From the sequence record PZ357121.2: DNA of 64,000 nt. One strand, given 5' to 3'. Below the pieces are notes generated by a model, which saw only the letters and a list, made by a program, of their open reading frames with translations, was not told the DNA's origin and did no database searches. Source of the stretch: a phage. Below are positions 1-64,000 of the stretch, one piece after another. How positions within the stretch are numbered: the stretch's first letter is position 1; the number at the start of each line of letters is the position of its first letter. Made by a program: the position numbers and the translations under genes.

Positions 1-270
1 ATCAATTAATGAATCAACCACAAATTCATTTTCAGACCAGAAATATTTACGAGTGTTATATGCGTTATCTTTATACCATAATGGAACAAACTTAAATTCT
101 GGGAAAAGACGTTCGCATTCTTTAATATCAGATGCATTACGTGGATATGTAATCACATCACCCGGATTAGCACGGTGCAAATGAAGTTGGAAGTTGCCAT
201 CCTTAAGGATAGCATACTGTCCAGTTTCATAAGACCGCATACTCAAGATAGGTACGCGGAAAATAGCCAT
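1..270 (-). CDS. hypothetical protein, 5' part only (gene runs off window start); sits where T4 has beta-glucosyltransferase
   Basis: Manual minus-strand translation from ATG 270..268: MAIFRVPILSMRSYETGQYAILKDGNFQLHLHRANPGDVITYPR...; SD AAGGA upstream; TAATG overlap with stop of upstream gene. Confidence 0.5.
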   Translation of the reverse strand, partial: MAIFRVPILSMRSYETGQYAILKDGNFQLHLHRANPGDVITYPRNASDIKECERLFPEFKFVPLWYKDNAYNTRKYFWSENEFVVDSLID

Positions 271-986
271 TAGTCAAGGAATCCTTTAACATAATCAAAA
301 TCACGGTCAAACACATGGGCACTTACCATGGTATGAGTATAATCACCAACTTCTACACCACATTCTTTAGCGATATAATGAAGTAATTTTCCTTGGAGAT
401 AAAAATCCAACTGCATAACAACAGCACAGTTCTGAGAACGCATATGACAGTGGGTATAAAGCTTACCATCACGAATATAATAAGTCACTGAGTCAGTACA
501 TGGATATTCAAGTGTTTCGTCCGAATCAAGCAAAGCCTGATCTGAACTTTCAAGAATTTGAAACACAACTCTTCGTGAATTAGGTTTCTCTTTAAGTTCT
601 TTGAGAAGAGCTGGTAACTGGGCCGCAATTCGTGGACCATAGAAAGTGTTGAAGTTTGCAGGCAAAGCGTCTGATTTAGGTTTAGAAATAAATTTAGCAA
701 CGTTAGGATATGCCTTAAATGCTTCTTCTGCGTCGGTACCACCAGAAATCATAAATTTCCAGAAGTCTTCGGCATATTCATAAGAGATGCGGTTAATACG
801 TGGGTCGGTCATTTTGAATGATGATGGAGTGTCAACAACTACTGTCATAGACCCAATTTCATTACAACGTCCAATACGAGAATCAGTTACGAATTCCGGG
901 TTTTCTAAAATTTCACGATTGACTGCTTTAAATGCGGATTGAAAATCTGCGGCTTTGATATATTTCATTGTGTTATGTTTTCCCAT
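270..986 (-). CDS. thymidylate-synthase-fold pyrimidine hydroxymethylase (dCMP hydroxymethylase, gene 42 position)
   Basis: 238 aa; TS/dCMP-HMase motifs NSRRVVFQI, catalytic Cys in YPCTDSV, HMRSQN; SD GAGGT 5 nt before ATG. Confidence 0.8.
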   Translation of the reverse strand: MGKHNTMKYIKAADFQSAFKAVNREILENPEFVTDSRIGRCNEIGSMTVVVDTPSSFKMTDPRINRISYEYAEDFWKFMISGGTDAEEAFKAYPNVAKFISKPKSDALPANFNTFYGPRIAAQLPALLKELKEKPNSRRVVFQILESSDQALLDSDETLEYPCTDSVTYYIRDGKLYTHCHMRSQNCAVVMQLDFYLQGKLLHYIAKECGVEVGDYTHTMVSAHVFDRDFDYVKGFLD

Positions 987-1004
987 GTTTACCTCAATAC
1001 AGTT

Positions 1005-1030
1005 ATTATATACTCAATTCATAAAGCTTA
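1005..1030 (-). promoter_or_regulatory. candidate MotA-type middle promoter for the hydroxymethylase gene
   Basis: Minus strand reads AAGCTTTA (MotA-box-like) then 11 nt then TATAAT, about 20 nt upstream of ATG at 986. Confidence 0.3.
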
Positions 1031-1106
1031 TTTGAATTTCTTAGCGATGTTGATATAACGTAAAGCTTCAGCATCGATACTTCCAAGAACACTATGAAGA
1101 AATGCA

Positions 1107-1265
1107 TCAGCGTAGTATTCTAGTTGAACAGGTTTTAATCACTTTAGCCGCTTTAGTTTCAAACAGGCCCTTATGGGCCTTTTTAAGAATTTGTTCGTTG
1201 CTGTTAATTTTCGTAGTCAAAATCTCTTCGTTAAGTTGGTGGTTAAAAGTTTTTCTAGAAATCAT
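1107..1265 (-). CDS. small hypothetical protein (52 aa), below ORF-track cutoff
   Basis: ATG overlaps stop of upstream gene (ATGA); SD GAGGT 8 nt upstream; manual translation MISRKTFNHQLNEEILTTK... Confidence 0.3.
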   Translation of the reverse strand: MISRKTFNHQLNEEILTTKINSNEQILKKAHKGLFETKAAKVIKTCSTRILR

Positions 1266-2422
1266 TCTGGGTACCTCAAAGCGTCGTCAGAGTTAGTTAT
1301 ATCAATAATAGATATAGAATTTTCTGATAACCCATTTTTAGATAACTGACGTTTATAATATCTTTCACAATATGTACACGTCGTCCCGCAGATTTCATTA
1401 GCACAATCGAAATCTGGATGTTTGAACCACCTTTTTTCTAAAAAGCCATCTAACAAAGAGGTTTCAATATTTACCGTATGTGAAAACTCAGTTTCGTTTT
1501 CAAGAGTGAAAATGGTCTCTAAAGGCTTCCACAATTCCAACAAATTACCTTCAAATTTTTCAGAAGCATAAGCTTCAAGAACTTTCAAAATGTAGTCTGT
1601 GCTACCTGTACGTCCCGAAACTTTAAATTGGGTGATACCAATATCGTTATAAAGTTTCAAATCTTGTGGACGAACAAAACGAGTTCTCAACCAGTTAAAT
1701 GGGTCTGTATCACGAGCTTTAATACAGTGCTGCATTGGATATCCATTTAAGGATTTGGCATCATCTACTGTAACATCGGTGCTATGGAAAATATAGCAAG
1801 AGTCACGATAACTACAATGTGTTGTATACCCTTTACCAGCATTAGAACAGAACTCATTTACAAGAACTTCAAATATTATATTGTTCTTATTGCAAAACTC
1901 TGCTGCACGCTTCAGGAAAGAAACTGAACGGTTCTTATGAATTCCACAGCAGACCTTTTTGATATTATATTGGTCATGCAAGTATTTGATTTGAGTTACA
2001 GCATCGACATGTAGAATTGTTGAAACTTCAATCTCAATGTCTTTATTGACTTCACGAACAATTTCCATAACAACAGGGTTAGCGATAGTAATACGCCATA
2101 CGCCTATTGACCAAAGATACTGAACATAATCCTGAATAGCTTTCTTCTTCCACTCAACTAGTTCTCTTTTTGAACCAGGATTTATCGTGTTGAGTGTATA
2201 GTTAAAGCAAATACCTAATTCGTTACAACGTTTAACGTAATCTTCTAACATCTTTTTGTCAACGTCGGGAAGCCTAAAATCAGGTCTGGCTGCTACAAAA
2301 GCCATTTCTCTTGTAGAGCCGTATACTTCGTTTATCAAGCTATTAGGATAAGTTTTATTGAGCTCTACGATTTTATCAAGAAGAGCTAAATCAAAATTCG
2401 TTCCGATTTTAAAGGTATTCAT
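1262..2422 (-). CDS. peptidase-U32-like TIM-barrel protein with Cys cluster (putative Fe-S enzyme), function unknown
   Basis: 386 aa; U32-like segments (KIGTNFDLALLDKIVEL, FNYTLNTIN, EVLVNEFCSNAGKGYTTHC); C-terminal CANEICGTTCTYC. Confidence 0.75.
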   Translation of the reverse strand: MNTFKIGTNFDLALLDKIVELNKTYPNSLINEVYGSTREMAFVAARPDFRLPDVDKKMLEDYVKRCNELGICFNYTLNTINPGSKRELVEWKKKAIQDYVQYLWSIGVWRITIANPVVMEIVREVNKDIEIEVSTILHVDAVTQIKYLHDQYNIKKVCCGIHKNRSVSFLKRAAEFCNKNNIIFEVLVNEFCSNAGKGYTTHCSYRDSCYIFHSTDVTVDDAKSLNGYPMQHCIKARDTDPFNWLRTRFVRPQDLKLYNDIGITQFKVSGRTGSTDYILKVLEAYASEKFEGNLLELWKPLETIFTLENETEFSHTVNIETSLLDGFLEKRWFKHPDFDCANEICGTTCTYCERYYKRQLSKNGLSENSISIIDITNSDDALRYPE

Positions 2423-2476
2423 TTTTGCATCTCGCGTTAATTGTTGCGATGGTTTTTGCAGGTCTTACTTAAATTA

Positions 2477-2863
2477 TTATAGATTCGGTTTATATGATTT
2501 AAATGTTTCGAATTCGCCTTTATTCATAAGAGCTTTGAATTCGTCAGGACGCATAGCTTTGTCGTCGATAATCCAATCATATACTGGTTTATGTGTTAGC
2601 AAATTATGGTACTTCAATCCAATGTTTGCCAAGTTCTGAATCAGACTTGGGAGAATGTCAATTGCTATACGACCAGGACCGACTGACTTCATACCGCGAG
2701 CAGTGTAAAGCGTTATGGTATGCCCTGCATCATACAGGGCATTAATGGCAGACACCATTTCGACGTCTGGTTTGAAGTTCACGTAATCACGATTGTTATT
2801 CCACTCTGTTATACAATCATCGACATCAAAACAAAGATTAAGCATGTTTTCTACACGGTGCAT
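2477..2863 (-). CDS. HAD-superfamily phosphatase (small, GmhB/HisB-N-like)
   Basis: 128 aa from ATG 2863 (TAATG overlap with upstream stop); HAD motifs FDVDDCI, TLYTARG, HKP, IIDD. Confidence 0.75.
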   Translation of the reverse strand: MHRVENMLNLCFDVDDCITEWNNNRDYVNFKPDVEMVSAINALYDAGHTITLYTARGMKSVGPGRIAIDILPSLIQNLANIGLKYHNLLTHKPVYDWIIDDKAMRPDEFKALMNKGEFETFKSYKPNL

Positions 2864-4548
2864 TAGATTCGTTCCCATTGATGAGTGATATCGCCACCGA
2901 TTGGACGATAAGAAACACCAGTTTCTTTATCAGTTAGTACCCATTTACCAGGATTTTTTGTAATCAGAGTAGCCGTTACAGGTTCTGCTACATCATAACT
3001 AATAGTGCCGTCCTGAAGTACACGGCCCATGTTACGTAATTGCTTAGTCAGAAGTTCCATACCTTTATAATATGCGGCTACCGCTTTAAGTGGATTATTC
3101 TTGAAATAACCACCTAATGCAATCCAGATAATTGCCACTGCCAAATGATGATACTCGTTAAACGAACTCATCTTTCCATATTTGTAAACTAACGGATTGA
3201 TGTTAATAGTCACATTACAAGTTGTTTCATCAATAGTAAACTGTCCCCAAGTCGGATTAGCGTTGAATTCATCATAACCTGAAACAGCGTAAAGCACTTT
3301 AGCTTCATCATACAATTTTGGCCCATAAATCTTGGTTTCACCAAAATATCCACGAGGGTCGATAAACTTGACTTCACCATTATCAGTAATCATAGTATTA
3401 CTGAAGTTCGGGTCACCATGAATAACAGAGTACTGTCCCTGAGAACGGTTATGATAACGAATAAGGTGTTCTAAAGCTTGTTTCAACATTGGCTTCAGAC
3501 GCCCAATCTTAGTGTAGTTCACATGTGTGATTTTACCAAATGAATCAATCAATGGTTGAATACTTTCACAACGATCAATAACTTTAGTATAGAATTCTTT
3601 AGTGAAATCACGACGAACAGTTTCAGGACTTACAAAATAAGTGTCTGTGCTGAATTTCAGTGCATCTAAAATTGCATCAACAATTTGTGGACGAGCAAGA
3701 CTTGATTTGGATTTAATATATTCAAATGCCGGCTTACCTTTAATGCGTTCCATTTCAAAGTTATTTTCATTAACAGAAACTAACTGAGGAACTGAATCTG
3801 ATTTCACTTTAAGATACCATGAAATCTCATCTTTCTGAAGAGCTCGGCCCTGTTCGGTTAATGCGAATTTAGTTACAGTTTCTTCACCAATTTCAACTGC
3901 ATTAAAACTACGATTAAGTTCACGAACTTCATGAGCTTTTTCAAGTTTAGGCATATCACCTAAATCAATTAGATTCATAAGCTCTGATTTATTGAATGCG
4001 CTGCCGTAAAGGAATTCTACGAAATCACGTCCTTTGCAGTATTCATGAATTTCCTCATCAGTAGAACCCATATAGAATTCCCAGTCTTTGAACTGATAAA
4101 TTCCTACAACATTACCACCTGTTGAACCTACATTAGTGATATTTTCACCGTCGAAATTATATCGACATTCGTCACCCTTAACATAGATTGCGTTAACATT
4201 CCAAGACCACGAACCAAAATCAGGAATAATATCACACCAGTTAACAATTACATTATGGCCGTCTAAATCTTTGTGCAATTTAGCAAGAGCATAAGCAGAA
4301 CCATACGCTTCATCAACTGTACGAATAGTCACATTGAACCCTTCTTGCTCACAATAAGCTCGAACAGTTTCAGCAAATTTTGAATGAACTACTACAATAA
4401 TTTCATCTGCGCCAAGGTCAGAATAAATTGTATACAAATTGCTCAGAATAGTGTCTTGTTTATAGTTAACAAGCACCTTAGGAATATGATGCGTTATTGG
4501 ATACAAACGAGTTGCCAGTCCAGCACCAAGAATAACAGCTTTTTTCAT
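2863..4548 (-). CDS. bifunctional sugar-1-phosphate nucleotidyltransferase / sugar kinase
   Basis: 561 aa; N-terminal NTP-transferase motif ILGAGLATRLYPIT..PKVLV; C-terminal APH/choline-kinase-fold motifs IHGDPNFSN and FIDPRGY; SD GAGGA. Confidence 0.85.
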   Translation of the reverse strand: MKKAVILGAGLATRLYPITHHIPKVLVNYKQDTILSNLYTIYSDLGADEIIVVVHSKFAETVRAYCEQEGFNVTIRTVDEAYGSAYALAKLHKDLDGHNVIVNWCDIIPDFGSWSWNVNAIYVKGDECRYNFDGENITNVGSTGGNVVGIYQFKDWEFYMGSTDEEIHEYCKGRDFVEFLYGSAFNKSELMNLIDLGDMPKLEKAHEVRELNRSFNAVEIGEETVTKFALTEQGRALQKDEISWYLKVKSDSVPQLVSVNENNFEMERIKGKPAFEYIKSKSSLARPQIVDAILDALKFSTDTYFVSPETVRRDFTKEFYTKVIDRCESIQPLIDSFGKITHVNYTKIGRLKPMLKQALEHLIRYHNRSQGQYSVIHGDPNFSNTMITDNGEVKFIDPRGYFGETKIYGPKLYDEAKVLYAVSGYDEFNANPTWGQFTIDETTCNVTININPLVYKYGKMSSFNEYHHLAVAIIWIALGGYFKNNPLKAVAAYYKGMELLTKQLRNMGRVLQDGTISYDVAEPVTATLITKNPGKWVLTDKETGVSYRPIGGDITHQWERI

Positions 4549-4729
4549 GTTGTGGTCCTCATTGGTAAGTAGGAGTATTGTACACTATTCTAGTTAAAGC
4601 ATTCATACTTTGCTTGTAGTCCAATCATAATCCATCCGATTATAAGAGTCGGAATCATTACTGGAGCCGTTAAGCTCCAGTAGATAGTCATGACAAGCAT
4701 CAATAGTAAAAGTCCTATTGTTATTGCTT

Positions 4730-5365
4730 TCATTGTTCGCCTCGTAACATGGCACCTAGTGCACCACCAGGGTGGAACTTAAGGAAGTCATTAGAGGTAA
4801 ATCCACGTTCAGACGAAAGGTTGATAGCAAACGTATCGATAAGCGCTAACAACAATGTAGTGGACATGGTCGGAGCCAGAGAATTCTCATCAACCTCTAC
4901 TGCGATGCCTGTACAGAACGTATAATCAAAAAGAGCTTCGTATTCTTGTGGAATGTCCGGGTTACAATGCAACAGAATCTGTTTGACGTTCGGACGAATC
5001 ATTTTAAGATGCTTAGCCACGCCTATCATTTCTTCAGTTTTACCAGAACGACTAATATGAATCAACACATCATTAGGCGCAATGAATCCTGCATCACCGT
5101 GAGAATAATGCCCAGTGTTCAAGTACATACTCGGGATACCAAGTGAAGCAAATGTCTCAGAAGCTTTAGTTGCAATATTAGCATTCTTACCAACACCTGT
5201 AATAATTACTCGGCTTTCATAATTACTAAGTCCTGGGCGTCGAAGAGTTTCTAGAATAGCATTATAACGAGCAGGGTTTTGACTAATTACTTTGGCCATA
5301 GCGGCCAAAGAAGAAGCTTGTTTTATGATTGCGTCAATAGCGATAGTAATAGGAGTAGTTTTCAT
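4730..5365 (-). CDS. SIS-domain arabinose-5-phosphate isomerase (KdsD/GutQ/KpsF type, no CBS domains)
   Basis: 211 aa; motifs GVGKNANIA, HGDAG, ISRSGKTEE, LAPTMSTT, FHPGGALG parallel E. coli KdsD. Confidence 0.85.
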   Translation of the reverse strand: MKTTPITIAIDAIIKQASSLAAMAKVISQNPARYNAILETLRRPGLSNYESRVIITGVGKNANIATKASETFASLGIPSMYLNTGHYSHGDAGFIAPNDVLIHISRSGKTEEMIGVAKHLKMIRPNVKQILLHCNPDIPQEYEALFDYTFCTGIAVEVDENSLAPTMSTTLLLALIDTFAINLSSERGFTSNDFLKFHPGGALGAMLRGEQ

Positions 5366-5405
5366 ATTTCTCTCATTTAATTAGTTTACCGTCCATGTCA
5401 TTATA

Positions 5406-8117
5406 TCAAAAATCGAACATATCGAACAGAGATGCTTTCTTCTCGTAATCGAGTTTCGCTGCTGATGTGAATCCTTCAAGTGGTTTAATAAATGTCTTCT
5501 CAAGGAGAACAGTGTAGTCCATCCAATGAAGTACATCGTCTTTAATTAAATCTGTGATTTCAGTACCAGAAGGCCATGCGATACATTTATCACCGAATGG
5601 GTTTCCTTCACGTAAAGGCAGAACATATACTTTTTCACCTTCTACAACTTGCGGTGCATCGATATTACCTTTGATAGCCCGGTTATACGTCAGAATTCCA
5701 CGAATATGGAACGGGCATTTAGGACCAGGGAATCCACCTACATCATATTTAGCAATGTTATTCGCAGAAGATACCGACGCGATGCTAATATAATTCAATT
5801 GACGGAATTCTTTTTCAAACTCTTTAAAATATTCTTGTAATGATTCTTCACCTTCTTGAAGCATACGACGAATACATTCTTTAAGAGCTTTCTGTACTGC
5901 TTTAGGAGTCGAAGATTTCTGAGTCTCTAGACCCATGATTTTGAGTTTAGGCTCAGCGTATCTGGTTCCTTCCATATCCCACACGTTTAATGCATAACGT
6001 TTCTTACCAGTCCAGAATCCACCAATACCTTTAGAACCGAGTGGAGGACCAGCGATAGCTTCTCGGTCCATGAACATTAAGTGTTGTTTATTGTTCATGT
6101 ATTCACACATTTCACGGAAACCTCTATCAATAGCAGGTTCCATACGTTCACGTGCAAACTTATCTAAGAAGTCTACCCAATGGTTGGTATCACGGAATTT
6201 AGATTCACCAACCTTATCGATAATTTTATCAGCAGATACGTAAATAGAGTCCGTATCACCATAAAGAACGAAAGCTTCACCTTCCGTACCACAAACTTCA
6301 TTCAGATATTCATTAACTTTACGTTCAATCCACTGTAAAGCCATTTGACCAAATGTTGTGATTGCAGTAGCATTACGCAAATCATAATAACGGAACCAAA
6401 CGTTGCCAAGTGCACCATAAAGTGAGTTGATAAGCAATTTACGGTTAATTTGGGCAGTCATACCTGCAACTTCAGTACGTTGAGCTCTAAACAACATTTC
6501 GTTAAGAGATTTAGCGGACAACTTTTTAATCTTTTCTTTAATCTCATCACTGAAGTCGAAACGATAATCAACATCTAATGGTTCGTCAACAGAAAGATTA
6601 GGATTATGCAATGCCTCTTTAATTATTTCACCATTACGTTGAGCTGCAAGCATGTAACCTTTATGTTCTTTACGTTGATTAAAGACCTTAGTGATTTCAG
6701 TTGGAACAACACCGTCACGGTCTTTATAATACATCATGCCGTTAGGAGAGCAACTATACACATCTGAAGGACGTTCAGCAACAGCGTTAATATAATCATG
6801 CAATGGAGCTACTTTAAACGTTCCTGCTATTGTTTCTGGGCTAATATTCACTTGGCGAATAATACTTGGATACAGAGATGTAAGGTCGAAACTCATTACA
6901 TATTTGTATCGATTTGGAATAGGTTCCTTAACAAAAGCGCCGGGATAAGGTTGAACCGGGTGAGAACGACCTTGTGGAATCACCTTGTTCTGCTCTTTAA
7001 GGCTATTAAAAATAATAGCATCCCATGTTTTAATTGGGCTAAACACAGATTGAATCTGAATTTTAGCATAATAACCCATGTCCAAACTCAAGTTGATGAA
7101 CTGACGCTTAGCATCAATTTGCAATACACGATACACGTCGATAATGTTATAAGAAATATATCGTTGGTGATTGCTTTCACGAAGCTTAGAAATAGGGCCG
7201 TCATATTTCAGTTTACCAACGTTCAATTCAAATTCTGAAATGTAATCCAGAGAATATGATGGTTGATTGGTAAAAGAGAATTTTTTGTAAAGGTCAATGT
7301 AATCAAGAACAGAGATACCGAACAATGTAATGATTTCACGAGAACCATACATGTTTTCGATAACTTTAACACGAGTTTTACGATGTGGTGACAAACGTTT
7401 CGCAGTAGATTCGCCAAAAATATTCTTGATTCGGTTATACACATATGGAATATCAAATGACTCAACGTTCCATCCAGTCAAAATGACAGGAGTTTTTTGT
7501 TGCCAGAAGTTGAGATATTCCATCAACAATTCTTTTTCGTTATCGAACGGCATATAAATGATTTTATCGATAATTTCGGATGGAACTTCATCACCACCTT
7601 GTTCTTGAAGCTTAGCCGCAATTTCAATAGACCATTCTTCTACATTACCATATGGAGAATTCAATAGATCAAATACGTAGAACCTGTCATCAATTGAGTC
7701 ATAATGGGTGATAGCATCAATTGGATGTTTTGCTTGTGACGGCTCAGGGAACCCATCTGGAGATGTTACTTCGATGTCGAAGTTAGCCACACGAATTTTT
7801 GTATGGTCGTATTTAATTTCATAGTTATAAGTGTCAGACAAATACGCCAATTTGAAATCGTCCATGCCAAGTGCTTCAAGTCCGATATCTTCCATGCGTT
7901 TAATCCATTGGGAGGCATCACGCATATTAGCGAACAACTTACGAGTACACGGCTTACCATAGATATCGAAATATTTCGTAGCCTGACTTTCCGGACAATG
8001 AGCAAACAGTGATGGTTTATATTCTACTTCACGAGTACGTTCACGGCCGTTAGAATCGATGTAACGTTCAAAAATTGAATCACCAATCTGTTCAACCGTT
8101 AAGTAAAATTCTTTCAT
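5406..8117 (-). CDS. 43: DNA polymerase gp43 (family B, with 3'-5' exonuclease)
   Basis: 903 aa; N-terminus MKEFYLTVEQIGDSIFERYIDSNGRERTREVEY; exo motifs FDIE, YNIIDVY; pol motifs DLTSLYPS, YGDTDS; matches RB69/T4 gp43. Confidence 0.97.
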   Translation of the reverse strand: MKEFYLTVEQIGDSIFERYIDSNGRERTREVEYKPSLFAHCPESQATKYFDIYGKPCTRKLFANMRDASQWIKRMEDIGLEALGMDDFKLAYLSDTYNYEIKYDHTKIRVANFDIEVTSPDGFPEPSQAKHPIDAITHYDSIDDRFYVFDLLNSPYGNVEEWSIEIAAKLQEQGGDEVPSEIIDKIIYMPFDNEKELLMEYLNFWQQKTPVILTGWNVESFDIPYVYNRIKNIFGESTAKRLSPHRKTRVKVIENMYGSREIITLFGISVLDYIDLYKKFSFTNQPSYSLDYISEFELNVGKLKYDGPISKLRESNHQRYISYNIIDVYRVLQIDAKRQFINLSLDMGYYAKIQIQSVFSPIKTWDAIIFNSLKEQNKVIPQGRSHPVQPYPGAFVKEPIPNRYKYVMSFDLTSLYPSIIRQVNISPETIAGTFKVAPLHDYINAVAERPSDVYSCSPNGMMYYKDRDGVVPTEITKVFNQRKEHKGYMLAAQRNGEIIKEALHNPNLSVDEPLDVDYRFDFSDEIKEKIKKLSAKSLNEMLFRAQRTEVAGMTAQINRKLLINSLYGALGNVWFRYYDLRNATAITTFGQMALQWIERKVNEYLNEVCGTEGEAFVLYGDTDSIYVSADKIIDKVGESKFRDTNHWVDFLDKFARERMEPAIDRGFREMCEYMNNKQHLMFMDREAIAGPPLGSKGIGGFWTGKKRYALNVWDMEGTRYAEPKLKIMGLETQKSSTPKAVQKALKECIRRMLQEGEESLQEYFKEFEKEFRQLNYISIASVSSANNIAKYDVGGFPGPKCPFHIRGILTYNRAIKGNIDAPQVVEGEKVYVLPLREGNPFGDKCIAWPSGTEITDLIKDDVLHWMDYTVLLEKTFIKPLEGFTSAAKLDYEKKASLFDMFDF

Positions 8118-8176
8118 TTAATTTCCTTTAGACGAGTTATTGTCTTTTGTTTGTTGATGAACTTATTATACTCCAA

Positions 8177-8194
8177 ATGGGACCGAAGTCCCAT
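8177..8194 (-). promoter_or_regulatory. stable hairpin with UUCG tetraloop between regA and gene 43; TATAAT follows on minus strand
   Basis: Plus atgggaccgaagtcccat (7-bp stem); minus strand reads ATGGGAC-UUCG-GUCCCAU then TTGGAGTATAAT. Confidence 0.35.
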
Positions 8195-8198
8195 TGCT

Positions 8199-8567
8199 TT
8201 AATTACCAATTGTATATTTTGCTTTCAAAGTCCAGTCATCTTTCTGTTTAAAAGAGATAACACGGAAGTTATTAGTCAGGCCAAACAGATCTTCACGAGC
8301 AGAGTCTTCAATAACAATCAACCCCCAGTCTTCAAGCAACTGAGCAATCGAATCACGTCGCTGATAGTCTTCACCATCAATATCAACCTGACGTCCGTCC
8401 ATACGCAGCATTTCTTTAAAGTGGACGATGTAGTATTTACCTTGCTTTTGGAGGATATGACAGGACTGATAAAGAACTTTATCCTTGTTATTAGCGATGC
8501 CCATACGGGTCAAAGTCTCTTTGACTTTCAGAAAATCTTCAGGGTTCTTCAATTTAATTTCAATCAT
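8199..8567 (-). CDS. regA: translational repressor RegA
   Basis: 122 aa from internal ATG at 8567 (MIEIKLKNPEDFLKVKETLTRMGIANNKDKVLYQSCHILQ), matches T4 RegA length and sequence. Confidence 0.9.
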   Translation of the reverse strand: MIEIKLKNPEDFLKVKETLTRMGIANNKDKVLYQSCHILQKQGKYYIVHFKEMLRMDGRQVDIDGEDYQRRDSIAQLLEDWGLIVIEDSAREDLFGLTNNFRVISFKQKDDWTLKAKYTIGN

Positions 8568-8569
8568 TT

Positions 8570-9133
8570 TTACCATTCCAATGCTAATTTTTTAAATTGT
8601 TTTTGTTCTTTCACATTTTTTGTAACTTCTTTGAGAAACTCATCAGTGACCATGGCCTTCAGCTCTTTAAGGACTATTGGCAACTTGTTATTTTTTTCAA
8701 GGAGCCGCTTATACTCGGTAGCATCATTCATGTTGATTGTGTAATGTTTCATCAACAGTTTGATAACTAGTAACTCTGAAGTGTCTTCGACTAGTTTAGC
8801 CCATTTAGAGAATCGACGACCACGCGGAATTGCCGCCATCATATAGTTGAAGTGCGCTTCATCACTTAATTCAGAACCTACTAAGTTCATCATGTAAACA
8901 GCTGGCATACATTCCGGGAACTGGGATAATGAGTTCTCAACCATAAATTTTGAGTAGTCGACCTGAGCAATTGACATAGATTTCTTTTCATTAATAGCAT
9001 TAATGATTTTAAAGAATTCATTCTCAGGTTTTTCTTTAAACATGTCAGCACATTTTTGAATCGCATCAGCGTCATTAGACTTCCATGCAATTTGGTGCTC
9101 GTTAAGTTGGACGTCATCATCAAATAAGTTCAT
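8570..9133 (-). CDS. 62: clamp-loader small subunit gp62
   Basis: 187 aa; [17 protein letters not shown]...KKLALEW matches T4 gp62 end to end. Confidence 0.92.
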
Positions 9134-9134
9134 A

Positions 9135-10097
9135 TTATTTCCAAGTCAGTTCGCAGGTCAGTTGAAGAAGCATATACATAACATGTAATTCAATATTACT
9201 TGCTAATCCATGAAACTTATTATTTTCGCCTGCAATTTCATAAAGCGAAATAATACTTTTACCTGGTGCAACTTTGTCATAACACTCAGAAACTAATTTA
9301 TCGATGAACCATGAATAATCAGCGGCATATTTTGGAGCTAATGCACGAAGTTGTTTGATATCTTTATTCTTCATTGCTTCGATAACGTCAGAGACTGTGC
9401 CACGATCATTGGTTACAATCGACAAAATACCTGCATCAAGAACACCTTTAGACGAGTACTGGTCTAATTGGCCAATTGTACGACGAAAGTCTGGGAAGTT
9501 CTTTTTAACCAGAGCTGCAACAACTTTCATATCAGCGATTTCGATATTTTCGTTCTTACAGATTTCAACCATGCGATGAATCATTTTCTTCATCATTGAG
9601 ATTTTATCTTCTTCGGTTGGACGTCCGAATTCGATAACTCGACAACGACTACGTAACGGTTCAATAATTCCATCGATGTTGTTAGCAGTAATAATAATAG
9701 AACAGTTACTAGAGAATTCTTCCATAAATGTACGAAGGTGTCGTTGTGATTCAGCAAGGCCACTACGGTCAAATTCATCGATAACGATAACTTTCGGCTT
9801 GCCTTCCATTGAGACTGAACGAGCGAATGCAGTTAACGGACCGCGTACAAAATCAATCTTACAATCAGAACCGTTGACGAACATCATTTCGGCGTTGATA
9901 TCGTTACATAATGCTTTTGCTACGGTTGTTTTACCGGTACCAGGAGATGGAGAGTGTAAAATAATATGAGGAAGTTTTCCTTTAGATACTAAAGACTTGA
10001 ATGTTTCATGGTCATACGCAGGCAGAATACATTCGTCAATGGAAGAAGGACGATATTTCTGTTCCAGAATGTGTTCTTTAGAATTGATAGTAATCAT
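9135..10097 (-). CDS. 44: clamp-loader ATPase gp44
   Basis: 320 aa; Walker [16 protein letters not shown], Walker B VIVIDEFD; position between 62 and 45. Confidence 0.92.
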
Positions 10098-10172
10098 GTA
10101 ATTTTCCTCATTGTCATTAAACTGGAGGATTTCTCCTCCATAATCATACTACATTAAACGTAAAGCTTTGTC

Positions 10173-10859
10173 TTAGAAGTCGTGGGTAGAATCAGCTTCC
10201 ATTGCAATAACATAACTTACTTGAGAGCTTTCAAACTTAGCTGCAACTTTATCACCAGCTCCCCACAACATTACTTTATAGTTACCTGGCTGGATTTTCA
10301 TATTAGCCATATTGATTACGAAGTTAAAGTTGTTAGAACCATCATAATCGGTAAGAGTCAAAGAATACTTAGGACGAGTTAGTCCGGAATCTTCAACTTT
10401 ATTATAGCCATTGATAACAATTTTACCATCTTTATTTGTAATAGCAATTGTATCAATCTGAAGACCACGTGAAACTCGAAGCAATTGTTGAAGGTCTTCA
10501 GCTTTAATTTCAGTAATCACAGAAGCCACTGGGAATTGAATTGGCTTATTAGGAAAAACAATGGTGCTCTTGTCAGCGGCAGGCCAATAAACTGTGGAAC
10601 GTGTATCTGCAATTTTAATATTGCCATCAGTGTGCATTGAAATTTCAGCATCATCAGACACTAGACTCAAAATGCTTAAGAAGCTATTCAAATCATAAAG
10701 TGCTACGTCAAAATCAATTTCATCAGAGATATTTGCTTCCGCATAAGTGGTGCCATTAACTGCACGAGTCATAATAAATTTACCTTGACTCAGCAGAATA
10801 CCAGAGTTAATAGAGGCAAAGTTTTTCAGAATAGCGATAGTATCTTTAGACAGTTTCAT
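10173..10859 (-). CDS. 45: sliding clamp gp45
   Basis: 228 aa from ATG 10859 (MKLSKDTIAILKNFASINSG...), SD AAGGAAA; matches T4 gp45. Confidence 0.92.
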   Translation of the reverse strand: MKLSKDTIAILKNFASINSGILLSQGKFIMTRAVNGTTYAEANISDEIDFDVALYDLNSFLSILSLVSDDAEISMHTDGNIKIADTRSTVYWPAADKSTIVFPNKPIQFPVASVITEIKAEDLQQLLRVSRGLQIDTIAITNKDGKIVINGYNKVEDSGLTRPKYSLTLTDYDGSNNFNFVINMANMKIQPGNYKVMLWGAGDKVAAKFESSQVSYVIAMEADSTHDF

Positions 10860-10901
10860 TTTATTTCCTTTCAAGACAATTCAAAGTTTATAACAAATTT
10901 A

Positions 10902-11318
10902 TTATGCAGCAACCATCTGCTTTTTAATAGCTTCAGGCAGTGATTCAATATATTCTGGAATTTTAGAAGCAACAATTTCGCCAGCTGCAATTAGTTGTTC
11001 GTCGGCATCAACACAGTAAAAATCTTCAAGGCGCTCAGAACCGTCTTTATCAAGAACGATTTTAGCACCTGCTTCGATAGAATCTTTATAGTGTTTACGC
11101 ATCAGATGAATCCACATATCAGATACATCGTTATCAATAAAACCATAAATCATAAAACGAGTTTCTTGCGGCAAAGATTGGAGTTTTTTAGCACTTGCGT
11201 CATCACAATGCAGGACCCATGCTTTACGAACACGATTATGGTTATGTGGGTTAGCGTCAGTACGGATAGAAGTAACTTTCAGATCAGCAGCAGTGAAACC
11301 TTTAGCAGTAGTAAACAT
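10902..11318 (-). CDS. rpbA: RNA polymerase-binding protein RpbA (by position and size)
   Basis: 138 aa ORF immediately upstream of gene 45, as in T4. Confidence 0.65.
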   Translation of the reverse strand: MFTTAKGFTAADLKVTSIRTDANPHNHNRVRKAWVLHCDDASAKKLQSLPQETRFMIYGFIDNDVSDMWIHLMRKHYKDSIEAGAKIVLDKDGSERLEDFYCVDADEQLIAAGEIVASKIPEYIESLPEAIKKQMVAA

Positions 11319-11330
11319 ATTATTTCTCTC

Positions 11331-11522
11331 TTATTCGTAGAAGTCGGTAACTGTCCATGCGGAATTGCGATTAGACATTATTTTATTATACTCATCTTTA
11401 AAAGCAGATTTGAGCATTTGTTCAGTAACAATATGTTCTTCACCTGAAAACGTATTGGTCAAAACATATTTTTTAATTTCAGGGACAACGAGAAGATGTT
11501 GTCCGGTTGAATACTCCGCCAT
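11331..11522 (-). CDS. hypothetical protein (45.2-like)
   Basis: 63 aa ORF in T4 45.2 position. Confidence 0.55.
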   Translation of the reverse strand: MAEYSTGQHLLVVPEIKKYVLTNTFSGEEHIVTEQMLKSAFKDEYNKIMSNRNSAWTVTDFYE

Positions 11523-11546
11523 TATAAATCTCCGTGTTTAAAGCAA

Positions 11547-11554
11547 TATAAATA
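11547..11554 (+). promoter_or_regulatory. T4-type late promoter (TATAAATA) upstream of the HNH endonuclease gene
   Basis: Exact TATAAATA on plus strand about 45 nt before ATG 11600. Confidence 0.4.
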
Positions 11555-11599
11555 GGTTTATCAATTTATCTGTTGCTGTATCAAATAAGGATTTAGTAA

Positions 11600-12316
11600 A
11601 TGAATTATAACTCAATATACGAAAAGCTTATCACCAATGCTAAATCAAGAAGTTTAGATGGTTATACAGAACGTCATCACATTATACCACAATGTTTAGG
11701 TGGAAGTGATGATGCTTTAAACTTAGTAGACTTAACACCAGAAGAACATTATTTGGCACATCAACTGTTGGTAAAAATCCATCCAGATAATGCCTCTTTA
11801 ATATATGCTGCTCGTATGATGACTATCTCATCTCCTAAAGCAGATAGAAGCAAAAACAAATTATTTGGATGGCTTCGACGTAAGAATCAAGAAGTTCAAA
11901 AGAACAAAGAATTCACTGCTGAAACCCGTAAGAAAATGTCCGAGTCTGCAAAAAATAAACCAAAGATTACATGTCCACACTGCGGTTTAACCGGCACTGA
12001 AGGAAACATGAGACGTTGGCATTTTGATAACTGTAAACAGGGCCCTACGCCTAAAATAGTAAAACTTGATCAAGAAACAAAGGATAAAATAATTAAAACC
12101 ATGGCCACGAAAATTTGGAAAGAAGATTCTTGCCCGTTTTGTGGCTTAACTACTAAGTTATCGGCGTTAAAGCCGCATATAAAATTCTGTAAATCAAATC
12201 CTAACAGAAAGAAAAAAGAGGACAAGAAAATTAAATGTCCTCATTGCGATAAAATAGGGATCCCTGCTAATATGCATCGTTGGCATTTTGATAACTGTAA
12301 ACATAAGCCTCATTAA
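11600..12316 (+). CDS. HNH homing endonuclease with three tandem zinc-finger modules
   Basis: 238 aa; HNH motif ERHHIIPQCLGG..N; repeats CPHCGLTGTEGNMRRWHFDNCK / CPFCGLTT..KFCK / CPHCDKIGIPANMHRWHFDNCK; only plus-strand gene among minus-strand replication genes. Confidence 0.85.
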   Translation: MNYNSIYEKLITNAKSRSLDGYTERHHIIPQCLGGSDDALNLVDLTPEEHYLAHQLLVKIHPDNASLIYAARMMTISSPKADRSKNKLFGWLRRKNQEVQKNKEFTAETRKKMSESAKNKPKITCPHCGLTGTEGNMRRWHFDNCKQGPTPKIVKLDQETKDKIIKTMATKIWKEDSCPFCGLTTKLSALKPHIKFCKSNPNRKKKEDKKIKCPHCDKIGIPANMHRWHFDNCKHKPH

Positions 12317-14001
12317 GAGGCTTTCATTACAGTAAATCGTCCAACTTTGCTCATTTGCAAATGTTGTCCATAAGCTTGTGGGTCATGGTCTCTGTGGCTA
12401 ATTATAAACACGTTTGCATCGGTTAGAGAGTTAAGAATTGTTGAAATAGCTTTAATACCTTCAGAATCAGTCGCGGAATCCATGACTTCGTCCATAATTA
12501 ATGTATTGATTCTAACACCAGAAACCTTTTCAGCAATATCTCGCCATGTAAACAACAGTGCGATATCGATACGTGCCTTTTCACCTTGACTAAATGAAGC
12601 ATAACTAAAGTCTTCACGACCACGTGATTTTATAGATTCATTGAATTCTTCGTCAATAGAAAACACGTAATCAGCTTCCATGATTTTAAGATAATGGTTA
12701 ATCTGCTTATTAAACAGAGGCACATATTTTTTAATGATAGCACCTTTAATACCAGAATCTTTTAACATATCTGTGATAATACCACGATGGTATTTTTCAA
12801 GAACGATATCCGATTTTGTTTTAATGATTTTATCAAGTTCTTTTTGAAGCAAAGCTATCTCATCGGCATGGTCGATAAATTCTGCTGAGGCTTGCTCTAT
12901 TGCAGCTTTAACTTTCTTAGCTTTATCAATAGTGGCAATCATTGCTTGTTTCTTGGTACGAATATCAGATGCAAGGTCCTGCTTAGTCTTAACATTAGCT
13001 CTATATTCATCAACTAGGACACTCAGATTATCTCTGTGACAGGTAAGTTGCTCGAATGAGTGATTACATTCATGAAGCTTATCGGTAATCTTAGAGACAA
13101 TAGGGTCACCCTGGTGCAACTGTGATGCACAAGTAGGACATGTCCCGCCATCATGATACATCTTAATAACTTTGTTGTATGAGTCAATTTTAGATTTAAT
13201 CAAGAATGCTTCTTGTCCTATCTTGTTGAATGCCTCAGTAGGGTCTTCATCAAGAACGATATTAAGTAGACGCTCATTAGCTTCTTCGATTTCTGCTTTT
13301 AATGAACGAGCTTCTTTGGCTAGGTCGTCATACATATTCTGTAGACGCGCTACATTATCGCCAGATAATTTCTTTTGACGTTCGATATTCTCGTTATAAA
13401 TCTTAATTTGTTGGATAATACCATCTTTCTTGGCATCAAGAACTTGTCCCTGAGAATTAAGTTCTCGAACTTGAGACTTATTGATTTTATCCATTTCAGC
13501 GAGTGTGCCGACTTCTAAAAGGTCTTCGACAAGTTTTCTACGAGCAGGGGTGCTAAGAGCCATGAAAGGGGTATACCCTGCCGTCCCAAGCACAACGATC
13601 TGTTTAAAAGACGCGTATGACATTCCGATGCTACGTTCAAATTCTTCTTGGAAGTCACGACTGCTGGCAGATTCATCAAGACGAACACCGTCAACGGAGA
13701 TTTCGAAAATATTGGGCTTTTGGCCACGTTTAATGAAGTATTTTTTATCATCGAATTCCATCCAAAGCTCAACTAAGAGCTCTTTCTTGTTCGTGCTATT
13801 AATGATTTGTCCTTTCTTAACATCACGAAATGGTTTACCGAAAAGTCCGAAAGTAATGGCTTCTAACATCGTAGATTTACCACCGCCATTTTTACCAGTG
13901 ATTAATGTCTTTTGGACTTTATCTAATTGGATATCAATAGGATTCCCACCTACCGACATGATGTTTTGATAACGAACACGATTTAATTTAAATGATTTCA
14001 T
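12313..14001 (-). CDS. 46: recombination endonuclease subunit gp46 (Rad50-like)
   Basis: 562 aa; Walker A GKNGGGKST, long coiled coil with CPTC zinc hook, C-terminal signature/Walker B; T4 gp46-like N-terminus. Confidence 0.92.
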   Translation of the reverse strand: MKSFKLNRVRYQNIMSVGGNPIDIQLDKVQKTLITGKNGGGKSTMLEAITFGLFGKPFRDVKKGQIINSTNKKELLVELWMEFDDKKYFIKRGQKPNIFEISVDGVRLDESASSRDFQEEFERSIGMSYASFKQIVVLGTAGYTPFMALSTPARRKLVEDLLEVGTLAEMDKINKSQVRELNSQGQVLDAKKDGIIQQIKIYNENIERQKKLSGDNVARLQNMYDDLAKEARSLKAEIEEANERLLNIVLDEDPTEAFNKIGQEAFLIKSKIDSYNKVIKMYHDGGTCPTCASQLHQGDPIVSKITDKLHECNHSFEQLTCHRDNLSVLVDEYRANVKTKQDLASDIRTKKQAMIATIDKAKKVKAAIEQASAEFIDHADEIALLQKELDKIIKTKSDIVLEKYHRGIITDMLKDSGIKGAIIKKYVPLFNKQINHYLKIMEADYVFSIDEEFNESIKSRGREDFSYASFSQGEKARIDIALLFTWRDIAEKVSGVRINTLIMDEVMDSATDSEGIKAISTILNSLTDANVFIISHRDHDPQAYGQHLQMSKVGRFTVMKAS

Positions 14002-14249
14002 ATGTATTCTCTTCGAATGAAGTCCTCTACATATTTTAACATGTCATCCCTATCAGCAAAATATTCATCTAGTTCTGCATACATAACAACACCTGGTGCG
14101 TACTCACAGGTAACATACATTGTTCCGAAGAAACGAGGAGATGATTCCTCGTAATTCTCAGTCCATTCAACGATACCAATATAACCGTCACCAATACTAA
14201 ATTCATGACGATGGATTTCATAGTCAGTCTTCGTAGTCATTATAAGCAT
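13998..14249 (-). CDS. hypothetical protein (46.1-like)
   Basis: 83 aa ORF between 47 and 46; ATGA overlap with gene 46. Confidence 0.55.
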   Translation of the reverse strand: MLIMTTKTDYEIHRHEFSIGDGYIGIVEWTENYEESSPRFFGTMYVTCEYAPGVVMYAELDEYFADRDDMLKYVEDFIRREYI

Positions 14250-14484
14250 CCTCGATGCAGGCTTCAGCCATTTTCAGAAGAGAACCAGGAGTATCACCGT
14301 CCATTACATTGAAACTGAATTCCACAGCCCAGTCTGTACAGACACGAACTGCTTTAACTTCACCGTCTTCAACTCGTAATGGTTCAATCCAGTATTTCAC
14401 TGTGTTCTCGAATCCGTCGTCGTCAATAACGTCTATTTCAACTTCAAGCCCGAGCCCAGCATTGTTAAATTCATCTAAAGTCAT
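14224..14484 (-). CDS. hypothetical acidic protein (46.2-like)
   Basis: 86 aa ORF between 47 and 46. Confidence 0.55.
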   Translation of the reverse strand: MTLDEFNNAGLGLEVEIDVIDDDGFENTVKYWIEPLRVEDGEVKAVRVCTDWAVEFSFNVMDGDTPGSLLKMAEACIEDAYNDYED

Positions 14485-15500
14485 TGTGTTGCCTCAATAT
14501 AAAGTTCGTTGGAATATTTGACCAGCGCTTCTCTGTCTTCGTCTGAGATATCTGGAATCGCGTCAATATATTCTTTAATGATATCTTGAAGTGATTTAAT
14601 CTCGATTTCCTGGTCGTCATCAGATTCAACACTGTTATCAACTTTAGAAACCATACGAAGAGAGTGAACTACTTTTTCAAGTTCAGATTCAAACTTAGTC
14701 AAATCTGAATCAATTTCTGATACTATAACACGTACGGCTAGATTAGTATAATCAGAATAATTGATTTTGCCTTTAAACGGATAAGTGATTCGTCGATGCC
14801 ATGTTGTTTCATTAGGAATAAATTCCATACGTTCGACATCAGTGTCAAATACCCAGAATCCGCGCGGGTCGTTCTCATCACCTGCAGTAAGAGTCCATGG
14901 TGTCCCAATATATTTGACGTTAGCAGCTTCAGAGATTGTGTGGAAGTGGCCGGACCAGACTTGTTTATAGGTCTTTAAGAAATCAGGTTCAAGCCCATGA
15001 GACTTCATTCCTTTATAGAAATAAAAGCCGTTCAGTTCCCAGTGACCAACACAATATGCAGCAGAAGAAGTCTTGATGTGCTCTAAGATTTCACCTGTAT
15101 TTTCTTCACACATCCATGGAACGATATCAATCAGGCATCCGTCAAAATCTACAGTAGTTGGATGTTCGTAAATAGTAAAGTTTTCAAATTGAGTTAACAA
15201 TTCAGAAACAGTGTTAGGTGTTATTGTATTCTTAAACGCCATGTCATGGTTTCCTATCGTGACATGAACGTGAATGCCTGCTTTAGAAATCATATCAACG
15301 ATTTCACGATTGAATTCCATTGTACGATGTGTTATTGCTTTACGGACGTCAAACCAATCACCGTACTGAATCCAAGTTTTAATCCCGTGTTTCTTAGAGT
15401 ATTCAATTGCTTGTCGAATACCATCACGTTGAATATCTTGAACCCATGGGTCGTCTTGTTTGACTCCGATATGGAAGTCGCCTAAGTGCAAAATTTTCAT
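14481..15500 (-). CDS. 47: recombination endonuclease subunit gp47 (Mre11-like)
   Basis: 339 aa; phosphoesterase motifs LHLGDFH, GDWFD, GNHD; SD GAGGAAA. Confidence 0.92.
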   Translation of the reverse strand: MKILHLGDFHIGVKQDDPWVQDIQRDGIRQAIEYSKKHGIKTWIQYGDWFDVRKAITHRTMEFNREIVDMISKAGIHVHVTIGNHDMAFKNTITPNTVSELLTQFENFTIYEHPTTVDFDGCLIDIVPWMCEENTGEILEHIKTSSAAYCVGHWELNGFYFYKGMKSHGLEPDFLKTYKQVWSGHFHTISEAANVKYIGTPWTLTAGDENDPRGFWVFDTDVERMEFIPNETTWHRRITYPFKGKINYSDYTNLAVRVIVSEIDSDLTKFESELEKVVHSLRMVSKVDNSVESDDDQEIEIKSLQDIIKEYIDAIPDISDEDREALVKYSNELYIEATQ

Positions 15501-15551
15501 ATTATTTCCTCATTAGTTAATTCATTCTATCATCCGTTTATAAAGCAAAAA

Positions 15552-15569
15552 AGGAACTCCGAAGAGTTC
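15552..15569 (-). terminator. rho-independent terminator (minus strand)
   Basis: Stem GGAACTC/GAGTTCC with 4-nt loop, followed on minus strand by TTTTTTGC. Confidence 0.5.
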
Positions 15570-15743
15570 CTATCCACATAGTACACCGTACAGAGGCTCA
15601 TTTGAACTTTTAAATCGAATGGGCTTGTACGTAATAGTTCCTTCGGCTTTAGCTTTATCATAAGACTCTTTAAAACGTCTCATTCTTTCTGCTTTGCCTT
15701 TACGGATTTTATCAAAATTTTCAGAAGTCGGGATGTTCGTCAT
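15570..15743 (-). CDS. small hypothetical protein (57 aa), below ORF-track cutoff
   Basis: Manual translation MTNIPTSENFDKIRKGKAERMRRFKESYDKAKAEG...; SD GAGAGGTG; stop abuts terminator hairpin. Confidence 0.45.
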   Translation of the reverse strand: MTNIPTSENFDKIRKGKAERMRRFKESYDKAKAEGTITYKPIRFKSSNEPLYGVLCG

Positions 15744-15782
15744 GCATAAGCACCTCTCAGAAAATGCCTAAATCGATTTCTC

Positions 15783-15989
15783 TCATCGTTTCCACCATTT
15801 CTTAACTTGAAATGAATCAACCCACACGAGTTGTTTTGGATCTGCCTTTACAATAGGCGGACAAATTTCTGTAATAGAACCGTCGTGATATTCCTTTTCG
15901 GAAATTTTAACACAAAGAGGACCACCCAATTTAACGGTGAACCCTGCGTTCAGCTTCAGACGTTTAAACTTTGTTTGAACTAGCGCCAT
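15783..15989 (-). CDS. hypothetical protein
   Basis: 68 aa from internal ATG (MALVQTKFKRLKL...) with SD GAGGA; ORF-track start is a TTG extension. Confidence 0.5.
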   Translation of the reverse strand: MALVQTKFKRLKLNAGFTVKLGGPLCVKISEKEYHDGSITEICPPIVKADPKQLVWVDSFQVKKWWKR

Positions 15990-16287
15990 TAATGATGTCC
16001 TCAATAGCCTGACGAGTAGTAACCCACTGGATTTTAATTAACTTGTCATTATACGGTTGTCGTAGAATATCCCGAGATTTCTTAATAGCATATTCGTAAG
16101 CTTCGAAGTTGTTTTGAATTGCTGCTTCTTGAGCATGTGCATAAAGACGGTTTAGTTCAAAACGATTCTTTTTAAGAATCTTTTCGGATTTTTTACGTGC
16201 TTCAGCTTCATTTTTCTTTTGGATTTCTTGTAGCATTTTAGCTACTGCATCTTCTGCTTCTTTATTTTCAATAATCTCGGTAGTCAT
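15964..16287 (-). CDS. hypothetical protein
   Basis: 107 aa ORF, charged/helical. Confidence 0.55.
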   Translation of the reverse strand: MTTEIIENKEAEDAVAKMLQEIQKKNEAEARKKSEKILKKNRFELNRLYAHAQEAAIQNNFEAYEYAIKKSRDILRQPYNDKLIKIQWVTTRQAIEDIINGASSNKV

Positions 16288-16288
16288 A

Positions 16289-16504
16289 TTATCTCATTAA
16301 ATTAAAATAAAAACGTCCATCCTCTTCAATACAGAACTCATACTCAACTGGAGTCCCATTTATTGAAAATGACACGTCATGTGGGTTCAAAGGGTCGATG
16401 TCAAAATTAATTTTAAATTCACGACCCAACAGTTTTACCAAATAAGGGATTGCTTCGTCAAAAGGTTCTTCTAAGTAGTTAGAGATGTCAATTGTCATCC
16501 TCAT
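16289..16504 (-). CDS. hypothetical protein
   Basis: About 71 aa from internal ATG ([15 protein letters not shown]...); upstream part of ORF overlaps the gene 55 3' end. Confidence 0.45.
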
Positions 16505-17045
16505 ATAAAAAATCCAAACTAGGCGAATCGCTAACAACTTCCTTCTTTTCAGCCCCAGGAGCTTTATAAGCGGATTCTTCATAATGCGTCATTTTATCGT
16601 AGATGTCTTGAATAAACGTTTCATCTACCAACGCTACCATATCATCGTCATGACTGTCGTAGACATTATGAACGAAGTAACTATATTTCTTTGCAACTTC
16701 CTTACGTTCTTTTTTGATACGTTGGACAAAAGCATTAAAACAAGCTCGAGTTATGTATGCATGTGGGTTATTGTACTTAGTTTCGTCGAAATTATGAAGT
16801 CCCTTAATAGAGGCTTCAATCCCATCTGCAATCATCTCCTGCTTCCAAGACTGGGTATATCCTGAAAAGTTGAAACGTTTGGACAGGCCTTCGGCGATAA
16901 GCATAATTGCTAAACCGATGGTATCATTCTGACGAATAATTTTGTTTGGGTCTTTATTATTTAAGAGCTCCTTTTTCCACTCGATTATAGCGGCGAGAAG
17001 CTCTTTATTATTCACATAGTTATTTTTAGGTTTTTGTTCAGTCAT
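16488..17045 (-). CDS. 55: late-transcription sigma factor gp55
   Basis: 185 aa from ATG 17045 ([20 protein letters not shown]...), SD AGAGGT; matches T4 gp55 length and sequence. Confidence 0.9.
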
Positions 17046-17074
17046 AAGTACCTCTTGGCTCAATTCATAGGTCT

Positions 17075-17110
17075 ATTATATCATAATATTTAGAGACCTA
17101 TCTTAAAGCA
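17075..17110 (-). promoter_or_regulatory. candidate promoter for gene 55 (extended -10 TGnTATAAT; TGCTTTA MotA-box-like upstream)
   Basis: Minus strand reads CGTGCTTTAAGATAGGTCTCTAAATATTATGATATAATAG about 30 nt upstream of ATG. Confidence 0.3.
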
Positions 17111-17117
17111 CGAGATA

Positions 17118-17387
17118 CTATCGGAGCAAACAATAAGCCTGAAACACTTTTTCCATTAAACGTTTGAACTCATGGATATCGATATAAAGCTCAGTAAGAC
17201 CGGCATTATAAAGAAAATCTAAAAAGTTCTCATGTGTTTCGTTATAGTCGCCTTCGTTTAATTGAGATACATGAGTTTCCCAAAAACCAACACCTTTAAC
17301 AAATGGAAAATACGTAACTTTCATAAAGTTGTCGACGTAAAATTCACCCAGCTTTTCTTCAGTTATACTGATTCGAGTTAATTTCAT
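17118..17387 (-). CDS. hypothetical protein
   Basis: 89 aa ORF in minus-strand gene array. Confidence 0.55.
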   Translation of the reverse strand: MKLTRISITEEKLGEFYVDNFMKVTYFPFVKGVGFWETHVSQLNEGDYNETHENFLDFLYNAGLTELYIDIHEFKRLMEKVFQAYCLLR

Positions 17388-17611
17388 TCTAGTTCCTTTG
17401 CTGCTTCAAGAGCAACATCCAGCGAATCAAATTGGTCTACGAAATCAATATTCAACGCATCATCAACCGTAGCATATAACCACCATTGTTTGAATTCGTA
17501 TTCTAGAATAAATCCAGGACCTTCAATCTGAGGAAGACCTAGGCTATTTGTACCAACTTCGTAACCAGCTAGACGCAGGTCATTAATCAAAGTTTCTGTT
17601 AATACGCTCAT
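17384..17611 (-). CDS. hypothetical acidic protein
   Basis: 75 aa ORF; start/stop overlaps with neighbours. Confidence 0.55.
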   Translation of the reverse strand: MSVLTETLINDLRLAGYEVGTNSLGLPQIEGPGFILEYEFKQWWLYATVDDALNIDFVDQFDSLDVALEAAKELE

Positions 17612-17988
17612 TTTGCCGCCTTAACAATTTTCAGGTCAACGAATTTTTTCTTACGTTGATTTTTCATACGACGGATAGTCTTTTCAGAGATTTCATGTTT
17701 CTGATAAGCTTTAGATTCAACACCAAATGCAGCAACGTCAAATTCAGAAAGAATATATTGTACTAGAATTTCACGAATAGAATTACGTCCAATTTTCTGG
17801 TCGTGTTTTTGCATGATTTCATAAAGACGGAATTCCCACGCATCAAGAACTTGAGGAGTAACAATATTGCCAGATTCCAGAAGAGCAACAACTTTATCGA
17901 AAGCGAAAGAATTAACTACGTTTTTGATTTTAGTAGACATATTATTTTCCTCGGTTATTTTATTATCCAACGAGAGAATTATACTCAT
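17608..17988 (-). CDS. hypothetical protein
   Basis: 126 aa ORF. Confidence 0.6.
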   Translation of the reverse strand: MSIILSLDNKITEENNMSTKIKNVVNSFAFDKVVALLESGNIVTPQVLDAWEFRLYEIMQKHDQKIGRNSIREILVQYILSEFDVAAFGVESKAYQKHEISEKTIRRMKNQRKKKFVDLKIVKAAK

Positions 17989-18006
17989 CTCTCAAGAGTT
18001 TGTATA

Positions 18007-18246
18007 CTATTTTTTAAGCATGAAAAGTAAGTAATTTGTATCACGTGGAGTAATATCAACACCCATATCAAAGATGCCTTTATAGATTGGGTATTTGTTT
18101 TCGGTTGTATCGAAGCTGAAACTATTTCCATCACAACTAACAGTAATAGCATCTGTTAAAATGTCATACTCAATCCTAACAATTGAATCCCCAATTTTAA
18201 CGTCGAGGTGTTTTTTGAATTTGATAAAATCTAATTCTTGGGCCAT
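18007..18246 (-). CDS. hypothetical protein
   Basis: 79 aa ORF. Confidence 0.55.
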   Translation of the reverse strand: MAQELDFIKFKKHLDVKIGDSIVRIEYDILTDAITVSCDGNSFSFDTTENKYPIYKGIFDMGVDITPRDTNYLLFMLKK

Positions 18247-18309
18247 GATATTTTCCTCATTTTAAGACGATAGGAAGATAATAACATGTCTTCCTATCGT
18301 TGTACATTA

Positions 18310-18510
18310 TTAACCGAACTTTTTAGCGCCTTTCCAGCCTTCGTACATAACTGCACAAGTCAGTAGTACAGCGTGCTGGCATTCTTTGTATTTGTAAATC
18401 CAGAACCAGCGTAAGAAGTCTTCATCCTCAACGCCGTTGAGTTTCATATTGGCAAAGAATTCGGCACGTTCTTCACGAAGCTTTTGCGATAACATAGATT
18501 CAGGATTCAT
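18310..18510 (-). CDS. hypothetical protein
   Basis: 66 aa ORF. Confidence 0.5.
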   Translation of the reverse strand: MNPESMLSQKLREERAEFFANMKLNGVEDEDFLRWFWIYKYKECQHAVLLTCAVMYEGWKGAKKFG

Positions 18511-18641
18511 TTTGTGTTCCAGGCCCCATTTTCATCGATGAACTTAATCCAGTCATTTACAGACCATTTAGTTGTATCACCCTTTGGATTAACATTTAAA
18601 GTATATAATCCCTGCTTAAAAAGCATTCGTTTGATATTCAT
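18507..18641 (-). CDS. small hypothetical protein
   Basis: 44 aa from internal ATG 18641 with strong SD GAGGAAA; ORF-track start overlaps the upstream gene. Confidence 0.4.
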   Translation of the reverse strand: MNIKRMLFKQGLYTLNVNPKGDTTKWSVNDWIKFIDENGAWNTK

Positions 18642-18648
18642 AATTTCC

Positions 18649-18942
18649 TCAACTGTAACGATAACATTCGTTAGCTTTACGTTTGGCTTCAGTATGAGAA
18701 GTATTATAATCATACTCTTCTTTACTGTAAACATCTTTTTTCAACTTACGAACTTCTTTGCGGAGTTGTCGATTCATTTCATTCTTGACTTCAGAATCAA
18801 CGCCTTTCATACGCTTCCATTTATCAGAGCGGAATATGTTTTCAACCATGTCTTTGTGGCTAACACCGTCAGGAGCTTTACGCTTACCAAAATAGTCGTA
18901 ATCGCGAACTTTCAAATCTTTACGACGATATGTTTTACCCAT
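18649..18942 (-). CDS. hypothetical basic protein
   Basis: 97 aa from ATG 18942 (MGKTYRRKDLK...), SD GAGGT. Confidence 0.5.
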   Translation of the reverse strand: MGKTYRRKDLKVRDYDYFGKRKAPDGVSHKDMVENIFRSDKWKRMKGVDSEVKNEMNRQLRKEVRKLKKDVYSKEEYDYNTSHTEAKRKANECYRYS

Positions 18943-18949
18943 AAGTACC

Positions 18950-19198
18950 TCAGAGGTTGATTGATACAACGCGTTTGATAAAATTCACTTCACTTACTGA
19001 AAGGTCTTTAAGACCGATTGATTCTAAACGCTGAGTAAGCGTCAACATCGGGATATAATCCCAATGAGTTTTATTTGCTTGATAAGTACGAACGCCATTA
19101 GCAATTTCAACGTTCAAATCAGAAATGGTAATGAATATCGGACGTTCGTCATTAACTTTAAGGGTTAGAACAACTTTCTTTGAATCTAAACTAATCAT
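18950..19198 (-). CDS. hypothetical protein
   Basis: 82 aa ORF. Confidence 0.55.
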   Translation of the reverse strand: MISLDSKKVVLTLKVNDERPIFITISDLNVEIANGVRTYQANKTHWDYIPMLTLTQRLESIGLKDLSVSEVNFIKRVVSINL

Positions 19199-19377
19199 GA
19201 CTTAATTTCCTTCGCAATTGAACAGAAGATACCACGGTCACAAAGCATTTCACCAATTTCTGGATATTTGATTGAACGGTACCAAACATCCAGGTTTGAA
19301 ACTTTGGTTATCTGTACTGCATTACCGTTGACAGAATAGTACTGGTCAACCTTAATTTCTTTATCTTCAATTGTCAT
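19195..19377 (-). CDS. small hypothetical protein
   Basis: 60 aa from ATG 19377 (MTIEDKEIKVDQYY...), SD GAGGAAAA; early promoter GTTTAC..TAAGAT upstream; longer ORF-track form is a non-ATG extension. Confidence 0.45.
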   Translation of the reverse strand: MTIEDKEIKVDQYYSVNGNAVQITKVSNLDVWYRSIKYPEIGEMLCDRGIFCSIAKEIKS

Positions 19378-19526
19378 TTTATTTTCCTCTATAGTAGATG
19401 GTTTAATCTTAACACATTTATTGAGGATGTAAACTGTTTTATGAAAATATTTTTTGATTTGAGAGGGGCACAAGGAGATAGTGAAGTGAAGATTCCAATG
19501 GATTATATTAGAAATGAGATAAAGAA

Positions 19527-19545
19527 GACCAGGCGGCACCTGGTC
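19527..19545 (-). terminator. rho-independent terminator (minus strand)
   Basis: Stem GACCAGG/CCTGGTC with 5-nt loop, followed on minus strand by TTCTTTATCTC. Confidence 0.45.
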
Positions 19546-19867
19546 AATCTTCTATGATATCAGAGTCATATCCTAATGAAATCAAGGACTTTTTAAACTC
19601 TGCAATATTCTTTTGTTTCTTATCATTTAAAAATATGACAGGATAACGAATATTAAGTGAAGTGAATCCTGCACGTTTAGCAAGAGATACGATTAAAGGA
19701 CGGTCATATTCAATCTTACCATTATTAGTGAGGACTTTATAAAATGTATAAGGAGCATTGAGCTCCTTTAAAAGTTTTGTAACAGTATAACATCCTGGAC
19801 AACGTCCAACTTCTTCAGGGATGCCATAAATTTCAATCTTGTTCTTTAAGTTCGAGTTTTGTTCCAC
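19544..19867 (-). CDS. thioredoxin/glutaredoxin-fold protein (NrdH-like); start uncertain (GTG proposed)
   Basis: CPGC redox motif in IEIYGIPEEVGRCPGCYTV; candidate GTG start with SD AAGGA. Confidence 0.45.
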   Translation of the reverse strand: MEQNSNLKNKIEIYGIPEEVGRCPGCYTVTKLLKELNAPYTFYKVLTNNGKIEYDRPLIVSLAKRAGFTSLNIRYPVIFLNDKKQKNIAEFKKSLISLGYDSDIIED

Positions 19868-20150
19868 GAGAAATAATTCCTTGGTAAGCCCAATAAGGAG
19901 GATTAACAGAATCCTCGCCAGAGTTTTCTTCAGGAAAATAAACCTGGATAACGAAGCCGGATTCATCAAAGGTAAAATAAACCGTAGGCAGTTCACCTAA
20001 CAAATCGGCACGAGCGTTGATTTCTTCGAGGTCTTGTTCACGTCCAGCCCAGAAGCTTGGGTTCAGACTACATTCATAGAAATAATAGTCATTACCGAAC
20101 ATATCAAAACCATTCCAACTCTCTACTACATACCGCTCAAAACTAATCAT
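19833..20150 (-). CDS. hypothetical acidic protein
   Basis: 105 aa ORF. Confidence 0.5.
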   Translation of the reverse strand: MISFERYVVESWNGFDMFGNDYYFYECSLNPSFWAGREQDLEEINARADLLGELPTVYFTFDESGFVIQVYFPEENSGEDSVNPPYWAYQGIISRGTKLELKEQD

Positions 20151-20152
20151 AA

Positions 20153-20368
20153 TTAAGCCTTTTTATCAAGAACAGAGTTCAGTTTATTAGTAATTTTGTC
20201 CAAACGTTCATTGAATTCGCTGGAGGATAAACCCTTTTCTGGAGAAATTAAACTAATCACGAAAAATACACCAGTAAAAGGAATAAGAAAAATAGCTCCA
20301 ACTGCCATAAACAAAAAGAACGTTACAGTTGTAAGAAAATCAGCTAAACCTTTACGAAATTTGTACAT
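20153..20368 (-). CDS. small membrane protein
   Basis: 71 aa; hydrophobic segment FLFMAVGAIFLIPFTGVFFVISLI. Confidence 0.5.
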   Translation of the reverse strand: MYKFRKGLADFLTTVTFFLFMAVGAIFLIPFTGVFFVISLISPEKGLSSSEFNERLDKITNKLNSVLDKKA

Positions 20369-20478
20369 ATTTACCCTTAATTAACTAAGCATTGATAATC
20401 ATTAAACTATATTGCGAATAAAATTCTGGACCAAAACGAAAAATCATATCATTTATAGTATCCATAATGTAATTCAAT

Positions 20479-20949
20479 TTAATCATGTTTCCACACCCCA
20501 TCGGTATTTGACCAAAGTCGCTGATTATCTGATCCTCGCCACAGCTTTTTAGTCGGAAGATTTTTCTCATACTTCCCATCAATAATAACATCAACATATT
20601 TAAGCATTTCTAGTTGTTTAATATCTTCAAACTTATATCCTGTCCACAACCAAATGCTTTTATTGGGATAAAGATTTTTTACTGTTTGAGCAATGCAATG
20701 AATAACATCTCGGTTATCAGGATAGAGAGGGTCACCTCCGGTTATAGTTAATCCTTCTATATAATCATTATTCAAACATTCAATTAATTGTTCTAGTGTT
20801 TCACCAGTGAATGGAACACCATTTCTAGCATTCCATGTTGATTTATTATAACACCCTTCGCATTTATGCAAACAACCTGTAACGAAAAGAACGACCCTGC
20901 ATCCAGGACCATTCACAAAATCGCAAGGATAAAATCTATCATAATTCAT
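20479..20949 (-). CDS. nrdG: anaerobic ribonucleotide reductase activating protein NrdG (radical SAM)
   Basis: 156 aa; CxxxCxxC motif CLHKCEGC; directly downstream of nrdD. Confidence 0.9.
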   Translation of the reverse strand: MNYDRFYPCDFVNGPGCRVVLFVTGCLHKCEGCYNKSTWNARNGVPFTGETLEQLIECLNNDYIEGLTITGGDPLYPDNRDVIHCIAQTVKNLYPNKSIWLWTGYKFEDIKQLEMLKYVDVIIDGKYEKNLPTKKLWRGSDNQRLWSNTDGVWKHD

Positions 20950-22237
20950 TGGTGTTTAACCCTATGCATGATTTCTTTATTTTTACCGAGATTAAATCCG
21001 CGTTCGTTCGGATTTCCCAAATAACCACATGTTCTTCTTATTGTGTTCATCTTTTTAGGATCAGTTTCTCCACAAACTGAACAAACAAATCCGTTTTCAG
21101 TAGGAGTCATTTCATGGGTACTTCCGCATGTAAAACATTTATCTACTGGCATATTAACACCAAAATAATCTAAATGTTGTGCAGCATAATCCCATACGGC
21201 CTCAAGACCTTTTAGGTTATTTTTCATATCAGGAAGTTCAACATAAGAAATGTGACCGCCGGTCGCTATGAAATGATATGGCGCTTCACGAGAAATCTTT
21301 TCAAACGGAGTAATATTTTCTTCTACTGAAACGTGGAAACTGTTAGTGTACCAGCCTTTATCGGTAACATCCTTTACACTTCCATATTTTTCTGTATCGA
21401 GTTTACAGAAGCGATAACAAAGGTTTTCAGCAGGAGTCGAATATAAACTAAAAGCAAAACCGGTTCTTTCAGTCCACTGCTTAAGATGAGCATTCATTTT
21501 AGTTAAAATTTCTTGTCCAATATCACGACCGACAAGAATATTCAATTCGTGAATACCAATGTATCCTAAGGACACTGAACTTCTACCGTTTTTAAATAAC
21601 TCAATTATATCGTCATCAGGTTTAAGACGAACCCCGAATGCACCTTCTTGGTAAAGAATAGGAGCAACAGTCGCTTTAACACCCTTTAAAGAACTAATTC
21701 TACACATCAAGGCTTCAAAACACAGATCCATTCGTTCATTAAACAACTCGATAAATTTCTGTTCATTGAACTGTGTTCCAATATAAGAATCTAATGCGAT
21801 GCGAGGAAGATTCAGCGTTACAACACCGAGATTATTACGTCCATCAAGAATTTCATTACCAGTCGAATCTTTCCATACGCTCAAGAAACTACGGCAACCC
21901 ATTGGAGAAACTGGAACTGAAGAACCGGTAATAGCTTTATTATTCTTAACCGAAATAATGTCAGGATACATTCTTTTGCTTGCGCATTCTAACGCAAGTT
22001 GTTTAATATCATAGTTCGGATCATCTTTATAAAGATTAACACCTTCTTCAACAAACATAACAAGTTTAGGAAAAATAGGAGTTATTCCATCACGACCAAG
22101 ACCTTTAATGCGGTTTTTAAGAATTGCCTTCTGAATAATTCGTTCAGTCCAGTCAATTCCCGTACCAAATGTAATTGTCACAAAAGGCGTTTGTCCATTA
22201 GAGCTGAAAAGTGTATTTACTTCATCATTATATTCAG
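20946..22237 (-). CDS. nrdD: anaerobic ribonucleoside-triphosphate reductase NrdD, exon 2 (5' boundary inferred)
   Basis: Glycyl-radical motif RRTCGYLG, C-terminal Zn site CFTCG..CSVCG; joins exon 1 to give about 607 aa; junction chosen by alignment to E. coli NrdD (DAFQ..EY..VNTL). Confidence 0.8.
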
Positions 22238-23276
22238 CATGAGTCGCAAATTCATGCCCGTTTATATGAAACAACAAAATTTGGATAGTCCATAGATATG
22301 CAACGTTCTTTTATAGTGCTAGGATGAAAATTTAGCGCTTTAGCTGCTTCTATATAAGACGTATACTTAATACCGTCAACAACCACATATTCAGGAACTT
22401 TATGAATAGTAGTCTTAATACTCAAAACAAGAGGATGAGTTTCGACTTCACTTTCAGTGCAATTTAAATATTCCGCTGCTTTTTTAAAACTTCTAAAAGT
22501 TTTATTTTTAAGCTTTATCGATACTTGTTTTTTACTTTTTCGACTATTGATATTATTTTGCACATGTTCCTTAGATCTTCCGTTTTTAGCATAATATTCA
22601 GCTACAGAAGATTTTATATTGTTTTTATGAGATTCGGATAACACTTTACCCTTATGAGCATCTCTTAATTTTTGAATATGTTCTTCAGTATCCGGATGCT
22701 TATAAAACTTTTTACCGCCTATGGATTTATTTAAACATTTTTTGCTATAAAAATATTTACGTATGACCTCTTCTTCATGTTTTAATGCATCTTTATAACT
22801 ATCAAATGTTTTTAAAATTATCCATTTAGTAGGTGTATCAGTTTTTAAGCGTTCATTTATATACTTAGATGACGTTGTGTAAGTTTTCCAGTTTGTGGGC
22901 TTGTTTTTAATTGTTCTAAATTTTTTATAACCGATATAAATGTCACCATTAGAAAACTTAACTAAGTATGTAAATGCGTCTTTATCTTTTATTTTAGTAC
23001 AACGTCTTTTTATCCATTTCATTGTTTCACCTCGTATTCATAAGATAATCTTATTTATACAAGATGACTGCTGCATGTCGCCATGCAGATTAGACTATAT
23101 CTTCATCTTTCGATGCCGGCCGTTTCGAATAGCATTAGCTTCTATTCTACACCGCTACATTCATCACGGTTAGTCGTTAGGCATTTAGTTCAAAAGAACA
23201 TTTAGCACGGGATTGTCTACTAGAGAGGTTCCCCGTTTAGACCGGTTTTACATGAGCCTGAATTAAATTAACTCAT
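22238..23276 (-). mobile_element. group I self-splicing intron in nrdD (boundaries inferred, about 1039 nt)
   Basis: Minus strand carries the T4-intron core CTAAACGGGGAACCTCTCTAGTAGACAATCCCGTGCTAAAT just after the exon-1 end; proposed exon 1 ends in U, intron ends in G. Confidence 0.7.
22252..23022 (-). CDS. intron-encoded GIY-YIG homing endonuclease
   Basis: 256 aa; GIY-YIG core FTYLVKFSNGDIYIGYKK, NUMOD3-like SESHKNNIKSS, C-terminal HTH; sits 3' of the intron core. Confidence 0.8.
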   Translation of the reverse strand: MKWIKRRCTKIKDKDAFTYLVKFSNGDIYIGYKKFRTIKNKPTNWKTYTTSSKYINERLKTDTPTKWIILKTFDSYKDALKHEEEVIRKYFYSKKCLNKSIGGKKFYKHPDTEEHIQKLRDAHKGKVLSESHKNNIKSSVAEYYAKNGRSKEHVQNNINSRKSKKQVSIKLKNKTFRSFKKAAEYLNCTESEVETHPLVLSIKTTIHKVPEYVVVDGIKYTSYIEAAKALNFHPSTIKERCISMDYPNFVVSYKRA

Positions 23277-23808
23277 ACGCCTGGAATGCATCGTATACGT
23301 CTTTTTCTGTTTTAGATTGGGCATAATTCAACGCATCAGCGATTTGCCATTTTTCTGCATCCTCAATATGTTTTGCATAGGTGCGTTTAACATAAGGAGA
23401 AAGAACTTTATCGACATTCGCAAATGTAGTTCCACCATACTGATGCGAAGCAACTTGTGCAGTAATTTGTGCCATAATTGCAGTAGCAACACCAATAGAT
23501 TTAGGCGTTTCAATTTGAGCATTGCCGAGCTTAAATCCGTTTTCAAGCATTCCTTTTAAATCTACTAAACAGCAATTAGTAAAAGGCAATGATATACTGT
23601 AATCTAAATCATGAAAATGAATTAATCCAACATTATGGGCATTTACAATATGACTTGGAAGAATACGACAAGCGATATGTTTAGAAACAATACCGGCCAT
23701 TAAATCTCTTTTTGTTGGAAAGACGCGAGAATCTTTGTTGGCGTTTTCTGTATTTAATTCTTTATCTTTATTTGAAATAAAATTTAAAACATCTTTTTCT
23801 AAAGACAT
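23277..23808 (-). CDS. nrdD: anaerobic ribonucleoside-triphosphate reductase NrdD, exon 1
   Basis: ENANKDSRVFPTKRDLMAGIV...AQVASHQYGGTT aligns with E. coli NrdD after its ATP-cone; ORF-track stop at 23263 lies in the intron. Confidence 0.8.
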
Positions 23809-24620
23809 AATTCTAATTTATCCTTTTGAAATTCTTCGTCTAAATATGGGTTCCAACCCATTTTAAACCTTTTGATGAAATTATCAATTCTAAATTTCGG
23901 TAAGTTTAAATCCGCAAAAATAGATGATTTACTTTTAAAATCTGGACTTAAATAATCATATAAAATTTCTGCGTATTTTAACCATAATATACAAGTACCA
24001 GATTTAATTGCTCTCGGAGTTTTCCAAGGTTTTACACCATACATCGGATTTCCACTTCCTTTATGCCTGATAGAAGATGAAATTCCAATTTTAATTTTAG
24101 CTTCCTTTGTATGCGAAAATCCACGATGTGGATTTTCTTTCCAGTATTTTTTAGAAGCTTCTGATATTTTCTTTCTGGCTAAATTAGTATGATGCTTTCC
24201 ATAAAATCCATGATTTTTGCCTTTATTACGATTTCTTTTAATCATGGTTATTGATTGCTTTTCTCTAGTTTCTTTAGAAGGAGAAATACCATATGTCGTA
24301 AATTGGCCATCAGCATATGCTAAATTAAAATACTCTTTATTCCATACATCTTTTTCTATATTCTTTTGAAATTCAGCTTCAATGCTAGTTATTTGTTCAT
24401 CTCCGACTAATTGAAAATATAATATCTCAACTTTCGGCGTTTCTTTCAATAAGGCTTTTTGAAATTCGGAAGATGACGAAGACGAATAATAAAATTTACC
24501 ATTTTTATCAATAATATTCGTTCCGTCAAAAGTGCAATTGGTTTTACTTCCAATGTAATAATATGGCGGGGTTTTAGCATTAATTCTACTAATAAACGAT
24601 AGTTTATATACTACATTCAT
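23799..24620 (-). CDS. free-standing GIY-YIG homing endonuclease (Seg-like)
   Basis: 273 aa; GIY-YIG core VYKLSFISRINAKTPPYYYIGSK; NUMOD3-like repeats (HTKEAKIKIGISSS). Confidence 0.75.
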   Translation of the reverse strand: MNVVYKLSFISRINAKTPPYYYIGSKTNCTFDGTNIIDKNGKFYYSSSSSSEFQKALLKETPKVEILYFQLVGDEQITSIEAEFQKNIEKDVWNKEYFNLAYADGQFTTYGISPSKETREKQSITMIKRNRNKGKNHGFYGKHHTNLARKKISEASKKYWKENPHRGFSHTKEAKIKIGISSSIRHKGSGNPMYGVKPWKTPRAIKSGTCILWLKYAEILYDYLSPDFKSKSSIFADLNLPKFRIDNFIKRFKMGWNPYLDEEFQKDKLELCL

Positions 24621-25090
24621 TTTAAACTCTTTCTAAGCTGCTTTTTGAATGAAGCTATTAATTGTGTTTTAGTATCAGATTCATTATATTCAAATCCTCT
24701 TTGAAGCATCTCGGCCATCATTTCCTCTTTACCTAGTCTCGAGAACTCTTTAGTTTTGTCTGGAACAAAATTAGGATGGATATTATTATCAGAATAATCT
24801 TGTTTCAAATAAGCAAGAAGAGCTTCAAGCCATTCGAGGTAGTTGACATCACGGCCTTTAAGACCGGAACGGTTGAACTTATGCTTCATTTGACCTTCTG
24901 CTGCGTTGCACAGATTACAGAGTAACCCACGAACTCTACCGGCTTTTGGCCCGTTTAATTCGTGGTCGTGGTCAAGATGGTTACCTTGAACATCAGGGTC
25001 TAATTCACGGTGGCAAATAGGACACTTACCGTTCTGTGCATCATAAAATTTTTGTTTTTCTTCTTTATATTTTGCGCCTGATAATAACAT
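24617..25090 (-). CDS. 49: endonuclease VII (Holliday junction resolvase) gp49
   Basis: 157 aa; zinc site CPIC..C..C and HLDHDHELNG motif; T4 gp49 length. Confidence 0.9.
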   Translation of the reverse strand: MLLSGAKYKEEKQKFYDAQNGKCPICHRELDPDVQGNHLDHDHELNGPKAGRVRGLLCNLCNAAEGQMKHKFNRSGLKGRDVNYLEWLEALLAYLKQDYSDNNIHPNFVPDKTKEFSRLGKEEMMAEMLQRGFEYNESDTKTQLIASFKKQLRKSLK

Positions 25091-25125
25091 GATAAACCCT
25101 TACCTTAAATAGATAAGGGTATTTA

Positions 25126-25551
25126 TTAACTTAAACGTCTTTCTAAATATTCAATGTATTCTGCGGCTGCTTGCATCAGGTTACCTTCATAGCCGTCGTT
25201 ATTTTCTTGTCCAGCTAATTTAGCTAATGCATAAGAAATTCGTTCACCTTCGAATTCACCAAGTTTACTACCTAGCACATCCGCAATATCAGCCGAATCA
25301 ATTTCTTCGAGTTCATCTATTGAATGTGATTCCCAGAAGCACCAAAGAGAAGTATCACGGTCATAGATGCAAAGTTTCTCACCAGTGTTCAACATCACTT
25401 CAATAATGCCATGGTCGCCATAACCATCTTCGGTCGTAGTACCAATTACCTTGATGATTGTTCCTTTCTTTAATTCAGGAAACTTGACTTGTAGTTCTTC
25501 ATCTTCTTTAACAATCTTGAACCATTTACCACGTGTGTCAGAAATATTCAT
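25126..25551 (-). CDS. hypothetical acidic protein
   Basis: 141 aa from ATG 25551 (MNISDTRGKWFKIV...), SD GAGGA; longer ORF-track form overlaps the upstream gene. Confidence 0.55.
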   Translation of the reverse strand: MNISDTRGKWFKIVKEDEELQVKFPELKKGTIIKVIGTTTEDGYGDHGIIEVMLNTGEKLCIYDRDTSLWCFWESHSIDELEEIDSADIADVLGSKLGEFEGERISYALAKLAGQENNDGYEGNLMQAAAEYIEYLERRLS

Positions 25552-25552
25552 A

Positions 25553-25723
25553 TCAATATCCTCTATAAAAGTTACGATGAGAACGTTTAGCTTTGCGAAG
25601 CTGACGTTTAGTAGGACGAACTGTAAATGGTTGTCCAGAGAAAAAATTCGGATCTGTTTTAATAAGCAAATACCAATCATGCTTGCCATTTTTTAATAAA
25701 CGGTACAATAATTTAACTTGCAT
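25553..25723 (-). CDS. small basic hypothetical protein
   Basis: 56 aa from ATG 25723; ORF-track start is a TTG. Confidence 0.4.
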   Translation of the reverse strand: MQVKLLYRLLKNGKHDWYLLIKTDPNFFSGQPFTVRPTKRQLRKAKRSHRNFYRGY

Positions 25724-25851
25724 AATAATCTCTTCCCATTTCCATATCAATCATATCGTTTACTGTAGGTTCATCATAACACGTTTCTTCGTCGTTGTAA
25801 ACTGTTTCGACGTCTGGCTCGACAGTTTCCCATCGAGCCGAATACCATGGC

Positions 25852-26208
25852 TTAACCCCGGAGTTTATTGAGCTCTTCATAATCAATCCAGGATTCTAGC
25901 CCTGACGGCAGGTCACATTCAATGTTCCACAGAAGCTCTTCAATGGCTTGCAGGCGATTATATTCTTCAACGGTAATGGTAACCATTGGTGTAACCGGTT
26001 CTGCCTTTTTAACCATCATGTCGTTCATCAGGACGTAAAGGTCATCACGAACGACAGTGTCGTTCCAACCCCATGATTTGGCTTCGTAAGCTAATGATGA
26101 AGGGAGCACATTTAAAACTTCAATAATAGTTGGAGCATCAGGACCAAGTTCATTGGCACAAACTTCGTATACATCTTGGAAATCTTTAAGATTTAATGAA
26201 TATGTCAT
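25852..26208 (-). CDS. hypothetical protein
   Basis: 118 aa; start region is one copy of a 22-bp direct repeat. Confidence 0.55.
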   Translation of the reverse strand: MTYSLNLKDFQDVYEVCANELGPDAPTIIEVLNVLPSSLAYEAKSWGWNDTVVRDDLYVLMNDMMVKKAEPVTPMVTITVEEYNRLQAIEELLWNIECDLPSGLESWIDYEELNKLRG

Positions 26209-26227
26209 TTAAAATATTCTCGCAGTT
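26206..26227. repeat. 22-bp direct repeat, copy 1 (CATTTAAAATATTCTCGCAGTT)
   Basis: Identical to 26521..26542; covers start codon and RBS of gene 25852..26208. Confidence 0.7.
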
Positions 26228-26523
26228 TATTGTTCTACACATGCACAGGAAACTTCGAAATCAGGACCGTCGTACTTCCAGTGATATTCACCAACAGGAA
26301 TCCAGTCACCATGCTCGTTTTCTTCATAGTCCTCAGGCTCAAGGCCAACGAATCGCCATTGGACACCGATGATTCTATTACCCATCATTACTCGAAATTC
26401 GCCCCATGGATTATCAATAGCATACTGAATATCGTTCTTAGCACGAGAACACATTTCTTGATATAACAAAGTTTCTAATTCGTCCTGGTCATAAGGGCCT
26501 GGGAAAGTTAAATCGATATTCAT
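26227..26523 (-). CDS. hypothetical acidic protein (cassette flanked by 22-bp direct repeats)
   Basis: 98 aa ORF lying exactly between the two repeat copies. Confidence 0.55.
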   Translation of the reverse strand: MNIDLTFPGPYDQDELETLLYQEMCSRAKNDIQYAIDNPWGEFRVMMGNRIIGVQWRFVGLEPEDYEENEHGDWIPVGEYHWKYDGPDFEVSCACVEQ

Positions 26524-26783
26524 TTAAAATATTCTCGCAGTTGGTCAAATCCACCAATGTGACTTCCGTCAGGAGCAAACACTTGAGGCATCGTCAATCC
26601 AACATGTGTTTCACGTCCAAGCTTAGCCAGAAGCTCAGCAATTTTTTCTTCATCGAATACACCTTTTTCTGGCATAACATTAATGAATTCGAACGGCTGT
26701 TTCTTAACAGTCAGCAATCGTTTCGCATTATCACAATAAATGCATTTATGAATAGTAGAGTCATACCCGTACACTTTAAACAT
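26520..26783 (-). CDS. nrdC: thioredoxin/glutaredoxin NrdC
   Basis: 87 aa from ATG 26783 (MFKVYGYDSTIHKCIYCDNAKRLL...), SD AAGGAAAA; matches T4 NrdC. Confidence 0.9.
   Translation of the reverse strand: MFKVYGYDSTIHKCIYCDNAKRLLTVKKQPFEFINVMPEKGVFDEEKIAELLAKLGRETHVGLTMPQVFAPDGSHIGGFDQLREYFK
26521..26542. repeat. 22-bp direct repeat, copy 2 (CATTTAAAATATTCTCGCAGTT)
   Basis: Identical to 26206..26227; covers the nrdC 3' end and the start of gene 26227..26523. Confidence 0.7.
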
Positions 26784-27189
26784 TATTTTTCCTTTCATCA
26801 ATTAAATATGCAATGCCAAATACAATACATGTAATAAAACCTGTGATACAGATAGAAACCAACAACACTGTACCAAAGAACCAAATCAAGTTATCTTTAG
26901 TAGTTTGTTTGATATCCATCTCACGAATTTCTATAGCTATCGTATCACCTTTATTCAGAAGCGTATAAAACGATGGCGATACACGCCTGTCAAAAACTCG
27001 TCCTTGCTCATCTTTATAGACTGCAATAAATTCTAATTTAGAATATTTTCCTGTAGATTGACCTGAGATTAGCTCTACTACCTCCACAGGAATTACTTTA
27101 GTTTCCATGTAAGTATTCTGGCTGTTCCAAATGAATGGAATGATGGCAAAAACTAAAGCTGCAATAAAGCAACGAAGGCTATATCTCAT
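26776..27189 (-). CDS. membrane protein (N- and C-terminal TM segments)
   Basis: 137 aa; hydrophobic N-terminus and C-terminal FFGTVLLVSICITGFITCIVFGIAYLI. Confidence 0.5.
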   Translation of the reverse strand: MRYSLRCFIAALVFAIIPFIWNSQNTYMETKVIPVEVVELISGQSTGKYSKLEFIAVYKDEQGRVFDRRVSPSFYTLLNKGDTIAIEIREMDIKQTTKDNLIWFFGTVLLVSICITGFITCIVFGIAYLIDERKNNV

Positions 27190-27494
27190 TATAATGTTCT
27201 CTCAAATTTGTGGAAGCATTTACGGCATTTCAATTTCAAGTTATCAGTGGTCCAGTTAACCAGTTGGACTTGGATAGTTCCACATTCCGGACATGGATGT
27301 TTTGCTGCCGATTTGGCAGCATTTTCACGTCGTTCAACCATTTTCATGATTTCGTTCCATGCCGGAGGAACGAACTCTTCTTCACTGTGGATTTTATCTC
27401 GCTGAACAAATTCAATCTTTGAACTATCGTCAATAAACTTAACCAAGCCGTGATTAGTGCTCATATCAATATCCTCTAAAAGACGTAGTTTCAT
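27189..27494 (-). CDS. zinc-ribbon protein
   Basis: 101 aa; CPECG...CRKC four-Cys ribbon. Confidence 0.55.
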   Translation of the reverse strand: MKLRLLEDIDMSTNHGLVKFIDDSSKIEFVQRDKIHSEEEFVPPAWNEIMKMVERRENAAKSAAKHPCPECGTIQVQLVNWTTDNLKLKCRKCFHKFERTL

Positions 27495-28444
27495 TATAAA
27501 ACCTCAATGGCATTTCGTAAACCGTCCGCTTTCGCATTCAGAGCTTTTAACGATTTAGTTTGTTCTGCAATCTGGGCTTCGACTTCTTTCAGACGAGATT
27601 TGAGATATTCGCGTTCTTCTCTTAAGTTATCAACTTTTTCTGCTTTAGGCTCTTTAATAGGCTTAGGCTTATACTCGTTAGGGTTCTTCAGCTTAATTTG
27701 AATACGAGAACTGAATAACATTGAACCGTTATCTTCGGTTTCATCATACATTTCTACCACGTCCATGATTCTTAACATCATGCGAAGTTTATAAGACAGC
27801 GAACGAATGGTTTTGTTGCGCTTATTAATTTCTTCGGCTTTCATGGTACCGAGATTACGTGAGTAGTAATAAGGAACCTGGATATCAATTGTCAATGATG
27901 CGTTACCATTACCGGTTGGTTTGAATACTGCAGTAACCCAATCTTTAACATGAACTTTATTTGTACGACCATCGCCGCCTGTGAATAATTTACGTGAATG
28001 TTTAAAAAGCATATTCACTTGGTTATTGAATTCACAAGCAAATTTATCGGCAAATTTAGTTTCAGGAATGGTAGATAACCAATCAGCCAAATGAGTCTTT
28101 TTAACATCGTTAATAATAGTAAATTCAACTAAATCAGTTTTAGGTGTCACAGATTTAATAAAGCTCGGCTTCATAAAGTTTTTAATGTTATCACGAGCTA
28201 CAGTAGAAGATAATAAACGAGAACGTTTGAACCATTGAAGCAGTGTCCCTAATGAATGAGAATACGCATTCTGAGTATCTTTACAGATATGATTTTCTTG
28301 GCCTGTGTATGTACCAAAATCGCGAAGAATACCACTTACTACAACTCGGTGTGGAACATCAAATCCTAATGAACCAGAAGCACGTTGGGCATGAACGTTA
28401 GCGATAAGACCTGCAAAATAATCAATGTAATGTGAACGTGTCAT
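27494..28444 (-). CDS. hypothetical 316-aa protein with C-terminal coiled coil (early gene A)
   Basis: Own promoter and SD GAGAGGAAAA; C-terminal heptad-rich tail. Confidence 0.65.
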   Translation of the reverse strand: MTRSHYIDYFAGLIANVHAQRASGSLGFDVPHRVVVSGILRDFGTYTGQENHICKDTQNAYSHSLGTLLQWFKRSRLLSSTVARDNIKNFMKPSFIKSVTPKTDLVEFTIINDVKKTHLADWLSTIPETKFADKFACEFNNQVNMLFKHSRKLFTGGDGRTNKVHVKDWVTAVFKPTGNGNASLTIDIQVPYYYSRNLGTMKAEEINKRNKTIRSLSYKLRMMLRIMDVVEMYDETEDNGSMLFSSRIQIKLKNPNEYKPKPIKEPKAEKVDNLREEREYLKSRLKEVEAQIAEQTKSLKALNAKADGLRNAIEVL

Positions 28445-28472
28445 AATATTTTCCTCTCGTTAAGATAGAAAG

Positions 28473-28501
28473 ATTATACTCCAACCGTCCTTGGTTGTAA
28501 A
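28473..28501 (-). promoter_or_regulatory. sigma70-type early promoter (TTTACA, 17 nt, TATAAT)
   Basis: Minus strand reads GTTTACAACCAAGGACGGTTGGAGTATAAT about 30 nt upstream of ATG 28444. Confidence 0.55.
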
Positions 28502-28506
28502 CTGAT

Positions 28507-29439
28507 TTATGATTTTAATGCATTCATTGCGTTAAAAAGTTTAGAGTACTGCAACTGGAGCTTGGTAACTACTTGTTGAGCATCACGAAGCTTAGCTTGT
28601 GCTTTGTCAAGTTCAACAGACAGTTGGTCCACAGTGGCTTTGATTTGATTATAATAGTAATCTTCTGCAGGAAGAAGACCGTTAGAGATTTCCAGTTTAG
28701 ACGACGGTGTGCCGTTAAACATAACAGGTTGTGCTGAAGCTGAATTAATCTTACCGATAGTCGGGGCGACAATAATTGACGCTTCGAACGTTGCATTTTC
28801 CTTTTTAAGATTTTTATAATATTCAGAGTCTTTGTGCCACCATGGCGCAGGAACCTTTTTACCAATAGATACACGAGCCTGGATAGCGATATGGCCCTTA
28901 TTCTTGATAACGTCGATAATATTAAGCTCACGAGAATAAATTGCTTTAATCTGGTGAATATTATCACCTAACACTTCCAACGCTTGGTGGAATACACGAG
29001 CAACGTTATCATTCTTAGGTTTATACGTAAGAGTGAACTCGTTCTCACTGATAACCATGATTTCCAACTTATCGTAAGTATATTTCAAATGTTTCATGTT
29101 AATTGCTTGAGGACGAATACGAGAAGCAATGGCCATCAGATTGTTAAGGTTATTCCGGAACTGCTTAGCGAAATATTGTCCTTCACCACCAATACAAAAA
29201 TTACGAAGTTTCTGTTTGGCTAATAAACGGCTGAACTCACCATTTTTAATGAACTCTTTAACGGGGGTGTTAGTAACGCATTCAAATTGAGTAAACTTAC
29301 GAGAAGTAATTCCATAATACGAACAGATTTCCTCAATCTCTTCAGGAGTCTTTACAGGCATACGGATAGGATTAGGACCTGGGGTATATGCGTTCGAGGT
29401 AAATTCTTTGATAAGTTCTCTACGTGTAATAAAAGCCAT
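28507..29439 (-). CDS. hypothetical 310-aa protein with C-terminal coiled coil (early gene B)
   Basis: Own promoter; C-terminal coiled coil KLRDAQQVVTKLQLQYSKL. Confidence 0.65.
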   Translation of the reverse strand: MAFITRRELIKEFTSNAYTPGPNPIRMPVKTPEEIEEICSYYGITSRKFTQFECVTNTPVKEFIKNGEFSRLLAKQKLRNFCIGGEGQYFAKQFRNNLNNLMAIASRIRPQAINMKHLKYTYDKLEIMVISENEFTLTYKPKNDNVARVFHQALEVLGDNIHQIKAIYSRELNIIDVIKNKGHIAIQARVSIGKKVPAPWWHKDSEYYKNLKKENATFEASIIVAPTIGKINSASAQPVMFNGTPSSKLEISNGLLPAEDYYYNQIKATVDQLSVELDKAQAKLRDAQQVVTKLQLQYSKLFNAMNALKS

Positions 29440-29465
29440 TTTATATTCCTCATGTTGAAAAATTT

Positions 29466-29494
29466 ATTATACTCCAACCATCCTTGGTTGTACA
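29466..29494 (-). promoter_or_regulatory. sigma70-type early promoter sharing its spacer with 28473..28501
   Basis: Minus strand reads TGTACAACCAAGGATGGTTGGAGTATAAT; spacer differs by 1 nt from the neighbouring promoter. Confidence 0.5.
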
Positions 29495-30490
29495 TCATTC
29501 CTTAAGAAGTTTTACTACCTGAATAAGATTAGCTCGTTCTGTTTTATTTTTACCGTTTAAGCCTGCTAATCGTGAGATTTCATCGTCAGTCTGTTGAATA
29601 GTTACATTAAGTTCGTTAATCAAAGCTTCAAAGTATTTGATTTGCTCAGCATGTTTTGATTCAAATTTCTGAACTGGAATAACGTCTTGGTTTAGTTCAT
29701 CAATAAGGTCTTTAAGAGCATCTTCTTGGTTGATATCATATTCAACTTCTTTTATTTCTTCAATGAGCTCGTCTTTATATCTAACGTCTTTTAGTCCTGG
29801 TGCTGGTCCTGAAATCTCTTCTTTAGGAGTACAAACATATCCAATACGGTATCCAATGCCGTCTCGCTTGATATCAACTTCGTCAATAAATCCACAATGT
29901 TTAAGACCAGAGCCGATTAGGTCAAAATATCCTTGACGTCGTCCTTCAAACGTTACACGAACTACTAAGACAGTTTTACCTGCAACCTTTTGAAGCTCAC
30001 ATTTATAAAAGTCTGTTGAACCTGAATAACGTGGATGAGTTTTAAAGTTCATCTGACGATCTAGGCCCATTTGTAAGCGTGCTGATACGGCCATAAAACG
30101 TGTTTGGTTCTCGTTAAGATGAGCAACAATCCATTTCAAAGGCATTTTACACTGTTCACGACCGAACAAATCAGTATATCCTAGATTACGCAGAATGTTG
30201 TTAGAGTTAATCATCGACAGAACGTTAAGTTTATTCAGCGCGCTGAAGATTCCATCGGCCATTGATTTTCCGTAACCTTTACACGCTTTAATAAGCGCTC
30301 GCGGTAGATTAGTATAGATTTCAGACGGCATATGAAAATCAAATTTACTAGTCAGTAATTGATGAACTTGGATAGCAATTTGCTCATAATTAAGCGCTCT
30401 GCGATCATTATGGTCTTTAAACCACACTTTAATCTGTGAAGCACATAAACCGTTAATTTCATGTTTTACCGCATCAGATGTAATGCTCAT
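29495..30490 (-). CDS. hypothetical 331-aa protein with C-terminal coiled coil (gene C)
   Basis: Own promoter; acidic coiled-coil C-terminus. Confidence 0.65.
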   Translation of the reverse strand: MSITSDAVKHEINGLCASQIKVWFKDHNDRRALNYEQIAIQVHQLLTSKFDFHMPSEIYTNLPRALIKACKGYGKSMADGIFSALNKLNVLSMINSNNILRNLGYTDLFGREQCKMPLKWIVAHLNENQTRFMAVSARLQMGLDRQMNFKTHPRYSGSTDFYKCELQKVAGKTVLVVRVTFEGRRQGYFDLIGSGLKHCGFIDEVDIKRDGIGYRIGYVCTPKEEISGPAPGLKDVRYKDELIEEIKEVEYDINQEDALKDLIDELNQDVIPVQKFESKHAEQIKYFEALINELNVTIQQTDDEISRLAGLNGKNKTERANLIQVVKLLKE

Positions 30491-30525
30491 AACTATTTCC
30501 TCAGATTGAATTGGAACTCAAAACC

Positions 30526-30551
30526 ATTATAACCCGTCCTTGGGTAAAGCG
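30526..30551 (-). promoter_or_regulatory. candidate MotA-dependent middle promoter
   Basis: Minus strand reads CGCTTTA then 13 nt (CCCAAGGACGGGT) then TATAAT; shares the CCAAGGACGG element with the two early promoters. Confidence 0.4.
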
Positions 30552-30552
30552 T

Positions 30553-31080
30553 TTATGCGTGAACCGTCTTTAAACGTTCTTCAAATTTCCGAAGAGTACT
30601 AATACGTTCTGCTTTCTGTTTTGTATAGTTTGCAATACGTTCTGAAGTGAGAGCGTATCGTTCGTTTACTGTTTCTTTCATGAAGTCAGGGATTTCACGA
30701 GAAGCTTTAATTTCATCAAACTTATCGAGTACTGCCTGGTCTTCAGCGATTAAATTTTCGTACATCTCGATATCTTTCTTGATAAACTCGATATCTTCCT
30801 GGGTTACTTTGGATAAACGAGATGCTTTATCCTTTTTGTACTGCTCGTTAGTTTCACGAGACCAGAATAATGTACGTTTTTTGTTAGTGTTTTTGTAGAC
30901 TTCCACAATTCCAACTGAATCGATGATAGCAATCCAATTCCAGCGAGATTTGAAAATCTGACCTCCGTCCACGGTAATCTCGTTACCATAAGCAACGTCA
31001 TTAAAGAACTTGCTTTGTGCTTCAGATTTAAATTTACCGTCGTTATAATTTACCAGGTTGAAAATATCTTTAGCGTTCAT
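30553..31080 (-). CDS. hypothetical protein
   Basis: 175 aa ORF; early promoter GTTTAC..TATTAT with inverted repeat upstream. Confidence 0.6.
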   Translation of the reverse strand: MNAKDIFNLVNYNDGKFKSEAQSKFFNDVAYGNEITVDGGQIFKSRWNWIAIIDSVGIVEVYKNTNKKRTLFWSRETNEQYKKDKASRLSKVTQEDIEFIKKDIEMYENLIAEDQAVLDKFDEIKASREIPDFMKETVNERYALTSERIANYTKQKAERISTLRKFEERLKTVHA

Positions 31081-31138
31081 GTTTTACCTCCAGTAGTTGA
31101 TAGGTCTATAATAACATAACCATAGACCTTGTAAACAA

Positions 31139-31426
31139 CTAAAAGAAACTTTTTTCGGTATTTTTTCCACTGAACCAAACCGATTTCGGAATTTTCTGTA
31201 ATTTTTCAGATTTAAGTTTCTCTTCCTGTTCTTTCTTATATGCATCCTTGTCGTACCGGAACAACTCTAGGGCATTCTTTTGTAGACGGTCTAAGGTAAT
31301 TAAGGCTTTAGTTTTTCCTTTCAAGGAAGAGTCCTGGCGAACCTCCTCGCTATATTGCATCGTAGAACTAACCATACGATGAGCATAGAGTTCGACTGCG
31401 GCTTTAATTTTTTGCATAAAATCCAT
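31139..31426 (-). CDS. hypothetical protein
   Basis: 95 aa ORF. Confidence 0.55.
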   Translation of the reverse strand: MDFMQKIKAAVELYAHRMVSSTMQYSEEVRQDSSLKGKTKALITLDRLQKNALELFRYDKDAYKKEQEEKLKSEKLQKIPKSVWFSGKNTEKSFF

Positions 31427-31564
31427 AACATATCCTCTTTGATTTGTACATCATTATTTTTAAATATTTCTATGCCCTCAGTAGGTTCCTGGTGTCCTTA
31501 TTTGAGGTAAGCCATATGATTATTCATCTTTATGGCTTTTGTTACCTCAGAACTTCCTATAAGC

Positions 31565-32566
31565 TTATTTCAGTAAAGTTACTTCAGAGATTTCCTCCCA
31601 ACCATCTTTGTCAGTTGAAATAAAATCTGCTACGTAAAGAGCCGTACGTAATGATACATTGCGAAGACGAGATACGTTAGCCTTCATCCAGGACAAGGCT
31701 TTATACGTTTCTGCATCTGTCAGACCACGTTTCTGCATCATGTCAGTAGATAATATTACATCTTCAACTCGAACCATAATCTCTTCATTAGAGTGTACTC
31801 CAAGGTCGAGATACACTGAACGAGATACTAAAGCTTGAAGGTGTGGGGCAAGTTTCGAACCGCGTTCTAACTCTTTATCGATATCAACGTTTGTAATGAA
31901 AACGATAGTACCTTCAAACTCAAATTCTTTATCAATACCCTTATCATCGAGATAAGATGACGCAGTGCTCCAGCAAACTTTGCGTTTATCTCCAGTATCT
32001 AATGCTGCTTTAAGAAGGTTCAAGATGTCCATATCTGAGAATACGTCAACGTCGTCGATTAAGAGAACGCTGTCTGCATCACGGTTGAGCCAAAGTTGTT
32101 CGTAAAGGCCGATACCAGAGATTTTACCATTAATGCTTTTGTATTTGATGAAACCGTTATCATTAGCATTATTAAGTGCTTTATCCAGAGAATACGTCTT
32201 ACCAATACCAGCTGCACCTGAAATAATGAGTGAACGAATTTTACCATCGATAATGCCATTCGTCATCATGTTCATTACTTTAAAGCGTTTGTTGATACGA
32301 GTTTTCATATCTTCAGTGCTTTCAACAACTGCAACTGGTGATGTCTCAACTCCTTCCATTACGATGTCTGATTTGAAGACCCATACTCCACGTTCAGAAC
32401 CATCAATCATAACGAAAATTTTACCATCACCTAAGTGGGAACATTCAGGATTAAGCTTTGCCGGGAACCAGGTCTTTGTGGCAACATAAGAACCAGAGAT
32501 TTCGTTATTACGATAGATACCTTTTTTGATTTGAACGTTGAACATTTTATTCTCCAATTTACTCAT
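31565..32566 (-). CDS. P-loop ATPase (AAA-like)
   Basis: 333 aa; Walker A ISGAAGIGKTYSL, Walker B VLLIDDVD. Confidence 0.7.
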   Translation of the reverse strand: MSKLENKMFNVQIKKGIYRNNEISGSYVATKTWFPAKLNPECSHLGDGKIFVMIDGSERGVWVFKSDIVMEGVETSPVAVVESTEDMKTRINKRFKVMNMMTNGIIDGKIRSLIISGAAGIGKTYSLDKALNNANDNGFIKYKSINGKISGIGLYEQLWLNRDADSVLLIDDVDVFSDMDILNLLKAALDTGDKRKVCWSTASSYLDDKGIDKEFEFEGTIVFITNVDIDKELERGSKLAPHLQALVSRSVYLDLGVHSNEEIMVRVEDVILSTDMMQKRGLTDAETYKALSWMKANVSRLRNVSLRTALYVADFISTDKDGWEEISEVTLLK

Positions 32567-32663
32567 TTCGTTTCGATAGGTCTATAGTATCATATCCTAA
32601 AAGCATGTACACTACTTTTTTAAAATATTTTAACCCCCTAAAGGGACCCGAAGGTCCCCACAT

Positions 32664-32945
32664 TTACTTATCGCACTTAGCAACATAATTAGGCATATCA
32701 CAGAATACGGAGCGAGTAACTACTCGGCCCTTTGACCATGCTTCAGTTGCTTGTCCGGCCGTGCTATTAATATAGCTTGATCTAATGTTCTCAATACCCT
32801 GAGAATGTGATGCATTTACCGAACCATTAGAAGACCCAGAAGACTGGTTACCACCAGCTCCTGCACTACCGCCAGCAGCACCCGTGGTAGCACCAACAGA
32901 GAATGCCATCATTACTGCGAATAAACCAATTACTAATTTTTTCAT
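32664..32945 (-). CDS. secreted Gly/Ser-rich small protein
   Basis: 93 aa; signal peptide MKKLVIGLFAVMMAFSVGA then G/A/S-rich region and C-terminal Cys pair. Confidence 0.6.
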   Translation of the reverse strand: MKKLVIGLFAVMMAFSVGATTGAAGGSAGAGGNQSSGSSNGSVNASHSQGIENIRSSYINSTAGQATEAWSKGRVVTRSVFCDMPNYVAKCDK

Positions 32946-32976
32946 ATTTACCTCAAGTTAATGGTTATTTATCTAC

Positions 32977-33966
32977 TTATTTATAGTAAGAATTATGATT
33001 TTCGAGATAGACTTGTTCAAGGAAGTCATCCCAGAAACTCATATCTACTTTTTGTTGCATGCCGTTCTTGGCAGCTTGTTCTGATGCTTGTTCAACTTGG
33101 TCAACGATATCTTCTAGGAATTCTTGTACAGTTTTAAATGTATGTTTACCAAGCTTAACATCGAGAATAAATGGAGCATCCTGAAGTGGGTAAACCAGAT
33201 CGCCTGTTTTGTAAATTTCCAATAATTGAAGTCCACCACGACATGCATGACTCAATGCTTTCCAGTCAATACCTTCGTTAGCTTCTGCCTTACGAGCACG
33301 TTCACCATAGTTCTCTTCCAGTTTAACCAGGATGGCATTGAACTCTTTATTGGTTAATGTGTCTTGGAATTTACGGTCTAACAGATTATAGAATGTTTGC
33401 TTACCTGTTTTCTCGTTTTCAGTTTCAACCCACGAAGCAAATTCACCTACAGGCAGAACATTCTTCATATGTGATAAACGAATTACTGCACCATTATCAA
33501 AGTATTGTCCCCATTCATTAGAACGTTTAAGGGCTTGACGAAGAACAGCCAGTCGAGAACCCTTGACACCGTATTTAGAAGCTTGCTTACGGACGTACCC
33601 TAAATAAGATTTCATGTTAGTGGTATAGAAACGAGACCTGTTGTCTTGAATATACTTCCATACATCAGGCAAATCAGATTTAACTACTAAACTTGGTGGA
33701 GTGTGAAGCATATCTAATGCGACGGTTTCACCATCTGCAGCTAGTTTAAAGAAATATTTGAGACTATACAACTCATGGTCCACGTCGTCTTTTGTGTTCT
33801 TAGAAGATGTGTTATTCGTGTTCTTGCTCACGTGTTCTTTAACGTTACCGGTCAAGATATCACGAGCATGAGGGACATAAATTTCTTTAAAATCGACGTC
33901 GGATTCAGGAGTAGACGTTCCATAAAGGTGGCTACCAAAGTAGCCTTTCATAATTGTTTTCATCAT
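32977..33966 (-). CDS. putative nucleotidyltransferase (Pol-beta superfamily fold)
   Basis: 329 aa; N-terminal GSHLYGTSTPESDVDF (G-S...D-x-D) motif. Confidence 0.6.
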   Translation of the reverse strand: MMKTIMKGYFGSHLYGTSTPESDVDFKEIYVPHARDILTGNVKEHVSKNTNNTSSKNTKDDVDHELYSLKYFFKLAADGETVALDMLHTPPSLVVKSDLPDVWKYIQDNRSRFYTTNMKSYLGYVRKQASKYGVKGSRLAVLRQALKRSNEWGQYFDNGAVIRLSHMKNVLPVGEFASWVETENEKTGKQTFYNLLDRKFQDTLTNKEFNAILVKLEENYGERARKAEANEGIDWKALSHACRGGLQLLEIYKTGDLVYPLQDAPFILDVKLGKHTFKTVQEFLEDIVDQVEQASEQAAKNGMQQKVDMSFWDDFLEQVYLENHNSYYK

Positions 33967-34436
33967 TTAGCCTTATATTCAAGAGTAGGACAAACTTTTT
34001 CTTTACGAGCTTTAAGGTATTCGCCTATTAATGATTTCTTACGTTCAATAGGCTCAAGTCCATTTTTAATTCGTTCTTGGTTTTGCGCAATGAGCTCAAT
34101 TTCTTTATAATATTTTCTGTCGTTATATTTGTCTAACAACCAAGACGGACCAATTACCAATCCAGTAGCAATAAAAGCCATGACTGCTACCATTAAAATG
34201 CCTACGCCAATTGAGGCCGGAACTAATGTCCATAGACTGCTAAAAACAAAGAATCTAGTTAAAATTTCCTGGCCAATGATTGTGACTGCTGCTAAAATCG
34301 CAAATCCAATAATTGAAACAGACAATACCGGGATTAACGTTTTCCAAAAATAAGCACACAACGTTTTCGGACGATTCCATGTACTATTGAACGCGGCATA
34401 AATTTTAAAGTGCCAAGAGTTTTCATTGATAATCAT
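33963..34436 (-). CDS. membrane protein
   Basis: 157 aa; three predicted TM segments. Confidence 0.55.
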   Translation of the reverse strand: MIINENSWHFKIYAAFNSTWNRPKTLCAYFWKTLIPVLSVSIIGFAILAAVTIIGQEILTRFFVFSSLWTLVPASIGVGILMVAVMAFIATGLVIGPSWLLDKYNDRKYYKEIELIAQNQERIKNGLEPIERKKSLIGEYLKARKEKVCPTLEYKAK

Positions 34437-34445
34437 AATAATTCC

Positions 34446-34976
34446 TTATTTCAAAGTTGGGATAATAGAATCGAGATAAGCTTTAAGAGCAACTGCTTCA
34501 TCTTTGTCTAATGTAATGATATGTTGACGAAGGTCATCAATTTGGCGAATAACTACGACATCACCGTCTTCATAAGAAGGATTAACGCCTAGGACTGTTG
34601 TATAGTCAGGGCGGTCCTGATTTGTAATAAAAGCATTACGGCATTTAGCCCATTGAAGCTTGGCCTTTTTGGCAGTTTCAGATTCTATGAATTCTTTCAC
34701 CTTAGTGACGAATGTTTTCCAATTATTGATAGAAAGGCATTCATCTTCTGTTTCGATATTAACCCCACTATAAAGACCGTGATAAAAACGAACTTGAAGG
34801 TCTTCATCAATGTTAATTACAGATGCATGTCCCGGTGGATTGAGTTTCAAAATCTTGTCCAGTTCCATAGGAAGAATAGTAGCAGCATCATCTTCTTGTG
34901 TCAGAACATACACATAACCACGTTTTTCGATACATAAATCACCAAACAACTCGGTTGTTTCAATTACAGTTTTCAT
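34446..34976 (-). CDS. hypothetical protein
   Basis: 176 aa from ATG 34976 (MKTVIETTELFG...); ORF-track start is a TTG. Confidence 0.55.
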   Translation of the reverse strand: MKTVIETTELFGDLCIEKRGYVYVLTQEDDAATILPMELDKILKLNPPGHASVINIDEDLQVRFYHGLYSGVNIETEDECLSINNWKTFVTKVKEFIESETAKKAKLQWAKCRNAFITNQDRPDYTTVLGVNPSYEDGDVVVIRQIDDLRQHIITLDKDEAVALKAYLDSIIPTLK

Positions 34977-34977
34977 A

Positions 34978-35157
34978 TTATTCACCAATTAAAGTTTCAA
35001 CAAAATTCACCAAAGCATTCTGGCAAACATCAACCTGATTTTCATAAAAGTCTTCGTTATCATTTACTGCATGATAAGCTACATCATTTAAATCTGAATC
35101 AGCTTCACGTAAGTCATGGATAAGGTCCATCAATTTATTAGCTTGTTCACGGGTCAT
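34978..35157 (-). CDS. small hypothetical acidic protein (59 aa), below ORF-track cutoff
   Basis: Manual translation MTREQANKLMDLIHDLREADSDLNDVAYHAV...; coupled to a further 36-aa ORF upstream (35154..35264). Confidence 0.35.
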   Translation of the reverse strand: MTREQANKLMDLIHDLREADSDLNDVAYHAVNDNEDFYENQVDVCQNALVNFVETLIGE

Positions 35158-35283
35158 TTTACCATACTCGTTTCAATAAGATTCACTATGCCATTTACCA
35201 TGTTATAAGTAAACATCGGATAATTGTATTGTACTACAACATAAGAGATAAGCAAAAGTTTCATTTTGTTCTCCGTTTGTTTT

Positions 35284-35322
35284 GATAGGACTACTATAAC
35301 ATAGTCCTATCAAGATGTAAAC
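35284..35322 (-). promoter_or_regulatory. early promoter with 28-bp perfect palindrome (PeSL-type cassette)
   Basis: GATAGGACTA-CTATAACA-TAGTCCTATC followed by tgtaaac (GTTTACA on minus strand); identical palindrome at 53660 and near-identical at 45274 and 46568. Confidence 0.55.
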
Positions 35323-35558
35323 TACCGATTGTGTTTTAAATGTTGATAAAGTTCTTCAACTTGTTTAGGGTCCAAAACAATTAAGTCATTTTCTTGACGA
35401 AGATAAATCCATCCCTTATCCCCAGGGCCATTTTTACAAAACATCACCGTCGTCATATCGTCATCTTCAGCGCTTTCAGGTAAAAGTTCAAGTACACCGT
35501 CTTCAGATTTTCCAGTATAATCGTAAAGCATAATATCCTCACATAATCTCGTTAACAT
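35322..35558 (-). CDS. hypothetical acidic protein
   Basis: 78 aa ORF. Confidence 0.55.
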   Translation of the reverse strand: MLTRLCEDIMLYDYTGKSEDGVLELLPESAEDDDMTTVMFCKNGPGDKGWIYLRQENDLIVLDPKQVEELYQHLKHNR

Positions 35559-35787
35559 ACATTTGCAATTCGGTGTGGGCTTCAGCCATCTTTTTCATAG
35601 CTCTGTTAATGTCGATGTCTCCATCTTCGCAACCATGAGCATTTTCCCAATCAGATACCGCATTAGCGTACTCTTCAATCAAAAACATTAACTTTGAAAT
35701 CTTTTCTTTACGCGTCATAATGTTCTCCTCTAGTAAGTAAGGACTACTATAACACAACCTGAGGAGAAGTAAACTGATAGATGCCAA
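35539..35787 (-). CDS. hypothetical protein (rI.-1 position)
   Basis: 82 aa ORF downstream of rI. Confidence 0.5.
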   Translation of the reverse strand: MASISLLLLRLCYSSPYLLEENIMTRKEKISKLMFLIEEYANAVSDWENAHGCEDGDIDINRAMKKMAEAHTELQMYVNEIM

Positions 35788-35790
35788 AAA

Positions 35791-35812
35791 GCCCCAACCA
35801 TAAGGAAGGGGC
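35791..35812 (-). terminator. rho-independent terminator after rI (minus strand)
   Basis: GCCCCAACC..GGAAGGGGC hairpin followed on minus strand by TTTTTGGC; same stem sequence as terminator at 50539. Confidence 0.55.
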
Positions 35813-35819
35813 TAGTAAA

Positions 35820-36122
35820 TTAGATAGATGTAGGCTCTAATTTTATTTTCATGAACTCAGCAAATTGTCTGGCAGTTTTTATGCCTTGTTCATGACATTC
35901 AAATGCATCATCACAGGGGCTATTTTTGTAATGCTTTGCCATATACTTATAGAATTTTTCAGAATTCTCGACATTTTGAATTTCAAACAAAGTATATACG
36001 TTTTTAATCCCTGATTCCATAAAGTTATCAAAATATGGGTCGATATATGCAGTACCAACGATAGGAGTTGTTGCTGCAAAAAACCCCAGCATCGCCATGA
36101 CAGCTATCGCTCTTAAGGCCAT
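35820..36122 (-). CDS. rI: lysis-inhibition regulator RI
   Basis: 100 aa; signal anchor MALRAIAVMAMLGFFAATTP then conserved DPYFDNFMESGIKNVY and CDDAFEC; matches T4 RI. Confidence 0.8.
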   Translation of the reverse strand: MALRAIAVMAMLGFFAATTPIVGTAYIDPYFDNFMESGIKNVYTLFEIQNVENSEKFYKYMAKHYKNSPCDDAFECHEQGIKTARQFAEFMKIKLEPTSI

Positions 36123-36134
36123 ATAGGCCTCCTG

Positions 36135-36347
36135 TTAATTTTGGCCAGTATTTATTTTTCGCCTTTGGACGGCCTTAACATCTGTGAGGTATTTTTCCAG
36201 CTTGCGCTTGCGTGTATAATCAGCTTTAGAACCAGTTTGACGGATATCCTCGTTTAAATGAGAAATAGAATGACCTAATTCTCTTCGGATTTCATCCAAT
36301 TGGGTTACAGTAAGATTACGAAGTTGTCTTTCGTTTAATTGCTGCAT
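36135..36347 (-). CDS. hypothetical basic protein
   Basis: 70 aa ORF between tk and rI. Confidence 0.55.
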
Positions 36348-36374
36348 ATATACCTCTTGGTTAGATATTAGTAT

Positions 36375-36956
36375 TTATAACAACCCTGTCAAATCGTTCC
36401 AATGCTTCCGGCATAATGACACATATCTATCGGTATCACCAATTTCAATTTGACTGCCATCTGTAATTGGAAGTCCGTCTTCCGTGACTCTAGCTACCAT
36501 TGTGGCCTTTTTACCACAATGACAGACACCTTTAAGTTCAACAAGCTTATCGGCAATAGCCATTAATGCTTGAGAACCTTCAAATAGATTACCTTTAAAA
36601 TCTGTTCGTAGTCCATATGCCATTACCGGCACATTGTATACGTCAACAATACGACTAAGTTGATACACCTTTTCAGTAGTTAAGAACTGAGCTTCATCAA
36701 CAAATACACAGTGAATATCCTTTTGTGCTGCAGCCCATTTATAGAATTCAAAGATATCCATGTCTTTTGTAATTATATTGGCATCCTGACGAATACCAAT
36801 ACGAGAGACTATTTCACCTTTTGAATCACGAGTATCAATAGCCGGTTTAAGAACTAATACACCCATGCCACGTTCTTTATAGTTATGTGCGGCAGTAAGT
36901 AATGAAGCAGACTTACCAGCGTTCATAGCGGCATATGTAAAAATTAAACTAGCCAT
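36375..36956 (-). CDS. tk: thymidine kinase
   Basis: 193 aa; P-loop AAMNAGKSASL, C-terminal Zn site CHCGKK...LCRKH; T4 Tk length. Confidence 0.9.
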   Translation of the reverse strand: MASLIFTYAAMNAGKSASLLTAAHNYKERGMGVLVLKPAIDTRDSKGEIVSRIGIRQDANIITKDMDIFEFYKWAAAQKDIHCVFVDEAQFLTTEKVYQLSRIVDVYNVPVMAYGLRTDFKGNLFEGSQALMAIADKLVELKGVCHCGKKATMVARVTEDGLPITDGSQIEIGDTDRYVSLCRKHWNDLTGLL

Positions 36957-36964
36957 AAGAGTCC

Positions 36965-37150
36965 TTATTCGGTAATTCGTTCTAAATAATCATCCAATGC
37001 TTTTTGAGCATCTTCCAATTCTTGTGTTGCAAGTTGTTTTGCCAGTTTAGACGAGAAATACGATGAATGTTCCCATTCATAAGCTTGTTCTGCTAACCGT
37101 ATTTCATTAGACAAATAAATTATTTCTTCTTTCTGTTGGCGAGTAATCAT
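36965..37150 (-). CDS. hypothetical protein
   Basis: 61 aa ORF. Confidence 0.5.
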   Translation of the reverse strand: MITRQQKEEIIYLSNEIRLAEQAYEWEHSSYFSSKLAKQLATQELEDAQKALDDYLERITE

Positions 37151-37329
37151 AACGAATTCACATAGTTAATGAGTTCTTGCTCTTTCCTGTCAAATGATTC
37201 CATCAATGCTTGATATTCTTCGTCTGATAACGGGGCGTATTCGTCGTATGTGGCTGTACCCGCCTGCTCATCCAAAAGGTCGTGAATGAGTTCAAATAAT
37301 TTAGCTTTTTCTTCTTTAGTCAATTTCAT
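37147..37329 (-). CDS. hypothetical acidic protein
   Basis: 60 aa ORF. Confidence 0.5.
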   Translation of the reverse strand: MKLTKEEKAKLFELIHDLLDEQAGTATYDEYAPLSDEEYQALMESFDRKEQELINYVNSL

Positions 37330-37553
37330 TTAGGTTCGCCTTCTTTAACGAAATCTGGATAAGGGCAAAATCCTGAGTAAAACCCTTCACCTTTATGATT
37401 GTTACAACCCTTGTTCGAGCAATAGCACCAATAATCAAAATCACAAGCCATTTCGTCATTGCATAGAGCAAATACTACAGGCCATTCGCACTTTTCGCAT
37501 TTAGCGCCTAGAAGAATTTTTGTTTGACTCATAACCACGTCACCTGCATGCAA
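37326..37553 (-). CDS. Cys-rich small protein (putative metal-binding)
   Basis: 75 aa with 10 Cys (CEKCEW...CNDEMACDFDYWCYCSNKGCNNH...FCPYP). Confidence 0.55.
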   Translation of the reverse strand: MHAGDVVMSQTKILLGAKCEKCEWPVVFALCNDEMACDFDYWCYCSNKGCNNHKGEGFYSGFCPYPDFVKEGEPK

Positions 37554-37741
37554 TATTCTTCGACATGCTTTTTACGACCTTTCTTATCGATAAAGGTGTA
37601 TTCCATAAAGCGGCCATGATAACGACGTTCAACATCATGTGGGGTATTAATAGGACACTTAGTCTGGCGAATTTCTTCCCATTCACGAATAATGACTGCT
37701 TTATTCTTCGGGTCATACGGGTGAGGATAATGTACATTCAT
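37529..37741 (-). CDS. hypothetical protein
   Basis: 70 aa from ATG 37741 (ATGA overlap with the macro-domain gene stop). Confidence 0.45.
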   Translation of the reverse strand: MNVHYPHPYDPKNKAVIIREWEEIRQTKCPINTPHDVERRYHGRFMEYTFIDKKGRKKHVEEYCMQVTWL

Positions 37742-38235
37742 AACAATGGTTCCCAATCAACAATCACAATTTCTAGTTTAGTGGAATACGTATCAAGAAT
37801 TTCTTCAATGATATCCCAGTTTCCACCACCTATACCTGCACCAATTCTCGGCATATAAATCACAGGCTTTGTTATTTTATTCTTTCCGAATTCATTTAAT
37901 TCTATTATACAATTCATTAAAGCATAGTACTCGAAATTAGGTCCCGGCTCAAACTGTGTATAAAGATTAAAGCAATAAGCTTTATGGGTCTTAAAATATT
38001 TTTCATAAACCGAATAAGTCCCGAGTTTAGTCTCATCACCGAATTCGGTTTGAAGTTTATCTGCTTCTAAAATTTTTGGATAAGCCTTTGCTAATTGTCC
38101 TGCTACACCGGAACCCATTGTATGAAAACAATTACACCCATGAGCAATATTATTACCTTTAGAAAACAGGGCGACAATATCGCCCTTGATATAGTTTTTA
38201 ATCACTTGCTGCAAGTCCTCTATTATAAGAGTCAA
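37738..38235 (-). CDS. macro-domain protein (ADP-ribose binding/hydrolase fold)
   Basis: 165 aa; KGDIVALFSKGNNIAHGCNCFHTMGSGVAGQLAKAYP and C-terminal IYMPRIGAGIGGGNW resemble macro-domain motifs. Confidence 0.6.
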   Translation of the reverse strand: MTLIIEDLQQVIKNYIKGDIVALFSKGNNIAHGCNCFHTMGSGVAGQLAKAYPKILEADKLQTEFGDETKLGTYSVYEKYFKTHKAYCFNLYTQFEPGPNFEYYALMNCIIELNEFGKNKITKPVIYMPRIGAGIGGGNWDIIEEILDTYSTKLEIVIVDWEPLL

Positions 38236-38545
38236 CTAGACGGTCCACCATAGAATTGCATGCTGCCTTATCTTTAGGTTCCGCCACCGAGCATTCTAAT
38301 ATTTGCCATTTTTTATAGTATCTTTTAATTAAGGTAGACGCCTTGAACCTACTAGACGCCCCATCTTTTTCTCCGTCTTTATACGCATATAACAATTTTT
38401 GTGAAAAATCTACTTTACACTCTTGACTTTTACCACAATAATCAGACGCCGTTCTGTTTGTATACTCCGTTACATCAGTATATGTAGTATTAGCAAGAGC
38501 GCTAAATGAAACCAAGCCAACTATTAAAGCCAACATTTTGGTCAT
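38198..38545 (-). CDS. secreted Cys-containing protein
   Basis: 115 aa; signal peptide MTKMLALIVGLVSFSALA. Confidence 0.55.
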   Translation of the reverse strand: MTKMLALIVGLVSFSALANTTYTDVTEYTNRTASDYCGKSQECKVDFSQKLLYAYKDGEKDGASSRFKASTLIKRYYKKWQILECSVAEPKDKAACNSMVDRLVDSYNRGLAASD

Positions 38546-39084
38546 TCTTTTATTTCCAGTAGTTTATTTGATTTAAGGTAATTAGCCTTTTCTAGGACTT
38601 CAGAAGCATATTTACTTCCAGCACTTGTCTTCCATCCCGCATTATATGAGGATATAGCTTTTCTTATATCCCCATTATGTATATTTAACCAATAAGAAAA
38701 TTCGATATAAGCCCATCTGGCTGAATTAGACCGCTTAGATAGCATTTTCTTAATTTGGGCATCAGTCATATTATAACCAAGTTGGTTAATTCTTGCCCTC
38801 ATTGTTGGTAGATAATTTTGGAACATTCCATACGCATGGTGACCTTTCTTATCTTTAAGATTAATACCGGCAGATGATTCCTGCCATAGTATTGCGGCCA
38901 TTATGTATCCAAGTCCTTTCTTATGCATATTTTCATGCGTTTTAAATTTTCCGTCCTTAGAAAACTGTTCCCCAAACTGATAAGCATAATTCAAGTTATC
39001 GAGTTGGACATTACTAAAAGTATGCTCGGAGCTATGTGCTGATAATGAAAGAGCAAATAGACCAGCGAGTAGTGCTTTTCTCAT
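38542..39084 (-). CDS. periplasmic lytic-transglycosylase-like protein (SLT domain)
   Basis: 180 aa; signal peptide; SLT motifs ILWQESSAG, YGMFQ, AISSYNAGW. Confidence 0.65.
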   Translation of the reverse strand: MRKALLAGLFALSLSAHSSEHTFSNVQLDNLNYAYQFGEQFSKDGKFKTHENMHKKGLGYIMAAILWQESSAGINLKDKKGHHAYGMFQNYLPTMRARINQLGYNMTDAQIKKMLSKRSNSARWAYIEFSYWLNIHNGDIRKAISSYNAGWKTSAGSKYASEVLEKANYLKSNKLLEIKE

Positions 39085-39092
39085 GTTTACCT

Positions 39093-39551
39093 CTAGATTT
39101 TAATCACTGCTTTAGAAGCTTTTCCTGGTAGTCGTTTACTGTTAATAATAGCCATTCTGCATTGAAGAGTCTTCATTTTGAATGCTGGATTTTCGCGACA
39201 AACTGTAAGTCCTAACCAAAGATTTCCATCAGTTATTTCTAAACGGCCTGGGCGATATTCGACACCTTCGACAAAATCTTCATCAACATCTGGACGTGCC
39301 GGCATTGATAAAAATTCTGCAACTTCTTTAACATGATTTTTTACTTTACGAAATAATTCAAAAACGTAATTCTCATCTATTTCTCTCTGGATGGCACGAT
39401 CTAAGAGATGTTGAGAATACTTGATATGAAAGCCTGGTAGTCCAAGAGACTTTGCAGCATCTTTTATACTGGCATTTATTTTGCGGAACTCCGTTTCAAA
39501 GATTCGACGGAGTTTATTGCGGCGGATAAAAACGTCTGAATTGATAGCCAT
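39093..39551 (-). CDS. regB: endoribonuclease RegB
   Basis: 152 aa; MAINSDVFIRRNKLRR...HLLDRAIQREIDENYVFELF...RLEITDGNLWLG...CRMAIINSKRLPGKASKAVIK matches T4 RegB. Confidence 0.85.
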   Translation of the reverse strand: MAINSDVFIRRNKLRRIFETEFRKINASIKDAAKSLGLPGFHIKYSQHLLDRAIQREIDENYVFELFRKVKNHVKEVAEFLSMPARPDVDEDFVEGVEYRPGRLEITDGNLWLGLTVCRENPAFKMKTLQCRMAIINSKRLPGKASKAVIKI

Positions 39552-39558
39552 TTTGATT

Positions 39559-39608
39559 TCTCCTCTAGTTGACAGGTCTATAGTAACACAACTAGAGGAG
39601 AAGTAAAC
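39559..39608 (-). promoter_or_regulatory. early promoter (GTTTAC..TACTAT) inside a 13-bp-arm inverted repeat whose downstream arm carries the regB SD
   Basis: TCTCCTCTAGTTG ... CAACTAGAGGAGA; on the minus strand the proximal arm contains GAGGAG 8 nt before ATG 39551. Confidence 0.5.
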
Positions 39609-39907
39609 TACTCTTTGAAAGGAATTAACTTTTTAACTGCTTTAGATACTTCGTCACGAACCTGGTGGAAGTTCTTGAGCTGTTCAAGGCGTTGTTCGTA
39701 ATACGCAATCTCATCTTCTTCAAGACAATCGTCAGCGTCTTCTTTCAGATATGCCTTGTACTCATTAAAGAGGGCCCATAGGCGGTTCTCAAAGTCATCA
39801 AGGCTTTGAATTTTCTTGTGCTTCGGAACAAGGCCAAAAGGATTGCTTTCAGTTATGCGTCTAGATGCTTCATAATGAGTTCCAAAGCCTGATAGGATTT
39901 GAGCCAT
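39608..39907 (-). CDS. hypothetical protein
   Basis: 99 aa ORF. Confidence 0.55.
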
Positions 39908-40173
39908 TAGTATTTTTCCTCAGGTCGAAATACTGCACGACAGGCCCACATGCTGGCTTCTTTTAGATGTTGCTTAGCATACTTAAGAGCCTGTACTGCA
40001 TCCATATCTTCTTTGGTTTGTTGCTCTGTTTCATTTTCTTTCAAGATATATGCTTCTTCAATCAGAGCATCAAACAACAATCCAAGACGGACTTCTGCAT
40101 CTTTAATAGCGTTCACTTTACCGATTTTATCATCGGTATGCGGCTTGTAGCCTTTGATGTCTTCAATCGACAT
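39907..40173 (-). CDS. hypothetical protein
   Basis: 88 aa from ATG 40173 ([12 protein letters not shown]...), SD GAGGAAA; ORF-track N-terminal extension rejected. Confidence 0.5.
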
Positions 40174-40387
40174 AAGGAATTTCCTCATCGGTGGCAAGGT
40201 CATATTCGACCAATTGGATAGGCTCATTAATACCATATCCACGTACAGTGATATCAGTTGTCGGATAGTTTCCAGTAATATCACCCATTCTAAATGATTC
40301 AATGAATGATTGCTCGCCTGAGCAACTAAACCAGGCGGCAAAACATTTTAAAACATCTTCAGACCCTTCTATAATCAATTTAGCCAT
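40163..40387 (-). CDS. hypothetical acidic protein
   Basis: 74 aa ORF. Confidence 0.5.
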   Translation of the reverse strand: MAKLIIEGSEDVLKCFAAWFSCSGEQSFIESFRMGDITGNYPTTDITVRGYGINEPIQLVEYDLATDEEIPYVD

Positions 40388-40749
40388 TATAGACTCTCAG
40401 TAAAGGTGCGAGCGATAACGTCACGCTGCTGTTCCGGAGTCAGAGAGTTAAAGCGAACTGCATAACCGGATACACGGATGGTCAGCTGCGGATATTTTTC
40501 CGGATGCTTAACTGCATCTTCCAGAGTTTCACGACGCAGAACGTTAACGTTCAGATGTTGACCACCTTCAATTTTAACTTTAGGTTGATGTTCAATTTCA
40601 ATTTCACGGGCATTCAAACCGTAGAAAATTTCTGGGTCTACAATAGCGTCTTCTTTAAAAGTCTTAGAGACAATAATCCGGGCTTGAGTACCGTCTTCAA
40701 AATAAATAGTGCCTTTGTGTGTGCCTTCAAGAATTTGATATGCTTTCAT
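40387..40749 (-). CDS. autonomous glycyl-radical cofactor (GrcA/YfiD-like)
   Basis: 120 aa; C-terminal glycyl-radical domain ...[32 protein letters not shown] as in E. coli GrcA (from memory). Confidence 0.85.
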
Positions 40750-40755
40750 ATAACC

Positions 40756-41064
40756 TCAATTAGAAAATAAATTTATCCAAGTTTTTTCTTTAATCAAAAA
40801 TGGGTTGGAATTAAACACCATTAAACTTTGAGTGATTAATCCCTTAAATGGCCCATCAATAAATTCCATTTTGAAATGTGGAATACTAGTCATCAACCGT
40901 GCATTAGGAGCAGTACAAAGAACCTGCTGACCTGCGAACGGACCTTTAGTCAAACGATATCGTTTAGGTTTAAAATGGTAAATCTCATAATTTTCTACAA
41001 GAGCCCTTTTATTGCATACCGGGCTATTATAACAATATTCAAAAACTTCAATAGTGGTCATCAT
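40756..41064 (-). CDS. hypothetical protein
   Basis: 102 aa from ATG 41064 (ATGA overlap with upstream stop). Confidence 0.45.
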   Translation of the reverse strand: MMTTIEVFEYCYNSPVCNKRALVENYEIYHFKPKRYRLTKGPFAGQQVLCTAPNARLMTSIPHFKMEFIDGPFKGLITQSLMVFNSNPFLIKEKTWINLFSN

Positions 41065-41600
41065 TGCATTCCAATCACAAAAAATTGAGGACGAGCAATA
41101 CCGCCGTTGCAATATTTGCTTTTGCAACAGTGTTGGACTGTTTTAATATGTACATTGTAAATCTTATCCATATCAGGAGCTTTAATAGGCTCGTCAATTA
41201 TATACAGAATACGAGAAAGCGTTAATCCACGGAATTTAGAACCTTCATTGCCAATAAAACTACGAACAGAATCAGTAAATAAACGGAATCGAATATCGTC
41301 GCTAGAATAACGAGAAAATTCTTTTTCAATGTTGCCAGCAGAAATTTTAGCATAAGCTGAAGTATTAGAAAGAACAATAACCGTTCCACCATCATACAGC
41401 CAATTAGCAGCAAAGTTAGTCACAGCAATTGATTTACCTGATTGTCGGCCACCGTCTAAACGAAGTGTACAGTACTGCTTGAGTACGTCTTCAAACGGTG
41501 GGACATAACCGTTCTTACAAATTTCTTCTACTCTAGCATCAGAATGGTGTGTAAAAGCATTCATCAGGGATAGATAAGGTCCAGTTAAAAATGTTCTCAT
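41061..41600 (-). CDS. P-loop NTPase (Walker A/B), start uncertain
   Basis: Walker A GGRQSGKS, Walker B LYIIDEP; early promoter GTTTAC upstream. Confidence 0.55.
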   Translation of the reverse strand: MRTFLTGPYLSLMNAFTHHSDARVEEICKNGYVPPFEDVLKQYCTLRLDGGRQSGKSIAVTNFAANWLYDGGTVIVLSNTSAYAKISAGNIEKEFSRYSSDDIRFRLFTDSVRSFIGNEGSKFRGLTLSRILYIIDEPIKAPDMDKIYNVHIKTVQHCCKSKYCNGGIARPQFFVIGMQ

Positions 41601-41776
41601 ATTATTTCTCTTAAGGTTTGGGCCATTCCGTGGCACATGTTAGGTCCTTCGACTCGCTATGTAAACCCATTACCGCATTGCGCTCGACCTTATTACAGGT
41701 TGGAAAAGGTACATCACTCAGAGGACTCGACGTTCATGAGGAGAGGTTGCGTTCCCCTTTATTAGACAGGAATTAT

Positions 41777-42037
41777 TTAAGCTTTACCACCAGAAACAAT
41801 TCCAAAGTTATCAAAATCGTATTCAATATCATCAGCATCCACTTTAGGTCCCGCTACGATGTATGCGATTTCGCGGCGCTTTGCATAGGTATTGATTTCT
41901 TTACCGTCACCACCTAAGAAAGAATATCCATTACGTTTTAATGAGCCAAAGTCTTCAGCATCACCTGCGAATGCTTTAACTTTAAATTTAGGGCCTTTAA
42001 CGACTGCTTCTGTGATAAATTCTTGATACGTTTTCAT
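41777..42037 (-). CDS. internal (capsid-injected) protein with capsid-targeting sequence, ipII-like
   Basis: Starts MKTYQEFITEA (T4 CTS consensus MKTYQEFIAE); 86 aa; adjacent to denV. Confidence 0.7.
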   Translation of the reverse strand: MKTYQEFITEAVVKGPKFKVKAFAGDAEDFGSLKRNGYSFLGGDGKEINTYAKRREIAYIVAGPKVDADDIEYDFDNFGIVSGGKA

Positions 42038-42052
42038 TTTTATGTCCATTAG

Positions 42053-42466
42053 TTAGTAAATTGATTTGCCATAATATTTGTACCAAGACGGCCGTTGAGC
42101 AATTTTTTCATCTAAGCGTGCTTGACTTATCGCAATGGACGCTTCGGACGGGTCATAATTATTACGAAATTCGGCAGGGATGTCGGAAATATCCTGGACT
42201 GTCGTGTCCTTGATTTTGAAACCACGTTTCAAGCATTCAGCGATTAGCTCGATTTGACGTAAACGTAAAAATTCGAGTTTGTCGTAAAAGAATGTTACGT
42301 GACCTGTGCCTAAGATAAATGTTGGAGAGATTTTAAAATCCTTTACACGTTTACCGTTTTGAACATGTTTACGGACTGCACCAAATACGCGTGGTAATTC
42401 ACGATACTCAGCCATAAGATGTTGGTCGGCCAGTTCAGAAACAAGTGTTAAATTGATACGGGTCAT
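42053..42466 (-). CDS. denV: endonuclease V (pyrimidine-dimer DNA glycosylase) DenV
   Basis: 137 aa from ATG 42466 ([34 protein letters not shown]...), SD GGAGG; matches T4 DenV. Confidence 0.92.
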
Positions 42467-42524
42467 AATTTCCTCCAAGTAGTTGATGAATGTATAGTAT
42501 CAAAGTCCTTGGAGGAAGTAAACA

Positions 42525-42806
42525 CTATTTTTCTGAAGCGCCTGAAATATATTTTTCAAGACGTTGTTTCATTAGCGAGCCGTTCTTAGCGATTTCTTCC
42601 GGTTTATCGCACATACGTAACAAGGCTTCAAGCTTAGCGATATCGCTGGTACGTTCAAATTTGCGAGTATCTATCTTACTAGCAAGTTCAGAAATACGTG
42701 CTAATAGACTTTCAGCTTCAACCAAAGCTGCACCTAGCTTAGTTGCAAATGTGTCAGTAGCTTCGTTAAGAATAGATTCTGATAAAAATTCACTATATGT
42801 TTTCAT
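42525..42806 (-). CDS. internal (capsid-injected) protein with capsid-targeting sequence, ipIII-like
   Basis: From ATG 42806 starts [11 protein letters not shown]; ATGA overlap with e stop; 93 aa. Confidence 0.7.
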
Positions 42807-43291
42807 ATATACGCTTTCCAAGTTCCTGTTTTAAATGTTGAGATTACGCGTTTCGCGCGATTAGGTGTCTGACGATACCATTTAGATTGGGCTAGATTTA
42901 CTGCCGCTTCATCCCAACGTTTCTGTTGAAGCATACGAAGAGAATTAGTAAAACCGGCGACTCCTGCTACACCCATTTGGAAGACCATATTGACCAATGC
43001 ACACCGACGAACTGCATCTAAAGAATCATATACCGGTTTAAGTTTAGCATTACCCAAGATTCCGCGGACGGCTTTATCAACGTCTTCATTAAATAGCTTT
43101 TCAGCCTCATCAAGGGTAATTGTACCGTTGCATTTACGTCCGATCATTCTGTCAAGTTCAGCTTTAGCTACGGCTAAAGACGGATTCTTTGTTACTAAAT
43201 GACCTATGCCAATCGTCCAAAAGCCTTCAGTGTCTTTGTATAAAGTCAGTCTAAGACCTTCGTCATTACGAAGCATTTCAAATATATTCAT
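42803..43291 (-). CDS. e: endolysin (T4 lysozyme e)
   Basis: 162 aa from ATG 43291: [32 protein letters not shown]...; SD GGAGG; near-identical to T4 lysozyme. Confidence 0.95.
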
Positions 43292-43325
43292 AATACCTCC
43301 CACGTTTATAGGAGGTATTTATTAC

Positions 43326-43784
43326 TTATAGGAGGGTAGTGAGCACCTTATATAATGATTTGCCCATTACATATTCCCATTGAGAAGGTTTAATTAAAGC
43401 GAATGCATCAAATTCAGGAATCTGTCGTCCGTCTGGGAACGTATGATAGGAATTACAAACACTGTTTCTGAATTGCTCGTGCTCTACAGGGATGGTATAT
43501 AAGAACAGATGAATATTCTTATTGTCTGAGTAACGATGTTCACCTAGGTCTTTCAGGAAGGCAGGGTCATATTGTGTAAACCCAGTTTCTTCTTCGCATT
43601 CACGAATAGCGGCTTCGATAGGAGATTCACCGGGCTCGACACGGCCTTTAGGAATATCCCACCGATGAGCTAAAGAACCTTTAGGACGAGAACCAGTTAC
43701 ACGGCCCATGAATAACTCTTTATCTTTTGTCATGAAGATAATACCAGCTGATAGCTCTTTCACTTTATTTTTCTTACTCATCAT
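43326..43784 (-). CDS. nudE: Nudix hydrolase NudE
   Basis: Nudix box GRVEPGESPIEAAIRECEEETG; next to e as in T4. Confidence 0.85.
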   Translation of the reverse strand: MMSKKNKVKELSAGIIFMTKDKELFMGRVTGSRPKGSLAHRWDIPKGRVEPGESPIEAAIRECEEETGFTQYDPAFLKDLGEHRYSDNKNIHLFLYTIPVEHEQFRNSVCNSYHTFPDGRQIPEFDAFALIKPSQWEYVMGKSLYKVLTTLL

Positions 43785-44260
43785 CTCAAATTCCTGCATT
43801 CGGTAATAAAATGTTCAACTTCATTATTCTTGGCCTTTATCTTGTCTTTATGATCTTGTAAACTACTTTTAATAAGATTAATAATGATGGCGGCGGTACC
43901 GCCGCCAATGATGCCACCAACAACACTTATGATACTAGATGCTAATAAGATAGCAATAATATCAACAAAACCGAAAGAACTCACCTTAGTACTGAAAAAC
44001 CATATAGACGGTACAAATATAATCCATCCTGTTATCCATTGGCACTTATTGAAAAACCTTTCAAGCTCAGCTTGAGTTGTTCGTATTACTTCATCGATAG
44101 GTTGATATCCATTAATGTATCTGTTCACGATAATACCTGCTGGCTGGTCGATTTTAAATTCTTGACAAATATGTTTCACTAAGTAGGATGGACAGGATGT
44201 CCAATCTACTGAATAGTATGAAATACCTTCATTGCCATCGTCTATATTATTGTTAATCAT
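43781..44260 (-). CDS. membrane protein (C-terminal FITECR junction motif)
   Basis: 159 aa; TM segments; ends ...EHFITECRNLR. Confidence 0.55.
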   Translation of the reverse strand: MINNNIDDGNEGISYYSVDWTSCPSYLVKHICQEFKIDQPAGIIVNRYINGYQPIDEVIRTTQAELERFFNKCQWITGWIIFVPSIWFFSTKVSSFGFVDIIAILLASSIISVVGGIIGGGTAAIIINLIKSSLQDHKDKIKAKNNEVEHFITECRNLR

Positions 44261-44946
44261 TACCAGCCTTCCATAGGGAATTCCAGATAAACTTGAGCAT
44301 TGACACGAATTTCATTGGTAATCTTTTTAACTCGGTCTGTATTACGAGATACACGTCCGAACCAACGCCATCCATTACTAATTGCACGAGAACCAGTGTG
44401 CCATGTTTGCCAATCAAACTGAAGAAGAGTACGATCTGGAGCTTCCCATTTCTCTAGTTCACCTTTTTCGATTTTTTCGAGGACTTCTTTGTGCCACTGG
44501 CGATAGATAAGTTCGCCATCAGGAATCTGACCGAACTCTGCAGTTCCTGTTGCAAAATGAGTAGGACACACATCAGCGTTAACAAGACCAAGAATATGTT
44601 CAGAATGGTAACGAGGGTTGTCATAATCAGGTTGTCCTGCAGTAATAAAGTGTTGACCGGCTGGAATATCAGGGCGTGGTACGTCATCATGGTGATATCC
44701 AGGAATAGCAGGATACCAACCAGGCATCAACATGTGAACTCGTGAATCAAATACTACATCCGAGTCTTTCCAATCGCCAGGAAGATTTTGGATAAAGCTA
44801 CGAGTAATTGGACCGCCATTATCAAAAGCAAAATTCAAATCGCAGTTAAAGAACATAGGCTCGTTTTTAATCTGGTCGTTTTTAATCGCGTGAGCAAAAC
44901 CACCTACTGCACGAGCTTGGCTATTAAACACTTTAGAACTATTCAT
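44260..44946 (-). CDS. hypothetical protein
   Basis: 228 aa ORF; SD GAGGAAAA. Confidence 0.6.
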   Translation of the reverse strand: MNSSKVFNSQARAVGGFAHAIKNDQIKNEPMFFNCDLNFAFDNGGPITRSFIQNLPGDWKDSDVVFDSRVHMLMPGWYPAIPGYHHDDVPRPDIPAGQHFITAGQPDYDNPRYHSEHILGLVNADVCPTHFATGTAEFGQIPDGELIYRQWHKEVLEKIEKGELEKWEAPDRTLLQFDWQTWHTGSRAISNGWRWFGRVSRNTDRVKKITNEIRVNAQVYLEFPMEGW

Positions 44947-44947
44947 A

Positions 44948-45253
44948 TTATTTTCCTCGACATTCTTTAATGAAATTTTCTAGATTGGTAGATTCAATAG
45001 CTTTTTTACGAGCTTCTGCGTGTTCTTCTTCAGACAATTTACATTTATAATTGACCCAGACATTATGGTCGAAACTAGTCGTGGCATATAATAACAATGC
45101 TCCAACGAATAGCAAAAACGGCGATAAGAATACAAAACCAGGAACACCATCCATATCGTAAGCCTTTTGTAATACTGCAACAGAAAGAGCTGCGTAAAAA
45201 GGTGATGCAAATATTGTTAAAAGACCAATTCGGTTGGTTTCGCCTAATTTCAT
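44948..45253 (-). CDS. membrane protein (C-terminal FIKECR junction motif)
   Basis: 101 aa; two TM segments; ends ...ENFIKECRGK; PeSL promoter upstream. Confidence 0.55.
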   Translation of the reverse strand: MKLGETNRIGLLTIFASPFYAALSVAVLQKAYDMDGVPGFVFLSPFLLFVGALLLYATTSFDHNVWVNYKCKLSEEEHAEARKKAIESTNLENFIKECRGK

Positions 45254-45273
45254 AATATTCTCCTCATGTTTTA

Positions 45274-45311
45274 ATAGGACTACTATAACATAGTCCTATC
45301 ATGTTGTAAAC
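45274..45311 (-). promoter_or_regulatory. early promoter with palindrome (PeSL-type cassette)
   Basis: ATAGGACTA-CTATAACA-TAGTCCTAT then tgtaaac. Confidence 0.55.
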
Positions 45312-45323
45312 AGTTTTGCGAAA

Positions 45324-46280
45324 CTATTTGAAAGGTTTTACCATATGGAAATTTTGTTTGAAACGTTTGACGTAATCATCATGTCCTAAGCTTTGATACA
45401 TACTTACTACTTTGCTGTAGTTTTCCCAGGCATACTCACGGAACCAGCCGGAGGTTATGCTTGTGCAGACTTTTTCTAATGCTATCATAAAACTGGCTTC
45501 AGGGTTAATTTTAAAGTCATTAGGAATCTGAGAACGTTCTAATGCTAGTACACATGATTCTTCGTATACGCCGGCCAATTTGACCATTTCTGGCAATGAT
45601 TCAAACTTCTCGCGTGAGGTCATGACTTCAGAACCGTCTTTCATATAAAATGTATACGCTGGACGGTCTGTTAGTGCAATGGCTTCATGAATAGTATCAT
45701 GGTCGTATGTATAGATGTCATCTTTAAAGAACGCACTTTTAGAAGTGTCAAGAACTGGGTGAGCATAGTTCAAGGTTTCTTTCTGGCGTTTCAGCATAAT
45801 TTCAGTAAGTTCATCGTTCAGTGTAACACCTTTACCACGAAGATACTGAATATGGTTCATAGTCTTTAAAAAGAACGGATTATTTTTCTTGAAACGATGA
45901 GACATCTTAATTGCAAGACATATCTCAGGAGTTGCCCAGTAAAACCCATTCAAACGGTCTTTAGACAAATGTTTCTTGGCGTATTTTAAAAGGTCATAAG
46001 AAGACGTGAAATCTTCAGGAGTGAGTTCACCGACTAATTCACGGACATTAGTGATTGCCGGAACAATATACGCTTCAAAATGAGTTTCGCGTCCGTTATG
46101 GAAGCATTTGAAAACTTGGACATCAGGGTTATCTTGATGAACATATACACCCATCATTTGATTTTTGAATGTATTCCAAGAACCTTGGTCTGCAATAAAG
46201 TCCCAGTCACTATTTTTGATAGCGTTAGAATCAATAAGACCATGATAGTGAAGTGCACGAGAACCAATAACTAACATCAT
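45324..46280 (-). CDS. hypothetical protein
   Basis: 318 aa ORF. Confidence 0.65.
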   Translation of the reverse strand: MMLVIGSRALHYHGLIDSNAIKNSDWDFIADQGSWNTFKNQMMGVYVHQDNPDVQVFKCFHNGRETHFEAYIVPAITNVRELVGELTPEDFTSSYDLLKYAKKHLSKDRLNGFYWATPEICLAIKMSHRFKKNNPFFLKTMNHIQYLRGKGVTLNDELTEIMLKRQKETLNYAHPVLDTSKSAFFKDDIYTYDHDTIHEAIALTDRPAYTFYMKDGSEVMTSREKFESLPEMVKLAGVYEESCVLALERSQIPNDFKINPEASFMIALEKVCTSITSGWFREYAWENYSKVVSMYQSLGHDDYVKRFKQNFHMVKPFK

Positions 46281-46308
46281 AATATTTTCCTCGGATTAAT
46301 TCATTAAC

Positions 46309-46548
46309 TTAAATTTCACGACATGCGATATCATATTCATCCCAGAGGTCATCGTGTGAAGCCTCTACCAATGGAACGATTGTACCATTTATGTCTTCAT
46401 TATAAGGGCAAATTGTACAGTGCGCATCTTCGAATCGAATGCCTTTGTGTTCAGATTTTTTATAACGCATATCGAATATCTTTGCAAACTTTTCACGAGT
46501 AATGGTTTTAGCAACCACTTCGGTTCCAACACTTTCGTAATAAATCAT
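46309..46548 (-). CDS. hypothetical protein
   Basis: 79 aa ORF; PeSL promoter upstream. Confidence 0.55.
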   Translation of the reverse strand: MIYYESVGTEVVAKTITREKFAKIFDMRYKKSEHKGIRFEDAHCTICPYNEDINGTIVPLVEASHDDLWDEYDIACREI

Positions 46549-46567
46549 TGTGGACTCCGTTTAATTT

Positions 46568-46606
46568 GATAGGACTACTATAACATAGCCCTATCTTGTT
46601 GTAAAC
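46568..46606 (-). promoter_or_regulatory. early promoter with palindrome (PeSL-type cassette, one mismatch)
   Basis: GATAGGACTA-CTATAACA-TAGCCCTATC then tgtaaac. Confidence 0.5.
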
Positions 46607-46610
46607 TGTT

Positions 46611-46808
46611 TTAGCAAGAATAACTAGATGATACCCAGCCTTGAACAGTAATACTATTATTTGATACCGAGATCGCGTTCTGGAGATTCAGGCCTGCGTT
46701 ATCTTCAATCCACAATGTAACTTCTTCGCGTTCTTCTGTTGCAATTTGGAACAGGTTTTCTAGGGCAGCTACTGCCGTACGTACAGCACAATCTAATTCA
46801 CGAGACAT
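46611..46808 (-). CDS. small protein, paralog family member 3 (C-terminus GWVSSSYSC)
   Basis: 65 aa; shares MS(K/R) start, TTAAGGAA RBS junction and W-[VI]-[SA]-S-S-x-x-C terminus with two upstream paralogs. Confidence 0.55.
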   Translation of the reverse strand: MSRELDCAVRTAVAALENLFQIATEEREEVTLWIEDNAGLNLQNAISVSNNSITVQGWVSSSYSC

Positions 46809-46817
46809 ATGGTTTCC

Positions 46818-47090
46818 TTAACAAGTGTGAGAAGATGCGATCCAACCACCAGTTTCGAGGCTCAGGTTGTAGTCGTATTGGTAAACATCAGCCCATTCAG
46901 CATAGCCGTTTTTTGTACAACGTTCAAGATCGGCTTTAAGTTGTCCGGGTGAATGATAGGTTCCACCCATACCATAAGCTGGACACAAGTCGAATGTTGT
47001 GTTTTGTTTATCAGCAATTTCTTTGGCAGCCTCAATAGCTGCATAGATTTTTGCTACGGCTTCAGCCAGTTCGGTTTGTTCTTTAGACAT
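46818..47090 (-). CDS. small protein, paralog family member 2 (C-terminus GWIASSHTC)
   Basis: 90 aa; see paralog family. Confidence 0.55.
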   Translation of the reverse strand: MSKEQTELAEAVAKIYAAIEAAKEIADKQNTTFDLCPAYGMGGTYHSPGQLKADLERCTKNGYAEWADVYQYDYNLSLETGGWIASSHTC

Positions 47091-47099
47091 AATGATTCC

Positions 47100-47405
47100 T
47101 TAGCACAACGCAGAAGACGAAACCCAAGCACCTTCAGTAATAACGTAACCATTACCTTCACGCTTAACATCGCCACCATTATTTTCAATTTCATCTTTCA
47201 TCCACTGGGATACGATTTCACCCTTAGGATAATAAGTACGACCGCTACCATAATCACCTACAGAAAATGATACGGCGTATTGGTCTGCGATCTTTGTTGC
47301 TTCTTCTTCGATACGTTCAGCTTGATTCAGAAGTTTATAAATTGCATCTGAAGCGGATTTGGCATCATTAAACTCTGGTACTTTAATTTCAATAATCTTA
47401 CTCAT
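47100..47405 (-). CDS. small protein, paralog family member 1 (C-terminus AWVSSSALC)
   Basis: 101 aa; see paralog family. Confidence 0.55.
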   Translation of the reverse strand: MSKIIEIKVPEFNDAKSASDAIYKLLNQAERIEEEATKIADQYAVSFSVGDYGSGRTYYPKGEIVSQWMKDEIENNGGDVKREGNGYVITEGAWVSSSALC

Positions 47406-47761
47406 TTTCTACATTCCTTAATAAAGTTTTCTATTGTTTCATTTTCACGTCTAGCTAGGAGTTCATTATAACTAATCATTTGAGAAGCGTAAACCTTTTT
47501 ATTTTTCTTGTTATGGTTTATAAAATCGTAGTAAAAATAGACTACAGTACAAAATGATGCGATGGATGCAAAGGCTTGGGTATACCGTAAGTCCTGCCAT
47601 TGGTCTGTGAATCCACCAGTGTTCCCTATAAATCCTAACACAACGCCGTCAATAAGAAATCCAACTAATCCAAAGGCAAATCCCATGCCAATACTCATAA
47701 TAAAAATTAGAATGTTCTCACCAAGAGAAGGCCATACGGTTAAGAGTTGAGGCTTTTGCAT
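47402..47761 (-). CDS. membrane protein (C-terminal FIKECR junction motif)
   Basis: 119 aa; TM segments; ends ...ENFIKECRK. Confidence 0.55.
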   Translation of the reverse strand: MQKPQLLTVWPSLGENILIFIMSIGMGFAFGLVGFLIDGVVLGFIGNTGGFTDQWQDLRYTQAFASIASFCTVVYFYYDFINHNKKNKKVYASQMISYNELLARRENETIENFIKECRK

Positions 47762-48135
47762 CTTATTTCCTTAACGAATTCCATAGCTTCTTCATATTCA
47801 TACTTTTTAACAGCTTCGTCATACTGAGCTTGGGCTTTTGCGCACTGAACTTTCCATTCTCTTAATCGGGCTCTGTGATGACGTCCTTGGTGCCAATATC
47901 CTGCCCAATTAATAGGCATTAATAAAAATGGTACAATAAACGACCCGGCTATAATAAGTAAAAACACTGCATCAGACGATATAACTTCACTAGAATCTAA
48001 AATAGCTCCTATAATCATAAAGATTAAAAATGCTAAAGCTAAAATAGGGCCAAATAGTACTTCATTTGGGATTAATTTACGCTTGTATTCATACGCCCAG
48101 GGCTTACTTGGCATGTATAGGGTTGGCTTTGACAT
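47740..48135 (-). CDS. membrane protein
   Basis: 131 aa from ATG 48135 (MSKPTLY...); RBS lies in the FIMECR-coding junction of the upstream gene. Confidence 0.5.
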   Translation of the reverse strand: MSKPTLYMPSKPWAYEYKRKLIPNEVLFGPILALAFLIFMIIGAILDSSEVISSDAVFLLIIAGSFIVPFLLMPINWAGYWHQGRHHRARLREWKVQCAKAQAQYDEAVKKYEYEEAMEFVKEIRCKSLNS

Positions 48136-48700
48136 ATTCTCTACATTCCATAATAAATTGCTCAAGGATTAAATTGTTAGTGAAATTAGGACTAACAACC
48201 ATGGTTTCATAAAGCGCATCAATAGCACTTAAAGCATCAACTCTTTTAAGCAAAGGCTTGCCTTCATACATAGTTTCAGAATCGACGATTAACGTAAAGT
48301 AATATTTTTTATTATCGACTAGAACTTCAGTATCGATATAAAACATGTTAGACCTTAAGAGCTTATCTCTAAAACCATAATAATCTTCAGAGCGTTCGCT
48401 GATATAGTCCCGTTCAGTGTTTAAACAACAAACAGACCATGTAGGAGCAACAAAATCAGTGAATCTAATATCATGGTCTGCAACTAGTTTAGCAATAGCT
48501 CCGATATCATGAATCATAATACCTGGGGCTAATAAAGATTTTCGGCGATTTGCATATTCAGTTGTCTCATAAGAAGACGACCAGTACCATTTACGTCCAG
48601 TTGCAACATATCGTAATGAATCAACTAAAGAAGTAGGTGGATTTACCTTATTTCGGAACTCTTCGAACATTGAGTCAATATCATTATTTTGGTTTCGCAT
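48104..48700 (-). CDS. hypothetical protein
   Basis: 198 aa from ATG 48700 (MRNQNNDIDS...), SD AAGGAG. Confidence 0.6.
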   Translation of the reverse strand: MRNQNNDIDSMFEEFRNKVNPPTSLVDSLRYVATGRKWYWSSSYETTEYANRRKSLLAPGIMIHDIGAIAKLVADHDIRFTDFVAPTWSVCCLNTERDYISERSEDYYGFRDKLLRSNMFYIDTEVLVDNKKYYFTLIVDSETMYEGKPLLKRVDALSAIDALYETMVVSPNFTNNLILEQFIMECREYVKANPIHAK

Positions 48701-48748
48701 GTTAACTCCTTTATTATCCAAAGGAGGACCGGAGTCCTCCGTATTATT

Positions 48749-49342
48749 TTATTTCAAAGAGTTAATATATTCTTGTACATCAGCAGAAGTGGTTTCGACA
48801 CCAGCTGGAGCGCCATTGAACGTTTCAACACGAGTCAGAGTGTCTTCGATATCAACCTTAGTCAGTGCAGCGATTTCAATTACATCGTCAGCCGTAGAGA
48901 TACCAAGGGCATTAGCTGCTCGAGTTTCACGAATGTATTCGAGTTTGATTGCCAGATTCTGACGAGCATCGTCAAGTTCAACAACCTTACGAGCAATTTC
49001 AATTCGCATAGCGGCATACCCGTCAGCTTTTGTATTAAGTTGTTCAGCCGTTCGACGATACAGAAGACCAAGCTTAGCATGCATGGTAACATCTTGACCT
49101 TCAGCCAGGAGCTTACGAATTTCACGTTCCTTAGAAGCGGCTTGCTTATTCTTTTCATTAACAAGTTCGCGAATACGTTTTTCTTCATTAATAGATTTAA
49201 CAGAAGCCGTTTTTAGTTCTTTGATTTGGGTAATCAACTTATCTGCAGCTGCGTTATACTGTTCTTCGACAGTCAGATTTTTAGCCATAGCAGTACCCAG
49301 TTTAGTGCGGATGAATTCAACAAGTTTCTTCAGTGTGTTCAT
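48749..49342 (-). CDS. coiled-coil protein with PspA/IM30-like features (tentative)
   Basis: 197 aa from ATG 49342; amphipathic N-terminal helix then long charged coiled coil in a PspA-like arrangement. Confidence 0.5.
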
Positions 49343-49412
49343 ATTATTACCTTTCAATTGGTGGTTTATTATCCAATGAGAGCATTATACTCTGCTCTCA
49401 AGAGTTTGTAAA

Positions 49413-49640
49413 TTATTTTTTAATCAAATTGACATAAAACTCGGCGTCTTCCGGGTGCATGCCTTCGCAGTATTCTTCAACCATGAACTTCTTAACAGCT
49501 TCATAAGGACCACTCAGATTAAGCTCAGTTGTCCAGAACTTGGAATCTTGGACTGAATCGATACGAACTTCAGGGTGGCGGTTGCGAATAACTTCTTCGG
49601 TGTATTCATAATCAACGACATCAATACTAACTGTAGCCAT
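49413..49640 (-). CDS. hypothetical acidic protein
   Basis: 75 aa ORF; early promoter with inverted repeat upstream. Confidence 0.55.
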   Translation of the reverse strand: MATVSIDVVDYEYTEEVIRNRHPEVRIDSVQDSKFWTTELNLSGPYEAVKKFMVEEYCEGMHPEDAEFYVNLIKK

Positions 49641-49707
49641 TTTGTTTCTCCTCTGTAGTTGATAAGTCTATAGTATCACCATCTTTGGTGCTTGTACATC
49701 ATTATTT

Positions 49708-50013
49708 TTAATTTTTCCAACTTAACAACTTGTAGTGTCCTTCATTCATACGTGGTTTATCCCAAGAAATACTAATATATGATTCGCTGTCAATAGAAGT
49801 CGCCGGGTTTTTCTCTACCGTAAGACCTTCACTTTCCAGCCATTCAATAGTATTTGCGCATAAATCGGAAGAACACCTCATTGGAAACCGGCAAGATTTT
49901 TCACCTTTAGCTGCAGTGTTATACATCTTTTCTAAAATACGCTTTTGCACGTTTTTAAAAATAGTTTCAGCAGATTCTTCAGATTTTTTATTCAGTTCAG
50001 TATAAAGATTCAT
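49708..50013 (-). CDS. hypothetical protein
   Basis: 101 aa from ATG 50013, SD GAGGAG. Confidence 0.5.
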   Translation of the reverse strand: MNLYTELNKKSEESAETIFKNVQKRILEKMYNTAAKGEKSCRFPMRCSSDLCANTIEWLESEGLTVEKNPATSIDSESYISISWDKPRMNEGHYKLLSWKN

Positions 50014-50070
50014 AATATTCTCCTCATTAATAGGGCTCATAATATCTCAATCATAAGCCCGTGTAAACAA

Positions 50071-50346
50071 TTATTTCATATTATTGAAATAATCTTCCGC
50101 ATCAAAATCGTTATCATGGTAAACTTTGGTAGACGATTTGGCGTAACCTTCAGCTGAGAACATATTAATCACAACTTTAATTGTATACCACTGTCCGTCT
50201 TCATTACCCATTACTGCATAGGTTTCATACACTGGGTGTTCAGGTCCAATAACTTTAATATCATTCACCGTACGTCCGAAATCTTCTGGAACGCATTTCA
50301 TAAAGAAGTTGAACAGTTCACCGTAATTATCCATTTCATTCTCCAA
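50071..50346 (-). CDS. hypothetical acidic protein
   Basis: 91 aa ORF. Confidence 0.55.
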   Translation of the reverse strand: MENEMDNYGELFNFFMKCVPEDFGRTVNDIKVIGPEHPVYETYAVMGNEDGQWYTIKVVINMFSAEGYAKSSTKVYHDNDFDAEDYFNNMK

Positions 50347-50538
50347 GTTTTTTCTGTATTGGTAGTTGATAGTTGTATAGTACCACGGAAGAACAGGGAT
50401 GTAAACAGTTTTGTGAAAAAAAGTTTTTGTGGAATTCTAGGGCAGGGAGAGGAAATTAAAAAGTAGGATAATATATTATAAAGGGTATAAACTAAATGAT
50501 GTGCCTAGAGAGGTCCAGAAAGGCCTAGATACCAAAAA

Positions 50539-50560
50539 GCCCCAACCTTTCGGAAGGGGC
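50539..50560 (-). terminator. rho-independent terminator closing the RNA-gene cluster (minus strand)
   Basis: GCCCCAACC-TTTC-GGAAGGGGC hairpin followed on minus strand by TTTTTGGT. Confidence 0.55.
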
Positions 50561-50600
50561 TATACCTTGTCGGGGTTCCACCTGCAAGGCAAGTGTTTGT

Positions 50601-50692
50601 ACGAAACGCCGGGATTCGAACCCGGTTATTAAGCAGTTGACGCTACTCAATATTTTTAAAAGGCCATATCTCGACCATATCCGAACGTTCCG
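50601..50692 (-). ncRNA. tRNA-like element / candidate small stable RNA (canonical T-arm and acceptor pairing, no clean cloverleaf)
   Basis: Minus strand has CCGGG-TTCGAAT-CCCGG T-arm and 7-bp acceptor-like pairing CGGAACG/CGTTTCG, but D and anticodon arms do not fold canonically. Confidence 0.35.
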
Positions 50693-50860
50693 TCAAAAAC
50701 GCTACTCGGCTTACGGCAAAGATATTTCCTCGAATCGATAATTCTGTGCGCTGTTTCTGCTGTGATGTAAGGGGATATTAACGAATCATAAAGATTTATT
50801 AAGACCAGTCCTTACGCAGGGAACATCAGTCCGACGACTTACCGGTAGCGACCCGGCTTC

Positions 50861-51205
50861 TTATTTTGGCATATCATCAATTTGCTCTCGACGCCGACGC
50901 CATAGATTAATCGCTTCATAAACACATTCTGCGTTTGGTATATGACGGCAATAATATAATGATTCGCGTTTCTGGAACCGATGTTGCAACGGGATTTCGT
51001 TTAAAAGGTCTTTACGGTCAAAGTATTCAAAACTAGTTAACCCAGAACGATTTTTAATGAACTTCCAATGCCCAAATTCATTTTGAACATAGATGTAATC
51101 GGCATGCTGATACAGCGAATTAATCAATCGATGAGAAATAACTGTATCATATTCGTTAAAATAAAACGTTAAATCATGAACTACCAGATAAATATTGCCT
51201 TTCAT
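50861..51205 (-). CDS. hypothetical protein
   Basis: 114 aa from ATG 51205 (MKGNIYLVVHDL...), SD GAGGAAAA. Confidence 0.5.
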   Translation of the reverse strand: MKGNIYLVVHDLTFYFNEYDTVISHRLINSLYQHADYIYVQNEFGHWKFIKNRSGLTSFEYFDRKDLLNEIPLQHRFQKRESLYYCRHIPNAECVYEAINLWRRRREQIDDMPK

Positions 51206-51284
51206 ATTTTCCTCACTTAAAGTTGGTGCCTCTAGAAAGATTTGAACTCTCACCATTAACCTTAGAACGATTATATGCTATCCA

Positions 51285-51956
51285 TTACACTATAGAGGCA
51301 ATTAAATTATTTACAATATCTTCTTTATAAACTTCAGCATAATGAAGTTCATATATTTCCCATCCTAATGATTTTATAATATCATGGCGTTCTTTATAAT
51401 AAGGGGCCAAAATCTTTTTCTTAGGATTGGAGTAATGTTGGTTTCCATTAACTTCAATAATAATCTTTTTATCTATTAAAGCAATATCCGTGCAATACGC
51501 TCGGTTTTTAACCGGTTGGTATTCTTCAATAAATGAAATTCCGTTTTCTATTAATTTAGATTTCAAAAATTCACAAGGCACAGATTTAAATTTTGTATTT
51601 TTCTTCCAAGGATGTTTATCAGGGTTTTCATTCAACCATTTTTTCCGAGCATTAGATATTTTTATTCTAGATTCCTCAGAGTGTTCTCTACCTAATGAAG
51701 CGGCTGACAATTTTTGTCTAGTCTCTTCCGAAATTACTACAGGGACACCAGTCTTTTTAGATACAACATACTGGTTTAAATTACCTGAAGCTATACGTGC
51801 TTTATTCATTGCTGCAATGGCTGATTTAGAACTTTCTTTATACAATTCCAATTTAGGGTTGGATTTACACCATCTAGTGTGGTTAGCCATCCATCCTTTA
51901 GGTTTATTAGAAATATCAAATTCCATATTACAATGTTTACAAATGCTCATTACCAA
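51285..51956 (-). CDS. homing-endonuclease-like protein with N-terminal zinc finger, NUMOD3 and C-terminal Vsr/DUF559-like nuclease domain
   Basis: 223 aa; CKHCNMEF..HTRWCK finger, LGREHSEESRIKIS (NUMOD3-like), C-terminal IIIEVNGNQHY...RHDIIKSLGWEIYEL; in tRNA region where T4 has segB. Confidence 0.7.
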   Translation of the reverse strand: MVMSICKHCNMEFDISNKPKGWMANHTRWCKSNPKLELYKESSKSAIAAMNKARIASGNLNQYVVSKKTGVPVVISEETRQKLSAASLGREHSEESRIKISNARKKWLNENPDKHPWKKNTKFKSVPCEFLKSKLIENGISFIEEYQPVKNRAYCTDIALIDKKIIIEVNGNQHYSNPKKKILAPYYKERHDIIKSLGWEIYELHYAEVYKEDIVNNLIASIV

Positions 51957-51960
51957 TTAT

Positions 51961-51979
51961 CTCCTATAAAATATAGGAG
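51961..51979 (-). promoter_or_regulatory. perfect hairpin sequestering the SD of gene 51285..51956
   Basis: CTCCTATA-AAA-TATAGGAG; on the minus strand the proximal arm TATAGGAG is the RBS 5 nt before ATG 51956. Confidence 0.45.
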
Positions 51980-52024
51980 TATTTATTATTTGGATAGAGC
52001 ACTTAATTTACTTCGTTTAAATTA

Positions 52025-52096
52025 CTGGCGCACTTGGACTCGAACCAAGATAAAGGAGTTAACAGCTCCCCGTAATAACCTTTATACGATGCACCA
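52025..52096 (-). tRNA. tRNA-Asn (anticodon GUU), CCA not encoded
   Basis: Manual cloverleaf: acceptor UGGUGCA/UGCGCCA, anticodon stem GGGAG/CUCCU with loop CUGUUAA, T-arm CUUGG-UUCGAGU-CCAAG, discriminator G; U1-A72 as in E. coli tRNA-Asn. Confidence 0.75.
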
Positions 52097-52102
52097 TTTG
52101 TT

Positions 52103-52177
52103 TGGTGACCCTGGCTGGTTTCGATCCAGCTACCTATCAGTTATGAGCTGACAGCTCTCCCATTGAGCTACAGGGCC
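52103..52177 (-). tRNA. tRNA with CAU anticodon (Met or AUA-decoding Ile2-like), CCA encoded
   Basis: Manual cloverleaf: acceptor GGCCCUG/CAGGGUC, D-stem GCUC/GAGC, anticodon loop CUCAUAA, T-stem GCUGG/CCAGC, 3' ACCA; resembles E. coli tRNA-Ile2. Confidence 0.75.
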
Positions 52178-52256
52178 TAAATAACTTTCTATTATGAAAG
52201 GCACTTTAGAGCACCTTTGGTAATAGAGGGTATGAATTAATAATAACACATAATTC

Positions 52257-52772
52257 TTAAAGCAAATCAATCATTTTAACAGTCGGCAAAACAATTTCTT
52301 CTTCAATATAAGCGAATTCAACACGTTCAACTACACGCAAGAAATCATAGTCGTAGTATTCAGAAGCATAGCCAAGAATATCAATAAGGCCTTGGGATAT
52401 CTCATCGCCTTTCACAAAGAACAGGTCGAATACACGCGATTCGTCTTCTTCAGATTTATTACCAAGGTCGACTTCAATATCAAAGACCTTTTTAATGAAT
52501 TCTGGATAAAGCTGGTCTGAGAACAGTCCTTCAACCAAGTATTCATAGATTAAAAGCGAGCAATCACTGAATGGTGTATTACCACAGTAACGTTCAACTT
52601 TAGTGCTAGAATGACGACTCTTAAATTTCTTCAAGAGATATTTAAACTGTTGGAGCTCATGCTCTTCTACACCAAATAATGTTTTGGTTTTATAGTTGTC
52701 GCCGTCATTTTCCCAAGTAGTGACATCAATTACGTAACCTTTAGGAATTGTACTGCCTAAACAAATATTCAT
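52257..52772 (-). CDS. hypothetical acidic protein
   Basis: 171 aa ORF. Confidence 0.6.
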   Translation of the reverse strand: MNICLGSTIPKGYVIDVTTWENDGDNYKTKTLFGVEEHELQQFKYLLKKFKSRHSSTKVERYCGNTPFSDCSLLIYEYLVEGLFSDQLYPEFIKKVFDIEVDLGNKSEEDESRVFDLFFVKGDEISQGLIDILGYASEYYDYDFLRVVERVEFAYIEEEIVLPTVKMIDLL

Positions 52773-52776
52773 TTAC

Positions 52777-53067
52777 TCACCGTACCATATTAATGTAATT
52801 ATATTCAATGCAACATAATTTCAAAGGATTCTTGAAAATATCATATTCAAGAGGACCTTTTTCTGTTTCAATAAAGAAATCAAAGTTCACACTATTAAAT
52901 TTGCGGTCTTCCCAAAGTAATTTAACCTGTGAAGATGAACGGTCGACGTAAACCTTTTCAACTTCAAAACATGTTAAAATGCCATAATCATCAATCAAGG
53001 CTTTAGCTGCTTCTTGATCATATTTATATCCATTTTCAATGGATGATACTTTCGCATAAAGAATCAT
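52777..53067 (-). CDS. hypothetical protein
   Basis: 96 aa ORF. Confidence 0.55.
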   Translation of the reverse strand: MILYAKVSSIENGYKYDQEAAKALIDDYGILTCFEVEKVYVDRSSSQVKLLWEDRKFNSVNFDFFIETEKGPLEYDIFKNPLKLCCIEYNYINMVR

Positions 53068-53069
53068 TA

Positions 53070-53453
53070 TTAACCTTTATCAACAATAGTATGTGTATGG
53101 GCATTTACGATTTGCCACCAGTCAAAACTATCGCCAAATCGTTTTGATTTATTGTCTTCAATAATTTGGCGTAATTCATCTTCAGTAGCGGCTTTCGCGA
53201 TTAAATCAGCATATCCACCACGAGGATAATAATTATCACCTGCAAAAAGTAAAAAGTTTGGTTTAATATTATTAAACTCTTCAAGAGTAATAACTTTTCC
53301 TGTCGGTTGAACAATCTCTACATATTTATATCCTAATTTTTGAGCAGCATCTACTGCTTCAAGCAAAGTATCATGAGCCCATCCAATTTGACAACCTGGC
53401 TTTTCAGATGGATTAGCCTGATAATCCGCGTACACTTTATACATTCTATTCAC
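53070..53453 (-). CDS. hypothetical protein
   Basis: 127 aa ORF. Confidence 0.6.
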   Translation of the reverse strand: MNRMYKVYADYQANPSEKPGCQIGWAHDTLLEAVDAAQKLGYKYVEIVQPTGKVITLEEFNNIKPNFLLFAGDNYYPRGGYADLIAKAATEDELRQIIEDNKSKRFGDSFDWWQIVNAHTHTIVDKG

Positions 53454-53652
53454 CTTTAGAAATTTTATCCATAACGATAGCGATTAAGCCGATTAGAAAT
53501 GCTACTACCAATGAGATAGAATTTTCGGTTGTTGTCAGTAGTCCGCAAATGAATCCTACAAACATCGAAAAACTAAAAGCCATTGAAGCAATTACTACAG
53601 CAACATTACGAATCAGTTCAGCGCGTTTCATTTTATTTCTCCATTTACTCAT
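53446..53652 (-). CDS. small membrane protein
   Basis: 68 aa; two hydrophobic segments; PeSL promoter upstream. Confidence 0.55.
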   Translation of the reverse strand: MSKWRNKMKRAELIRNVAVVIASMAFSFSMFVGFICGLLTTTENSISLVVAFLIGLIAIVMDKISKGE

Positions 53653-53659
53653 TTGTTTT

Positions 53660-53698
53660 GATAGGACTACTATAACATAGTCCTATCATCATGTAAAC
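53660..53698 (-). promoter_or_regulatory. early promoter with 28-bp perfect palindrome (PeSL-type cassette)
   Basis: GATAGGACTA-CTATAACA-TAGTCCTATC then tgtaaac; identical to the 35284 copy. Confidence 0.55.
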
Positions 53699-53700
53699 TA

Positions 53701-53964
53701 TTAAATACCAGCTTCGCGTTTAACATAATCGACGTAAGCTTGGATAGCTTTCTTGCTGGTAATTTTTACCTGACCACGACCATTGCCTTCTTTAGAGTTT
53801 TTCTTAACAACTACATTACCATCTTTAACACCCCATACATGGACGTAAGTACCGATGTTTCGGTCGTAGAACATTGCATGGTCGTTGTTGTAAGAGAATG
53901 ATTCGTAGTTCTCTGTCAGAGTAGAAGATTGAGATTCGGCGATAAATTCTTTATAGGTTTTCAT
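53701..53964 (-). CDS. ipI: internal protein I-like (capsid-injected, CTS-bearing)
   Basis: 87 aa; starts MKTYKEFIAES (capsid-targeting sequence); T4 ipI position next to 57B; early promoter with inverted repeat upstream. Confidence 0.75.
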   Translation of the reverse strand: MKTYKEFIAESQSSTLTENYESFSYNNDHAMFYDRNIGTYVHVWGVKDGNVVVKKNSKEGNGRGQVKITSKKAIQAYVDYVKREAGI

Positions 53965-54041
53965 TTTATTTCCTTGAGGCTGTTTATTTGATAGGATGAT
54001 AGTAACACACCATCATCCTTATGTAAACTGTTTTGTGAAAA

Positions 54042-54727
<686 letters not shown>

Positions 54728-54731
54728 TTTA

Positions 54732-55466
54732 TTACCTTAAGATTGTTTCAATTTTAGAATAAAGCTCTTCTAAAGAGCCGTCGTTTGTAATAACTAAATC
54801 GCCTTCTTCAATAGGCAACCCAGCTTCTGTAATATGTTTATCAGTGGATTCCGTACCAGAGCGAACCACATGAATAACTGTAGCACCCATCGCTCTAGCG
54901 GTTTCCATTTCATGGACTTGGCGTGTATCGGTTACAACATAGTAATCGAAATCACTTCCAATATAATCCATATAGTTTAATGCAAAAAGTTTAACCCAAT
55001 ACATACGGTCAAATAAATTAACGACAACATCCGTACCGAGGGCTTGCATAAGACGGCGGATTGACCATGTGTCGTTGATATTATTTATAGCTTCACGCAG
55101 GGCTTCATATGGTTTAATATCTAGATATGAATACCCACCTTCTAATGATGATAATACTTTAACATTATTAATTGGTAAATATTGACTTTGTAAATAAATT
55201 AGCGCTTCTTCCAATAATTCAATAACATCCAACTTATTGAGATTTAATGGTGTTTCACGGTCGTATCCAACACCTTCGAAGTATTCATATTTCAACTCAG
55301 TGAATACATCAGGATTTTCAGCATGCCTACGTCCCCAGGCTATTGCTAGAGCGTCTTTAATCGGATATGCCAATTGGTATTTTACGGATTTAAAGTTTGA
55401 ATTGATGTAATCGGCAGTAGTGTCTTTACCACTACGTTTGATGCCGCTTAAAAAGATTAGCTCCAT
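54732..55466 (-). CDS. 1: deoxynucleoside monophosphate kinase gp1
   Basis: 244 aa; P-loop GIKRSGKDT; ...RRLMQALGTDVVVNLFDRMYWVKLFAL...ARAMGATVIHVVR matches T4 gp1. Confidence 0.92.
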   Translation of the reverse strand: MELIFLSGIKRSGKDTTADYINSNFKSVKYQLAYPIKDALAIAWGRRHAENPDVFTELKYEYFEGVGYDRETPLNLNKLDVIELLEEALIYLQSQYLPINNVKVLSSLEGGYSYLDIKPYEALREAINNINDTWSIRRLMQALGTDVVVNLFDRMYWVKLFALNYMDYIGSDFDYYVVTDTRQVHEMETARAMGATVIHVVRSGTESTDKHITEAGLPIEEGDLVITNDGSLEELYSKIETILR

Positions 55467-55519
55467 AGGTTTTCCTCATATAATTTATGAATGATTATAA
55501 CATACGGAGCTAGAAGCGA

Positions 55520-56104
55520 TTAACGCAAGGAAGGGTGTCTAGAAATGGATTTAGATTCGACCGCTTGACGTGGCTGTTGAGATACAATGACTTCGCCATC
55601 CTTTTCTATCGTCATATACGCGTAGTGAATAGTTGCTACGCACGTAACGGCAGGGTCAGAGTCTTCGGTGTAACTAAATTCAATTTCACTCAAATCAGAA
55701 ATCCATGGTTTATAGAAATTTGCCGTCAAAACTACTTCGGTCTTATTGTTGTTTAAAATGTGCAAAGTAACAAACTCAGGACCATCTGAGTGGGCCGTAT
55801 TATGTCCGGTTATATAGTTATTAGTGCTGAGCATCCATTTATACATGTTCATCCAGGACGTCATGTCTTCATCAACTATAAATCGTACAACAAAAGGGTC
55901 ATATTCAAATGTGGTGCCTGCACGCATTGCACGTCCTAACCCCATTGTGCCTGTCACAGTTTCAACAACAGGAATTCTCACACCTGGTAATGGAGCCGTT
56001 TGGGCATTGAGCACAAAACCTGAAGTTCGTGTACTATCTGGGATATCCACAACAAAGTTTGTTATATTTGTTTGGTTAAAAATCTGTCTCGCTGGACGAG
56101 TCAT
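55520..56104 (-). CDS. 3: tail completion / sheath stabiliser gp3 (by position)
   Basis: 194 aa from ATG 56104, SD GAGGTG; lies between genes 2 and 1 as in T4. Confidence 0.65.
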   Translation of the reverse strand: MTRPARQIFNQTNITNFVVDIPDSTRTSGFVLNAQTAPLPGVRIPVVETVTGTMGLGRAMRAGTTFEYDPFVVRFIVDEDMTSWMNMYKWMLSTNNYITGHNTAHSDGPEFVTLHILNNNKTEVVLTANFYKPWISDLSEIEFSYTEDSDPAVTCVATIHYAYMTIEKDGEVIVSQQPRQAVESKSISRHPSLR

Positions 56105-56206
56105 AAGCACCTCAAAAACGCTTTAATAAAAATGCAGTATAATGGTTTTAGGTCTCTTCCATTAATCCGGTTCAACAGAATATCAGAAGAACGGAAGAGA
56201 ATAGAA

Positions 56207-57028
56207 TTAAGATTTCCAAACAGTATTCGCAGAGAAACGTTTTCCTTTTGACATAAACTGCTGAGTAGGTAACATGATTATGTTAGCCCAGTCTTTAGGA
56301 GCTATTTCTGTTATTGTTCCTCTAATGTGGCCTGGCAGGTATGCTTTAATCATTTTGTCAGCACCTTGAAATCCTTTCACCTTGCTCCAGTCTATCTTAA
56401 ACTTTGTGTTATTAGTAATAGTAGTTGTGCTAGCATATTGCTTCAGCAATTCTTCAAGAAACTGTTGTCGTGCTTTAGGTGGGATATAGTGCAAGTTTAA
56501 CCCATACATCAAATTATGTTTACCTAATCCTAAATAAATAATCAAAGGATATCGGTCCCAGTATGGCAAAGTATCTTTATGTTTAGCATCATACACGTAA
56601 GTATAAATTTTGCCTGGCGTAGGCTTGACTACTTTATGACCTTTTACACTTTTCTTAATTGTTTCAACAAACCACTTAGATGATTTGTTGTTTACTGCTG
56701 CGCCTTCATTTCTAATCTTTTCTCGTATTGAACTGCGAAACGAGTTTATCATCAGAAGTTGACGTTCTTGCTTATTGAGTTTATTTTTAGGTTTAGATTC
56801 AAGCGTTTCAATTTTCTGTGCAGTCTTAATAGATGATGCATATCTAGACATTGCAGATGTAAACGACGAGTATTTTATTCCTTTTGATTCTGCAAATGCT
56901 TTTGCAGTGATTCCTTTCTCTTTAGCTTTCTTGTATTCTAATCCTATCTCAATCCATTTTCTTTCATTCATAGACTGAGCAATCTTAGTGGCTTGTACGC
57001 CTTCAGATATAATTTGGAATATGCTCAT
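56207..57028 (-). CDS. 2: DNA end-protector protein gp2 (by position and size)
   Basis: 273 aa basic protein; between gene 4 and gene 3. Confidence 0.7.
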
Positions 57029-57675
57029 TCAACTTTCCTCATTTTACAATTATCACCATGCCAACGTTTATAAGGCGCAGGTTTACATTCTATACCGCAG
57101 TATTGGCATATCTTATTATGAGTATTTAAGTATCCTAATCTCATGTTTTCCTTTTCTTCAGGAGTTCTATTTCGTCCTGTAAGAGTATTTTTTATTTTGT
57201 CTCTAATCTCTTTGGGCATTATCCTGCCTCGGCCTGCTTTACCTATTTTAGCTTTATGCTCTTCGGATAATTTCTTACCCTTCTTAGCTAAACTCATTTT
57301 CTTTTTAGATTCTTCGGAAATAGGACCTAATTTTCTACCTCTGGATGAATCGCCTATTCTTTTTCGCACATCAATAGAACGGCCTCGTCCTCCCTTTCCT
57401 CCTAGGTCTATATTATATGTATCTTCTCTATCCACAAAAGATTGATCAACTAATTCTGCTTCCTTTTGGAAAGCCATTTCTTCATTTAGTAATTCGTCAC
57501 CGGTATCATACACATATAATACTTCTTTTACAAAATTATCTAATCCGTATTTAGCATGGGCTTTTAAGATAATTTTACCTGTTCCTTTATAAGAATCATC
57601 CGGATTATTAGTTTTATGAACACCTATATAAATTTTATTATTTACGATGTTAGTTATTTTATATACAGTATACAT
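57025..57675 (-). CDS. GIY-YIG homing endonuclease with C-terminal zinc finger (inserted between genes 4 and 2)
   Basis: 216 aa; GIY-YIG core [16 protein letters not shown]; C-terminal [22 protein letters not shown] matches the finger module of the HNH protein at 11600. Confidence 0.8.
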
Positions 57676-57676
57676 A

Positions 57677-58126
57677 TCATCCCTTATATCCTAAACGACG
57701 TAAACCGTCTTCTGTGAGAATTCTGAATTTTATATTTCTCTTTTCTGCGACAGCAGAAGCAGCTTTCCATTTATCACAGTTCACAGACCACACGTAGATC
57801 TCGTTCATATAACGTTTCTTTGCTGCGGTCGTAAGATTTGCAGGCTTAATAGGTGGCTGAGTTTCTTTCTTTGGTTTTATTTCTACAAAGAACTCTTGAC
57901 CTGATGCATCTTTCATCCATATGTCCATATAGTATCGACGTTTCTTACCTTCGGCATTACAAAAATATGGAATTACTGCTGTTTCACTACCCCATGCAAT
58001 AATTTCTGGATTTTTATCTAACCATTCGAAAAAGAATTTTTCCCAGTTTGAACGATACGTTATTTTGGTATGGTCTCCACGGTATTTTTTTAAATTTTTT
58101 GGGACCCATTTACCAGAGTAGGCCAT
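57677..58126 (-). CDS. 4: head completion protein gp4
   Basis: 149 aa from ATG 58126 (MAYSGKWVPKNLKKYRGD...), SD GGAGGA; late promoter TATAAATA on minus strand at 58160..58153. Confidence 0.8.
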   Translation of the reverse strand: MAYSGKWVPKNLKKYRGDHTKITYRSNWEKFFFEWLDKNPEIIAWGSETAVIPYFCNAEGKKRRYYMDIWMKDASGQEFFVEIKPKKETQPPIKPANLTTAAKKRYMNEIYVWSVNCDKWKAASAVAEKRNIKFRILTEDGLRRLGYKG

Positions 58127-58137
58127 GTTGTCCTCCT

Positions 58138-58145
58138 TATAAATA
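58138..58145 (+). promoter_or_regulatory. late promoter (TATAAATA) for gene 53
   Basis: Exact T4 late consensus about 43 nt upstream of the gene 53 start. Confidence 0.5.
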
Positions 58146-58152
58146 GTATTAT

Positions 58153-58160
58153 TATTTATA
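58153..58160 (-). promoter_or_regulatory. late promoter (TATAAATA on minus strand) for gene 4
   Basis: Plus tatttata is the reverse complement of TATAAATA; about 27 nt upstream of ATG 58126; divergent from the gene 53 promoter. Confidence 0.5.
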
Positions 58161-58187
58161 CCAATTTCATATTGGAAGGAGACTATC

Positions 58188-58763
58188 TTGTTATTTACAT
58201 TCTTCGACCCAATAGGATACAGTGCTAAAACAGTTAATAAGAATGCACCTACTATTCCTATGACAGACATATTTCGTAACTATAAAGAGTACTTTAAGCG
58301 TGTTGCTGCCAATTATAGATTACGTTCTTATTATATTAAAGGCTCTCCGCGTCCTGAAGAACTAGCAAACATAATTTATGGCAACCCTCAATTATACTGG
58401 GTCCTTTTGATGTGTAATGACAACTATGATCCGTATTATGGTTGGATTACATCTCAGGAAGCAGCGTATCAAGCTTCTATTCAGAAATATGCTAATGCCG
58501 GCGGCGACCAAGTTCTTTATCATATTAATGAAAATCATGAGAAATTTTACAATTTGGTTTCATATCCAGACGAGCCTTTAGTGTGGTACGATAAAGGTGA
58601 TGAAGCTCGTAAGTATCCGCAATATAAAGGACCTTTAGCTGCAGTAGATACTTATGAAGCTGCAGTATTAGATAATGAAAAACTTCGTAAAATAAAAATT
58701 GTTGCAAAAGAAGATATAAACTCGTTTATCACAGATTTGATTCGTGAGATGGAGATTGCATAA
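58188..58763 (+). CDS. 53: baseplate wedge protein gp53
   Basis: 191 aa; MLFTFFDPIGYSAKTVNKNAPTIPMTDIFRNYK...; apparent TTG start after SD AGGAG. Confidence 0.88.
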   Translation: MLFTFFDPIGYSAKTVNKNAPTIPMTDIFRNYKEYFKRVAANYRLRSYYIKGSPRPEELANIIYGNPQLYWVLLMCNDNYDPYYGWITSQEAAYQASIQKYANAGGDQVLYHINENHEKFYNLVSYPDEPLVWYDKGDEARKYPQYKGPLAAVDTYEAAVLDNEKLRKIKIVAKEDINSFITDLIREMEIA

Positions 58764-60499
58764 TGGAAATGATTAGCAGTAGCCTTAATTGGTTCGTGGG
58801 TGTTGTCGAGGACAGAATGGACCCGTTAAAACAAGGGCGAGTTCGAGTTCGAGTCGTTGGTCTTCATCCGGCGCAGAGAACACAAGGTGATGTACAAGGT
58901 ATTCCTACAGAAAAACTTCCATGGATGACTGTTATTCAACCTATTACGTCTGCATCAATGTCAGGTATTGGTGGTTCTGTTACAGGTCCTGTTGAAGGAA
59001 CTCGAGTATATGGTCATTTCTTAGACAAATGGAAAACAAACGGGATTGTACTTGGTACATATGGCGGAATAGTACGTGAAAAGCCTAATAGACTTGAAGG
59101 TTTTTCAGACCCGACAGGTCAGTATCCGCGACGTTTAGGTAATGATACGAACGTATTAAACCAAGGTGGTGAAGCTGGTTATTATTCGAACTCTAACGTA
59201 ATTCAAGATAACAACTTGGATTACGGTATAAACCCAGATGATACAGATTTAGCAAATATTCCAGAAGATGACGACCCTAATTTTACAATAACAGAAATGT
59301 TACGTCGTGATGAAGGTCTTCGTGATAAAGTGTATTGGGACCATCTCGGGTATCCTACAGTAGGTATTGGACACCTTATCGTAATGGAAAAGACCCGAGA
59401 TATGTCTCGAATTAATAAATTGTTATCTGATCAAGTAGGGCGTGAAGTAACAGGAAATCCGGGAACTATTACATTAGAAGAAGCAACAGCGTTATTTGAG
59501 AAGGACCTTTCTAAGATGCAGAAAGACATTCGTTCTAATTCTAAAGTAGGTCCTGTTTATGCTAAAATGAACAGATCTCGCCAAATGGCATTAGAAAACA
59601 TGTGCTTCCAAATGGGCGTTGGTGGTGTAGCAAAATTCAATACTATGCTTAAAGCAATGGCCACAGGTGATTGGAAAACCGCATACAAATCTGGACGCGA
59701 TTCGTTATGGTTCCAACAGACTAAAGGGCGTGCTTCACGTGTAACAACAATTATTTTAACTGGTAACATGGAATCATATGGCGTTCCTGTTAAAACACCA
59801 CCTTCACCAGGAGTTGGTGCTGATTTAGTTACTAGAAATACCGATCCAGAAGACCCAGCTGGTCCTCCTGTTCCGTTAGATTCGCGTATCCTTTTTAAAG
59901 AACCGGAATCAAGTTATCGTGGTGAGTATCCATACGTTCATGCTATGGAAACAGAAAGTGGTCATATCCAAGAATTTGACGATACTCCAGGTAATGAACG
60001 TTATCGCTTAGTTCATCCAACAGGGTCATATGAGGAAGTTTCTCCGTCTGGGCGTCGTACTCGTAAAACTGTAGAAGACCTTTTTGACATCACTAATGGC
60101 GATGGGAACTTCTTGATTTCTGGTGATAAACTTGTTAACGTTGGTGCTAACGAAATATATTATAACATGGCAGACCGCCTCCATCAAATAGATGGCAATG
60201 ACACAATCTTTATTCGTGGTAACCAATCTAAAACTGTTGAAGGCGATGGAACTCTTTACGTTAAGGGTAATATCAAAATAGTTGTTGACGGAAATGCAGA
60301 TATTCTTGTTAAAGGTGATGCTAAAACTCAGGTCGAAGGGAATCATGATTACACCGTCAATGGAAACGTTAAATGGACTGTTAACGGTAATGTTGATATG
60401 ACTGTTGCCGGGGATTGGGCAGAAACAATGTCTACAATGAGCTCAGTAGCTTCAGGACAATACACAATTGATGGTAGCCGTGTGGATGTCGGGTTATAA
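58763..60499 (+). CDS. 5: baseplate hub / tail lysozyme gp5
   Basis: 578 aa; N-terminal OB domain, lysozyme domain with LGYPTVGIGHL, C-terminal beta-helix repeats (VxGxxxxx). Confidence 0.93.
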   Translation: MEMISSSLNWFVGVVEDRMDPLKQGRVRVRVVGLHPAQRTQGDVQGIPTEKLPWMTVIQPITSASMSGIGGSVTGPVEGTRVYGHFLDKWKTNGIVLGTYGGIVREKPNRLEGFSDPTGQYPRRLGNDTNVLNQGGEAGYYSNSNVIQDNNLDYGINPDDTDLANIPEDDDPNFTITEMLRRDEGLRDKVYWDHLGYPTVGIGHLIVMEKTRDMSRINKLLSDQVGREVTGNPGTITLEEATALFEKDLSKMQKDIRSNSKVGPVYAKMNRSRQMALENMCFQMGVGGVAKFNTMLKAMATGDWKTAYKSGRDSLWFQQTKGRASRVTTIILTGNMESYGVPVKTPPSPGVGADLVTRNTDPEDPAGPPVPLDSRILFKEPESSYRGEYPYVHAMETESGHIQEFDDTPGNERYRLVHPTGSYEEVSPSGRRTRKTVEDLFDITNGDGNFLISGDKLVNVGANEIYYNMADRLHQIDGNDTIFIRGNQSKTVEGDGTLYVKGNIKIVVDGNADILVKGDAKTQVEGNHDYTVNGNVKWTVNGNVDMTVAGDWAETMSTMSSVASGQYTIDGSRVDVGL

Positions 60500-60501
60500 A
60501 T
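60494..60501 (+). promoter_or_regulatory. late promoter (TATAAATA) upstream of the GIY-YIG endonuclease gene
   Basis: Exact TATAAATA overlapping the gene 5 stop, 18 nt before ATG 60519. Confidence 0.45.
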
Positions 60502-60518
60502 AATTCCAGAGGTAAATT

Positions 60519-61382
60519 ATGAAGAAATCCAAAACCATACAATTCCGTTACATTTATAAATCAACAGTAACCAACCCAAAGGGGTTGGTTCGAATATATA
60601 TAGGAAAGCATGAATCCAGATATTTTAATCTAGAGGATGATAATTACGTAGGAAGCGGGGATTATATACAAAAGATTAAAAACAAACCAGGCTATGCTAT
60701 AGATTTCGAAATTATCGAATTCGTTTCAACACTCGATGTTTTAAATGAAAGAGAAAAATTTTGGATATCTGAATATAGAAAAACAGGCCAGTGTGTTAAT
60801 ATAAAAGACGGTGGAGATGGATTTTCTTCAAACGATTTAAAACGAATGTGGTCTAATCCTGAGTATCGAGAAACTCAACTTAAAGCTTTGGCAAAAGGAA
60901 AATCTACAAAAGAATTTTCAGAAAAAATTTCAAAAATTAATAAACTTAGATGTTCGGAATCGGAATATCGAAAGAAAATGAGTAATGCGATGAAAACTGC
61001 TTTTGAAAATGATCCCACATTAAAAATTCGTATTTCTAATACTGTCAAATCTTTATGGAAATCCGATGAATATAGAAACAAATTAATTAATCATCCAGGA
61101 AAAATAGAAGGAACGAAAAAATCCTGGAATAATCCTTTAATAAGAAAATCAAGATTAGATACTAGAAATAAAAAACTAAGATCAGTTGAACCTTGGATTA
61201 GTATTGAAAAAGTCAAAAAACTTTGGGAGGATTTGGGAAAACCTCATCCGCAGAAATATAAATGGTTTAGAGAAAAAGCAATTGAACATAATCTACCGGA
61301 TGTAAGTTATAACGCAATTTTAAAAGCATTGAAAAAATGTGATTATAAATTTACACCATTGGAGAATTCAGTAATTGGCTAA
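60519..61382 (+). CDS. GIY-YIG homing endonuclease (Seg-like) between genes 5 and 5.1
   Basis: 287 aa; FRYIYKSTVTNPKGLVRIYIGKHE core; multiple NUMOD3-like repeats. Confidence 0.75.
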   Translation: MKKSKTIQFRYIYKSTVTNPKGLVRIYIGKHESRYFNLEDDNYVGSGDYIQKIKNKPGYAIDFEIIEFVSTLDVLNEREKFWISEYRKTGQCVNIKDGGDGFSSNDLKRMWSNPEYRETQLKALAKGKSTKEFSEKISKINKLRCSESEYRKKMSNAMKTAFENDPTLKIRISNTVKSLWKSDEYRNKLINHPGKIEGTKKSWNNPLIRKSRLDTRNKKLRSVEPWISIEKVKKLWEDLGKPHPQKYKWFREKAIEHNLPDVSYNAILKALKKCDYKFTPLENSVIG

Positions 61383-61890
61383 TATACTTCCTTTAAATAC
61401 CGACTTAGGAGAAGACATGGAAGGGGCGTCTATTGACGTCCTTTTTACTCCACAGTTAGAAACAACCGAAACTTTAGTGTCAATAAATATAACAGATTAT
61501 GAACCGACACAAGGCATTACGGTAGATGGTAATCGTTTATATGGAACATATGAAAGTGTGTTTAGTTTTTCTTCGGATGCATTGAAATACCGATTAAATG
61601 ATGATTTTGAAACTGCATCTTCATGGGATGATTTACCAAAAGATGAATCCACACAGTTATATTTGTGGAGAGCTCCTCAGAATCTTCGTAAAGTGTTTAG
61701 TTATACGGTTGAAATGATTTATAACTACCAAGAAGAAAGTTCATCAGGCGATTCTAGAAGTGCCTCTGGTACAGAACCTCCACCGGCTCCAGTACAAAAA
61801 ACTCTTACTAAGGTTTATACAAAAACTATAGTAGGAAATTGGAGCAAATGGGCTCAACAATTACGAAACTATGTTTATGTGAGGCCGTGA
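61375..61890 (+). CDS. hypothetical protein (5.1-like)
   Basis: 171 aa ORF between the endonuclease and 5.4. Confidence 0.6.
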
Positions 61891-61892
61891 AA

Positions 61893-62186
61893 ATGTCTGG
61901 TTTAAGTTACGACAAGTGCGTTACAACAGGTCATGAAGCATGGCCTCCTACTGTAATAAATGCTTCCCAATCTAAAGTATTCACCGGCGGTATTCCTGTT
62001 CTTGTGGCAGGAGACCAAATAACACCTCATACAGAAATTAAAAAACCATACGAGACTCATGGAGGTGTTACTGAACCTCGTACATCTAAAGTATACGTCA
62101 CCGGTAAAAAGGCCGTTCAAATGGCTGACCCAATTTCATGCGGGGATACTGTTTCTCAGGCCTCGTCAAAAGTCTTTATAAAATAG
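61893..62186 (+). CDS. 5.4: PAAR-repeat spike-tip protein gp5.4
   Basis: 97 aa from ATG 61893 ([41 protein letters not shown]...), SD GAGG; matches T4 gp5.4. Confidence 0.85.
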
Positions 62187-62194
62187 GAATTAAA

Positions 62195-64000
62195 ATGGCA
62201 AACACTCCTGTAAATTATCAATTAGCCCGAACAGCGAATGCTATTCCCGAGATTTTTATCGGGGGCACATTTGCCGAAATCAAACAGAATATTATCGAAT
62301 GGCTTAATGGGCAGAATGAATTTCTTGATTATGATTTTGAAGGTTCGCGTTTAAACGTATTGTGTGACCTTTTAGCATATAACACTCTTTACATCCAACA
62401 GTTCAGTAATAGTGCAGTGTATGAAAGTTTTATGCGTACTGCAAACTTGCGTAGTTCTGTTGTACAAGCGGCTCAAGATAACGGATATCTGCCTTCATCT
62501 AAATCAGCAGCACAAACAGAAATTATGCTCACATGTACGGATGCATTAAATAGAAACTATATCACCATTCCACGCGGCACTCGTTTCTTAGCATACGCTA
62601 AAGATACTTCTGTTAACCCGTATAACTTTGTTTCTACTGAAGATGTCATTGTAGTTAAAGACAAAAATAACCAATATTTTCCACGTCTTCGATTAGCTCA
62701 AGGACGTATTGTTCGCACTGAATTAACATTTGATAAATTAAAACCTATCATTATTCGTGATAAGAATATTGACCGTAATTTGGTTAAGTTGTATGTTGAC
62801 GGAGCAGAATGGATTAACTGGACTCGTAAGTCGATGGTTCACGCTGGTTCTACGTCAACAATCTATTATATGCGTGAAACAGTTGATGGGAACACCGAAT
62901 TTTATTTTGGTGAAGGCGAAATCTCTATTAACACATCAGAAGGTGCGTTAACATCTAACTATATTGGTGGCCTTAAACCTGTTCAGGGTTCTAAAATCGT
63001 AATTGAGTATATTTCTACTAATGGTGCAGATGCTAACGGAGCTGTAGGATTTTCTTATGCTGATACATTAGCTAATATCACGGTAATCGATATTAACGAG
63101 AACCCTAGCAATAACCCAGACTTTGTTGGGGCAGACGGTGGTGGTGACCCTGAAGATATTGAACGTATCCGCGAATTAGGCACAATTAAACGCGAAACTC
63201 AACAACGTTGTGTAACCGCTTCCGACTATGACACATTCGTCTCTGAGCGGTTTGGTTCTATTATTCAAGCGGTTCAAACATTCACAGATTCATCTAAACC
63301 AGGGTACGCATATATTGCTGCTAAGCCTAAATCTGGATTGTATTTGACTTCTGTCCAACGTGATGATATCAAAAACTATTTGAATGATTATAACTTAGGG
63401 ACTATTACACCTGTTGTTATTTCGCCTGATTATTTGTTTATCAAAATGAATATCAAAGTTACATACGCGTTGAATAAACTCCAAGAATCAGAACAATATC
63501 TTGAAGGGCAAATTATTAATAAAATTGACCGATATTATATTGAAGATGTAGAAATTTTTAACTCATCGTTTGCAAAATCTAAAATGCTAACTTATGTCGA
63601 TGATGCAGATATTTCTATTATTGGTTCTTCTGCTACTATTCAAATGGTTCGCGAAGTACAAAACTTCTATAAAACGCCTGAGGCCGGTATTAAATACAAT
63701 AATCAGATTAAAGATAGATCGATGGAATCTAATATATTCTCGTTTGATTCGCACAGACCTAATCCAGAAAATGCAAACGAAACTATTAAATACGGTGTTC
63801 GCATAGTATCTTCTGACCGTAATGACCGTGGCATAGGTCAAGTTATTATTGGTCCATTTGCAGAAGGTGATGTTGTTGAAAACGAAAATATACAACCTTA
63901 TACAGGTAATGATTTTAATAAACTTACTGTTACTGACGGACGAAACAAATACTATTCAATTGGTGAAGTGAATTATCCTGCCGATTCGATTTATTGGAAC
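62195..64000 (+). CDS. 6: baseplate wedge protein gp6 (N-terminal about 600 codons; continues beyond window end)
   Basis: Starts MANTPVNYQLARTANAIPEIFIGGTFAEIKQNIIEWLNGQNEFLDYDFEG as in T4 gp6; open to the window edge. Confidence 0.88.
   Translation, partial: MANTPVNYQLARTANAIPEIFIGGTFAEIKQNIIEWLNGQNEFLDYDFEGSRLNVLCDLLAYNTLYIQQFSNSAVYESFMRTANLRSSVVQAAQDNGYLPSSKSAAQTEIMLTCTDALNRNYITIPRGTRFLAYAKDTSVNPYNFVSTEDVIVVKDKNNQYFPRLRLAQGRIVRTELTFDKLKPIIIRDKNIDRNLVKLYVDGAEWINWTRKSMVHAGSTSTIYYMRETVDGNTEFYFGEGEISINTSEGALTSNYIGGLKPVQGSKIVIEYISTNGADANGAVGFSYADTLANITVIDINENPSNNPDFVGADGGGDPEDIERIRELGTIKRETQQRCVTASDYDTFVSERFGSIIQAVQTFTDSSKPGYAYIAAKPKSGLYLTSVQRDDIKNYLNDYNLGTITPVVISPDYLFIKMNIKVTYALNKLQESEQYLEGQIINKIDRYYIEDVEIFNSSFAKSKMLTYVDDADISIIGSSATIQMVREVQNFYKTPEAGIKYNNQIKDRSMESNIFSFDSHRPNPENANETIKYGVRIVSSDRNDRGIGQVIIGPFAEGDVVENENIQPYTGNDFNKLTVTDGRNKYYSIGEVNYPADSIYWN

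Follow-up and report, generated by a model that had tools for sequence, protein, structure and literature searches.

What interrupts nrdD in this phage, where exactly is the gene interrupted, and has the endonuclease gene inside the interruption been replaced? The window (a stretch of 64,000 nucleotides of phage DNA, sequence record PZ357121.2) belongs to a T4-like phage, and Tequatrovirus genomes match the region. In a preliminary description of this DNA, NrdD was seen to be split into two minus-strand parts, and this was borne out by the Pfam matches: the minus-strand ORF 23808..23263 corresponds to NRDD positions 1-141 (E 4.9e-40), and the minus-strand ORF 22277..20946 corresponds to positions 145-562 (E 8.7e-122) and also matches Gly_radical. 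Each element of that description is present, at a level well above chance, and our analysis supports the reading that a group I intron with a putative GIY-YIG homing endonuclease ORF interrupts nrdD. Very probably, the locus is the mobile group I intron of the T4-family nrdD (sunY) type, at the nrdD site of T4. All features described here are on the minus strand and are given in window positions.

nrdD exon 1 (23271..23808; 538 nt) ends with ...GCG UAU GAG U and encodes Pfam NRDD positions 1-141, and exon 2 (20946..22225; 1280 nt including the stop codon) starts with AUGAAGUAAAU and encodes NRDD 145-562 together with Gly_radical. The last base of exon 1 is U23271 and the first base of exon 2 is A22225, and the expected ligated-exon sequence is ...GCGUAUGAGU|AUGAAGUAAAU. 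A Tyr codon (...AYE|YEV...) is interrupted between its bases 1 and 2; the T4 intron occupies the identical site in nrdD, and the lengths of both exons (538 and 1280 nt) are equal in the window and T4. The spliced NrdD would be 605 aa long with DAFQAYE|YEVNTL at the junction. This agrees with the T4 NrdD of PDB 1h78 (605 aa; ...DAFQAYEYEVNTLF...), in which QAYEYEVNTL spans the junction. Furthermore, the spliced DNA was compared with the intronless nrdD alleles listed (e.g. RB69), and 485/485 aligned with no gaps; at least 80% of the spliced DNA was covered in 625 phage records. The 605-aa spliced ORF has 94% identity to T4 NrdD. The codon differences from T4 nrdD are 108 synonymous and 35 non-synonymous, with 29 of the latter located within the first 77 codons. 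The features of a class III NrdD are all there: an NRDD domain, a glycyl-radical domain at the C-terminus and a spliced frame without interruption. The junction proposed earlier (23277/22237) is also in frame; however, its 5' side is displaced by 6 nt and its 3' side by 12 nt. The product it implied, DAFQ-AS-EYNDEVNTL, contains 2 extra amino acids found neither in T4 NrdD nor in any intronless allele, and its 3' G (22238) falls within a conserved terminal hairpin, in the 3' strand of the stem (see below). Another candidate for the intron end, G22247, was obtained by a naive alignment to the 3' end of T4 and gave AS-THAEYNDEV in frame (610 aa); it was ruled out by the PDB sequence. In annotation, nrdD should be entered as a single minus-strand CDS that joins 23808..23271 to 22225..20946.

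The intron (22226..23270; 1045 nt) starts with UAAUUUAAUUCAG and ends with ...GAAUAUAAUG, with the terminal G at 22226. When the same junction-mapping method was applied to T4, an intron of 1033 nt was obtained. The exon strand of P1, AUGAGU (23276..23271), is formed by the last 6 nt of exon 1 and pairs with an internal guide sequence, GCUCAU (23252..23257), which was read from the sequence. In P1, the 5' splice site carries the U.G wobble pair, and the intron closes with a G (...AAUG, G22226). That a group I intron lies in the nrdD gap was also upheld by a covariance-model check, in which Rfam RF00028 matched 23306..23071 over model positions 1-253 of 253 with 70.6 bits, above the gathering score of 50 (E 1.4e-17). 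T4 sunY reached 105.3 bits by the same Rfam procedure. The RF00028 match came from a local E-value search; the whole-window Rfam scan at gathering thresholds returned three tRNAs only and missed the intron, a false negative caused by the speed filter.

The catalytic core (23071..23249) was defined from the Rfam alignment, the MFE fold and a helix table, and consists of P3, P4, P5, P6/P6a, P7, P7.1, P7.2, P8 and P9, with all of its helices fully paired in the helix table. It occupies intron nt 22-200, upstream of the endonuclease ORF, which is located in the 3' extension at intron nt 249-1019. Compared with T4 sunY, compensatory double changes appeared in P3 (2), P4 (2), P6a (3) and P7.1 (2), while P7.2 and P8 are different perfect hairpins in place of the T4 sunY ones. 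These pairs were counted in helices tabulated by hand; a MAFFT alignment of five related cores misaligned P7.1 and P7.2 and was not used. The MFE fold (z = -4.0) recovered P3 to P9 except P7, which was mispaired. At the 3' end, a hairpin of 7 bp (22236..22258) includes the stop codon of the endonuclease and is followed by a 10-nt tail to G22226. The T4 sequence forms this hairpin too, and 4 of its pairs show compensatory changes between the window and T4. The identity of the element, its exact junction, the conservation of the fold with compensatory changes and the intact ORF are direct observations on this DNA.

The ORF 3' of the catalytic core (22252..23022) is intact, encodes 256 aa and is I-TevII-like. 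The 256-aa GIY-YIG ORF of the preliminary description was confirmed, with two Pfam families above their cutoffs: SegE_GIY-YIG at residues 9-86 (26.6 bits with a cutoff of 25, a marginal score) and NUMOD1 at residues 171-193 (25.3 bits, cutoff 22.8). An N-terminal GIY-YIG nuclease domain and a C-terminal DNA-binding module are both present in the ORF, and it was assigned to PHROG 314, homing endonuclease (E 3.6e-29). In comparison with T4 I-TevII, it showed 56% identity and 72% positives over 256/258 aa (E 1e-101), and the endonuclease is better annotated as I-TevII-like. Ahead of the gene, a hairpin that would sequester the RBS (23028..23066; -15.7 kcal/mol, z = -5.8) hides GAGG and contains a T4 late-promoter-like motif, TATAAATA, at 23059..23052. 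The T4 counterpart folds likewise, and both the hairpin and the motif are conserved. The scan for sigma-70 promoters gave 6 sites vs 8.9 expected, T4 late promoters being outside the model of that scan. The region before the ORF also resembles the intronless homing site, with a 17/22 match that was reached by 3 of 1000 shuffles. Such an arrangement has been described for I-TevII (Edgell et al., 2010, PMC2988022).

In its general organization, the window intron is similar to the T4 nrdD (sunY) intron with I-TevII. Both share the host gene, the exact insertion site, a 605-aa NrdD with AYE|YEV, the P1 and guide sequences (AUGAGU / GCUCAU), a whole core placed before an ORF in the 3' extension, the terminal hairpin, the RBS hairpin with TATAAATA, and a homologous GIY-YIG endonuclease. 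However, they are not the same allele: nucleotide identity was only about 66% over 97% of the length, the lengths differ (1045 nt in the window vs 1033 nt in T4), the P6a, P7.2 and P8 hairpins have different sequences, and P4-P6 of the window is td-like. With the T4 td intron and I-TevI, the window shares the intron subgroup, a GIY-YIG endonuclease, an identical 42-nt block (J3/4-P4-P5-P6 5') and an identical 17-nt block (UAAAUGCCUAACGACUA). In contrast, the T4 td intron differs in its host gene (td), its guide sequence and its P7.1 to P8 regions, and its ORF is located in the P6a loop whereas the window ORF comes after P9; no tblastn similarity between I-TevI and the window ORF was detected at E 1e-5. 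The T4/RB3 nrdB intron with I-TevIII is likewise a group I intron in a T-even ribonucleotide reductase gene, but it interrupts nrdB and its endonuclease is of the HNH type.

The T4 nrdD/sunY intron and I-TevII are a textbook self-splicing intron and homing endonuclease, and a T4 nrdD/sunY intron with an I-TevII-type gene is already known and ordinary. The window intron belongs to a second nrdD-intron lineage, diverged but already sequenced: several GenBank phages carry it at 99.7-100% identity, and existing records mostly annotate a split nrdD and a 'homing endonuclease'. Within the set of papers searched, no relevant description of this divergent lineage was found. When the endonuclease protein was searched by tblastn in a phage collection, only two clades appeared, the window type and I-TevII, and no intermediates between the window and T4 lineages were found among 50,697 phage records. 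The endonuclease gene records comprised 46 of the window type (some 45 sequenced records of Tequatrovirus) vs 25 of the T4 type. Degenerate derivatives were also found, including a 566-nt ORF deletion and copies aligning in two pieces, which we read as probable frameshifts; such derivatives are expected from the life cycle of homing endonucleases.

Within the core lies a 71-nt block (23171..23241) covering J3/4, P4, P5, P6, J6/7 and the 5' strand of P7. All 71 positions match the ORF-less td intron of phage HMD-9 (100% identity), and the block is the longest common substring between the two introns. With the T4 td intron, the longest common substring was 42 nt, while the longest stretch common to the window intron and T4 sunY was 19 nt and located elsewhere. 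The preliminary description had taken a 41-mer from within this block (23240..23200) for the conserved core of T4 introns. The 41-mer is indeed present on the minus strand in the gap; however, it is not the core of the T4 nrdD intron: neither that intron nor the T4 nrdB intron contains it, whereas it is found unchanged in the T4 td intron. When the window intron was aligned with both T4 sunY and T4 td, the sequence flanking the block switched to sunY-like or unique sequence. That P4-P6 matches td sequence exactly suggests an exchange between td and nrdD introns, and gene conversion between them is most likely behind the block. With modest confidence, we favor a natural chimeric origin for the window-type nrdD intron. 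Its framework would be of the sunY type (P1 guide, P7.1, terminal hairpin and I-TevII-like gene), and ectopic gene conversion would have swapped its P4-P6 with that of the td intron found in this group of phages. ORF-less td introns such as that of HMD-9 may stem from such an exchange running the other way.

Alternatively, the window intron could have descended vertically from the T4 sunY intron, with the 71-nt identity to td reflecting an extreme constraint on P4-P6 and no recombination. No part of this intron family is better conserved than P4-P6, which is similar even in the terL intron of an Aeromonas phage and the nrdD intron of a Justusliebigvirus. However, T4 sunY, inserted at the same nrdD site, differs at about one quarter of the block positions and keeps the pairs by compensatory changes; therefore, the exact sequence of the block is not constrained. 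Furthermore, the 71/71 identity covers the unconstrained P6a hairpin and loop (GUUC-UUUU-GAAC), which is common to one td intron, and the similarity becomes sunY-like or unique on either side of the block. We regard descent without recombination as rather unlikely, though a strong constraint on P4-P6 could be a partial source of the td identity.

As a working model, the nrdD pre-mRNA would fold into a subgroup IA-type ribozyme, with P1 followed by a core of P3 to P9 with P7.1 and P7.2. Self-splicing with a guanosine cofactor is predicted to join U23271 to A22225, yielding a continuous 605-aa class III ribonucleotide reductase. By homology with I-TevII, the enzyme would cut intronless nrdD in co-infecting phages, and the intron would be copied into them as the double-strand break is repaired from the intron-bearing allele. 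Expression of the endonuclease would be restrained, as in T4, by the RBS-hiding hairpin with its late-promoter motif, and the homing-site-like hairpin may serve as an operator for autorepression. For the window lineage, splicing and cleavage are predictions based on structure, on conservation and on what is known from T4.

In our view, it is highly improbable that the intron is a dead relic that has lost splicing, leaving nrdD as a pseudogene or as a gene for two separate polypeptides. nrdD is dispensable under aerobic laboratory culture and non-essential in standard culture; viable isolates carrying the intron are therefore not in themselves proof of splicing. The two halves of nrdD are separate CDSs in many database records, and the exon 1 frame reaches a stop codon 3 codons into the intron. 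However, the exons are intact with mostly synonymous changes, the helices of the ribozyme are each kept by compensatory substitutions, and the U.G wobble and the terminal G are both in place. No in-frame ATG was found near the start of exon 2, and the crystal structures of T4 NrdD show a single chain of 605 aa across the junction.

The suggestion that the endonuclease gene had been replaced within a conserved intron rested on the premise that the ORF of the T4 nrdD intron is of the HNH type. The T4 reference annotation, in which nrdD is joined from 2 pieces, describes I-TevII as 'GIY-YIG family, encoded by group 1A intron in nrdD', and I-TevII is listed as GIY-YIG, intron-encoded and in nrdD by Edgell et al. 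(2010, PMC2988022, Table 1). According to the same paper and the annotation, the HNH enzyme is I-TevIII of the nrdB intron. The T4/RB3 nrdB intron was probably the one meant, and the inference of a replacement is unsupported because it was built on a false premise. The comparison with the T4 ORF pointed the same way: the window ORF is an end-to-end homologue of I-TevII, collinear over its full length, and is therefore the same occupant as in T4, diverged at the sequence level, and not a replacement. HNH-bearing nrdD introns do exist in some unrelated phages (Vibrio matches annotated 'HNH endonuclease | anaerobic ribonucleoside reductase') and, beyond the earlier premise, nothing else supports a swap of an HNH for a GIY-YIG gene here; against it, the window ORF keeps the T4 position 3' of the core and the same upstream hairpin, and conservation relative to T4 sunY is not higher in the intron RNA than in the ORF (core about 68%, ORF about 63% identity), so that such a swap can hardly be entertained.

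Tequatroviruses carry two deeply diverged lineages of one intron at one site. If the chimeric origin proposed above is true, two endonuclease lineages with only 56% identity compete for a single homing site, and the window-type intron would exemplify the shuffling of domains between introns in the field. Intron domain shuffling was reportedly observed by Bryk and Belfort in 1990 in laboratory crosses of T4, and to our knowledge it is known only from such crosses. With its td-identical block in one of the two lineages, this pair of introns offers natural material for studying intron recombination and the evolution of endonuclease specificity.

As the preliminary description had recognized, nrdD in this phage is interrupted by a group I intron. 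A local Rfam search matched RF00028 at 23306..23071 with 70.6 bits (E 1.4e-17), above the gathering score of 50; the T4 nrdD intron, sunY, scored 105.3 bits by the same procedure. Pfam NRDD was divided between the two nrdD ORFs, with positions 1-141 on the first and 145-562 on the second, which also carries the glycyl-radical domain. The default gathering scan of the whole window (1..64000) did not report the intron, though it stood 20 bits above the gathering score in the local 1.3 kb search. We attributed the miss to a speed-filter effect; judging from this difference, ORF-bearing group I introns can escape fast Rfam filters. The MFE fold recovered P3, P4, P5, P6, P7.1, P7.2, P8, P9 and the pre-ORF hairpin with P7 mispaired, and in the helix-by-helix table all helices, P7 included, were fully paired. 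Double compensatory changes relative to sunY were found in P3 (2), P4 (2), P6a (3) and P7.1 (2), and P7.2 and P8 were different perfect hairpins in the two introns. Nucleotide identity to sunY was ~66% overall (core ~68%, ORF ~63%, tail ~62%).

Splicing could conceivably be placed in frame at three junctions. In crystallised T4 NrdD (1h78, 605 aa) the sequence across the junction is ...KDVYDAFQAYEYEVNTLF..., and intronless alleles have TATGAAT/ATGAAGTAAAT at the site (slash, junction). Both disagree with the junction 23277/22237 ('AS-EYNDEV') proposed earlier, which was misplaced by 6 nt on the 5' side and by 12 nt on the 3' side. At the corrected coordinates (minus strand), exon 1 spans 23808..23271, the intron 23270..22226 (1045 nt; 1033 nt in T4 by the same procedure) and exon 2 22225..20946, and NrdD after splicing has 605 aa. 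The spliced DNA query, ...GCGTATGAGT/ATGAAGTAAAT..., aligned to intronless nrdD at 485/485 without gaps and reached at least 80% coverage in 625 records, RB69 among them. P1 forms between AUGAGU at the end of the exon and the guide GCUCAU, with U.G as a wobble pair at the splice site. The GAA of intronless alleles is GAG in those that carry the intron, which keeps that P1 pair intact. The 3' G chosen earlier falls inside a conserved 7-bp terminal hairpin, in which the window and T4 are distinguished by four compensatory changes. The exons differed from T4 by 108 synonymous and 35 non-synonymous changes, 29 of the latter in the first 77 codons, adjoining the upstream endonuclease gene. This mostly synonymous exon divergence argues for a functional, spliced nrdD.

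The intron does contain a GIY-YIG ORF: its 256-aa product (23022..22252, minus strand) matched SegE_GIY-YIG and NUMOD1, as well as the homing-endonuclease family PHROG 314. The suggestion that it had replaced an HNH-type ORF was not borne out. The T4 reference record gives nrdD as a two-piece join with 'I-TevII ... encoded by group 1A intron in nrdD; GIY-YIG family', and the HNH enzyme I-TevIII is located in the nrdB intron; Table 1 of the review by Edgell, Gibb and Belfort makes the same assignments (PMC2988022). Over its full length the window ORF aligned with I-TevII, 144 of 257 positions being identical (56%, E 1e-101). Because I-TevII is itself GIY-YIG and the homology is full-length, such an occupant is expected and ORF replacement is unsupported. 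As in T4, the GAGG ribosome-binding site is sequestered in a stable hairpin (-15.7 kcal/mol, z = -5.8), within which TATAAATA lies. Compared with the intronless homing site (AAGCTTATGAATATGAAGTAAA), the pre-ORF stretch TATCTTATGAATACGAGGTGAA has 17 matches in 22 positions, a count reached by only 3 of 1000 shuffles. This apparent mimic fits the operator or autorepression idea proposed for I-TevII (PMC2988022).

The window source is a T4-like phage; 1096 phage records matched the region, mostly phages of Escherichia, Klebsiella, Shigella and Salmonella, and Tequatrovirus genomes matched best (95-97%). The minus-strand gene order was gene 49 (endonuclease VII, 25090..24617), a free-standing 273-aa homing endonuclease (24620..23799), the nrdD 5' part (from 23808), a gap of ~1 kb, the nrdD 3' part (to 20946) and nrdG (20949..20479). 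The nrdG start lies 4 nt ahead of the nrdD stop codon (overlap 20946..20949). T4 has mobC at the nrdD/nrdG position and phage F26 another homing endonuclease, whereas the site is empty here. Three tRNA genes (51227..52177, minus strand; Rfam 53.6-59.4 bits) were consistent with a T4-type tRNA cluster. The 273-aa endonuclease, whose gene shares 10 nt with the start of nrdD, matched NUMOD3, PHROG 7504 and PHROG 314, and is absent from T4. The first 231 nt of nrdD (codons 1-77, 23808..23578) were only 63% identical to T4, and this diverged 5' end occurred together with the endonuclease gene in 49 phage records. The pair assorted independently of intron type (T4-type in fPS-2, window-type in Lv5cm). 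These sequence comparisons suggest that the target site has diverged in linkage with the 273-aa endonuclease.

The 41-mer (23240..23200, minus strand) taken earlier for the conserved T4-intron core does not belong to the T4 nrdD core and is identical to the T4 td intron. The identity extended to 71 nt (23241..23171, J3/4 through the P7 5' strand) in a td intron lacking an ORF, that of Escherichia phage HMD-9, and to 42 nt plus 17 nt in ordinary td introns. P7.1 was sunY-like, as were P1 with its guide and the pre-ORF region; P7.1 and P7.2 came closest to the terL intron of an Aeromonas phage. A td intron is also present in many phages that have the window-type nrdD intron, and td/nrdD intron exchange would be the most economical reading of the mosaic; we regard the td-like block as a minor lead. 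The HMD-9 intron (349..564 of our td locus L009; Rfam 72.7 bits) has a P6 hairpin, GUUC-UUUU-GAAC, where the I-TevI-containing P6a loop would be. It may have lost I-TevI via conversion from the nrdD intron, or may have donated the block itself. In Escherichia phage pEC-M2929-1AR.1 (Justusliebigvirus), nrdD is interrupted at a different site (...VTSMG/CRSFL...) by a related group I intron, likewise without an ORF (344..629 of locus L008; 70.4 bits), whose guide region resembles that of T4 sunY.

Several GenBank phages, e.g. vB_EcoM_SYGD1, carry the same intron at 99.7-100% identity. The endonuclease gene was of the window type in 46 records and of the T4 type in 25; by tblastn these were the only two clades, and the next matches were ~34% identical in the N-terminal domain only. 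In Escherichia phage 215Ecol030PP (locus L006), the window-type endonuclease has a 566-nt ORF deletion (window 22982..22417); in vB_EcoM_F1 and 236Ecol005PP the gene aligns in two pieces, which we read as frameshifts. The introns are otherwise intact, and such decay is the degeneration phase that homing endonucleases usually pass through. The original observation was thus essentially right, apart from the junction and the inferred ORF replacement: the element is a divergent but previously sequenced lineage of the nrdD intron known from the T4 family, and its endonuclease is of the I-TevII type.

Follow-up and report, generated by a model that had tools for sequence, protein, structure and literature searches.

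The window, by which we mean the whole 64-kb stretch of DNA analysed here, originates from an RB69-like phage of the genus Mosigvirus within the Straboviridae, the T4 family. The locus of interest is a 951-nt region sharing 98% identity with phage KMB38 and producing matches in 395 phage records. It comprises three genes read from the minus strand, nrdC, a homolog of T4 gene 49.3 and a gene termed Y, together with two copies of a short direct repeat. The first gene, nrdC (26520..26783, 87 aa), encodes a phage thioredoxin/glutaredoxin, matches the Pfam Glutaredoxin family and is annotated 'NrdC thioredoxin' in RB69; it is conserved, and its 3' end constitutes the left boundary of a variable region. 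The second ORF (26227..26523, 98 aa) aligns with T4 gp49.3 over its full length (38% identity over 99 aa, E=9e-24) and with phrog_4203 (E=3.6e-45). A Pfam search conducted with the 98-aa ORF itself gave no match, and family PF26871 (Phage_T4_Y04L) was assigned through the precomputed Pfam matches of its homologs. Using tblastn, 49.3 was matched in 306 phage records, at a single location per genome except for one Dhakavirus record displaying two. In both T4 and JS10, 49.3 lies directly after nrdC and is joined to it by an ATGA overlap, which argues that the 98-aa ORF is not a foreign module. The same order is found in the closest outgroup, a metagenomic contig (L033) arranged as nrdC-ATGA-49.3-ATGA-Y_C, whose 49.3 shares 67% amino acid identity. 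By homology and gene order, the ORF is the ortholog of T4 gene 49.3 and has long resided in the nrdC-49 accessory region. An AlphaFold2 model of gp49.3 reached a pLDDT of 82 and showed no significant similarity to folds in the PDB (best E=0.69). In T6, the OLD defence is inhibited by Gp49.2 and not by its neighbour Gp49.3 (PMC13096335). The third gene, Y (25852..26208, 118 aa, phrog_11244), is located downstream of 49.3 and fuses two modules encoded by separate ORFs in other lineages. Y was also considered as a possible homolog of T4 49.2, the OLD inhibitor, and BLASTP yielded no alignment between the two. Further along, a NUMOD3 homing-endonuclease-like ORF occupies positions 23799-24620, approximately 1.6 kb downstream of the segment carrying 49.3.

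A preliminary description of this DNA had reported perfect 22-bp direct repeats at 26206-26227 and 26521-26542. The 22-mer CATTTAAAATATTCTCGCAGTT has two exact occurrences in the 64-kb window, at these positions, with no third copy even when up to 3 mismatches are allowed, and none of 100 dinucleotide-preserving shuffles of the window contained two matches to it. The repeat is real and non-random, with the correction that its maximal exact extent is 23 bp (TCATTTAAAATATTCTCGCAGTT, at 26205-26227 and 26520-26542) and that the two copies are spaced 315 bp from start to start. On the minus strand, from which the genes of the locus are read, the repeat becomes AACTGCGAGAATATTTTAAATGA. Copy A (26520..26542, minus strand) is composed of the last seven codons of nrdC (QLREYFK), its TGA stop and the overlapping ATG(A) start of 49.3. 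Copy B (26205..26227, minus strand) is composed of the last A of the 49.3 TAA stop, an 18-nt intergenic spacer and the ATG plus one nucleotide of Y, the ATG being the start of that gene. The repeats therefore bracket the ORF as had been described, copy A overlapping its start and copy B its stop, and the assignment of one copy to the 3' coding end of nrdC and of the other to an intergenic position is likewise borne out. The whole structure, repeat-49.3-repeat, extends over 26205..26542 (minus strand); the unit that is present or absent measures 315 bp, carries 49.3 as its cargo and has ends that are undefined within the 23-bp repeat. It had also been proposed that each copy supplies the ribosome-binding site and the ATG of the gene that follows. 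This holds for the ATG, but by reading of the sequence the only Shine-Dalgarno-like element in its vicinity is a weak GAG located 10 nt upstream, and expression at the locus probably proceeds largely via translational coupling.

In order to place this arrangement among relatives, we took a census of 149 Mosigvirus-type database records with the nrdC.7-nrdC arrangement, a number in which some phages are counted twice because both GenBank and RefSeq entries are included. The 49.3 gene is carried by 57 of these records and is missing from the other 92. When a 96-nt junction query was used with blastn, all 57 aligned through the 23-bp copy B following 49.3 (megablast, with its 28-nt word size, retrieved 29 records), and not one of the 57 carried this 49.3 allele group without the second copy. 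The occupied loci that were inspected individually, those of the window, KMB38, NBG1, LF82-3, APCEc01, phiC120 and one IMG/VR contig, contain two copies 315 bp apart; the contig was the one occupied Mosigvirus among 15 loci recovered by scanning IMG/VR with NrdC. Seven empty genomes (RB69, mar005P1, JS09, AV116, a20, pEB20 and LH01) contain exactly one copy each, at the position of copy A, with an intact nrdC-ATGA-next-gene junction and no other scar, and the locus span of RB69-type genomes is approximately 315 bp shorter than that of the window. Where 49.3 is absent, Y is joined straight to nrdC by the ATGA overlap. The comparison with relatives that the preliminary description had put forward thus separates two classes, one with 49.3 and two copies and one in which a single copy is present and the next gene is joined straight to nrdC. 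We could not detect the 23-mer at other junctions in 13 Mosigvirus loci, with up to 2-4 mismatches allowed. Confined as it is to the nrdC tail and the position behind 49.3, the repeat is not a general ribosome-binding element recurring at unrelated junctions, the alternative against which the original claim had been set. Furthermore, the genes found after the nrdC ATGA vary from genome to genome (49.3, Y1, Y2, Y3/DUF7205 or a membrane ORF), which identifies the nrdC 3' end as a recurrent boundary of gene-sized exchange.

In every lineage examined, nrdC ends with the repeat sequence or with a close variant terminating in AAATGA. Since copy B matches nrdC coding sequence exactly and the nrdC genes of all relatives end likewise, nrdC is the source and copy B the derivative. 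In copy B, a relic of the nrdC 3' end appears to have taken on the role of translation-initiation region for Y, and this doubling of a duplicated coding tail as an initiation region would be the particular twist of the nrdC locus. No copy of the nrdC tail was found after 49.3 in T4, JS10, CF1, KLB8 or the Logan outgroups, all outside Mosigvirus. The repeat is accordingly not a universal companion of 49.3, and the duplication is lineage-specific. Within the genus, copy A shows no variation across the seven occupied Mosigvirus loci compared, and copy B differs from the repeat by one or two substitutions in phiC120, APCEc01 and KMB38, indicating that the duplication is old and is not subject to ongoing homogenisation. 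Polymorphic sites amount to 2 of 19 in copy B versus 32 of 98 third positions (p=0.058): the variability of copy B does not exceed that of coding DNA, and an extra selective constraint on it is only suggestive. The corresponding test for copy A gave p=0.003, but most copy A positions are not third positions and the comparison is not like-for-like.

These observations bear on the interpretation given in the preliminary description, namely the insertion of a gene module by recombination at a short shared junction sequence, which we find partly supported. The existence of two classes and the presence of the second copy in 57 of 57 records agree with a gene-sized insertion, but the module is not a novel one, its ortholog following nrdC without a repeat of this kind in T4, JS10 and the closest outgroup. 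Recombination at a pre-existing shared junction does not account for the origin of the structure: copy B being a duplicated piece of nrdC coding sequence, one non-homologous join is required at the first origin. The explanation that we favour, and consider probable from the sequences compared, is that an unequal crossover created the junction duplication, whose two copies now provide the short homology through which the gene can be lost or gained precisely. The structure would have a single origin, in the ancestry of the RB69-like phages (Mosigvirus), through unequal recombination of two T4-like genomes: one parent would have carried nrdC-49.3, the arrangement of T4, JS10 and the closest outgroup, and the other the nrdC-Y order seen in RB69. 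One non-homologous join would have connected the 49.3 stop codon of one genome to a point 22-23 nt before the nrdC end of the other; in our reconstruction, the sequence shared at this founding join would have been the dinucleotide AA at most. The product of such a single-step crossover would be nrdC-49.3-[nrdC tail]-Y, in which both 49.3 and Y would remain expressed because the tail carries the Y translation-initiation region and its ATG. No donor genome with a near-identical 49.3 was found in the databases, the best outgroup remaining at 67% amino acid identity. Subsequently, and in line with what is established for T4, the 23 bp would serve as short homology for the machinery with which the phage itself recombines and replicates its DNA. 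Loss would result from intramolecular exchange or slippage removing the 315-bp unit precisely, and regain from unequal exchange between co-infecting genomes or from ordinary flanking homology, with no need for a dedicated recombinase.

Whether the two states interconvert was approached through the flanking sequences. In neighbour-joining trees built from 1.4 kb upstream and from 1.15 kb downstream of the locus, occupied and empty genomes are interspersed on both sides. Either state is also found between flanks that are nearly identical. The empty mar005P1 and the occupied APCEc01 are separated by 10 differences over 1400 nt on the upstream side and by 4 over the 400 nt that come first on the downstream side, and a distinctive nrdC 3' haplotype, 11-18% divergent from all others over about 200 nt, is common to the two. 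Additionally, Y1 and Y2, two diverged alleles of Y, were each seen with and without 49.3, giving all four combinations. As the sequence between 49.3 and Y consists of the 23-bp repeat only, these combinations imply either exchange inside the repeat or recurrent precise deletion. The interspersion on the flank trees could instead reflect ordinary flanking exchange of two old alleles, T4-like phages being known to recombine freely. It is to be noted that 23 bp is short for efficient homologous recombination of the UvsX type, so that the rates may be low.

A related reading explains the present-day pattern by deletion alone. The two-copy state would be ancestral to all sampled Mosigviruses and each empty genome a secondary, possibly recurrent, precise deletion, the repeat marking a gene that is being lost and not an insertion into the genomes of today. 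It overlaps with the unequal crossover scenario and differs from it on the direction of change and on whether reinsertion occurs. Several data point this way. Within Mosigvirus, 49.3 evolves under purifying selection (dN/dS 0.10) with a mean dS of 0.29 versus 0.22 for nrdC. A dS at least equal to that of nrdC, combined with purifying selection, argues that 49.3 is not a recent arrival, and the gene appears to be as old in Mosigvirus as nrdC itself. The order nrdC then 49.3 is widespread in other genera, copy B is old enough in some lineages to have gained substitutions, and among the spontaneous rearrangements of T4 those seen most often are deletions between short repeats (PMC9391042). Against this stand the majority status of the empty state (92 of 149 records) and the occurrence in empty genomes of three different downstream genes, Y1, Y2 and Y3, of which Y3 (DUF7205) is never found behind 49.3 in the inspected Mosigvirus loci. 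Moreover, an ancestral two-copy state would still require the founding duplication and would merely move the insertion-type event to an earlier date. We regard deletion alone as a serious but somewhat doubtful explanation for the entire pattern. Many of the genomes that now lack 49.3, and perhaps all of them, may nonetheless have lost it by deletion and would then not represent ancestors from before the insertion.

Experimental precedents for such exchanges exist in the same phage family. In T4, deletions and tandem amplifications have been obtained experimentally between microhomologies of 6-10 bp (Srikant et al. 2022, PMC9391042), and in T6 the 49.1-nrdC.1 locus, a region homologous to the one studied here, undergoes segmental amplification under the pressure of OLD defence (SegB study of 2026, PMC13096335). 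The 315-bp unit resembles these events in being flanked by short direct repeats of which exactly one copy remains, scarlessly, in the deleted form. It further shares with them its neighbourhood (49.1-nrdC.1, nrdC.5), an accessory anti-defence region that has been amplified or deleted experimentally. The phage's own recombination machinery is responsible for the T4 and T6 events and would plausibly act on the 315-bp unit as well. The differences lie in scale and origin: the T4 and T6 rearrangements were laboratory events between chance microhomologies of 6-10 bp, whereas the repeat described here measures 23 bp, is apparently the product of an earlier rearrangement and was identified by comparing natural isolates. 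A search of a literature library uncovered no paper describing the nrdC-tail duplication.

Direct repeats bracketing a gene could also betray a dedicated mobile cassette, either integron-like with the 23-mer as attachment site, or a transposon with a 23-bp target-site duplication, or the cargo of a homing endonuclease. The resemblance to transposon target-site duplications and to integron attC/attI cassettes is genuine insofar as direct target repeats enclose a gene-sized, promoter-less segment expressed from its upstream context. In addition, T4-like phage PeSL cassettes form mini-circles (PMC2839356), and the T6 homing endonuclease SegB cuts the pin-nrdC.2 region and thereby drives amplification of the locus (PMC13096335). 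The NUMOD3 ORF lying downstream of the unit might stimulate recombination, yet it is missing from both RB69 and KMB38, which represent the two states. The 315-bp unit encodes the 98-aa Phage_T4_Y04L ORF only and no recombinase, its ends display no terminal inverted repeats (the best pairs being internal and weak) and no integrase was seen in the annotated neighbourhoods of the loci. The 23-mer is a local target, the nrdC tail, and not an element-borne site; it is far longer than a typical transposon target-site duplication, is confined to the nrdC tail and to the position after 49.3, and is replaced in a parallel case from the Dhakavirus group (see below) by a different sequence duplicated from that group's own local junction. 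Residence of 49.3 at one place per genome, the two-place Dhakavirus record aside, is likewise unlike the behaviour of a mobile cassette. With neither inverted repeats nor a transposase or other recombinase, and with a duplicated sequence that is the local target and no conserved element-borne site, the data do not support a transposon, an IS or an integron cassette, and we consider a mobile cassette improbable.

The topology of the locus, an ORF between two repeat copies in one phage versus a single copy in its sibling, is that of the promoter-plus-stem-loop (PeSL) elements of T4-type phages (Arbiol et al. 2010, PMC2839356; Comeau et al. 2014, PMC4122927), regulatory sequences that pair a consensus early, sigma-70-like promoter (-35 and -10 boxes) with a stable stem-loop terminator, mediate modular shuffling and similarly flank small ORFs in a hyperplastic region. 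By recombination between its PeSL copies, such an ORF would be removed or added with the neighbouring genes still expressed, and the nrdC-tail repeat probably has the same consequence. For PeSL mini-circles, mapping placed the crossovers in the translation-initiation part, with the -10 box on one side and the ATG or the Shine-Dalgarno sequence on the other (PMC2839356), and repeats resembling genuine PeSL promoters are present elsewhere in the window, for example at 28473-28499 and 29466-29492. The nrdC-tail repeat itself departs from this family. One of its copies is protein-coding sequence. Scanning for promoters and terminators revealed no minus-strand promoter-like or terminator-like site overlapping 26205-26227 or 26520-26542, and the predicted RNA folds of the two 71-nt copy contexts were no better than those of shuffled sequences (z = -0.89 and 0.05). 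In the absence of either hallmark in both copies, the repeat is not a PeSL, and that identity is very improbable. Unlike PeSL elements, which form a dispersed family, it is confined to one locus and, consisting of a coding tail with a stop/start overlap, it preserves the translational and not the transcriptional context. As for a coincidence, a convergent selection of good translation-initiation regions or an assembly artefact, AT-rich phage DNA is indeed rich in similar ribosome-binding regions, and two more repeats resembling initiation regions are found in the window (25548-25568 / 27461-27481 and 45249-45267 / 50009-50027). Nevertheless, shuffled sequences never yield even two approximate copies, seven nrdC codons have no reason to recur through convergence, and the structure is found in 57 database records comprising many independent isolates. 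The shuffle test and the census together refute these explanations, to which we attach practically no probability.

The locus is a single-gene presence/absence polymorphism bounded by short direct repeats and, read as an unequal crossover followed by short-homology exchange, involves no new mechanism: it is in all appearance a clean but fairly ordinary instance of recombination at short repeats by which phage genes are exchanged one at a time. In T-even phages, the nrdC-49 region forms an island of accessory genes in which neighbouring genes have proven anti-defence roles; examples are T6 Gp49.2 against OLD, T4 NrdC.5 against Dsr1 and Pin as an inhibitor of Lon. It is only partly understood how promoter-less ORFs come and go there individually without breaking the expression of their neighbours, and the present locus offers a very clean natural example, with 57 records carrying the gene and 92 lacking it, identical junctions and near-isogenic pairs such as APCEc01/mar005P1. 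In this example, a duplicated coding tail apparently fulfils two functions, initiating translation of the gene that follows and supplying the homology needed to excise a gene precisely. The locus is moreover an easy experimental handle on how fast genes are lost and gained through short homology in a genus of therapeutic phages.

A comparable arrangement was observed in the Dhakavirus group, where QL01 and WG01 carry a 53-aa membrane ORF between nrdC and 49.3. This ORF is flanked by an exact 18-bp repeat, TTCAAATGATTGAATTAA, corresponding to the nrdC stop and the first codons of 49.3; as the repeat includes these codons, the inserted membrane ORF starts with MIEL, like 49.3. The siblings JS10 and MX01 are shorter by exactly 158 bp and retain a single 18-bp copy. 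Junction duplication at the nrdC boundary thus appears to have taken place at least twice, independently, over 23 bp in Mosigvirus and over 18 bp in the Dhakavirus group. Several of the interchangeable ORFs have AAATGA endings, and it is conceivable, although we hold it to be rather unlikely, that stop/start-overlap junctions (typically ...AAATGA) together with adjacent codons act as portable, promoter-independent recombination linkers, a translational counterpart of PeSL. If this were the case, single ORFs would enter and leave the nrdC-49 anti-defence island with translational coupling always preserved, in a recurrent process whose movements could include circles of approximately 315 bp re-entering at any nrdC tail. 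Finally, JS98-type genomes carry, in addition to the 53-aa membrane ORF, one further ORF.

The 23-bp direct repeat bracketing gene 49.3 (26205-26227 and 26520-26542) has a counterpart in the Dhakavirus group, where in phage QL01 a 53-aa membrane ORF lies between two copies of an exact 18-bp repeat that combines the stop of nrdC with the start of 49.3 (positions 2756-2773 and 2914-2931 of the compared locus). Exactly 158 bp are missing from JS10 and MX01 at the nrdC boundary, the JS10 counterpart of the junction lying at 1486-1510 of its locus. The membrane ORF opens with MIEL and shares its first four codons with 49.3. The 18-bp duplication is an independent event at the same nrdC boundary as the 23-bp repeat.

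Other shared initiation regions may represent further recombination junctions. Two copies of TT(A/T)TAGAGGATATTGATATGA, identical at 20 of 21 positions and 1.9 kb apart, were found at the probable start of pin (25548-25568) and within the first codons of nrdC.2 (27461-27481), and an exact 19-mer of the same translation-initiation type, ATGAGGAGAATATTATGAA, occurs at 45249-45267 and 50009-50027, its copies separated by 4.8 kb.

A different arrangement surrounds the 310-aa DUF7235 ORF (28507-29439), which by its position is the homolog of nrdC.5, a T4 gene that counteracts Dsr1 (PMC9391042). This ORF is bracketed by two minus-strand copies, 96% identical, of a 27-nt element, TTTACA/GTACA-ACCAAGGAyGGTTGG-AGTATAAT (28473-28499 and 29466-29492), which resembles an early promoter and contains a palindrome. 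Such a layout resembles the PeSL (promoter-early plus stem-loop) cassettes of T4-type phages, in contrast to the 23-bp repeat around 49.3. Direct-repeat families of 36-48 nt, with the palindrome AGGACTA...TAGTCCT and the motifs TGTAAAC/TATAAC, are probably dispersed PeSL-like early promoter/stem-loop elements (45270-45317, 46565-46612, 53657-53704 and 53987-54034, and also 31102-31137, 35740-35775 and 39574-39609).

The 49.3 neighbourhood contains another presence/absence polymorphism, a minus-strand 273-aa ORF with a NUMOD3 motif (23799-24620; 'homing endonuclease' in the AV116 annotation) that comes after gene 49 (endonuclease VII) and directly adjoins it. RB69, KMB38, APCEc01 and others are devoid of this ORF, gene 49 being directly followed by nrdD. 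The Lon protease inhibitor gene pin, whose place is between gene 49 and the ORFs of the 49.1 region, is missing in the Mosigviruses AV116 and a20, and its product is longer in LH01 (183 aa).

Gene Y (25852-26208, 118 aa) fuses two modules that each form an ORF of their own in other genomes, with counterparts at 2919-3107, 2815-2988 and 1995-2165 of the compared loci L019, L032 and L004, respectively. Its N-terminal half is similar to a 62-aa ORF of JS98-type phages and its C-terminal half to 56-57-aa ORFs of pEB20, LH01 and metagenomic contigs; the latter half also matches phrog_3402 (E=1.8e-32), a family with the predicted annotation 'antitoxin from a toxin-antitoxin system'. In the RB69 record (AY303349.1), an extra G around locus position 1924 (GGAACGGACAC versus GGAAC-GACAC in the window and mar005P1) divides gene Y between RB69ORF092c and ORF091c; the insertion is a real frameshift or else a mistake in the 2003 sequence.

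Finally, a 77-nt direct repeat (11963-12039 and 12227-12303; 73% identical, 264 bp apart), whose copies share their final 26 nt, CGTTGGCATTTTGATAACTGTAAACA, looks like tandem paralogous coding segments.

Follow-up and report, generated by a model that had tools for sequence, protein, structure and literature searches.

The three minus-strand open reading frames at 27494-28444, 28507-29439 and 29495-30490 of the window, the whole 64,000-nucleotide stretch of phage DNA analysed here, are, as judged from sequence comparison, the Mosigvirus (RB69/HX01-type) counterpart of the accessory module nrdC.3-nrdC.6 of T4. The window is 96-98% identical to Mosigvirus genomes (megablast), and the gene order of the segment is that of T4 from nrdC to nrdC.11. 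The three genes, here called A, B and C (316, 310 and 331 aa, each with a GAGG-type ribosome-binding site), belong to the already catalogued NrdC.3/4, NrdC.5 and NrdC.6 families, respectively, and the new detail is modest overall. The best explanation of the whole, which we somewhat favour, is that of an accessory module of early and middle anti-defence or host-range proteins, equipped with recombining cassettes that resemble PeSLs.

The family assignments are supported by profile searches. Gene A, which is orthologous to T4 nrdC.3 and paralogous to nrdC.4, is 57% identical to T4 NrdC.3 and matches the phrog_1435 profile over residues 1-316 (E 7e-104), as do both T4 proteins; its 94%-identical homologs carry PF26897 (Phage_T4_Y04OP). 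T4 has two genes of this family and the window only one, because nrdC.4 is absent. Gene B (phrog_2351) matches Pfam DUF7235 (PF23882) with 373.5 bits (E 1.2e-111; residues 15-309, profile positions 1-307; gathering score, 30 bits), compared with 420.6 bits (E 5e-126) for T4 NrdC.5. Its family aligns with T4 NrdC.5 at 94% in hhalign, and B is 86% identical to the RB69 protein named NrdC.5; a whole-library HMMER search with the B family returned only its own 50%-identity cluster and a 67-aa fragment. Gene C matches phrog_2257 (E 7e-127) and aligns with T4 nrdC.6 at 99.8% in hhalign, and its homologs carry PF26899 (Phage_T4_Y05B). Word-based homolog searches of A, B and C retrieved close relatives only. 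B and C are just 24% and 29% identical to their T4 counterparts, an extreme divergence beside the conserved flanking genes nrdC.8 (83%) and nrdC.10 (78%). The segment also differs from T4 in the place of its nrdC.7-like gene, which adjoins nrdC in the window and lies between a promoter cassette and nrdC.6 in T4.

In GenBank, genes of the A, B and C types bear the label "thioredoxin", apparently by name propagation from the nrdC gene label. Such labels are what would speak for ordinary, unannotated structural or metabolic enzymes. The proteins, however, have no match in PDB sequence, NCBIfam or PADLOC searches and belong to no Pfam enzyme family, and the genes are lost in natural phages, so that we give this reading hardly any credence.

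That annotation had further regarded the three genes as candidates for host takeover or anti-defence, an expectation that gains support for B only, through its homology to T4 nrdC.5. T4 nrdC.5 has been reported to overcome Dsr1, a sirtuin defence of E. coli ECOR17: with the gene supplied on a plasmid, a deletion phage again plates on MG1655 that carries dsr1 of ECOR17 (Srikant, Guegler and Laub 2022, PMC9391042). For this reason anti-defence is the best-supported function for B, although the specificity for Dsr1 may not be conserved at 24% identity. B shares with T4 NrdC.5 the full-length DUF7235 match, the PHROG family, a strong C-terminal coiled coil and a place in the genome with the NrdC.6-type gene on one side and the NrdC.3/4-type gene on the other; it differs in having its own promoter cassette, which T4 nrdC.5 lacks. 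Like T4 NrdC.5, B would most likely neutralise a SIR2 NADase defence of the Dsr1 type, probably by direct binding as a coiled-coil oligomer. A possible functional analogue that blocks a SIR2-domain NADase is DSAD1, the phage inhibitor of the DSR2 sirtuin defence; it comes from another phage group and targets DSR2 rather than Dsr1, and homology is not expected. Nearby, T6 carries gene 49.2, an inhibitor of the OLD defence (PMC13096335).

In each of the three proteins a variable linker joins an alpha/beta body of ~250 aa to a helical tail at the C-terminus. The coiled coil that had been predicted at each C-terminus, in proteins of similar size, is clear in B, moderate in A and weaker in C. In B (aa ~263-310, 28510-28653 on the minus strand, ending LFNAMNALKS) all 12 heptad a/d positions between aa 263 and 304 are hydrophobic, with a score of 0.87 against a shuffle maximum of 0.58. 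The tail of A (aa ~268-316, 27497-27643, minus strand, ending LRNAIEVL) has 10 of 12 such positions, a borderline count, and is modelled by AF2 as a single 41-residue helix (275-315). In C (aa ~256-331, 29498-29725, minus strand, ending LIQVVKLLKE) the count is also 10 of 12, with a score within the shuffle range, and AF2 places broken helices of low confidence at 256-330, that is, over the C-terminal ~75 aa. As in the initial annotation, no fold could be assigned to A, B or C; the AF2 models were poor (pLDDT 58.6 and 47.7) and gave no binding surface either.

A and B are distant, diverged paralogs. Their families align colinearly over the full length in hhalign (90% local, 96% global; E 1.6e-6 to 1.6e-9), still at 80% without the coiled coil and at 0.1% in the reversed-sequence control. 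The relation of C to the other two is uncertain and rests mostly on the coiled-coil tail: its family reaches 10-38% against the A family and 37-73% against A and B merged, a homology that is lost in hhalign once the tail is removed. Secondary-structure agreement is 67% at register 0 versus 39-60% when shifted. Three close duplicates were rejected, since direct hhalign comparisons were negative until the families were enlarged.

The likeness of A, B and C in size and in the order of their secondary structures, together with a terminal motif common to all three families (L-x-x-[AV]-h-x-[LAV]-L-K), could also be taken to mean that they assemble into a single hetero-oligomeric host-takeover complex via their C-terminal coiled coils. 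The order NrdC.6-type, NrdC.5-type, NrdC.3/4-type is moreover kept in four diverged lineages; such synteny is nonetheless weak evidence for a complex, because T-even gene order is conserved in general. T4 nrdC.5 restores infection on Dsr1 cells by itself, and there are viable natural phages without B alone (ESCO47) or without most of nrdC.3-5 (ACG-C40), from which genes of the nrdC.3-nrdC.5 type are judged dispensable in nature. A shared complex is thus unlikely, and we retain the reading of separate anti-defence or host-range proteins.

Each gene follows a predicted promoter that contains the sequence CCAAGGAYGG, two of the sigma-70 type and one MotA-box-like, as had been proposed. P_A (TTTACA-ACCAAGGACGGTTGGAG-TATAAT) and P_B (TGTACA-ACCAAGGATGGTTGGAG-TATAAT) both have 17-nt spacers and match the sigma-70 consensus at 11 and 10 of 12 positions, respectively. 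They form a direct repeat of 27 nt (28473-28499 and 29466-29492; 26 of 27 identical). The cassette of P_A occupies 28473-28501 on the minus strand, with the -35 element at 28496-28501, a hairpin CAACC-AAGGAC-GGTTG at 28482-28497, a GGAG at 28479-28482 and the -10 element at 28473-28478; that of P_B (29466-29494, minus strand) has its -35 at 29489-29494, the hairpin CAACCA-AGGA-TGGTTG at 29475-29490, again a GGAG, and its -10 at 29466-29471. The MotA box, (a/t)(a/t)(a/t)TGCTT(t/c)A, is centred near -30, 11-13 bp from the -10 element. P_C, AAACGCTTTA-CCCAAGGACGGGT-TATAAT, resembles this middle type (30526-30554, minus strand): its MotA-box-like AAACGCTTTA (30545-30554) lies 13 nt from the -10 (30526-30531) and overlaps the nrdC.8 stop codon, and the hairpin ACCC-AAGGAC-GGGT lies at 30532-30545. 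In AAACGCTTTA a C replaces a T of TGCTT; the T4 ortholog has the same C with a spacing of 12 nt. The T4 ortholog of P_C precedes nrdC.7. A conserved middle-type cassette after nrdC.8 stands upstream of nrdC.6 in T4 as it does of C, with nrdC.7 in between in T4. Transcription is predicted to start near 28466 (P_A), 29459 (P_B) and 30519 (P_C).

CCAAGGAYGG occurs exactly three times in the window, always at these promoters (0.06 copies expected; three or more copies in 0 of 100 shuffles). A covariance model recovers P_A (34 bits, E 4e-8), P_B (32.7 bits) and P_C (24.4 bits) and finds no further copy in the window. The conserved spacer was originally viewed as unusual in itself, a view that does not hold, as early-promoter cassettes of at least two further families are repeated in this genome. 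It is a hairpin of 5-6 bp whose stems covary and whose AGGA loop is invariant: stem positions are paired in 91.1% of cases versus 66.4% in shuffles, and both partners change in 4 of 6 pairs, figures to be read knowing that part of the set was retrieved by a pattern that fixes the inner three stem pairs. The covariation score is 0.584 against 0.134 (0/500), with slid controls at or below 0.133; these shuffle statistics are inflated by the phylogenetic relatedness of the cassettes. The hairpin is thermodynamically weak (z-scores -2.0 to +1.0), with that of P_B appearing in the MFE fold, and an Rfam search was negative.

A regulatory element bound by protein had been offered as an alternative to cassette duplication. 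The core CAAGGAYG is indeed invariant in 15 distinct cassettes and also occurs at motB-region promoters, and it lies between the -35 and -10 elements, a place at which a protein on the DNA would obstruct RNA polymerase, as would suit a duplex-DNA operator through which a phage or host regulator switches the promoters together. The stems, however, covary and nothing but the asymmetric loop is fixed, which makes a duplex-bound operator less likely: the flanks change sequence and keep pairing, whereas conserved half-sites would be expected of a protein that binds duplex DNA as a dimer, and the invariant AGGA is not palindromic. The distance of the core to the -10 also shifts by 0-7 nt between copies. 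We consider an operator quite improbable, and cassette duplication is the interpretation that stands.

Alternatively, the cassette could be mainly an RNA processing signal, in which the AGGA hairpin combines with the GGAG-UAUAAU next to it into a RegB/S1 cleavage site of read-through transcripts; cutting there would part the cistrons, and a hairpin would cap the upstream mRNA. RegB targets a GGA with an A-rich tail, with the single-stranded consensus GGAGRAYARAA (PMC1702504). P_A and P_B read GGAGUAUAAUC/A, a match of 9/11 in P_B and 8/11 in P_A (5/7 or 4/7 at the downstream positions), and the G-U pairs present in some cassette stems would fit RNA. Position 10, where A is strongly favoured, is nevertheless U; copies whose hairpin abuts the -10 (T4 nrdC.4, T4 nrdC.7 and P_C) have no GGAG; and no site upstream of nrdC.3 is among the cleaved sites named in the portion of PMC1702504 seen. 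RNA processing as the main role is accordingly doubtful. A classical intrinsic terminator was likewise rejected, a terminator scan having given no terminator-like site at the cassettes, and a terminator role of the hairpin is unproven because it has no U-tract.

The favoured reading, a recombining cassette of the PeSL kind, draws on its distribution. Copies precede T4 nrdC.3, nrdC.4 and nrdC.7 (three in the T4 nrdC region), so that both T4 members of the NrdC.3/4 family have one in front, like A. Two more lie before unrelated genes in the dexA-motB region of the Mosigvirus HX01, at motB and dexA.1, and on these grounds a private regulatory element of A, B and C was rejected. A scan of sequence collections for CCAAGGAYGG...TATAAT hit mostly unrelated contigs, and only loci with a T-even-type cassette or nrdC-region genes were kept. 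The duplication of a promoter/hairpin cassette suggested by the initial annotation is thereby borne out, extended to other T-even loci and linked to gene gain and loss. ESCO47, which lacks B, has a single chimeric cassette in which the 5' half of P_B continues into the 3' half of P_A and the arms do not match; T4 nrdC.4, the gene missing from the window, has a cassette on each side; and an extra 66-aa ORF adjoins a cassette in phage moha.

PeSLs (promoter-early stem-loop cassettes) and PmSLs are composite elements in which T4-type phages combine a promoter with a stem-loop (Arbiol et al. 2010, PMC2839356; Comeau et al. 2014, PMC4122927). Like them, our cassettes join repeated sigma-70-like (TTTACW-N17-TATAAT) or Mot-box promoters to a stem-loop. 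PeSLs cluster in hyperplastic regions before accessory ORFs, and the present copies are dispersed likewise; both are also associated with indels and with recombination inside the stem-loop, which the ESCO47 chimera exemplifies here. The stem-loop described for PeSLs, however, lies upstream of the -35, whereas the hairpin here sits within the spacer and shares 2 nt with the -35, which makes it a variant arrangement; it is also short, with an invariant AGGA loop and no U-tract. We therefore call the cassettes PeSL-like.

Based on these data, we propose that A, B and C would be dispensable host-range or anti-defence proteins, A and B made early and C in the middle period of infection, with A and possibly C directed at other host factors. 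The cassette would supply transcription, its early and MotA-type versions differing by ~5-6 bp of spacer, and in read-through RNA its hairpin would mark the 3' end of the upstream cistron. T4 is known to amplify and delete genes via microhomologies of 6-10 bp; the direct repeats of the cassettes would serve as recombination sites that delete, insert or amplify single genes, as the natural variants suggest. A bolder and more tentative scheme places NrdC.3, NrdC.4, NrdC.5 and perhaps NrdC.6 in a single superfamily of fast-evolving inhibitors with coiled-coil tails, in which the paralogs would each have a different host immune protein as target, Dsr1 being the first known. The AGGA-hairpin cassette would then be dual-purpose, a DNA recombination site for the amplification, deletion and swapping of inhibitor genes and a recognised RNA stem-loop, with the spacer indel of ~5-6 bp as a switch between early (sigma-70) and middle (MotA) expression.

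Three "hypothetical" genes, often mislabelled "thioredoxin", thus gain a testable role. In B they include a diverged allele of the one gene known to counter Dsr1, and the paralogy of A with B makes NrdC.3 and NrdC.4 candidates for the inhibition of other defences. The covarying hairpin inside the promoter spacer is a small, well-defined and directly testable element. Together with its chimeric cassette, ESCO47 points to a concrete route by which T-even phages may gain, lose or amplify single counter-defence genes, a route relevant to predicting the host range of therapeutic T4-like phages.

Genes A (27494-28444, 316 aa), B (28507-29439, 310 aa) and C (29495-30490, 331 aa), three tandem minus-strand ORFs, are members of already catalogued T-even families. 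A shares 57% identity with T4 NrdC.3 and has weak similarity to NrdC.4, all three match phrog_1435, and PF26897 ('Phage_T4_Y04OP') is present in near homologs of A. Pfam DUF7235 gives a full-length match to B (E 1.2e-111) and also matches T4 NrdC.5 (E 5e-126); B is 86% identical to the annotated NrdC.5 of RB69 and only 24% identical to that of T4. C groups with T4 NrdC.6 (phrog_2257, PF26899, hhalign 99.8%). Many NrdC.3, NrdC.5 and NrdC.6 homologs are labelled 'thioredoxin' in GenBank. Neither a thioredoxin nor a glutaredoxin domain was detected in A, B or C, and the name looks like a carry-over of the 'nrdC.x' labelling.

The A-B-C segment is 96-98% identical to many Escherichia/Shigella Mosigvirus genomes (HX01, JS09, phi25-307) and is surrounded by the T4 gene set of gene 49, pin, nrdC and nrdC.2 through nrdC.11. 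T4 nrdC.4 is absent from the window, and an nrdC.7-like gene sits at the nrdC.1 position, relocated relative to T4, where nrdC.7 lies between nrdC.6 and nrdC.8. This gene (26776-27189, minus) adjoins nrdC and encodes a 137-aa predicted membrane protein with 41% identity to T4 NrdC.7; blastp found no T4 nrdC.1 homolog among the window ORFs, and the arrangement suggests that a gene was moved or replaced. A 118-aa ORF (25852-26208, minus) stands in place of T4 gene 49.2, of which blastp found no homolog in the window; by analogy it may be a different counter-defence allele, since T6 Gp49.2 is reported to inhibit OLD defence (PMC13096335). Between nrdC.10 and nrdC.11, where T4 has no annotated gene, a 93-aa ORF (32664-32945, minus) begins with what resembles a signal peptide and contains a stretch rich in Gly, Ser and Ala (MKKLVIGLFAVMMAFSVGATTGAAGGSAGAGG...). 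Within 27489-27521, the stop codon of A overlaps the nrdC.2 start as TAATG, an arrangement that suggests translational coupling. The promoter-like TTTACG-17-TATAAT spanning this junction is probably non-functional for nrdC.2, because its predicted start falls downstream of the nrdC.2 ATG.

A direct hhalign comparison between shallow family alignments of A, B and C was negative. Once sequences of two more T-even lineages had been added to the families, NrdC.3/4 and NrdC.5 aligned colinearly over their full length with a probability of 90% (local) or 96% (global) and E-values of 1.6e-6 to 1.6e-9. The probability was still 80% without the last 60 residues, and reversed-sequence controls gave 0.1%. 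Both carry, among other motifs, TR-x-E-Y at the N-terminus, L-x-x-F, F-x3-F/V-R-x-N...S-R, K-P and, at the end of the protein, L-x-x-A-h-x-x-L-K. The NrdC.6 family reached only 10-38% with the A family and 37-73% with a merged A+B profile, a signal that was gone once the tail was removed; secondary structures from low-confidence AF2 models of A and C agreed at 67% in the hhalign register vs 39-60% when shifted. By these comparisons A and B are paralogs, and C could be a remoter relative of both. The NrdC.3/4-NrdC.5 paralogy is a new point. The coiled-coil tail, which the initial annotation had placed on all three proteins, is clear in B (12/12 a/d positions), moderate in A and weak in C.

The promoters upstream of A and B, P_A (TTTACA-ACCAAGGACGGTTGGAG-TATAAT) and P_B (TGTACA-ACCAAGGATGGTTGGAG-TATAAT), are the top sigma-70-like sites on the minus strand and form a direct repeat flanking B, identical at 26/27 positions. 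The predicted middle promoter upstream of C, P_C, reads AAACGCTTTA-CCCAAGGACGGGT-TATAAT, and its T4 ortholog, located after nrdC.8, CCGCTTTA-TACCAAGGATGG-TATAAT. The window holds three copies of CCAAGGAYGG, only at P_A, P_B and P_C, with 0.06 expected. The tandem genes whose promoters share a spacer core are real and non-random, and a single cassette with predicted early and middle versions is a new point. The premise that spacers are not normally conserved does not hold here: spacer conservation is common in this genome, because other repeated early-promoter cassettes on the minus strand also have near-identical spacers (-35 starts 53697, 46605, 45310 and 35321, also 18306, 31135 and 35773, and further 49412 and 18006). 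One such family reads TTTACA-n-GATAGGACTATGT-TATAGT-AGTCCTATC, with 10-bp inverted arms straddling the -10, and another AACTCTTGAGAGnnGAG-TATAAT-nCTCTCnTTGGATAATAAA. A 57-nt direct repeat of 70% identity (31099-31155 and 32575-32631) also takes in the upstream promoter regions of nrdC.8 and nrdC.10, whose T4 counterparts are alike as well.

CCAAGGAYGG is the core of a hairpin, CAACC-AAGGAC-GGTTG in P_A, CAACCA-AGGA-TGGTTG in P_B and ACCC-AAGGAC-GGGT in P_C. T4 carries AGCCA-AGGA-TGGCT upstream of nrdC.3, CCACA-AGGA-TGTGG at nrdC.4 and TTATACCA-AGGA-TGGTATAA at nrdC.7, and the hairpins of other lineages include CATCCA-AGGA-TGGATG. Across 15 distinct cassettes, which are mutually related and some of which were retrieved by a pattern fixing three inner pairs, 91.1% of cells are paired vs 66.4% in shuffles, four of the six stem pairs are altered on both sides, and the AGGA loop is invariant. 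The covariation score is 0.584 vs 0.134 (0/500 shuffles), with slid-register controls at <=0.133. The hairpin is thermodynamically weak and has no Rfam match; a covarying AGGA hairpin within promoter spacers is a new point. The pattern CCAAGGAYGG...TATAAT also retrieved several non-T4 viral contigs (L033, L077, L042, L098, L103) with a consensus TTGACA ~17 nt upstream, in which AGGA is flanked by longer palindromic arms, as in TAGCCCA-AGGA-TGGGCTA. Such a spacer may recur in the promoters of other phages, or the matches may be coincidental, given the very large size of the collection.

The Mosigvirus HX01 has two more cassette copies ~45 kb away, in front of a motB-like gene and of a hypothetical gene that follows dexA, one copy sharing 45/46 nt with P_A; these copies rule out a cassette private to A, B and C. 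The cassette duplication proposed initially is the correct reading. In phage ESCO47, C is followed directly by A, B is missing, and the lone cassette between them is a chimera, with the 5' context and TGTACA of P_B followed by the 3' context of P_A. Each of its hairpin arms derives from a different variant, and the fourth pair of the stem is mismatched. Judged from its sequence, this chimera is the product expected of recombination within the cassette that would remove B, and natural cassette-mediated loss of B is a new point. T4 amplifies and deletes accessory genes via 6-10 bp microhomologies, so the 27-nt P_A/P_B repeat is more than sufficient; T4 nrdC.4 likewise has a cassette on each flank. 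Phage moha has an additional 66-aa ORF, absent from the window, between its C-type and B-type genes and directly upstream of a cassette (locus L009 6975-7175). The A/B/C cassettes represent a variant form of the composite promoter/stem-loop cassettes (PeSL/PmSL) already known from T4-type phages, whose features they match and for which crossovers within the stem-loop are also reported (PMC2839356, PMC4122927); they differ in that their stem-loop is located within the promoter spacer. A RegB/S1 role of the adjoining GGAG-UAUAAU is possible; the published consensus is matched only in part.

A T4 clone from which accessory genes have been lost fails to infect ECOR17 unless dsr1 is deleted, and plasmid-borne dsr1 protects MG1655 against the accessory-gene-deleted clone (Srikant, Guegler and Laub, eLife 2022, PMC9391042); T4 nrdC.5 is reported there to restore infection, and we found no later mechanistic work on nrdC.5/Dsr1 in the literature. 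Of the anti-defence or host-takeover role initially suggested for all three proteins, homology to T4 NrdC.5 supports only the part concerning B. B is most likely an inhibitor of Dsr1-type sirtuin defence. In ACG-C40, a natural deletion joins nrdC.5, at about codon 71, to the final ~60 codons of nrdC.3 in a shifted reading frame (locus L132 1000-1440). It takes out nrdC.4 together with the greater part of both nrdC.3 and nrdC.5, and its junction does not fall at a cassette. Because a nearby gene product in T6, Gp49.2, inhibits OLD defence, B and C diverge strongly from T4 (24% and 29% identity vs 83% and 78% for the flanking nrdC.8 and nrdC.10), and natural phages lack some of these genes, the A/B/C pattern is in keeping with dispensable genes for host range or anti-defence.

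Follow-up and report, generated by a model that had tools for sequence, protein, structure and literature searches.

The window, a 64,000-nucleotide stretch of phage DNA (sequence record PZ357121.2), is 95–97% identical over the region of interest to RB69/JS09/ATK47-like phages of the genus Mosigvirus, and 70–85% identical to T4. Its genes between about 16.5 and 58 kb all lie on the minus strand and make up the counterpart of the T4 accessory region running 55-nrdC-tk-regB-denV-e-tRNA-ipI-57, a region that aligns with the best relative in about 12 pieces only. Between 35 and 54 kb, in the nrdC-to-ipI accessory (hyperplastic) region, a 28-bp palindrome composed of GATAGGACTA-CTATAACA-TAGTCCTATC recurs four times; it is absent from positions 40–82 kb of T4. 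Read on the minus (coding) strand, each copy has the order (T)AGTTTACA-N4-GATAGGACTA-TGTTATAG-TAGTCCTATC-AAA...GGAG-N6-ATG. A DNA pattern search of the window recovered the complete palindrome, GATAGGACTACTATAACATAGTCCTATC, as exact matches at copies 1 and 4 (Table 1), the two identical occurrences noted in the initial annotation, and with one mismatch at each of copies 2 and 3. The annotation had recognized the latter two sites as well, although it had started copy 2 at 45274 instead of 45273 and given one or two changes where there is one in each. The GTTTACA that it had seen beside the palindrome on the minus strand is present in all four copies, 4 nt upstream. With up to three mismatches permitted, the palindrome pattern found no match across 100 dinucleotide-preserving shuffles; by chance, no copy at all would be expected. 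An independent repeat search ranked these four sites first among the direct-repeat families of the window, in register over 64 nt at 80–86% identity. The near-identical unit of the family measures 60 bp. Searching Rfam yielded no family matching the cassettes, three tRNAs being the only hits.

Each family cassette fills an intergenic spacer of 57–70 nt that extends from the TAA or TAG of one open reading frame (ORF) to the GGAG Shine-Dalgarno (SD) sequence and ATG of the next. The downstream ORFs have 36–101 codons and belong to phage families of unknown function. All four putative promoters lie 55–70 nt 5' of the SD-bearing ATG and immediately past the preceding stop codon. As this stop codon abuts the −35 element (TAGTTTACA), the position that an AT-rich (UP-like) element would take is coding sequence in the four copies. 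Three other cassettes, at 19427, 50399 and 54021, have a TTTCACAAAAC-type upstream block in common.

A consensus scan called TTTACA-17-TATAGT, with an upstream TG, at 4/4 copies. This agrees with the T4-type early consensus in RB69, which has GTTTAC at −36 to −31 and is C-rich at −3 to −1, and with the PST/T4 consensus TTTACW-N17-TAYWAT of Comeau et al. (2014; PMC4122927). Nolan et al. (2006) predicted 57 early promoters in RB69 and did not mention palindromes. From their match to the consensus, the four units are predicted to be strong T4-type early promoters. About 15 further intergenic units in the window fit the same pattern (GTTTAC as −35, TGn plus TAnnnT as −10, 17-nt spacer).

The palindrome is laid over these promoter elements in a particular way. 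Its 5' arm lies in the promoter spacer, and its loop includes the TG together with most of the −10. On the assumption of the usual start 7 nt past TATAGT, the 3' arm spans about −7 to +3. The proposal that one arm sits in the spacer and the other in the initial transcribed region is thus borne out for the first arm; in the 28-bp family the second is mostly discriminator rather than mainly transcribed sequence, while at regB the 3' arm does lie in the leader, Shine-Dalgarno included. A transcript initiated at the cassette's own promoter would not contain the 5' arm and could not form the hairpin; only RNA reading through from upstream, or the DNA itself, can. In folding predictions the read-through RNA adopts a hairpin of about 10–13 bp (centroid −18.6 kcal/mol, z −4.5), and the own-promoter leader is unstructured (−0.6 kcal/mol). 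A genome-wide data set of 5' or 3' ends for T4 or RB69 was not found in the literature searched. In the 28-bp family the stem ends 7–16 nt short of the GGAG, so that translational masking is not evident there.

We listed every coding-strand intergenic spacer of the window and recognized about 20 as promoter cassettes, which fall into three classes: those whose stem flanks the −10, those in which the spacer arm sequesters the Shine-Dalgarno sequence, and those with a small hairpin inside the spacer (Table 1). The related cassettes already pointed out upstream of ipI and regB are among them, with arms that we located at 53993–54019 and 39558–39602, respectively. Apart from the 28-bp family, the −10-flanking cassettes have arms of unrelated sequence; one member (49343..49412) has a paralogous copy at 17959–18020 with 89% identity. 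Roughly one fifth of the early-promoter cassettes are without a convincing hairpin (for example 50406 and 32611).

Table 1. Promoter cassettes in the window: position, strand, paired elements and genetic context.
Feature	Position	Strand	Elements	Context
28-bp family, copy 1	35262..35322	−	−35 GTTTACA 35316-35322; palindrome 35284-35311, extending to 12-bp arms TTGATAGGACTA / TAGTCCTATCAA	Followed by leader, GGAG and ATG of 36-codon ORF (phrog_3515)
28-bp family, copy 2	45251..45311	−	−35 45305-45311; palindrome 45273-45300, outer pair G.U on sense strand	Predicted to drive 101-codon ORF (RB69ORF133c-like, phrog_9798); junction of ORF66 indel relative to four relatives
28-bp family, copy 3	46546..46606	−	−35 46600-46606; palindrome 46568-46595, pair 7/22 is sense-strand G.U	Predicted to drive 79-codon ORF (phrog_3723)
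28-bp family, copy 4	53629..53698	−	−35 53692-53698; palindrome 53660-53687	Predicted to drive trna.4-like 61-codon ORF (phrog_1692); downstream boundary of variable internal-protein gene slot
ipI-like upstream cassette	53965..54041	−	GTTTAC 54023-54028; arms AGGATGAT (54012-54019) and ATCATCCT (53993-54000) flank −10	Upstream boundary of internal-protein slot
−10-flanking cassette	50014..50068	−	Arms GGGCTTAT (50053-50060) and ATGAGCCC (50033-50040); one sense-strand U.G pair	
−10-flanking cassette	49343..49412	−	Arms TGAGAGCA (49393-49400) and TGCTCTCA (49377-49384)	
−10-flanking cassette	31081..31136	−	Arms AGGTCTAT (31122-31129) and ATAGACCT (31102-31109)	Upstream of nrdC.8-like gene
−10-flanking cassette, TGTACA-type −35	18247..18309	−	Arms CGATAGGAAGA (18289-18299) and TCTTCCTATCG (18268-18278)	
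−10-flanking palindrome	17067-17101			At MotA-box middle promoter
regB cassette, SD-sequestering	39552..39608	−	Spacer arm TTCTCCTCTAGTTG (39589-39602) pairs with CAACTAGAGGAGAA (39558-39571), SD GGAG inside	
denV cassette, SD-sequestering	42467..42523	−	TTCCTCCAAG (42508-42517) pairs with CTTGGAGGAA (42470-42479)	
SD-sequestering cassette	35719..35774	−	TTCTCCTC (35761-35768) pairs with GAGGAGAA (35723-35730)	
SD-pairing cassette	19385-19427		Spacer arm pairs with Shine-Dalgarno	
Small hairpin inside spacer	Within spacers 28445-28506, 29440-29494 and 30491-30552			

The initial annotation had likened these units to the promoter early stem-loop (PeSL) cassettes of T4-type phages. The architecture of the four copies and of the 15 or so further units supports this reading: as judged from sequence features, they conform to the PeSL definition in having a promoter motif, a stem-loop, an intergenic position and a location in hyperplastic, indel-prone DNA. 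In phages phi1 and RB49, PeSLs likewise consist of an early promoter with a stem-loop and occupy the short spacers between small ORFs of the hyperplastic regions (Arbiol et al. 2010; PMC2839356). The placements of their stem-loops include “between −35 and −10” and “overlapping the −10”, the latter being the position found in the four copies, and they too are tied to the insertion, deletion and replacement of ORFs among close relatives. A further PeSL feature is that recombination between neighbouring cassettes yields excised mini-circles (Arbiol et al. 2010). There are differences as well. The phi1/RB49 promoters are near-perfect matches to the sigma-70 consensus (TTGACA), whereas the window cassettes carry the T4-type GTTTAC, and Arbiol et al. 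regarded the weaker, AT-rich promoter stem-loops of T-even phages as analogs, not homologs, of PeSLs. The T-even elements were first noticed at internal-protein (IP) loci by Repoila et al. (1994), as cited by Arbiol et al., and Comeau et al. (2014) extended the PeSL concept to PST and T4. The PST/T4-type elements share with the window cassettes the promoter consensus, stems of the AGNA-loop-TCNT type (AGGA...TCCT in the window) and a position flanking internal-protein genes and other variable ORFs. They were described for Tequatrovirus (PST/T4) and IP loci, whereas we are dealing with a Mosigvirus and a four-copy family, and a figure legend in Comeau et al. (2014) puts the stems “just upstream” of the promoter, in contrast to those of the window, which lie on both sides of the −10 or take in the Shine-Dalgarno sequence. 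The four-copy Mosigvirus family is a new and well-populated member of the known class of PeSLs and T-even promoter stem-loops.

The half of the PeSL concept for which the sequence offers no support is termination. As with intrinsic terminators, the window hairpins are stable and lie immediately past upstream stop codons, and in phi1 the stem-loop of PeSL211/210 lowered lacZ expression to roughly the extent that rrnB T1 did. One could therefore propose that the hairpin ends transcription arriving from upstream in the manner of a classical intrinsic (Rho-independent) terminator, as in the GC-rich phi1 PeSLs. However, the phi1/RB49 stems are G/C-rich (GGGG...CCCC) and have demonstrated terminator activity, whereas those of the window are AT-rich. 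Past the stem comes AAAACAAA on the sense strand, with no U-tract, and AAGATG on the other strand, and none of the four copies was called terminator-like in a scan. For these reasons the phi1 activity is not simply transferable to the window cassettes, and we rejected a canonical U-tract terminator. Hairpins of the canonical kind, GC-rich and with a T-run, do occur at 35778–35814 (directly upstream of the 35719..35774 cassette) and 50526–50562, in both cases just upstream of other GTTTAC promoters, which suggests that the phage uses a different element where termination is needed. That the palindromes serve as terminators is in our judgment quite unlikely.

Several observations show that the pairing of the arms is under selection. 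In 29 independent cassettes (15 from the window and 14 from T4) the mean folding energy was −12.1 kcal/mol, against −6.5 kcal/mol for 800 same-strand control segments (p=6e-7), with z below −2 in 17 of the 29. In 15/29 cassettes the spacer had 7 bp or more of perfect complementarity to the sequence downstream of the same promoter, compared with 52/812 when the spacer of one promoter was matched with the downstream region of another (permutation p<2e-4). Among relatives of the 28-bp family, pair 2/27 is found as A-T, G.U, A.C or G-C and pair 7/22 as A-T, G.U or G-C. Double (compensatory) stem changes occur in JS09, ATK47, DCP548 and two metagenomic contigs; pair 7/22 of copy 3, in particular, shows full compensation to G-C in DCP548 and two IMG/VR contigs. 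In an alignment of 19 family sequences, 97.4% of cells were paired and the observed covariation was reached by 2 of 500 shuffles. Comparison with T4 leads to the same conclusion. The orthologous T4 promoters of mobD.2, ipI and trna.4 have unrelated arms in the same position that still pair, and the regB promoter has kept its hairpin, not its sequence, between T4 and the window phage. Early promoters in the homologous region of T4 include stems of 14–15 bp at mobD.2 and ipIII and SD-pairing stems at regB, denV and nrdC.8.

These data bear on two further explanations. The pairing might be devoid of function if the copies were recent duplications or gene-conversion products of a single, accidentally palindromic promoter, an idea that draws on their high identity over 64 nt and on the clear evidence that the cassettes have spread by recombination. 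Such a history would not account for the compensatory substitutions, for the unrelated arms that pair nonetheless in orthologous T4 promoters, or for the outcome of the permutation and folding-energy tests. We rejected accidental palindromy on these grounds and hold it to be very improbable. Alternatively, the palindrome could be the operator of a dimeric DNA-binding regulator, overlapping the −10 of a four-promoter regulon; inverted half-sites of 10 bp, separated by 8 bp and centred on the −10, have a geometry typical of operators, and the palindrome sequence is common to the four promoters. Yet copies within a single genome differ symmetrically: GATAGG..CCTATC stands beside GGTAGG..CCTACC in JS09, and a DCP548 copy reads GGGCTA..TAGCCC. 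Such pair-preserving differences keep a structure intact, not the half-site of a protein. Other promoters have palindromes that are just as good but unrelated in sequence, and the complementarity is specific to each promoter. Pair-preserving arm changes and unrelated arms elsewhere led us to reject a repressor operator, a reading to which we attach very little probability.

The cassettes of the SD-pairing class bear on the level, RNA or DNA, at which the hairpin acts. The geometry of the regB (39558–39602), denV (42470–42517) and 35723–35768 cassettes is exactly that described for the T4 genes e, soc, 49 and I-TevI. In these genes an internal promoter starts transcription downstream of the 5' strand of an inhibitory helix, so that long transcripts fold and mask the ribosome binding site and promoter-proximal transcripts do not (Uzan & Miller 2010; PMC3014915). 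The 28-bp family departs from this model in that the SD is not part of the stem. A second difference applies to the window cassettes generally: the internal promoters of e, soc, 49 and I-TevI are late promoters that delay expression, whereas those of the window are early, and both classes of transcript would consequently be early. The regB arrangement recurs beyond the window: single-sequence folds show the Shine-Dalgarno sequence paired with the spacer arm in five genera (Mosigvirus, Tequatrovirus, Gelderlandvirus, Dhakavirus and Winklervirus), each having arms of its own sequence. When the five regB cassettes were aligned by MAFFT, the arms fell out of register and the RNAalifold consensus was uninformative. 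In a Gaprivervirus it is the −10 region of regB that pairs with the SD/AUG, and a Marfavirus has a −10-flanking stem instead. A structure of the SD-pairing type makes sense solely in RNA, and its presence thus favors a role at the RNA level for cassettes of this design. The variable position of the hairpin relative to the promoter (flanking the −10, inside the spacer, or joining spacer and SD) speaks against a constant role in the geometry between polymerase and promoter and would likewise favor RNA.

The competing possibility is that the palindrome works as DNA, extruding as a cruciform or single-stranded hairpin and serving either as a structure that starts recombination (a target of endonuclease VII, for example) or as a supercoil-sensitive promoter switch, possibly tied to early-promoter shut-off. 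The mechanism of this shut-off is stated in the literature as not understood, and Arbiol et al. (PMC2839356) had speculated on a DNA-binding protein that targets the stem-loop. The fact that cassettes coincide with recombination junctions (see below) would fit a DNA-level role, as would the symmetry of the arms: perfect palindromes are equally stable on both strands, and the energy difference between sense and antisense across cassettes was no larger than background (p=0.64). Wobble intermediates are compatible with it too, having no significant strand bias. Single-step intermediates within the family comprise four sense-strand G.U and three sense-strand A.C, and internal transition mismatches across cassettes comprise 10 G.U versus 4 A.C on the sense strand (p=0.18). 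The direction of the latter count, however, is that expected of RNA, although the bias toward sense-strand G.U is suggestive only. Other points weigh against DNA as well. The junctions that were mapped coincide with the −35 hexamer and the +1/SD motifs instead of the centre of the palindrome; the hairpin shifts its position among cassettes; and the regB-type pairing, conserved across five genera, has no obvious meaning outside RNA. On balance, we consider a DNA-level function unlikely, if somewhat less so than termination.

Comparing cassette positions between relatives supported the suggestion that the cassettes behave as mobile modules, in that indels and gene replacements join at them. Four relatives carry a 66-codon ORF (ORF66, phrog_6200) between an AGGTCT...AGACCT promoter core and a GATAGGACTA core; the window is without it, and the junction falls in the −35 at 45304–45308. 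In the Tequatrovirus SH7, ORF66 is found with both cassette cores between nrdC.11 and nrdC.10; relative to T4, the left junction lies exactly past GTTTACA and the right one just before the GGAG SD. The internal-protein slot contains one or two different IP genes between cassettes, depending on the relative, and its promoter cores and leaders are recombined. For ATK47, RefSeq carries a note of a “43 bp direct repeat” on the flanks of RB69 IP genes. The Dhakavirus regB cassette is nearly the same as the T4 denV cassette, an indication that cassette and gene are decoupled. Counted over four relatives, 11 of 36 breakpoint clusters lay within 20 nt of a cassette, against 2.3 at random positions (p<5e-4). 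Breakpoints favor gene junctions in general, and against a gene-junction background the excess at cassettes was not significant (11/27 versus 29%, p=0.13), which qualifies the PeSL analogy in this respect. Recombination of T4-type phages at short homologies is documented.

We think it fairly probable that each cassette combines three functions: an early promoter, a hairpin that marks a boundary in read-through RNA, and a short-homology site for recombination. The promoter would be of the host sigma-70 “early” kind, with GTTTAC as −35, a 17-nt spacer and a TGn-extended TATAGT as −10; transcription, starting at about the A of ...CCTATC if the consensus is a guide, would launch an unstructured, A-rich leader bearing the GGAG Shine-Dalgarno of a small accessory ORF. 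Two promoter segments can vary freely, the spacer and the discriminator/+1 region, and these may have evolved mutual complementarity. As a result, RNA from upstream promoters would form a hairpin of 10–12 bp (about −18 kcal/mol) just past the upstream stop codon, and RNA from the cassette's own promoter, not including the 5' arm, would stay open. The hairpin might thereby mark and insulate the border between adjacent units of transcription and translation. It could do so by capping the upstream message on its 3' side, for instance after cleavage by RegB or an RNase at the downstream GGAG, and by making read-through RNA less open to ribosomes at the downstream site. For the regB/denV cassettes the boundary role would become explicit, the spacer arm pairing with the Shine-Dalgarno sequence itself. 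Finally, GTTTACA, the promoter core and the CTATCAA/SD segment recur at many gene junctions and may provide the phage recombination system with short homologies, allowing ORFs to be gained, lost and swapped from cassette to cassette with their expression signals intact.

It is tempting to go further and speculate that early T-even promoters are built in such a way that the origin of a transcript decides its fate, the promoter spacer encoding the 5' arm of a hairpin with its 3' arm at or past +1. Each ORF would be read efficiently only from its own-promoter RNA, read-through RNA being either capped by the hairpin (−10-flanking class) or masked at its SD/RegB site (regB/denV class). We put this forward tentatively, as something that could be true but is less likely than not. 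If correct, it would extend the logic of e, soc, 49 and I-TevI from a few late promoters to a large proportion of the early ones and would explain why pairing is conserved despite the turnover of arm sequences. A bolder variant has the same palindromes take part in early-promoter shut-off. In any case, the regB/denV class makes the function of the hairpin a testable question.

What the present analysis adds to earlier descriptions is quantitative support for selected pairing, the realization that the hairpin is confined to read-through RNA (or DNA), and a sibling class in which an early-promoter spacer carries an anti-Shine-Dalgarno arm, conserved at regB across genera. The cassettes can be viewed as the punctuation of the T4-family accessory genome, each endowing a small, often anti-defence, ORF with what is probably a strong early promoter and probably supplying short homologies for the gain, loss and exchange of ORFs even between genera. 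Recognizing them allows promoters, true start codons and the limits of modules to be annotated better, and helps predict where phage genomes rearrange, which is relevant to phage engineering and therapy. As to how widely the 28-bp family itself is distributed, public viral contigs were of limited help: among the matches listed for its 14-mer core, CTACTATAACATAG, most were due to chance, and a promoter-plus-core pattern retrieved 5 stretches only from IMG/VR, suggesting that few relatives are represented there. GenBank phage records were used instead, and the family is present in 210 of them, at up to five places per genome.

In five genera (Mosigvirus, Tequatrovirus, Gelderlandvirus, Dhakavirus and Winklervirus), the spacer arm of the early promoter that belongs to regB itself pairs with the regB Shine-Dalgarno sequence, and the arm sequences covary across these genera. 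The regB Shine-Dalgarno is a target cleaved by RegB itself. At this site, RNA reading through from upstream promoters would be untranslatable and would also resist RegB. We found no mention of pairing between the regB Shine-Dalgarno and the promoter spacer arm in the reviews consulted. Separately, about 50 nt (AAAAGTACTAGTTTACAAGTGTGTAGGAGTATGGTAT...) are duplicated in tandem in the regB promoter region of Klebsiella phage vB_Kpn_F48; both the -35 element and the stem's 5' arm fall within the duplicated block.

A 66-codon ORF (phrog_6200, unknown function) has the same two promoter cores on either side in JS09 and SH7, and is missing from the window, at 45304-45308. Its presence at differing loci in two genera is a clean case of an ORF travelling with its flanking cassettes. 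In the window, a 216-codon ORF that encodes a homing endonuclease (phrog_314, E 2e-50) separates the homologues of genes 2 and 4. It is missing in all four close relatives compared, whose alignments skip from 57028 to 57705, and looks like a free-standing homing-endonuclease insertion peculiar to this phage. The nrdD homologue can be aligned to T4 nrdD without a break, group I intron region included. Rfam at gathering score returned zero intron matches for it; the internal 256-codon ORF and its non-coding flanks of 193 and 240 nt presumably represent an intron with an I-TevII-like gene.

Coordinates of the features discussed (window numbering unless another genome is named)
Feature	Genome or locus	Coordinates	Strand	Context
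regB Shine-Dalgarno-pairing cassette	window	39552-39608
	T4 (L001)	62740-62797 (record)
	further regB loci L128, L130, L131
Duplicated regB promoter region	vB_Kpn_F48 (L132)	about 190-260
66-codon ORF (phrog_6200)	JS09 (L004), Mosigvirus	19243-19443		between ORF134c and ORF133c homologues
	SH7 (L127), Tequatrovirus	1290-1490		between nrdC.11 and nrdC.10
216-codon ORF	window	57025-57675	minus
nrdD homologue	window	20929-23748
nrdD internal ORF	window	22252-23022
GC-rich hairpin and T-run	window	35778-35814; 50526-50562	minus
In-spacer hairpin cassettes	window	28445-28506; 29440-29494; 30491-30552	minus	intergenic spacers
Second cassette family	window	17959-18020; 49365-49426
Middle-type promoter	window	17046-17117	minus

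Several other arrangements of hairpin and promoter occur in the window. A GC-rich hairpin with a T-run (GCCCC...GGGGCTTTTTGG) is present twice, at 89% identity, each time directly upstream of a GTTTAC early promoter; unlike the AT-rich palindromes flanking the -10 element, these are, judged from sequence, genuine terminator-promoter composites. A small hairpin within the spacer, between -35 and -10, is common to three adjacent nrdC.x-type promoters, as CAACC-AAGGAC-GGTTG or ACCC-AAGGAC-GGGT, and is in our reading an additional PeSL subclass. A second cassette family comprises two 62-nt copies with 89% identity, which differ in the stem in a way that preserves pairing (GAGAGCA/TGCTCTC versus GAGAGA/TCTCTC); one has a TATACA-type -35. 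Finally, a middle-type promoter with a MotA box (GTGCTTTAA) has an 8-bp stem (ATAGGTCT/AGACCTAT) between its spacer and the region downstream, an arrangement similar to the 'PmSL' reported from Vibrio phage nt-1.
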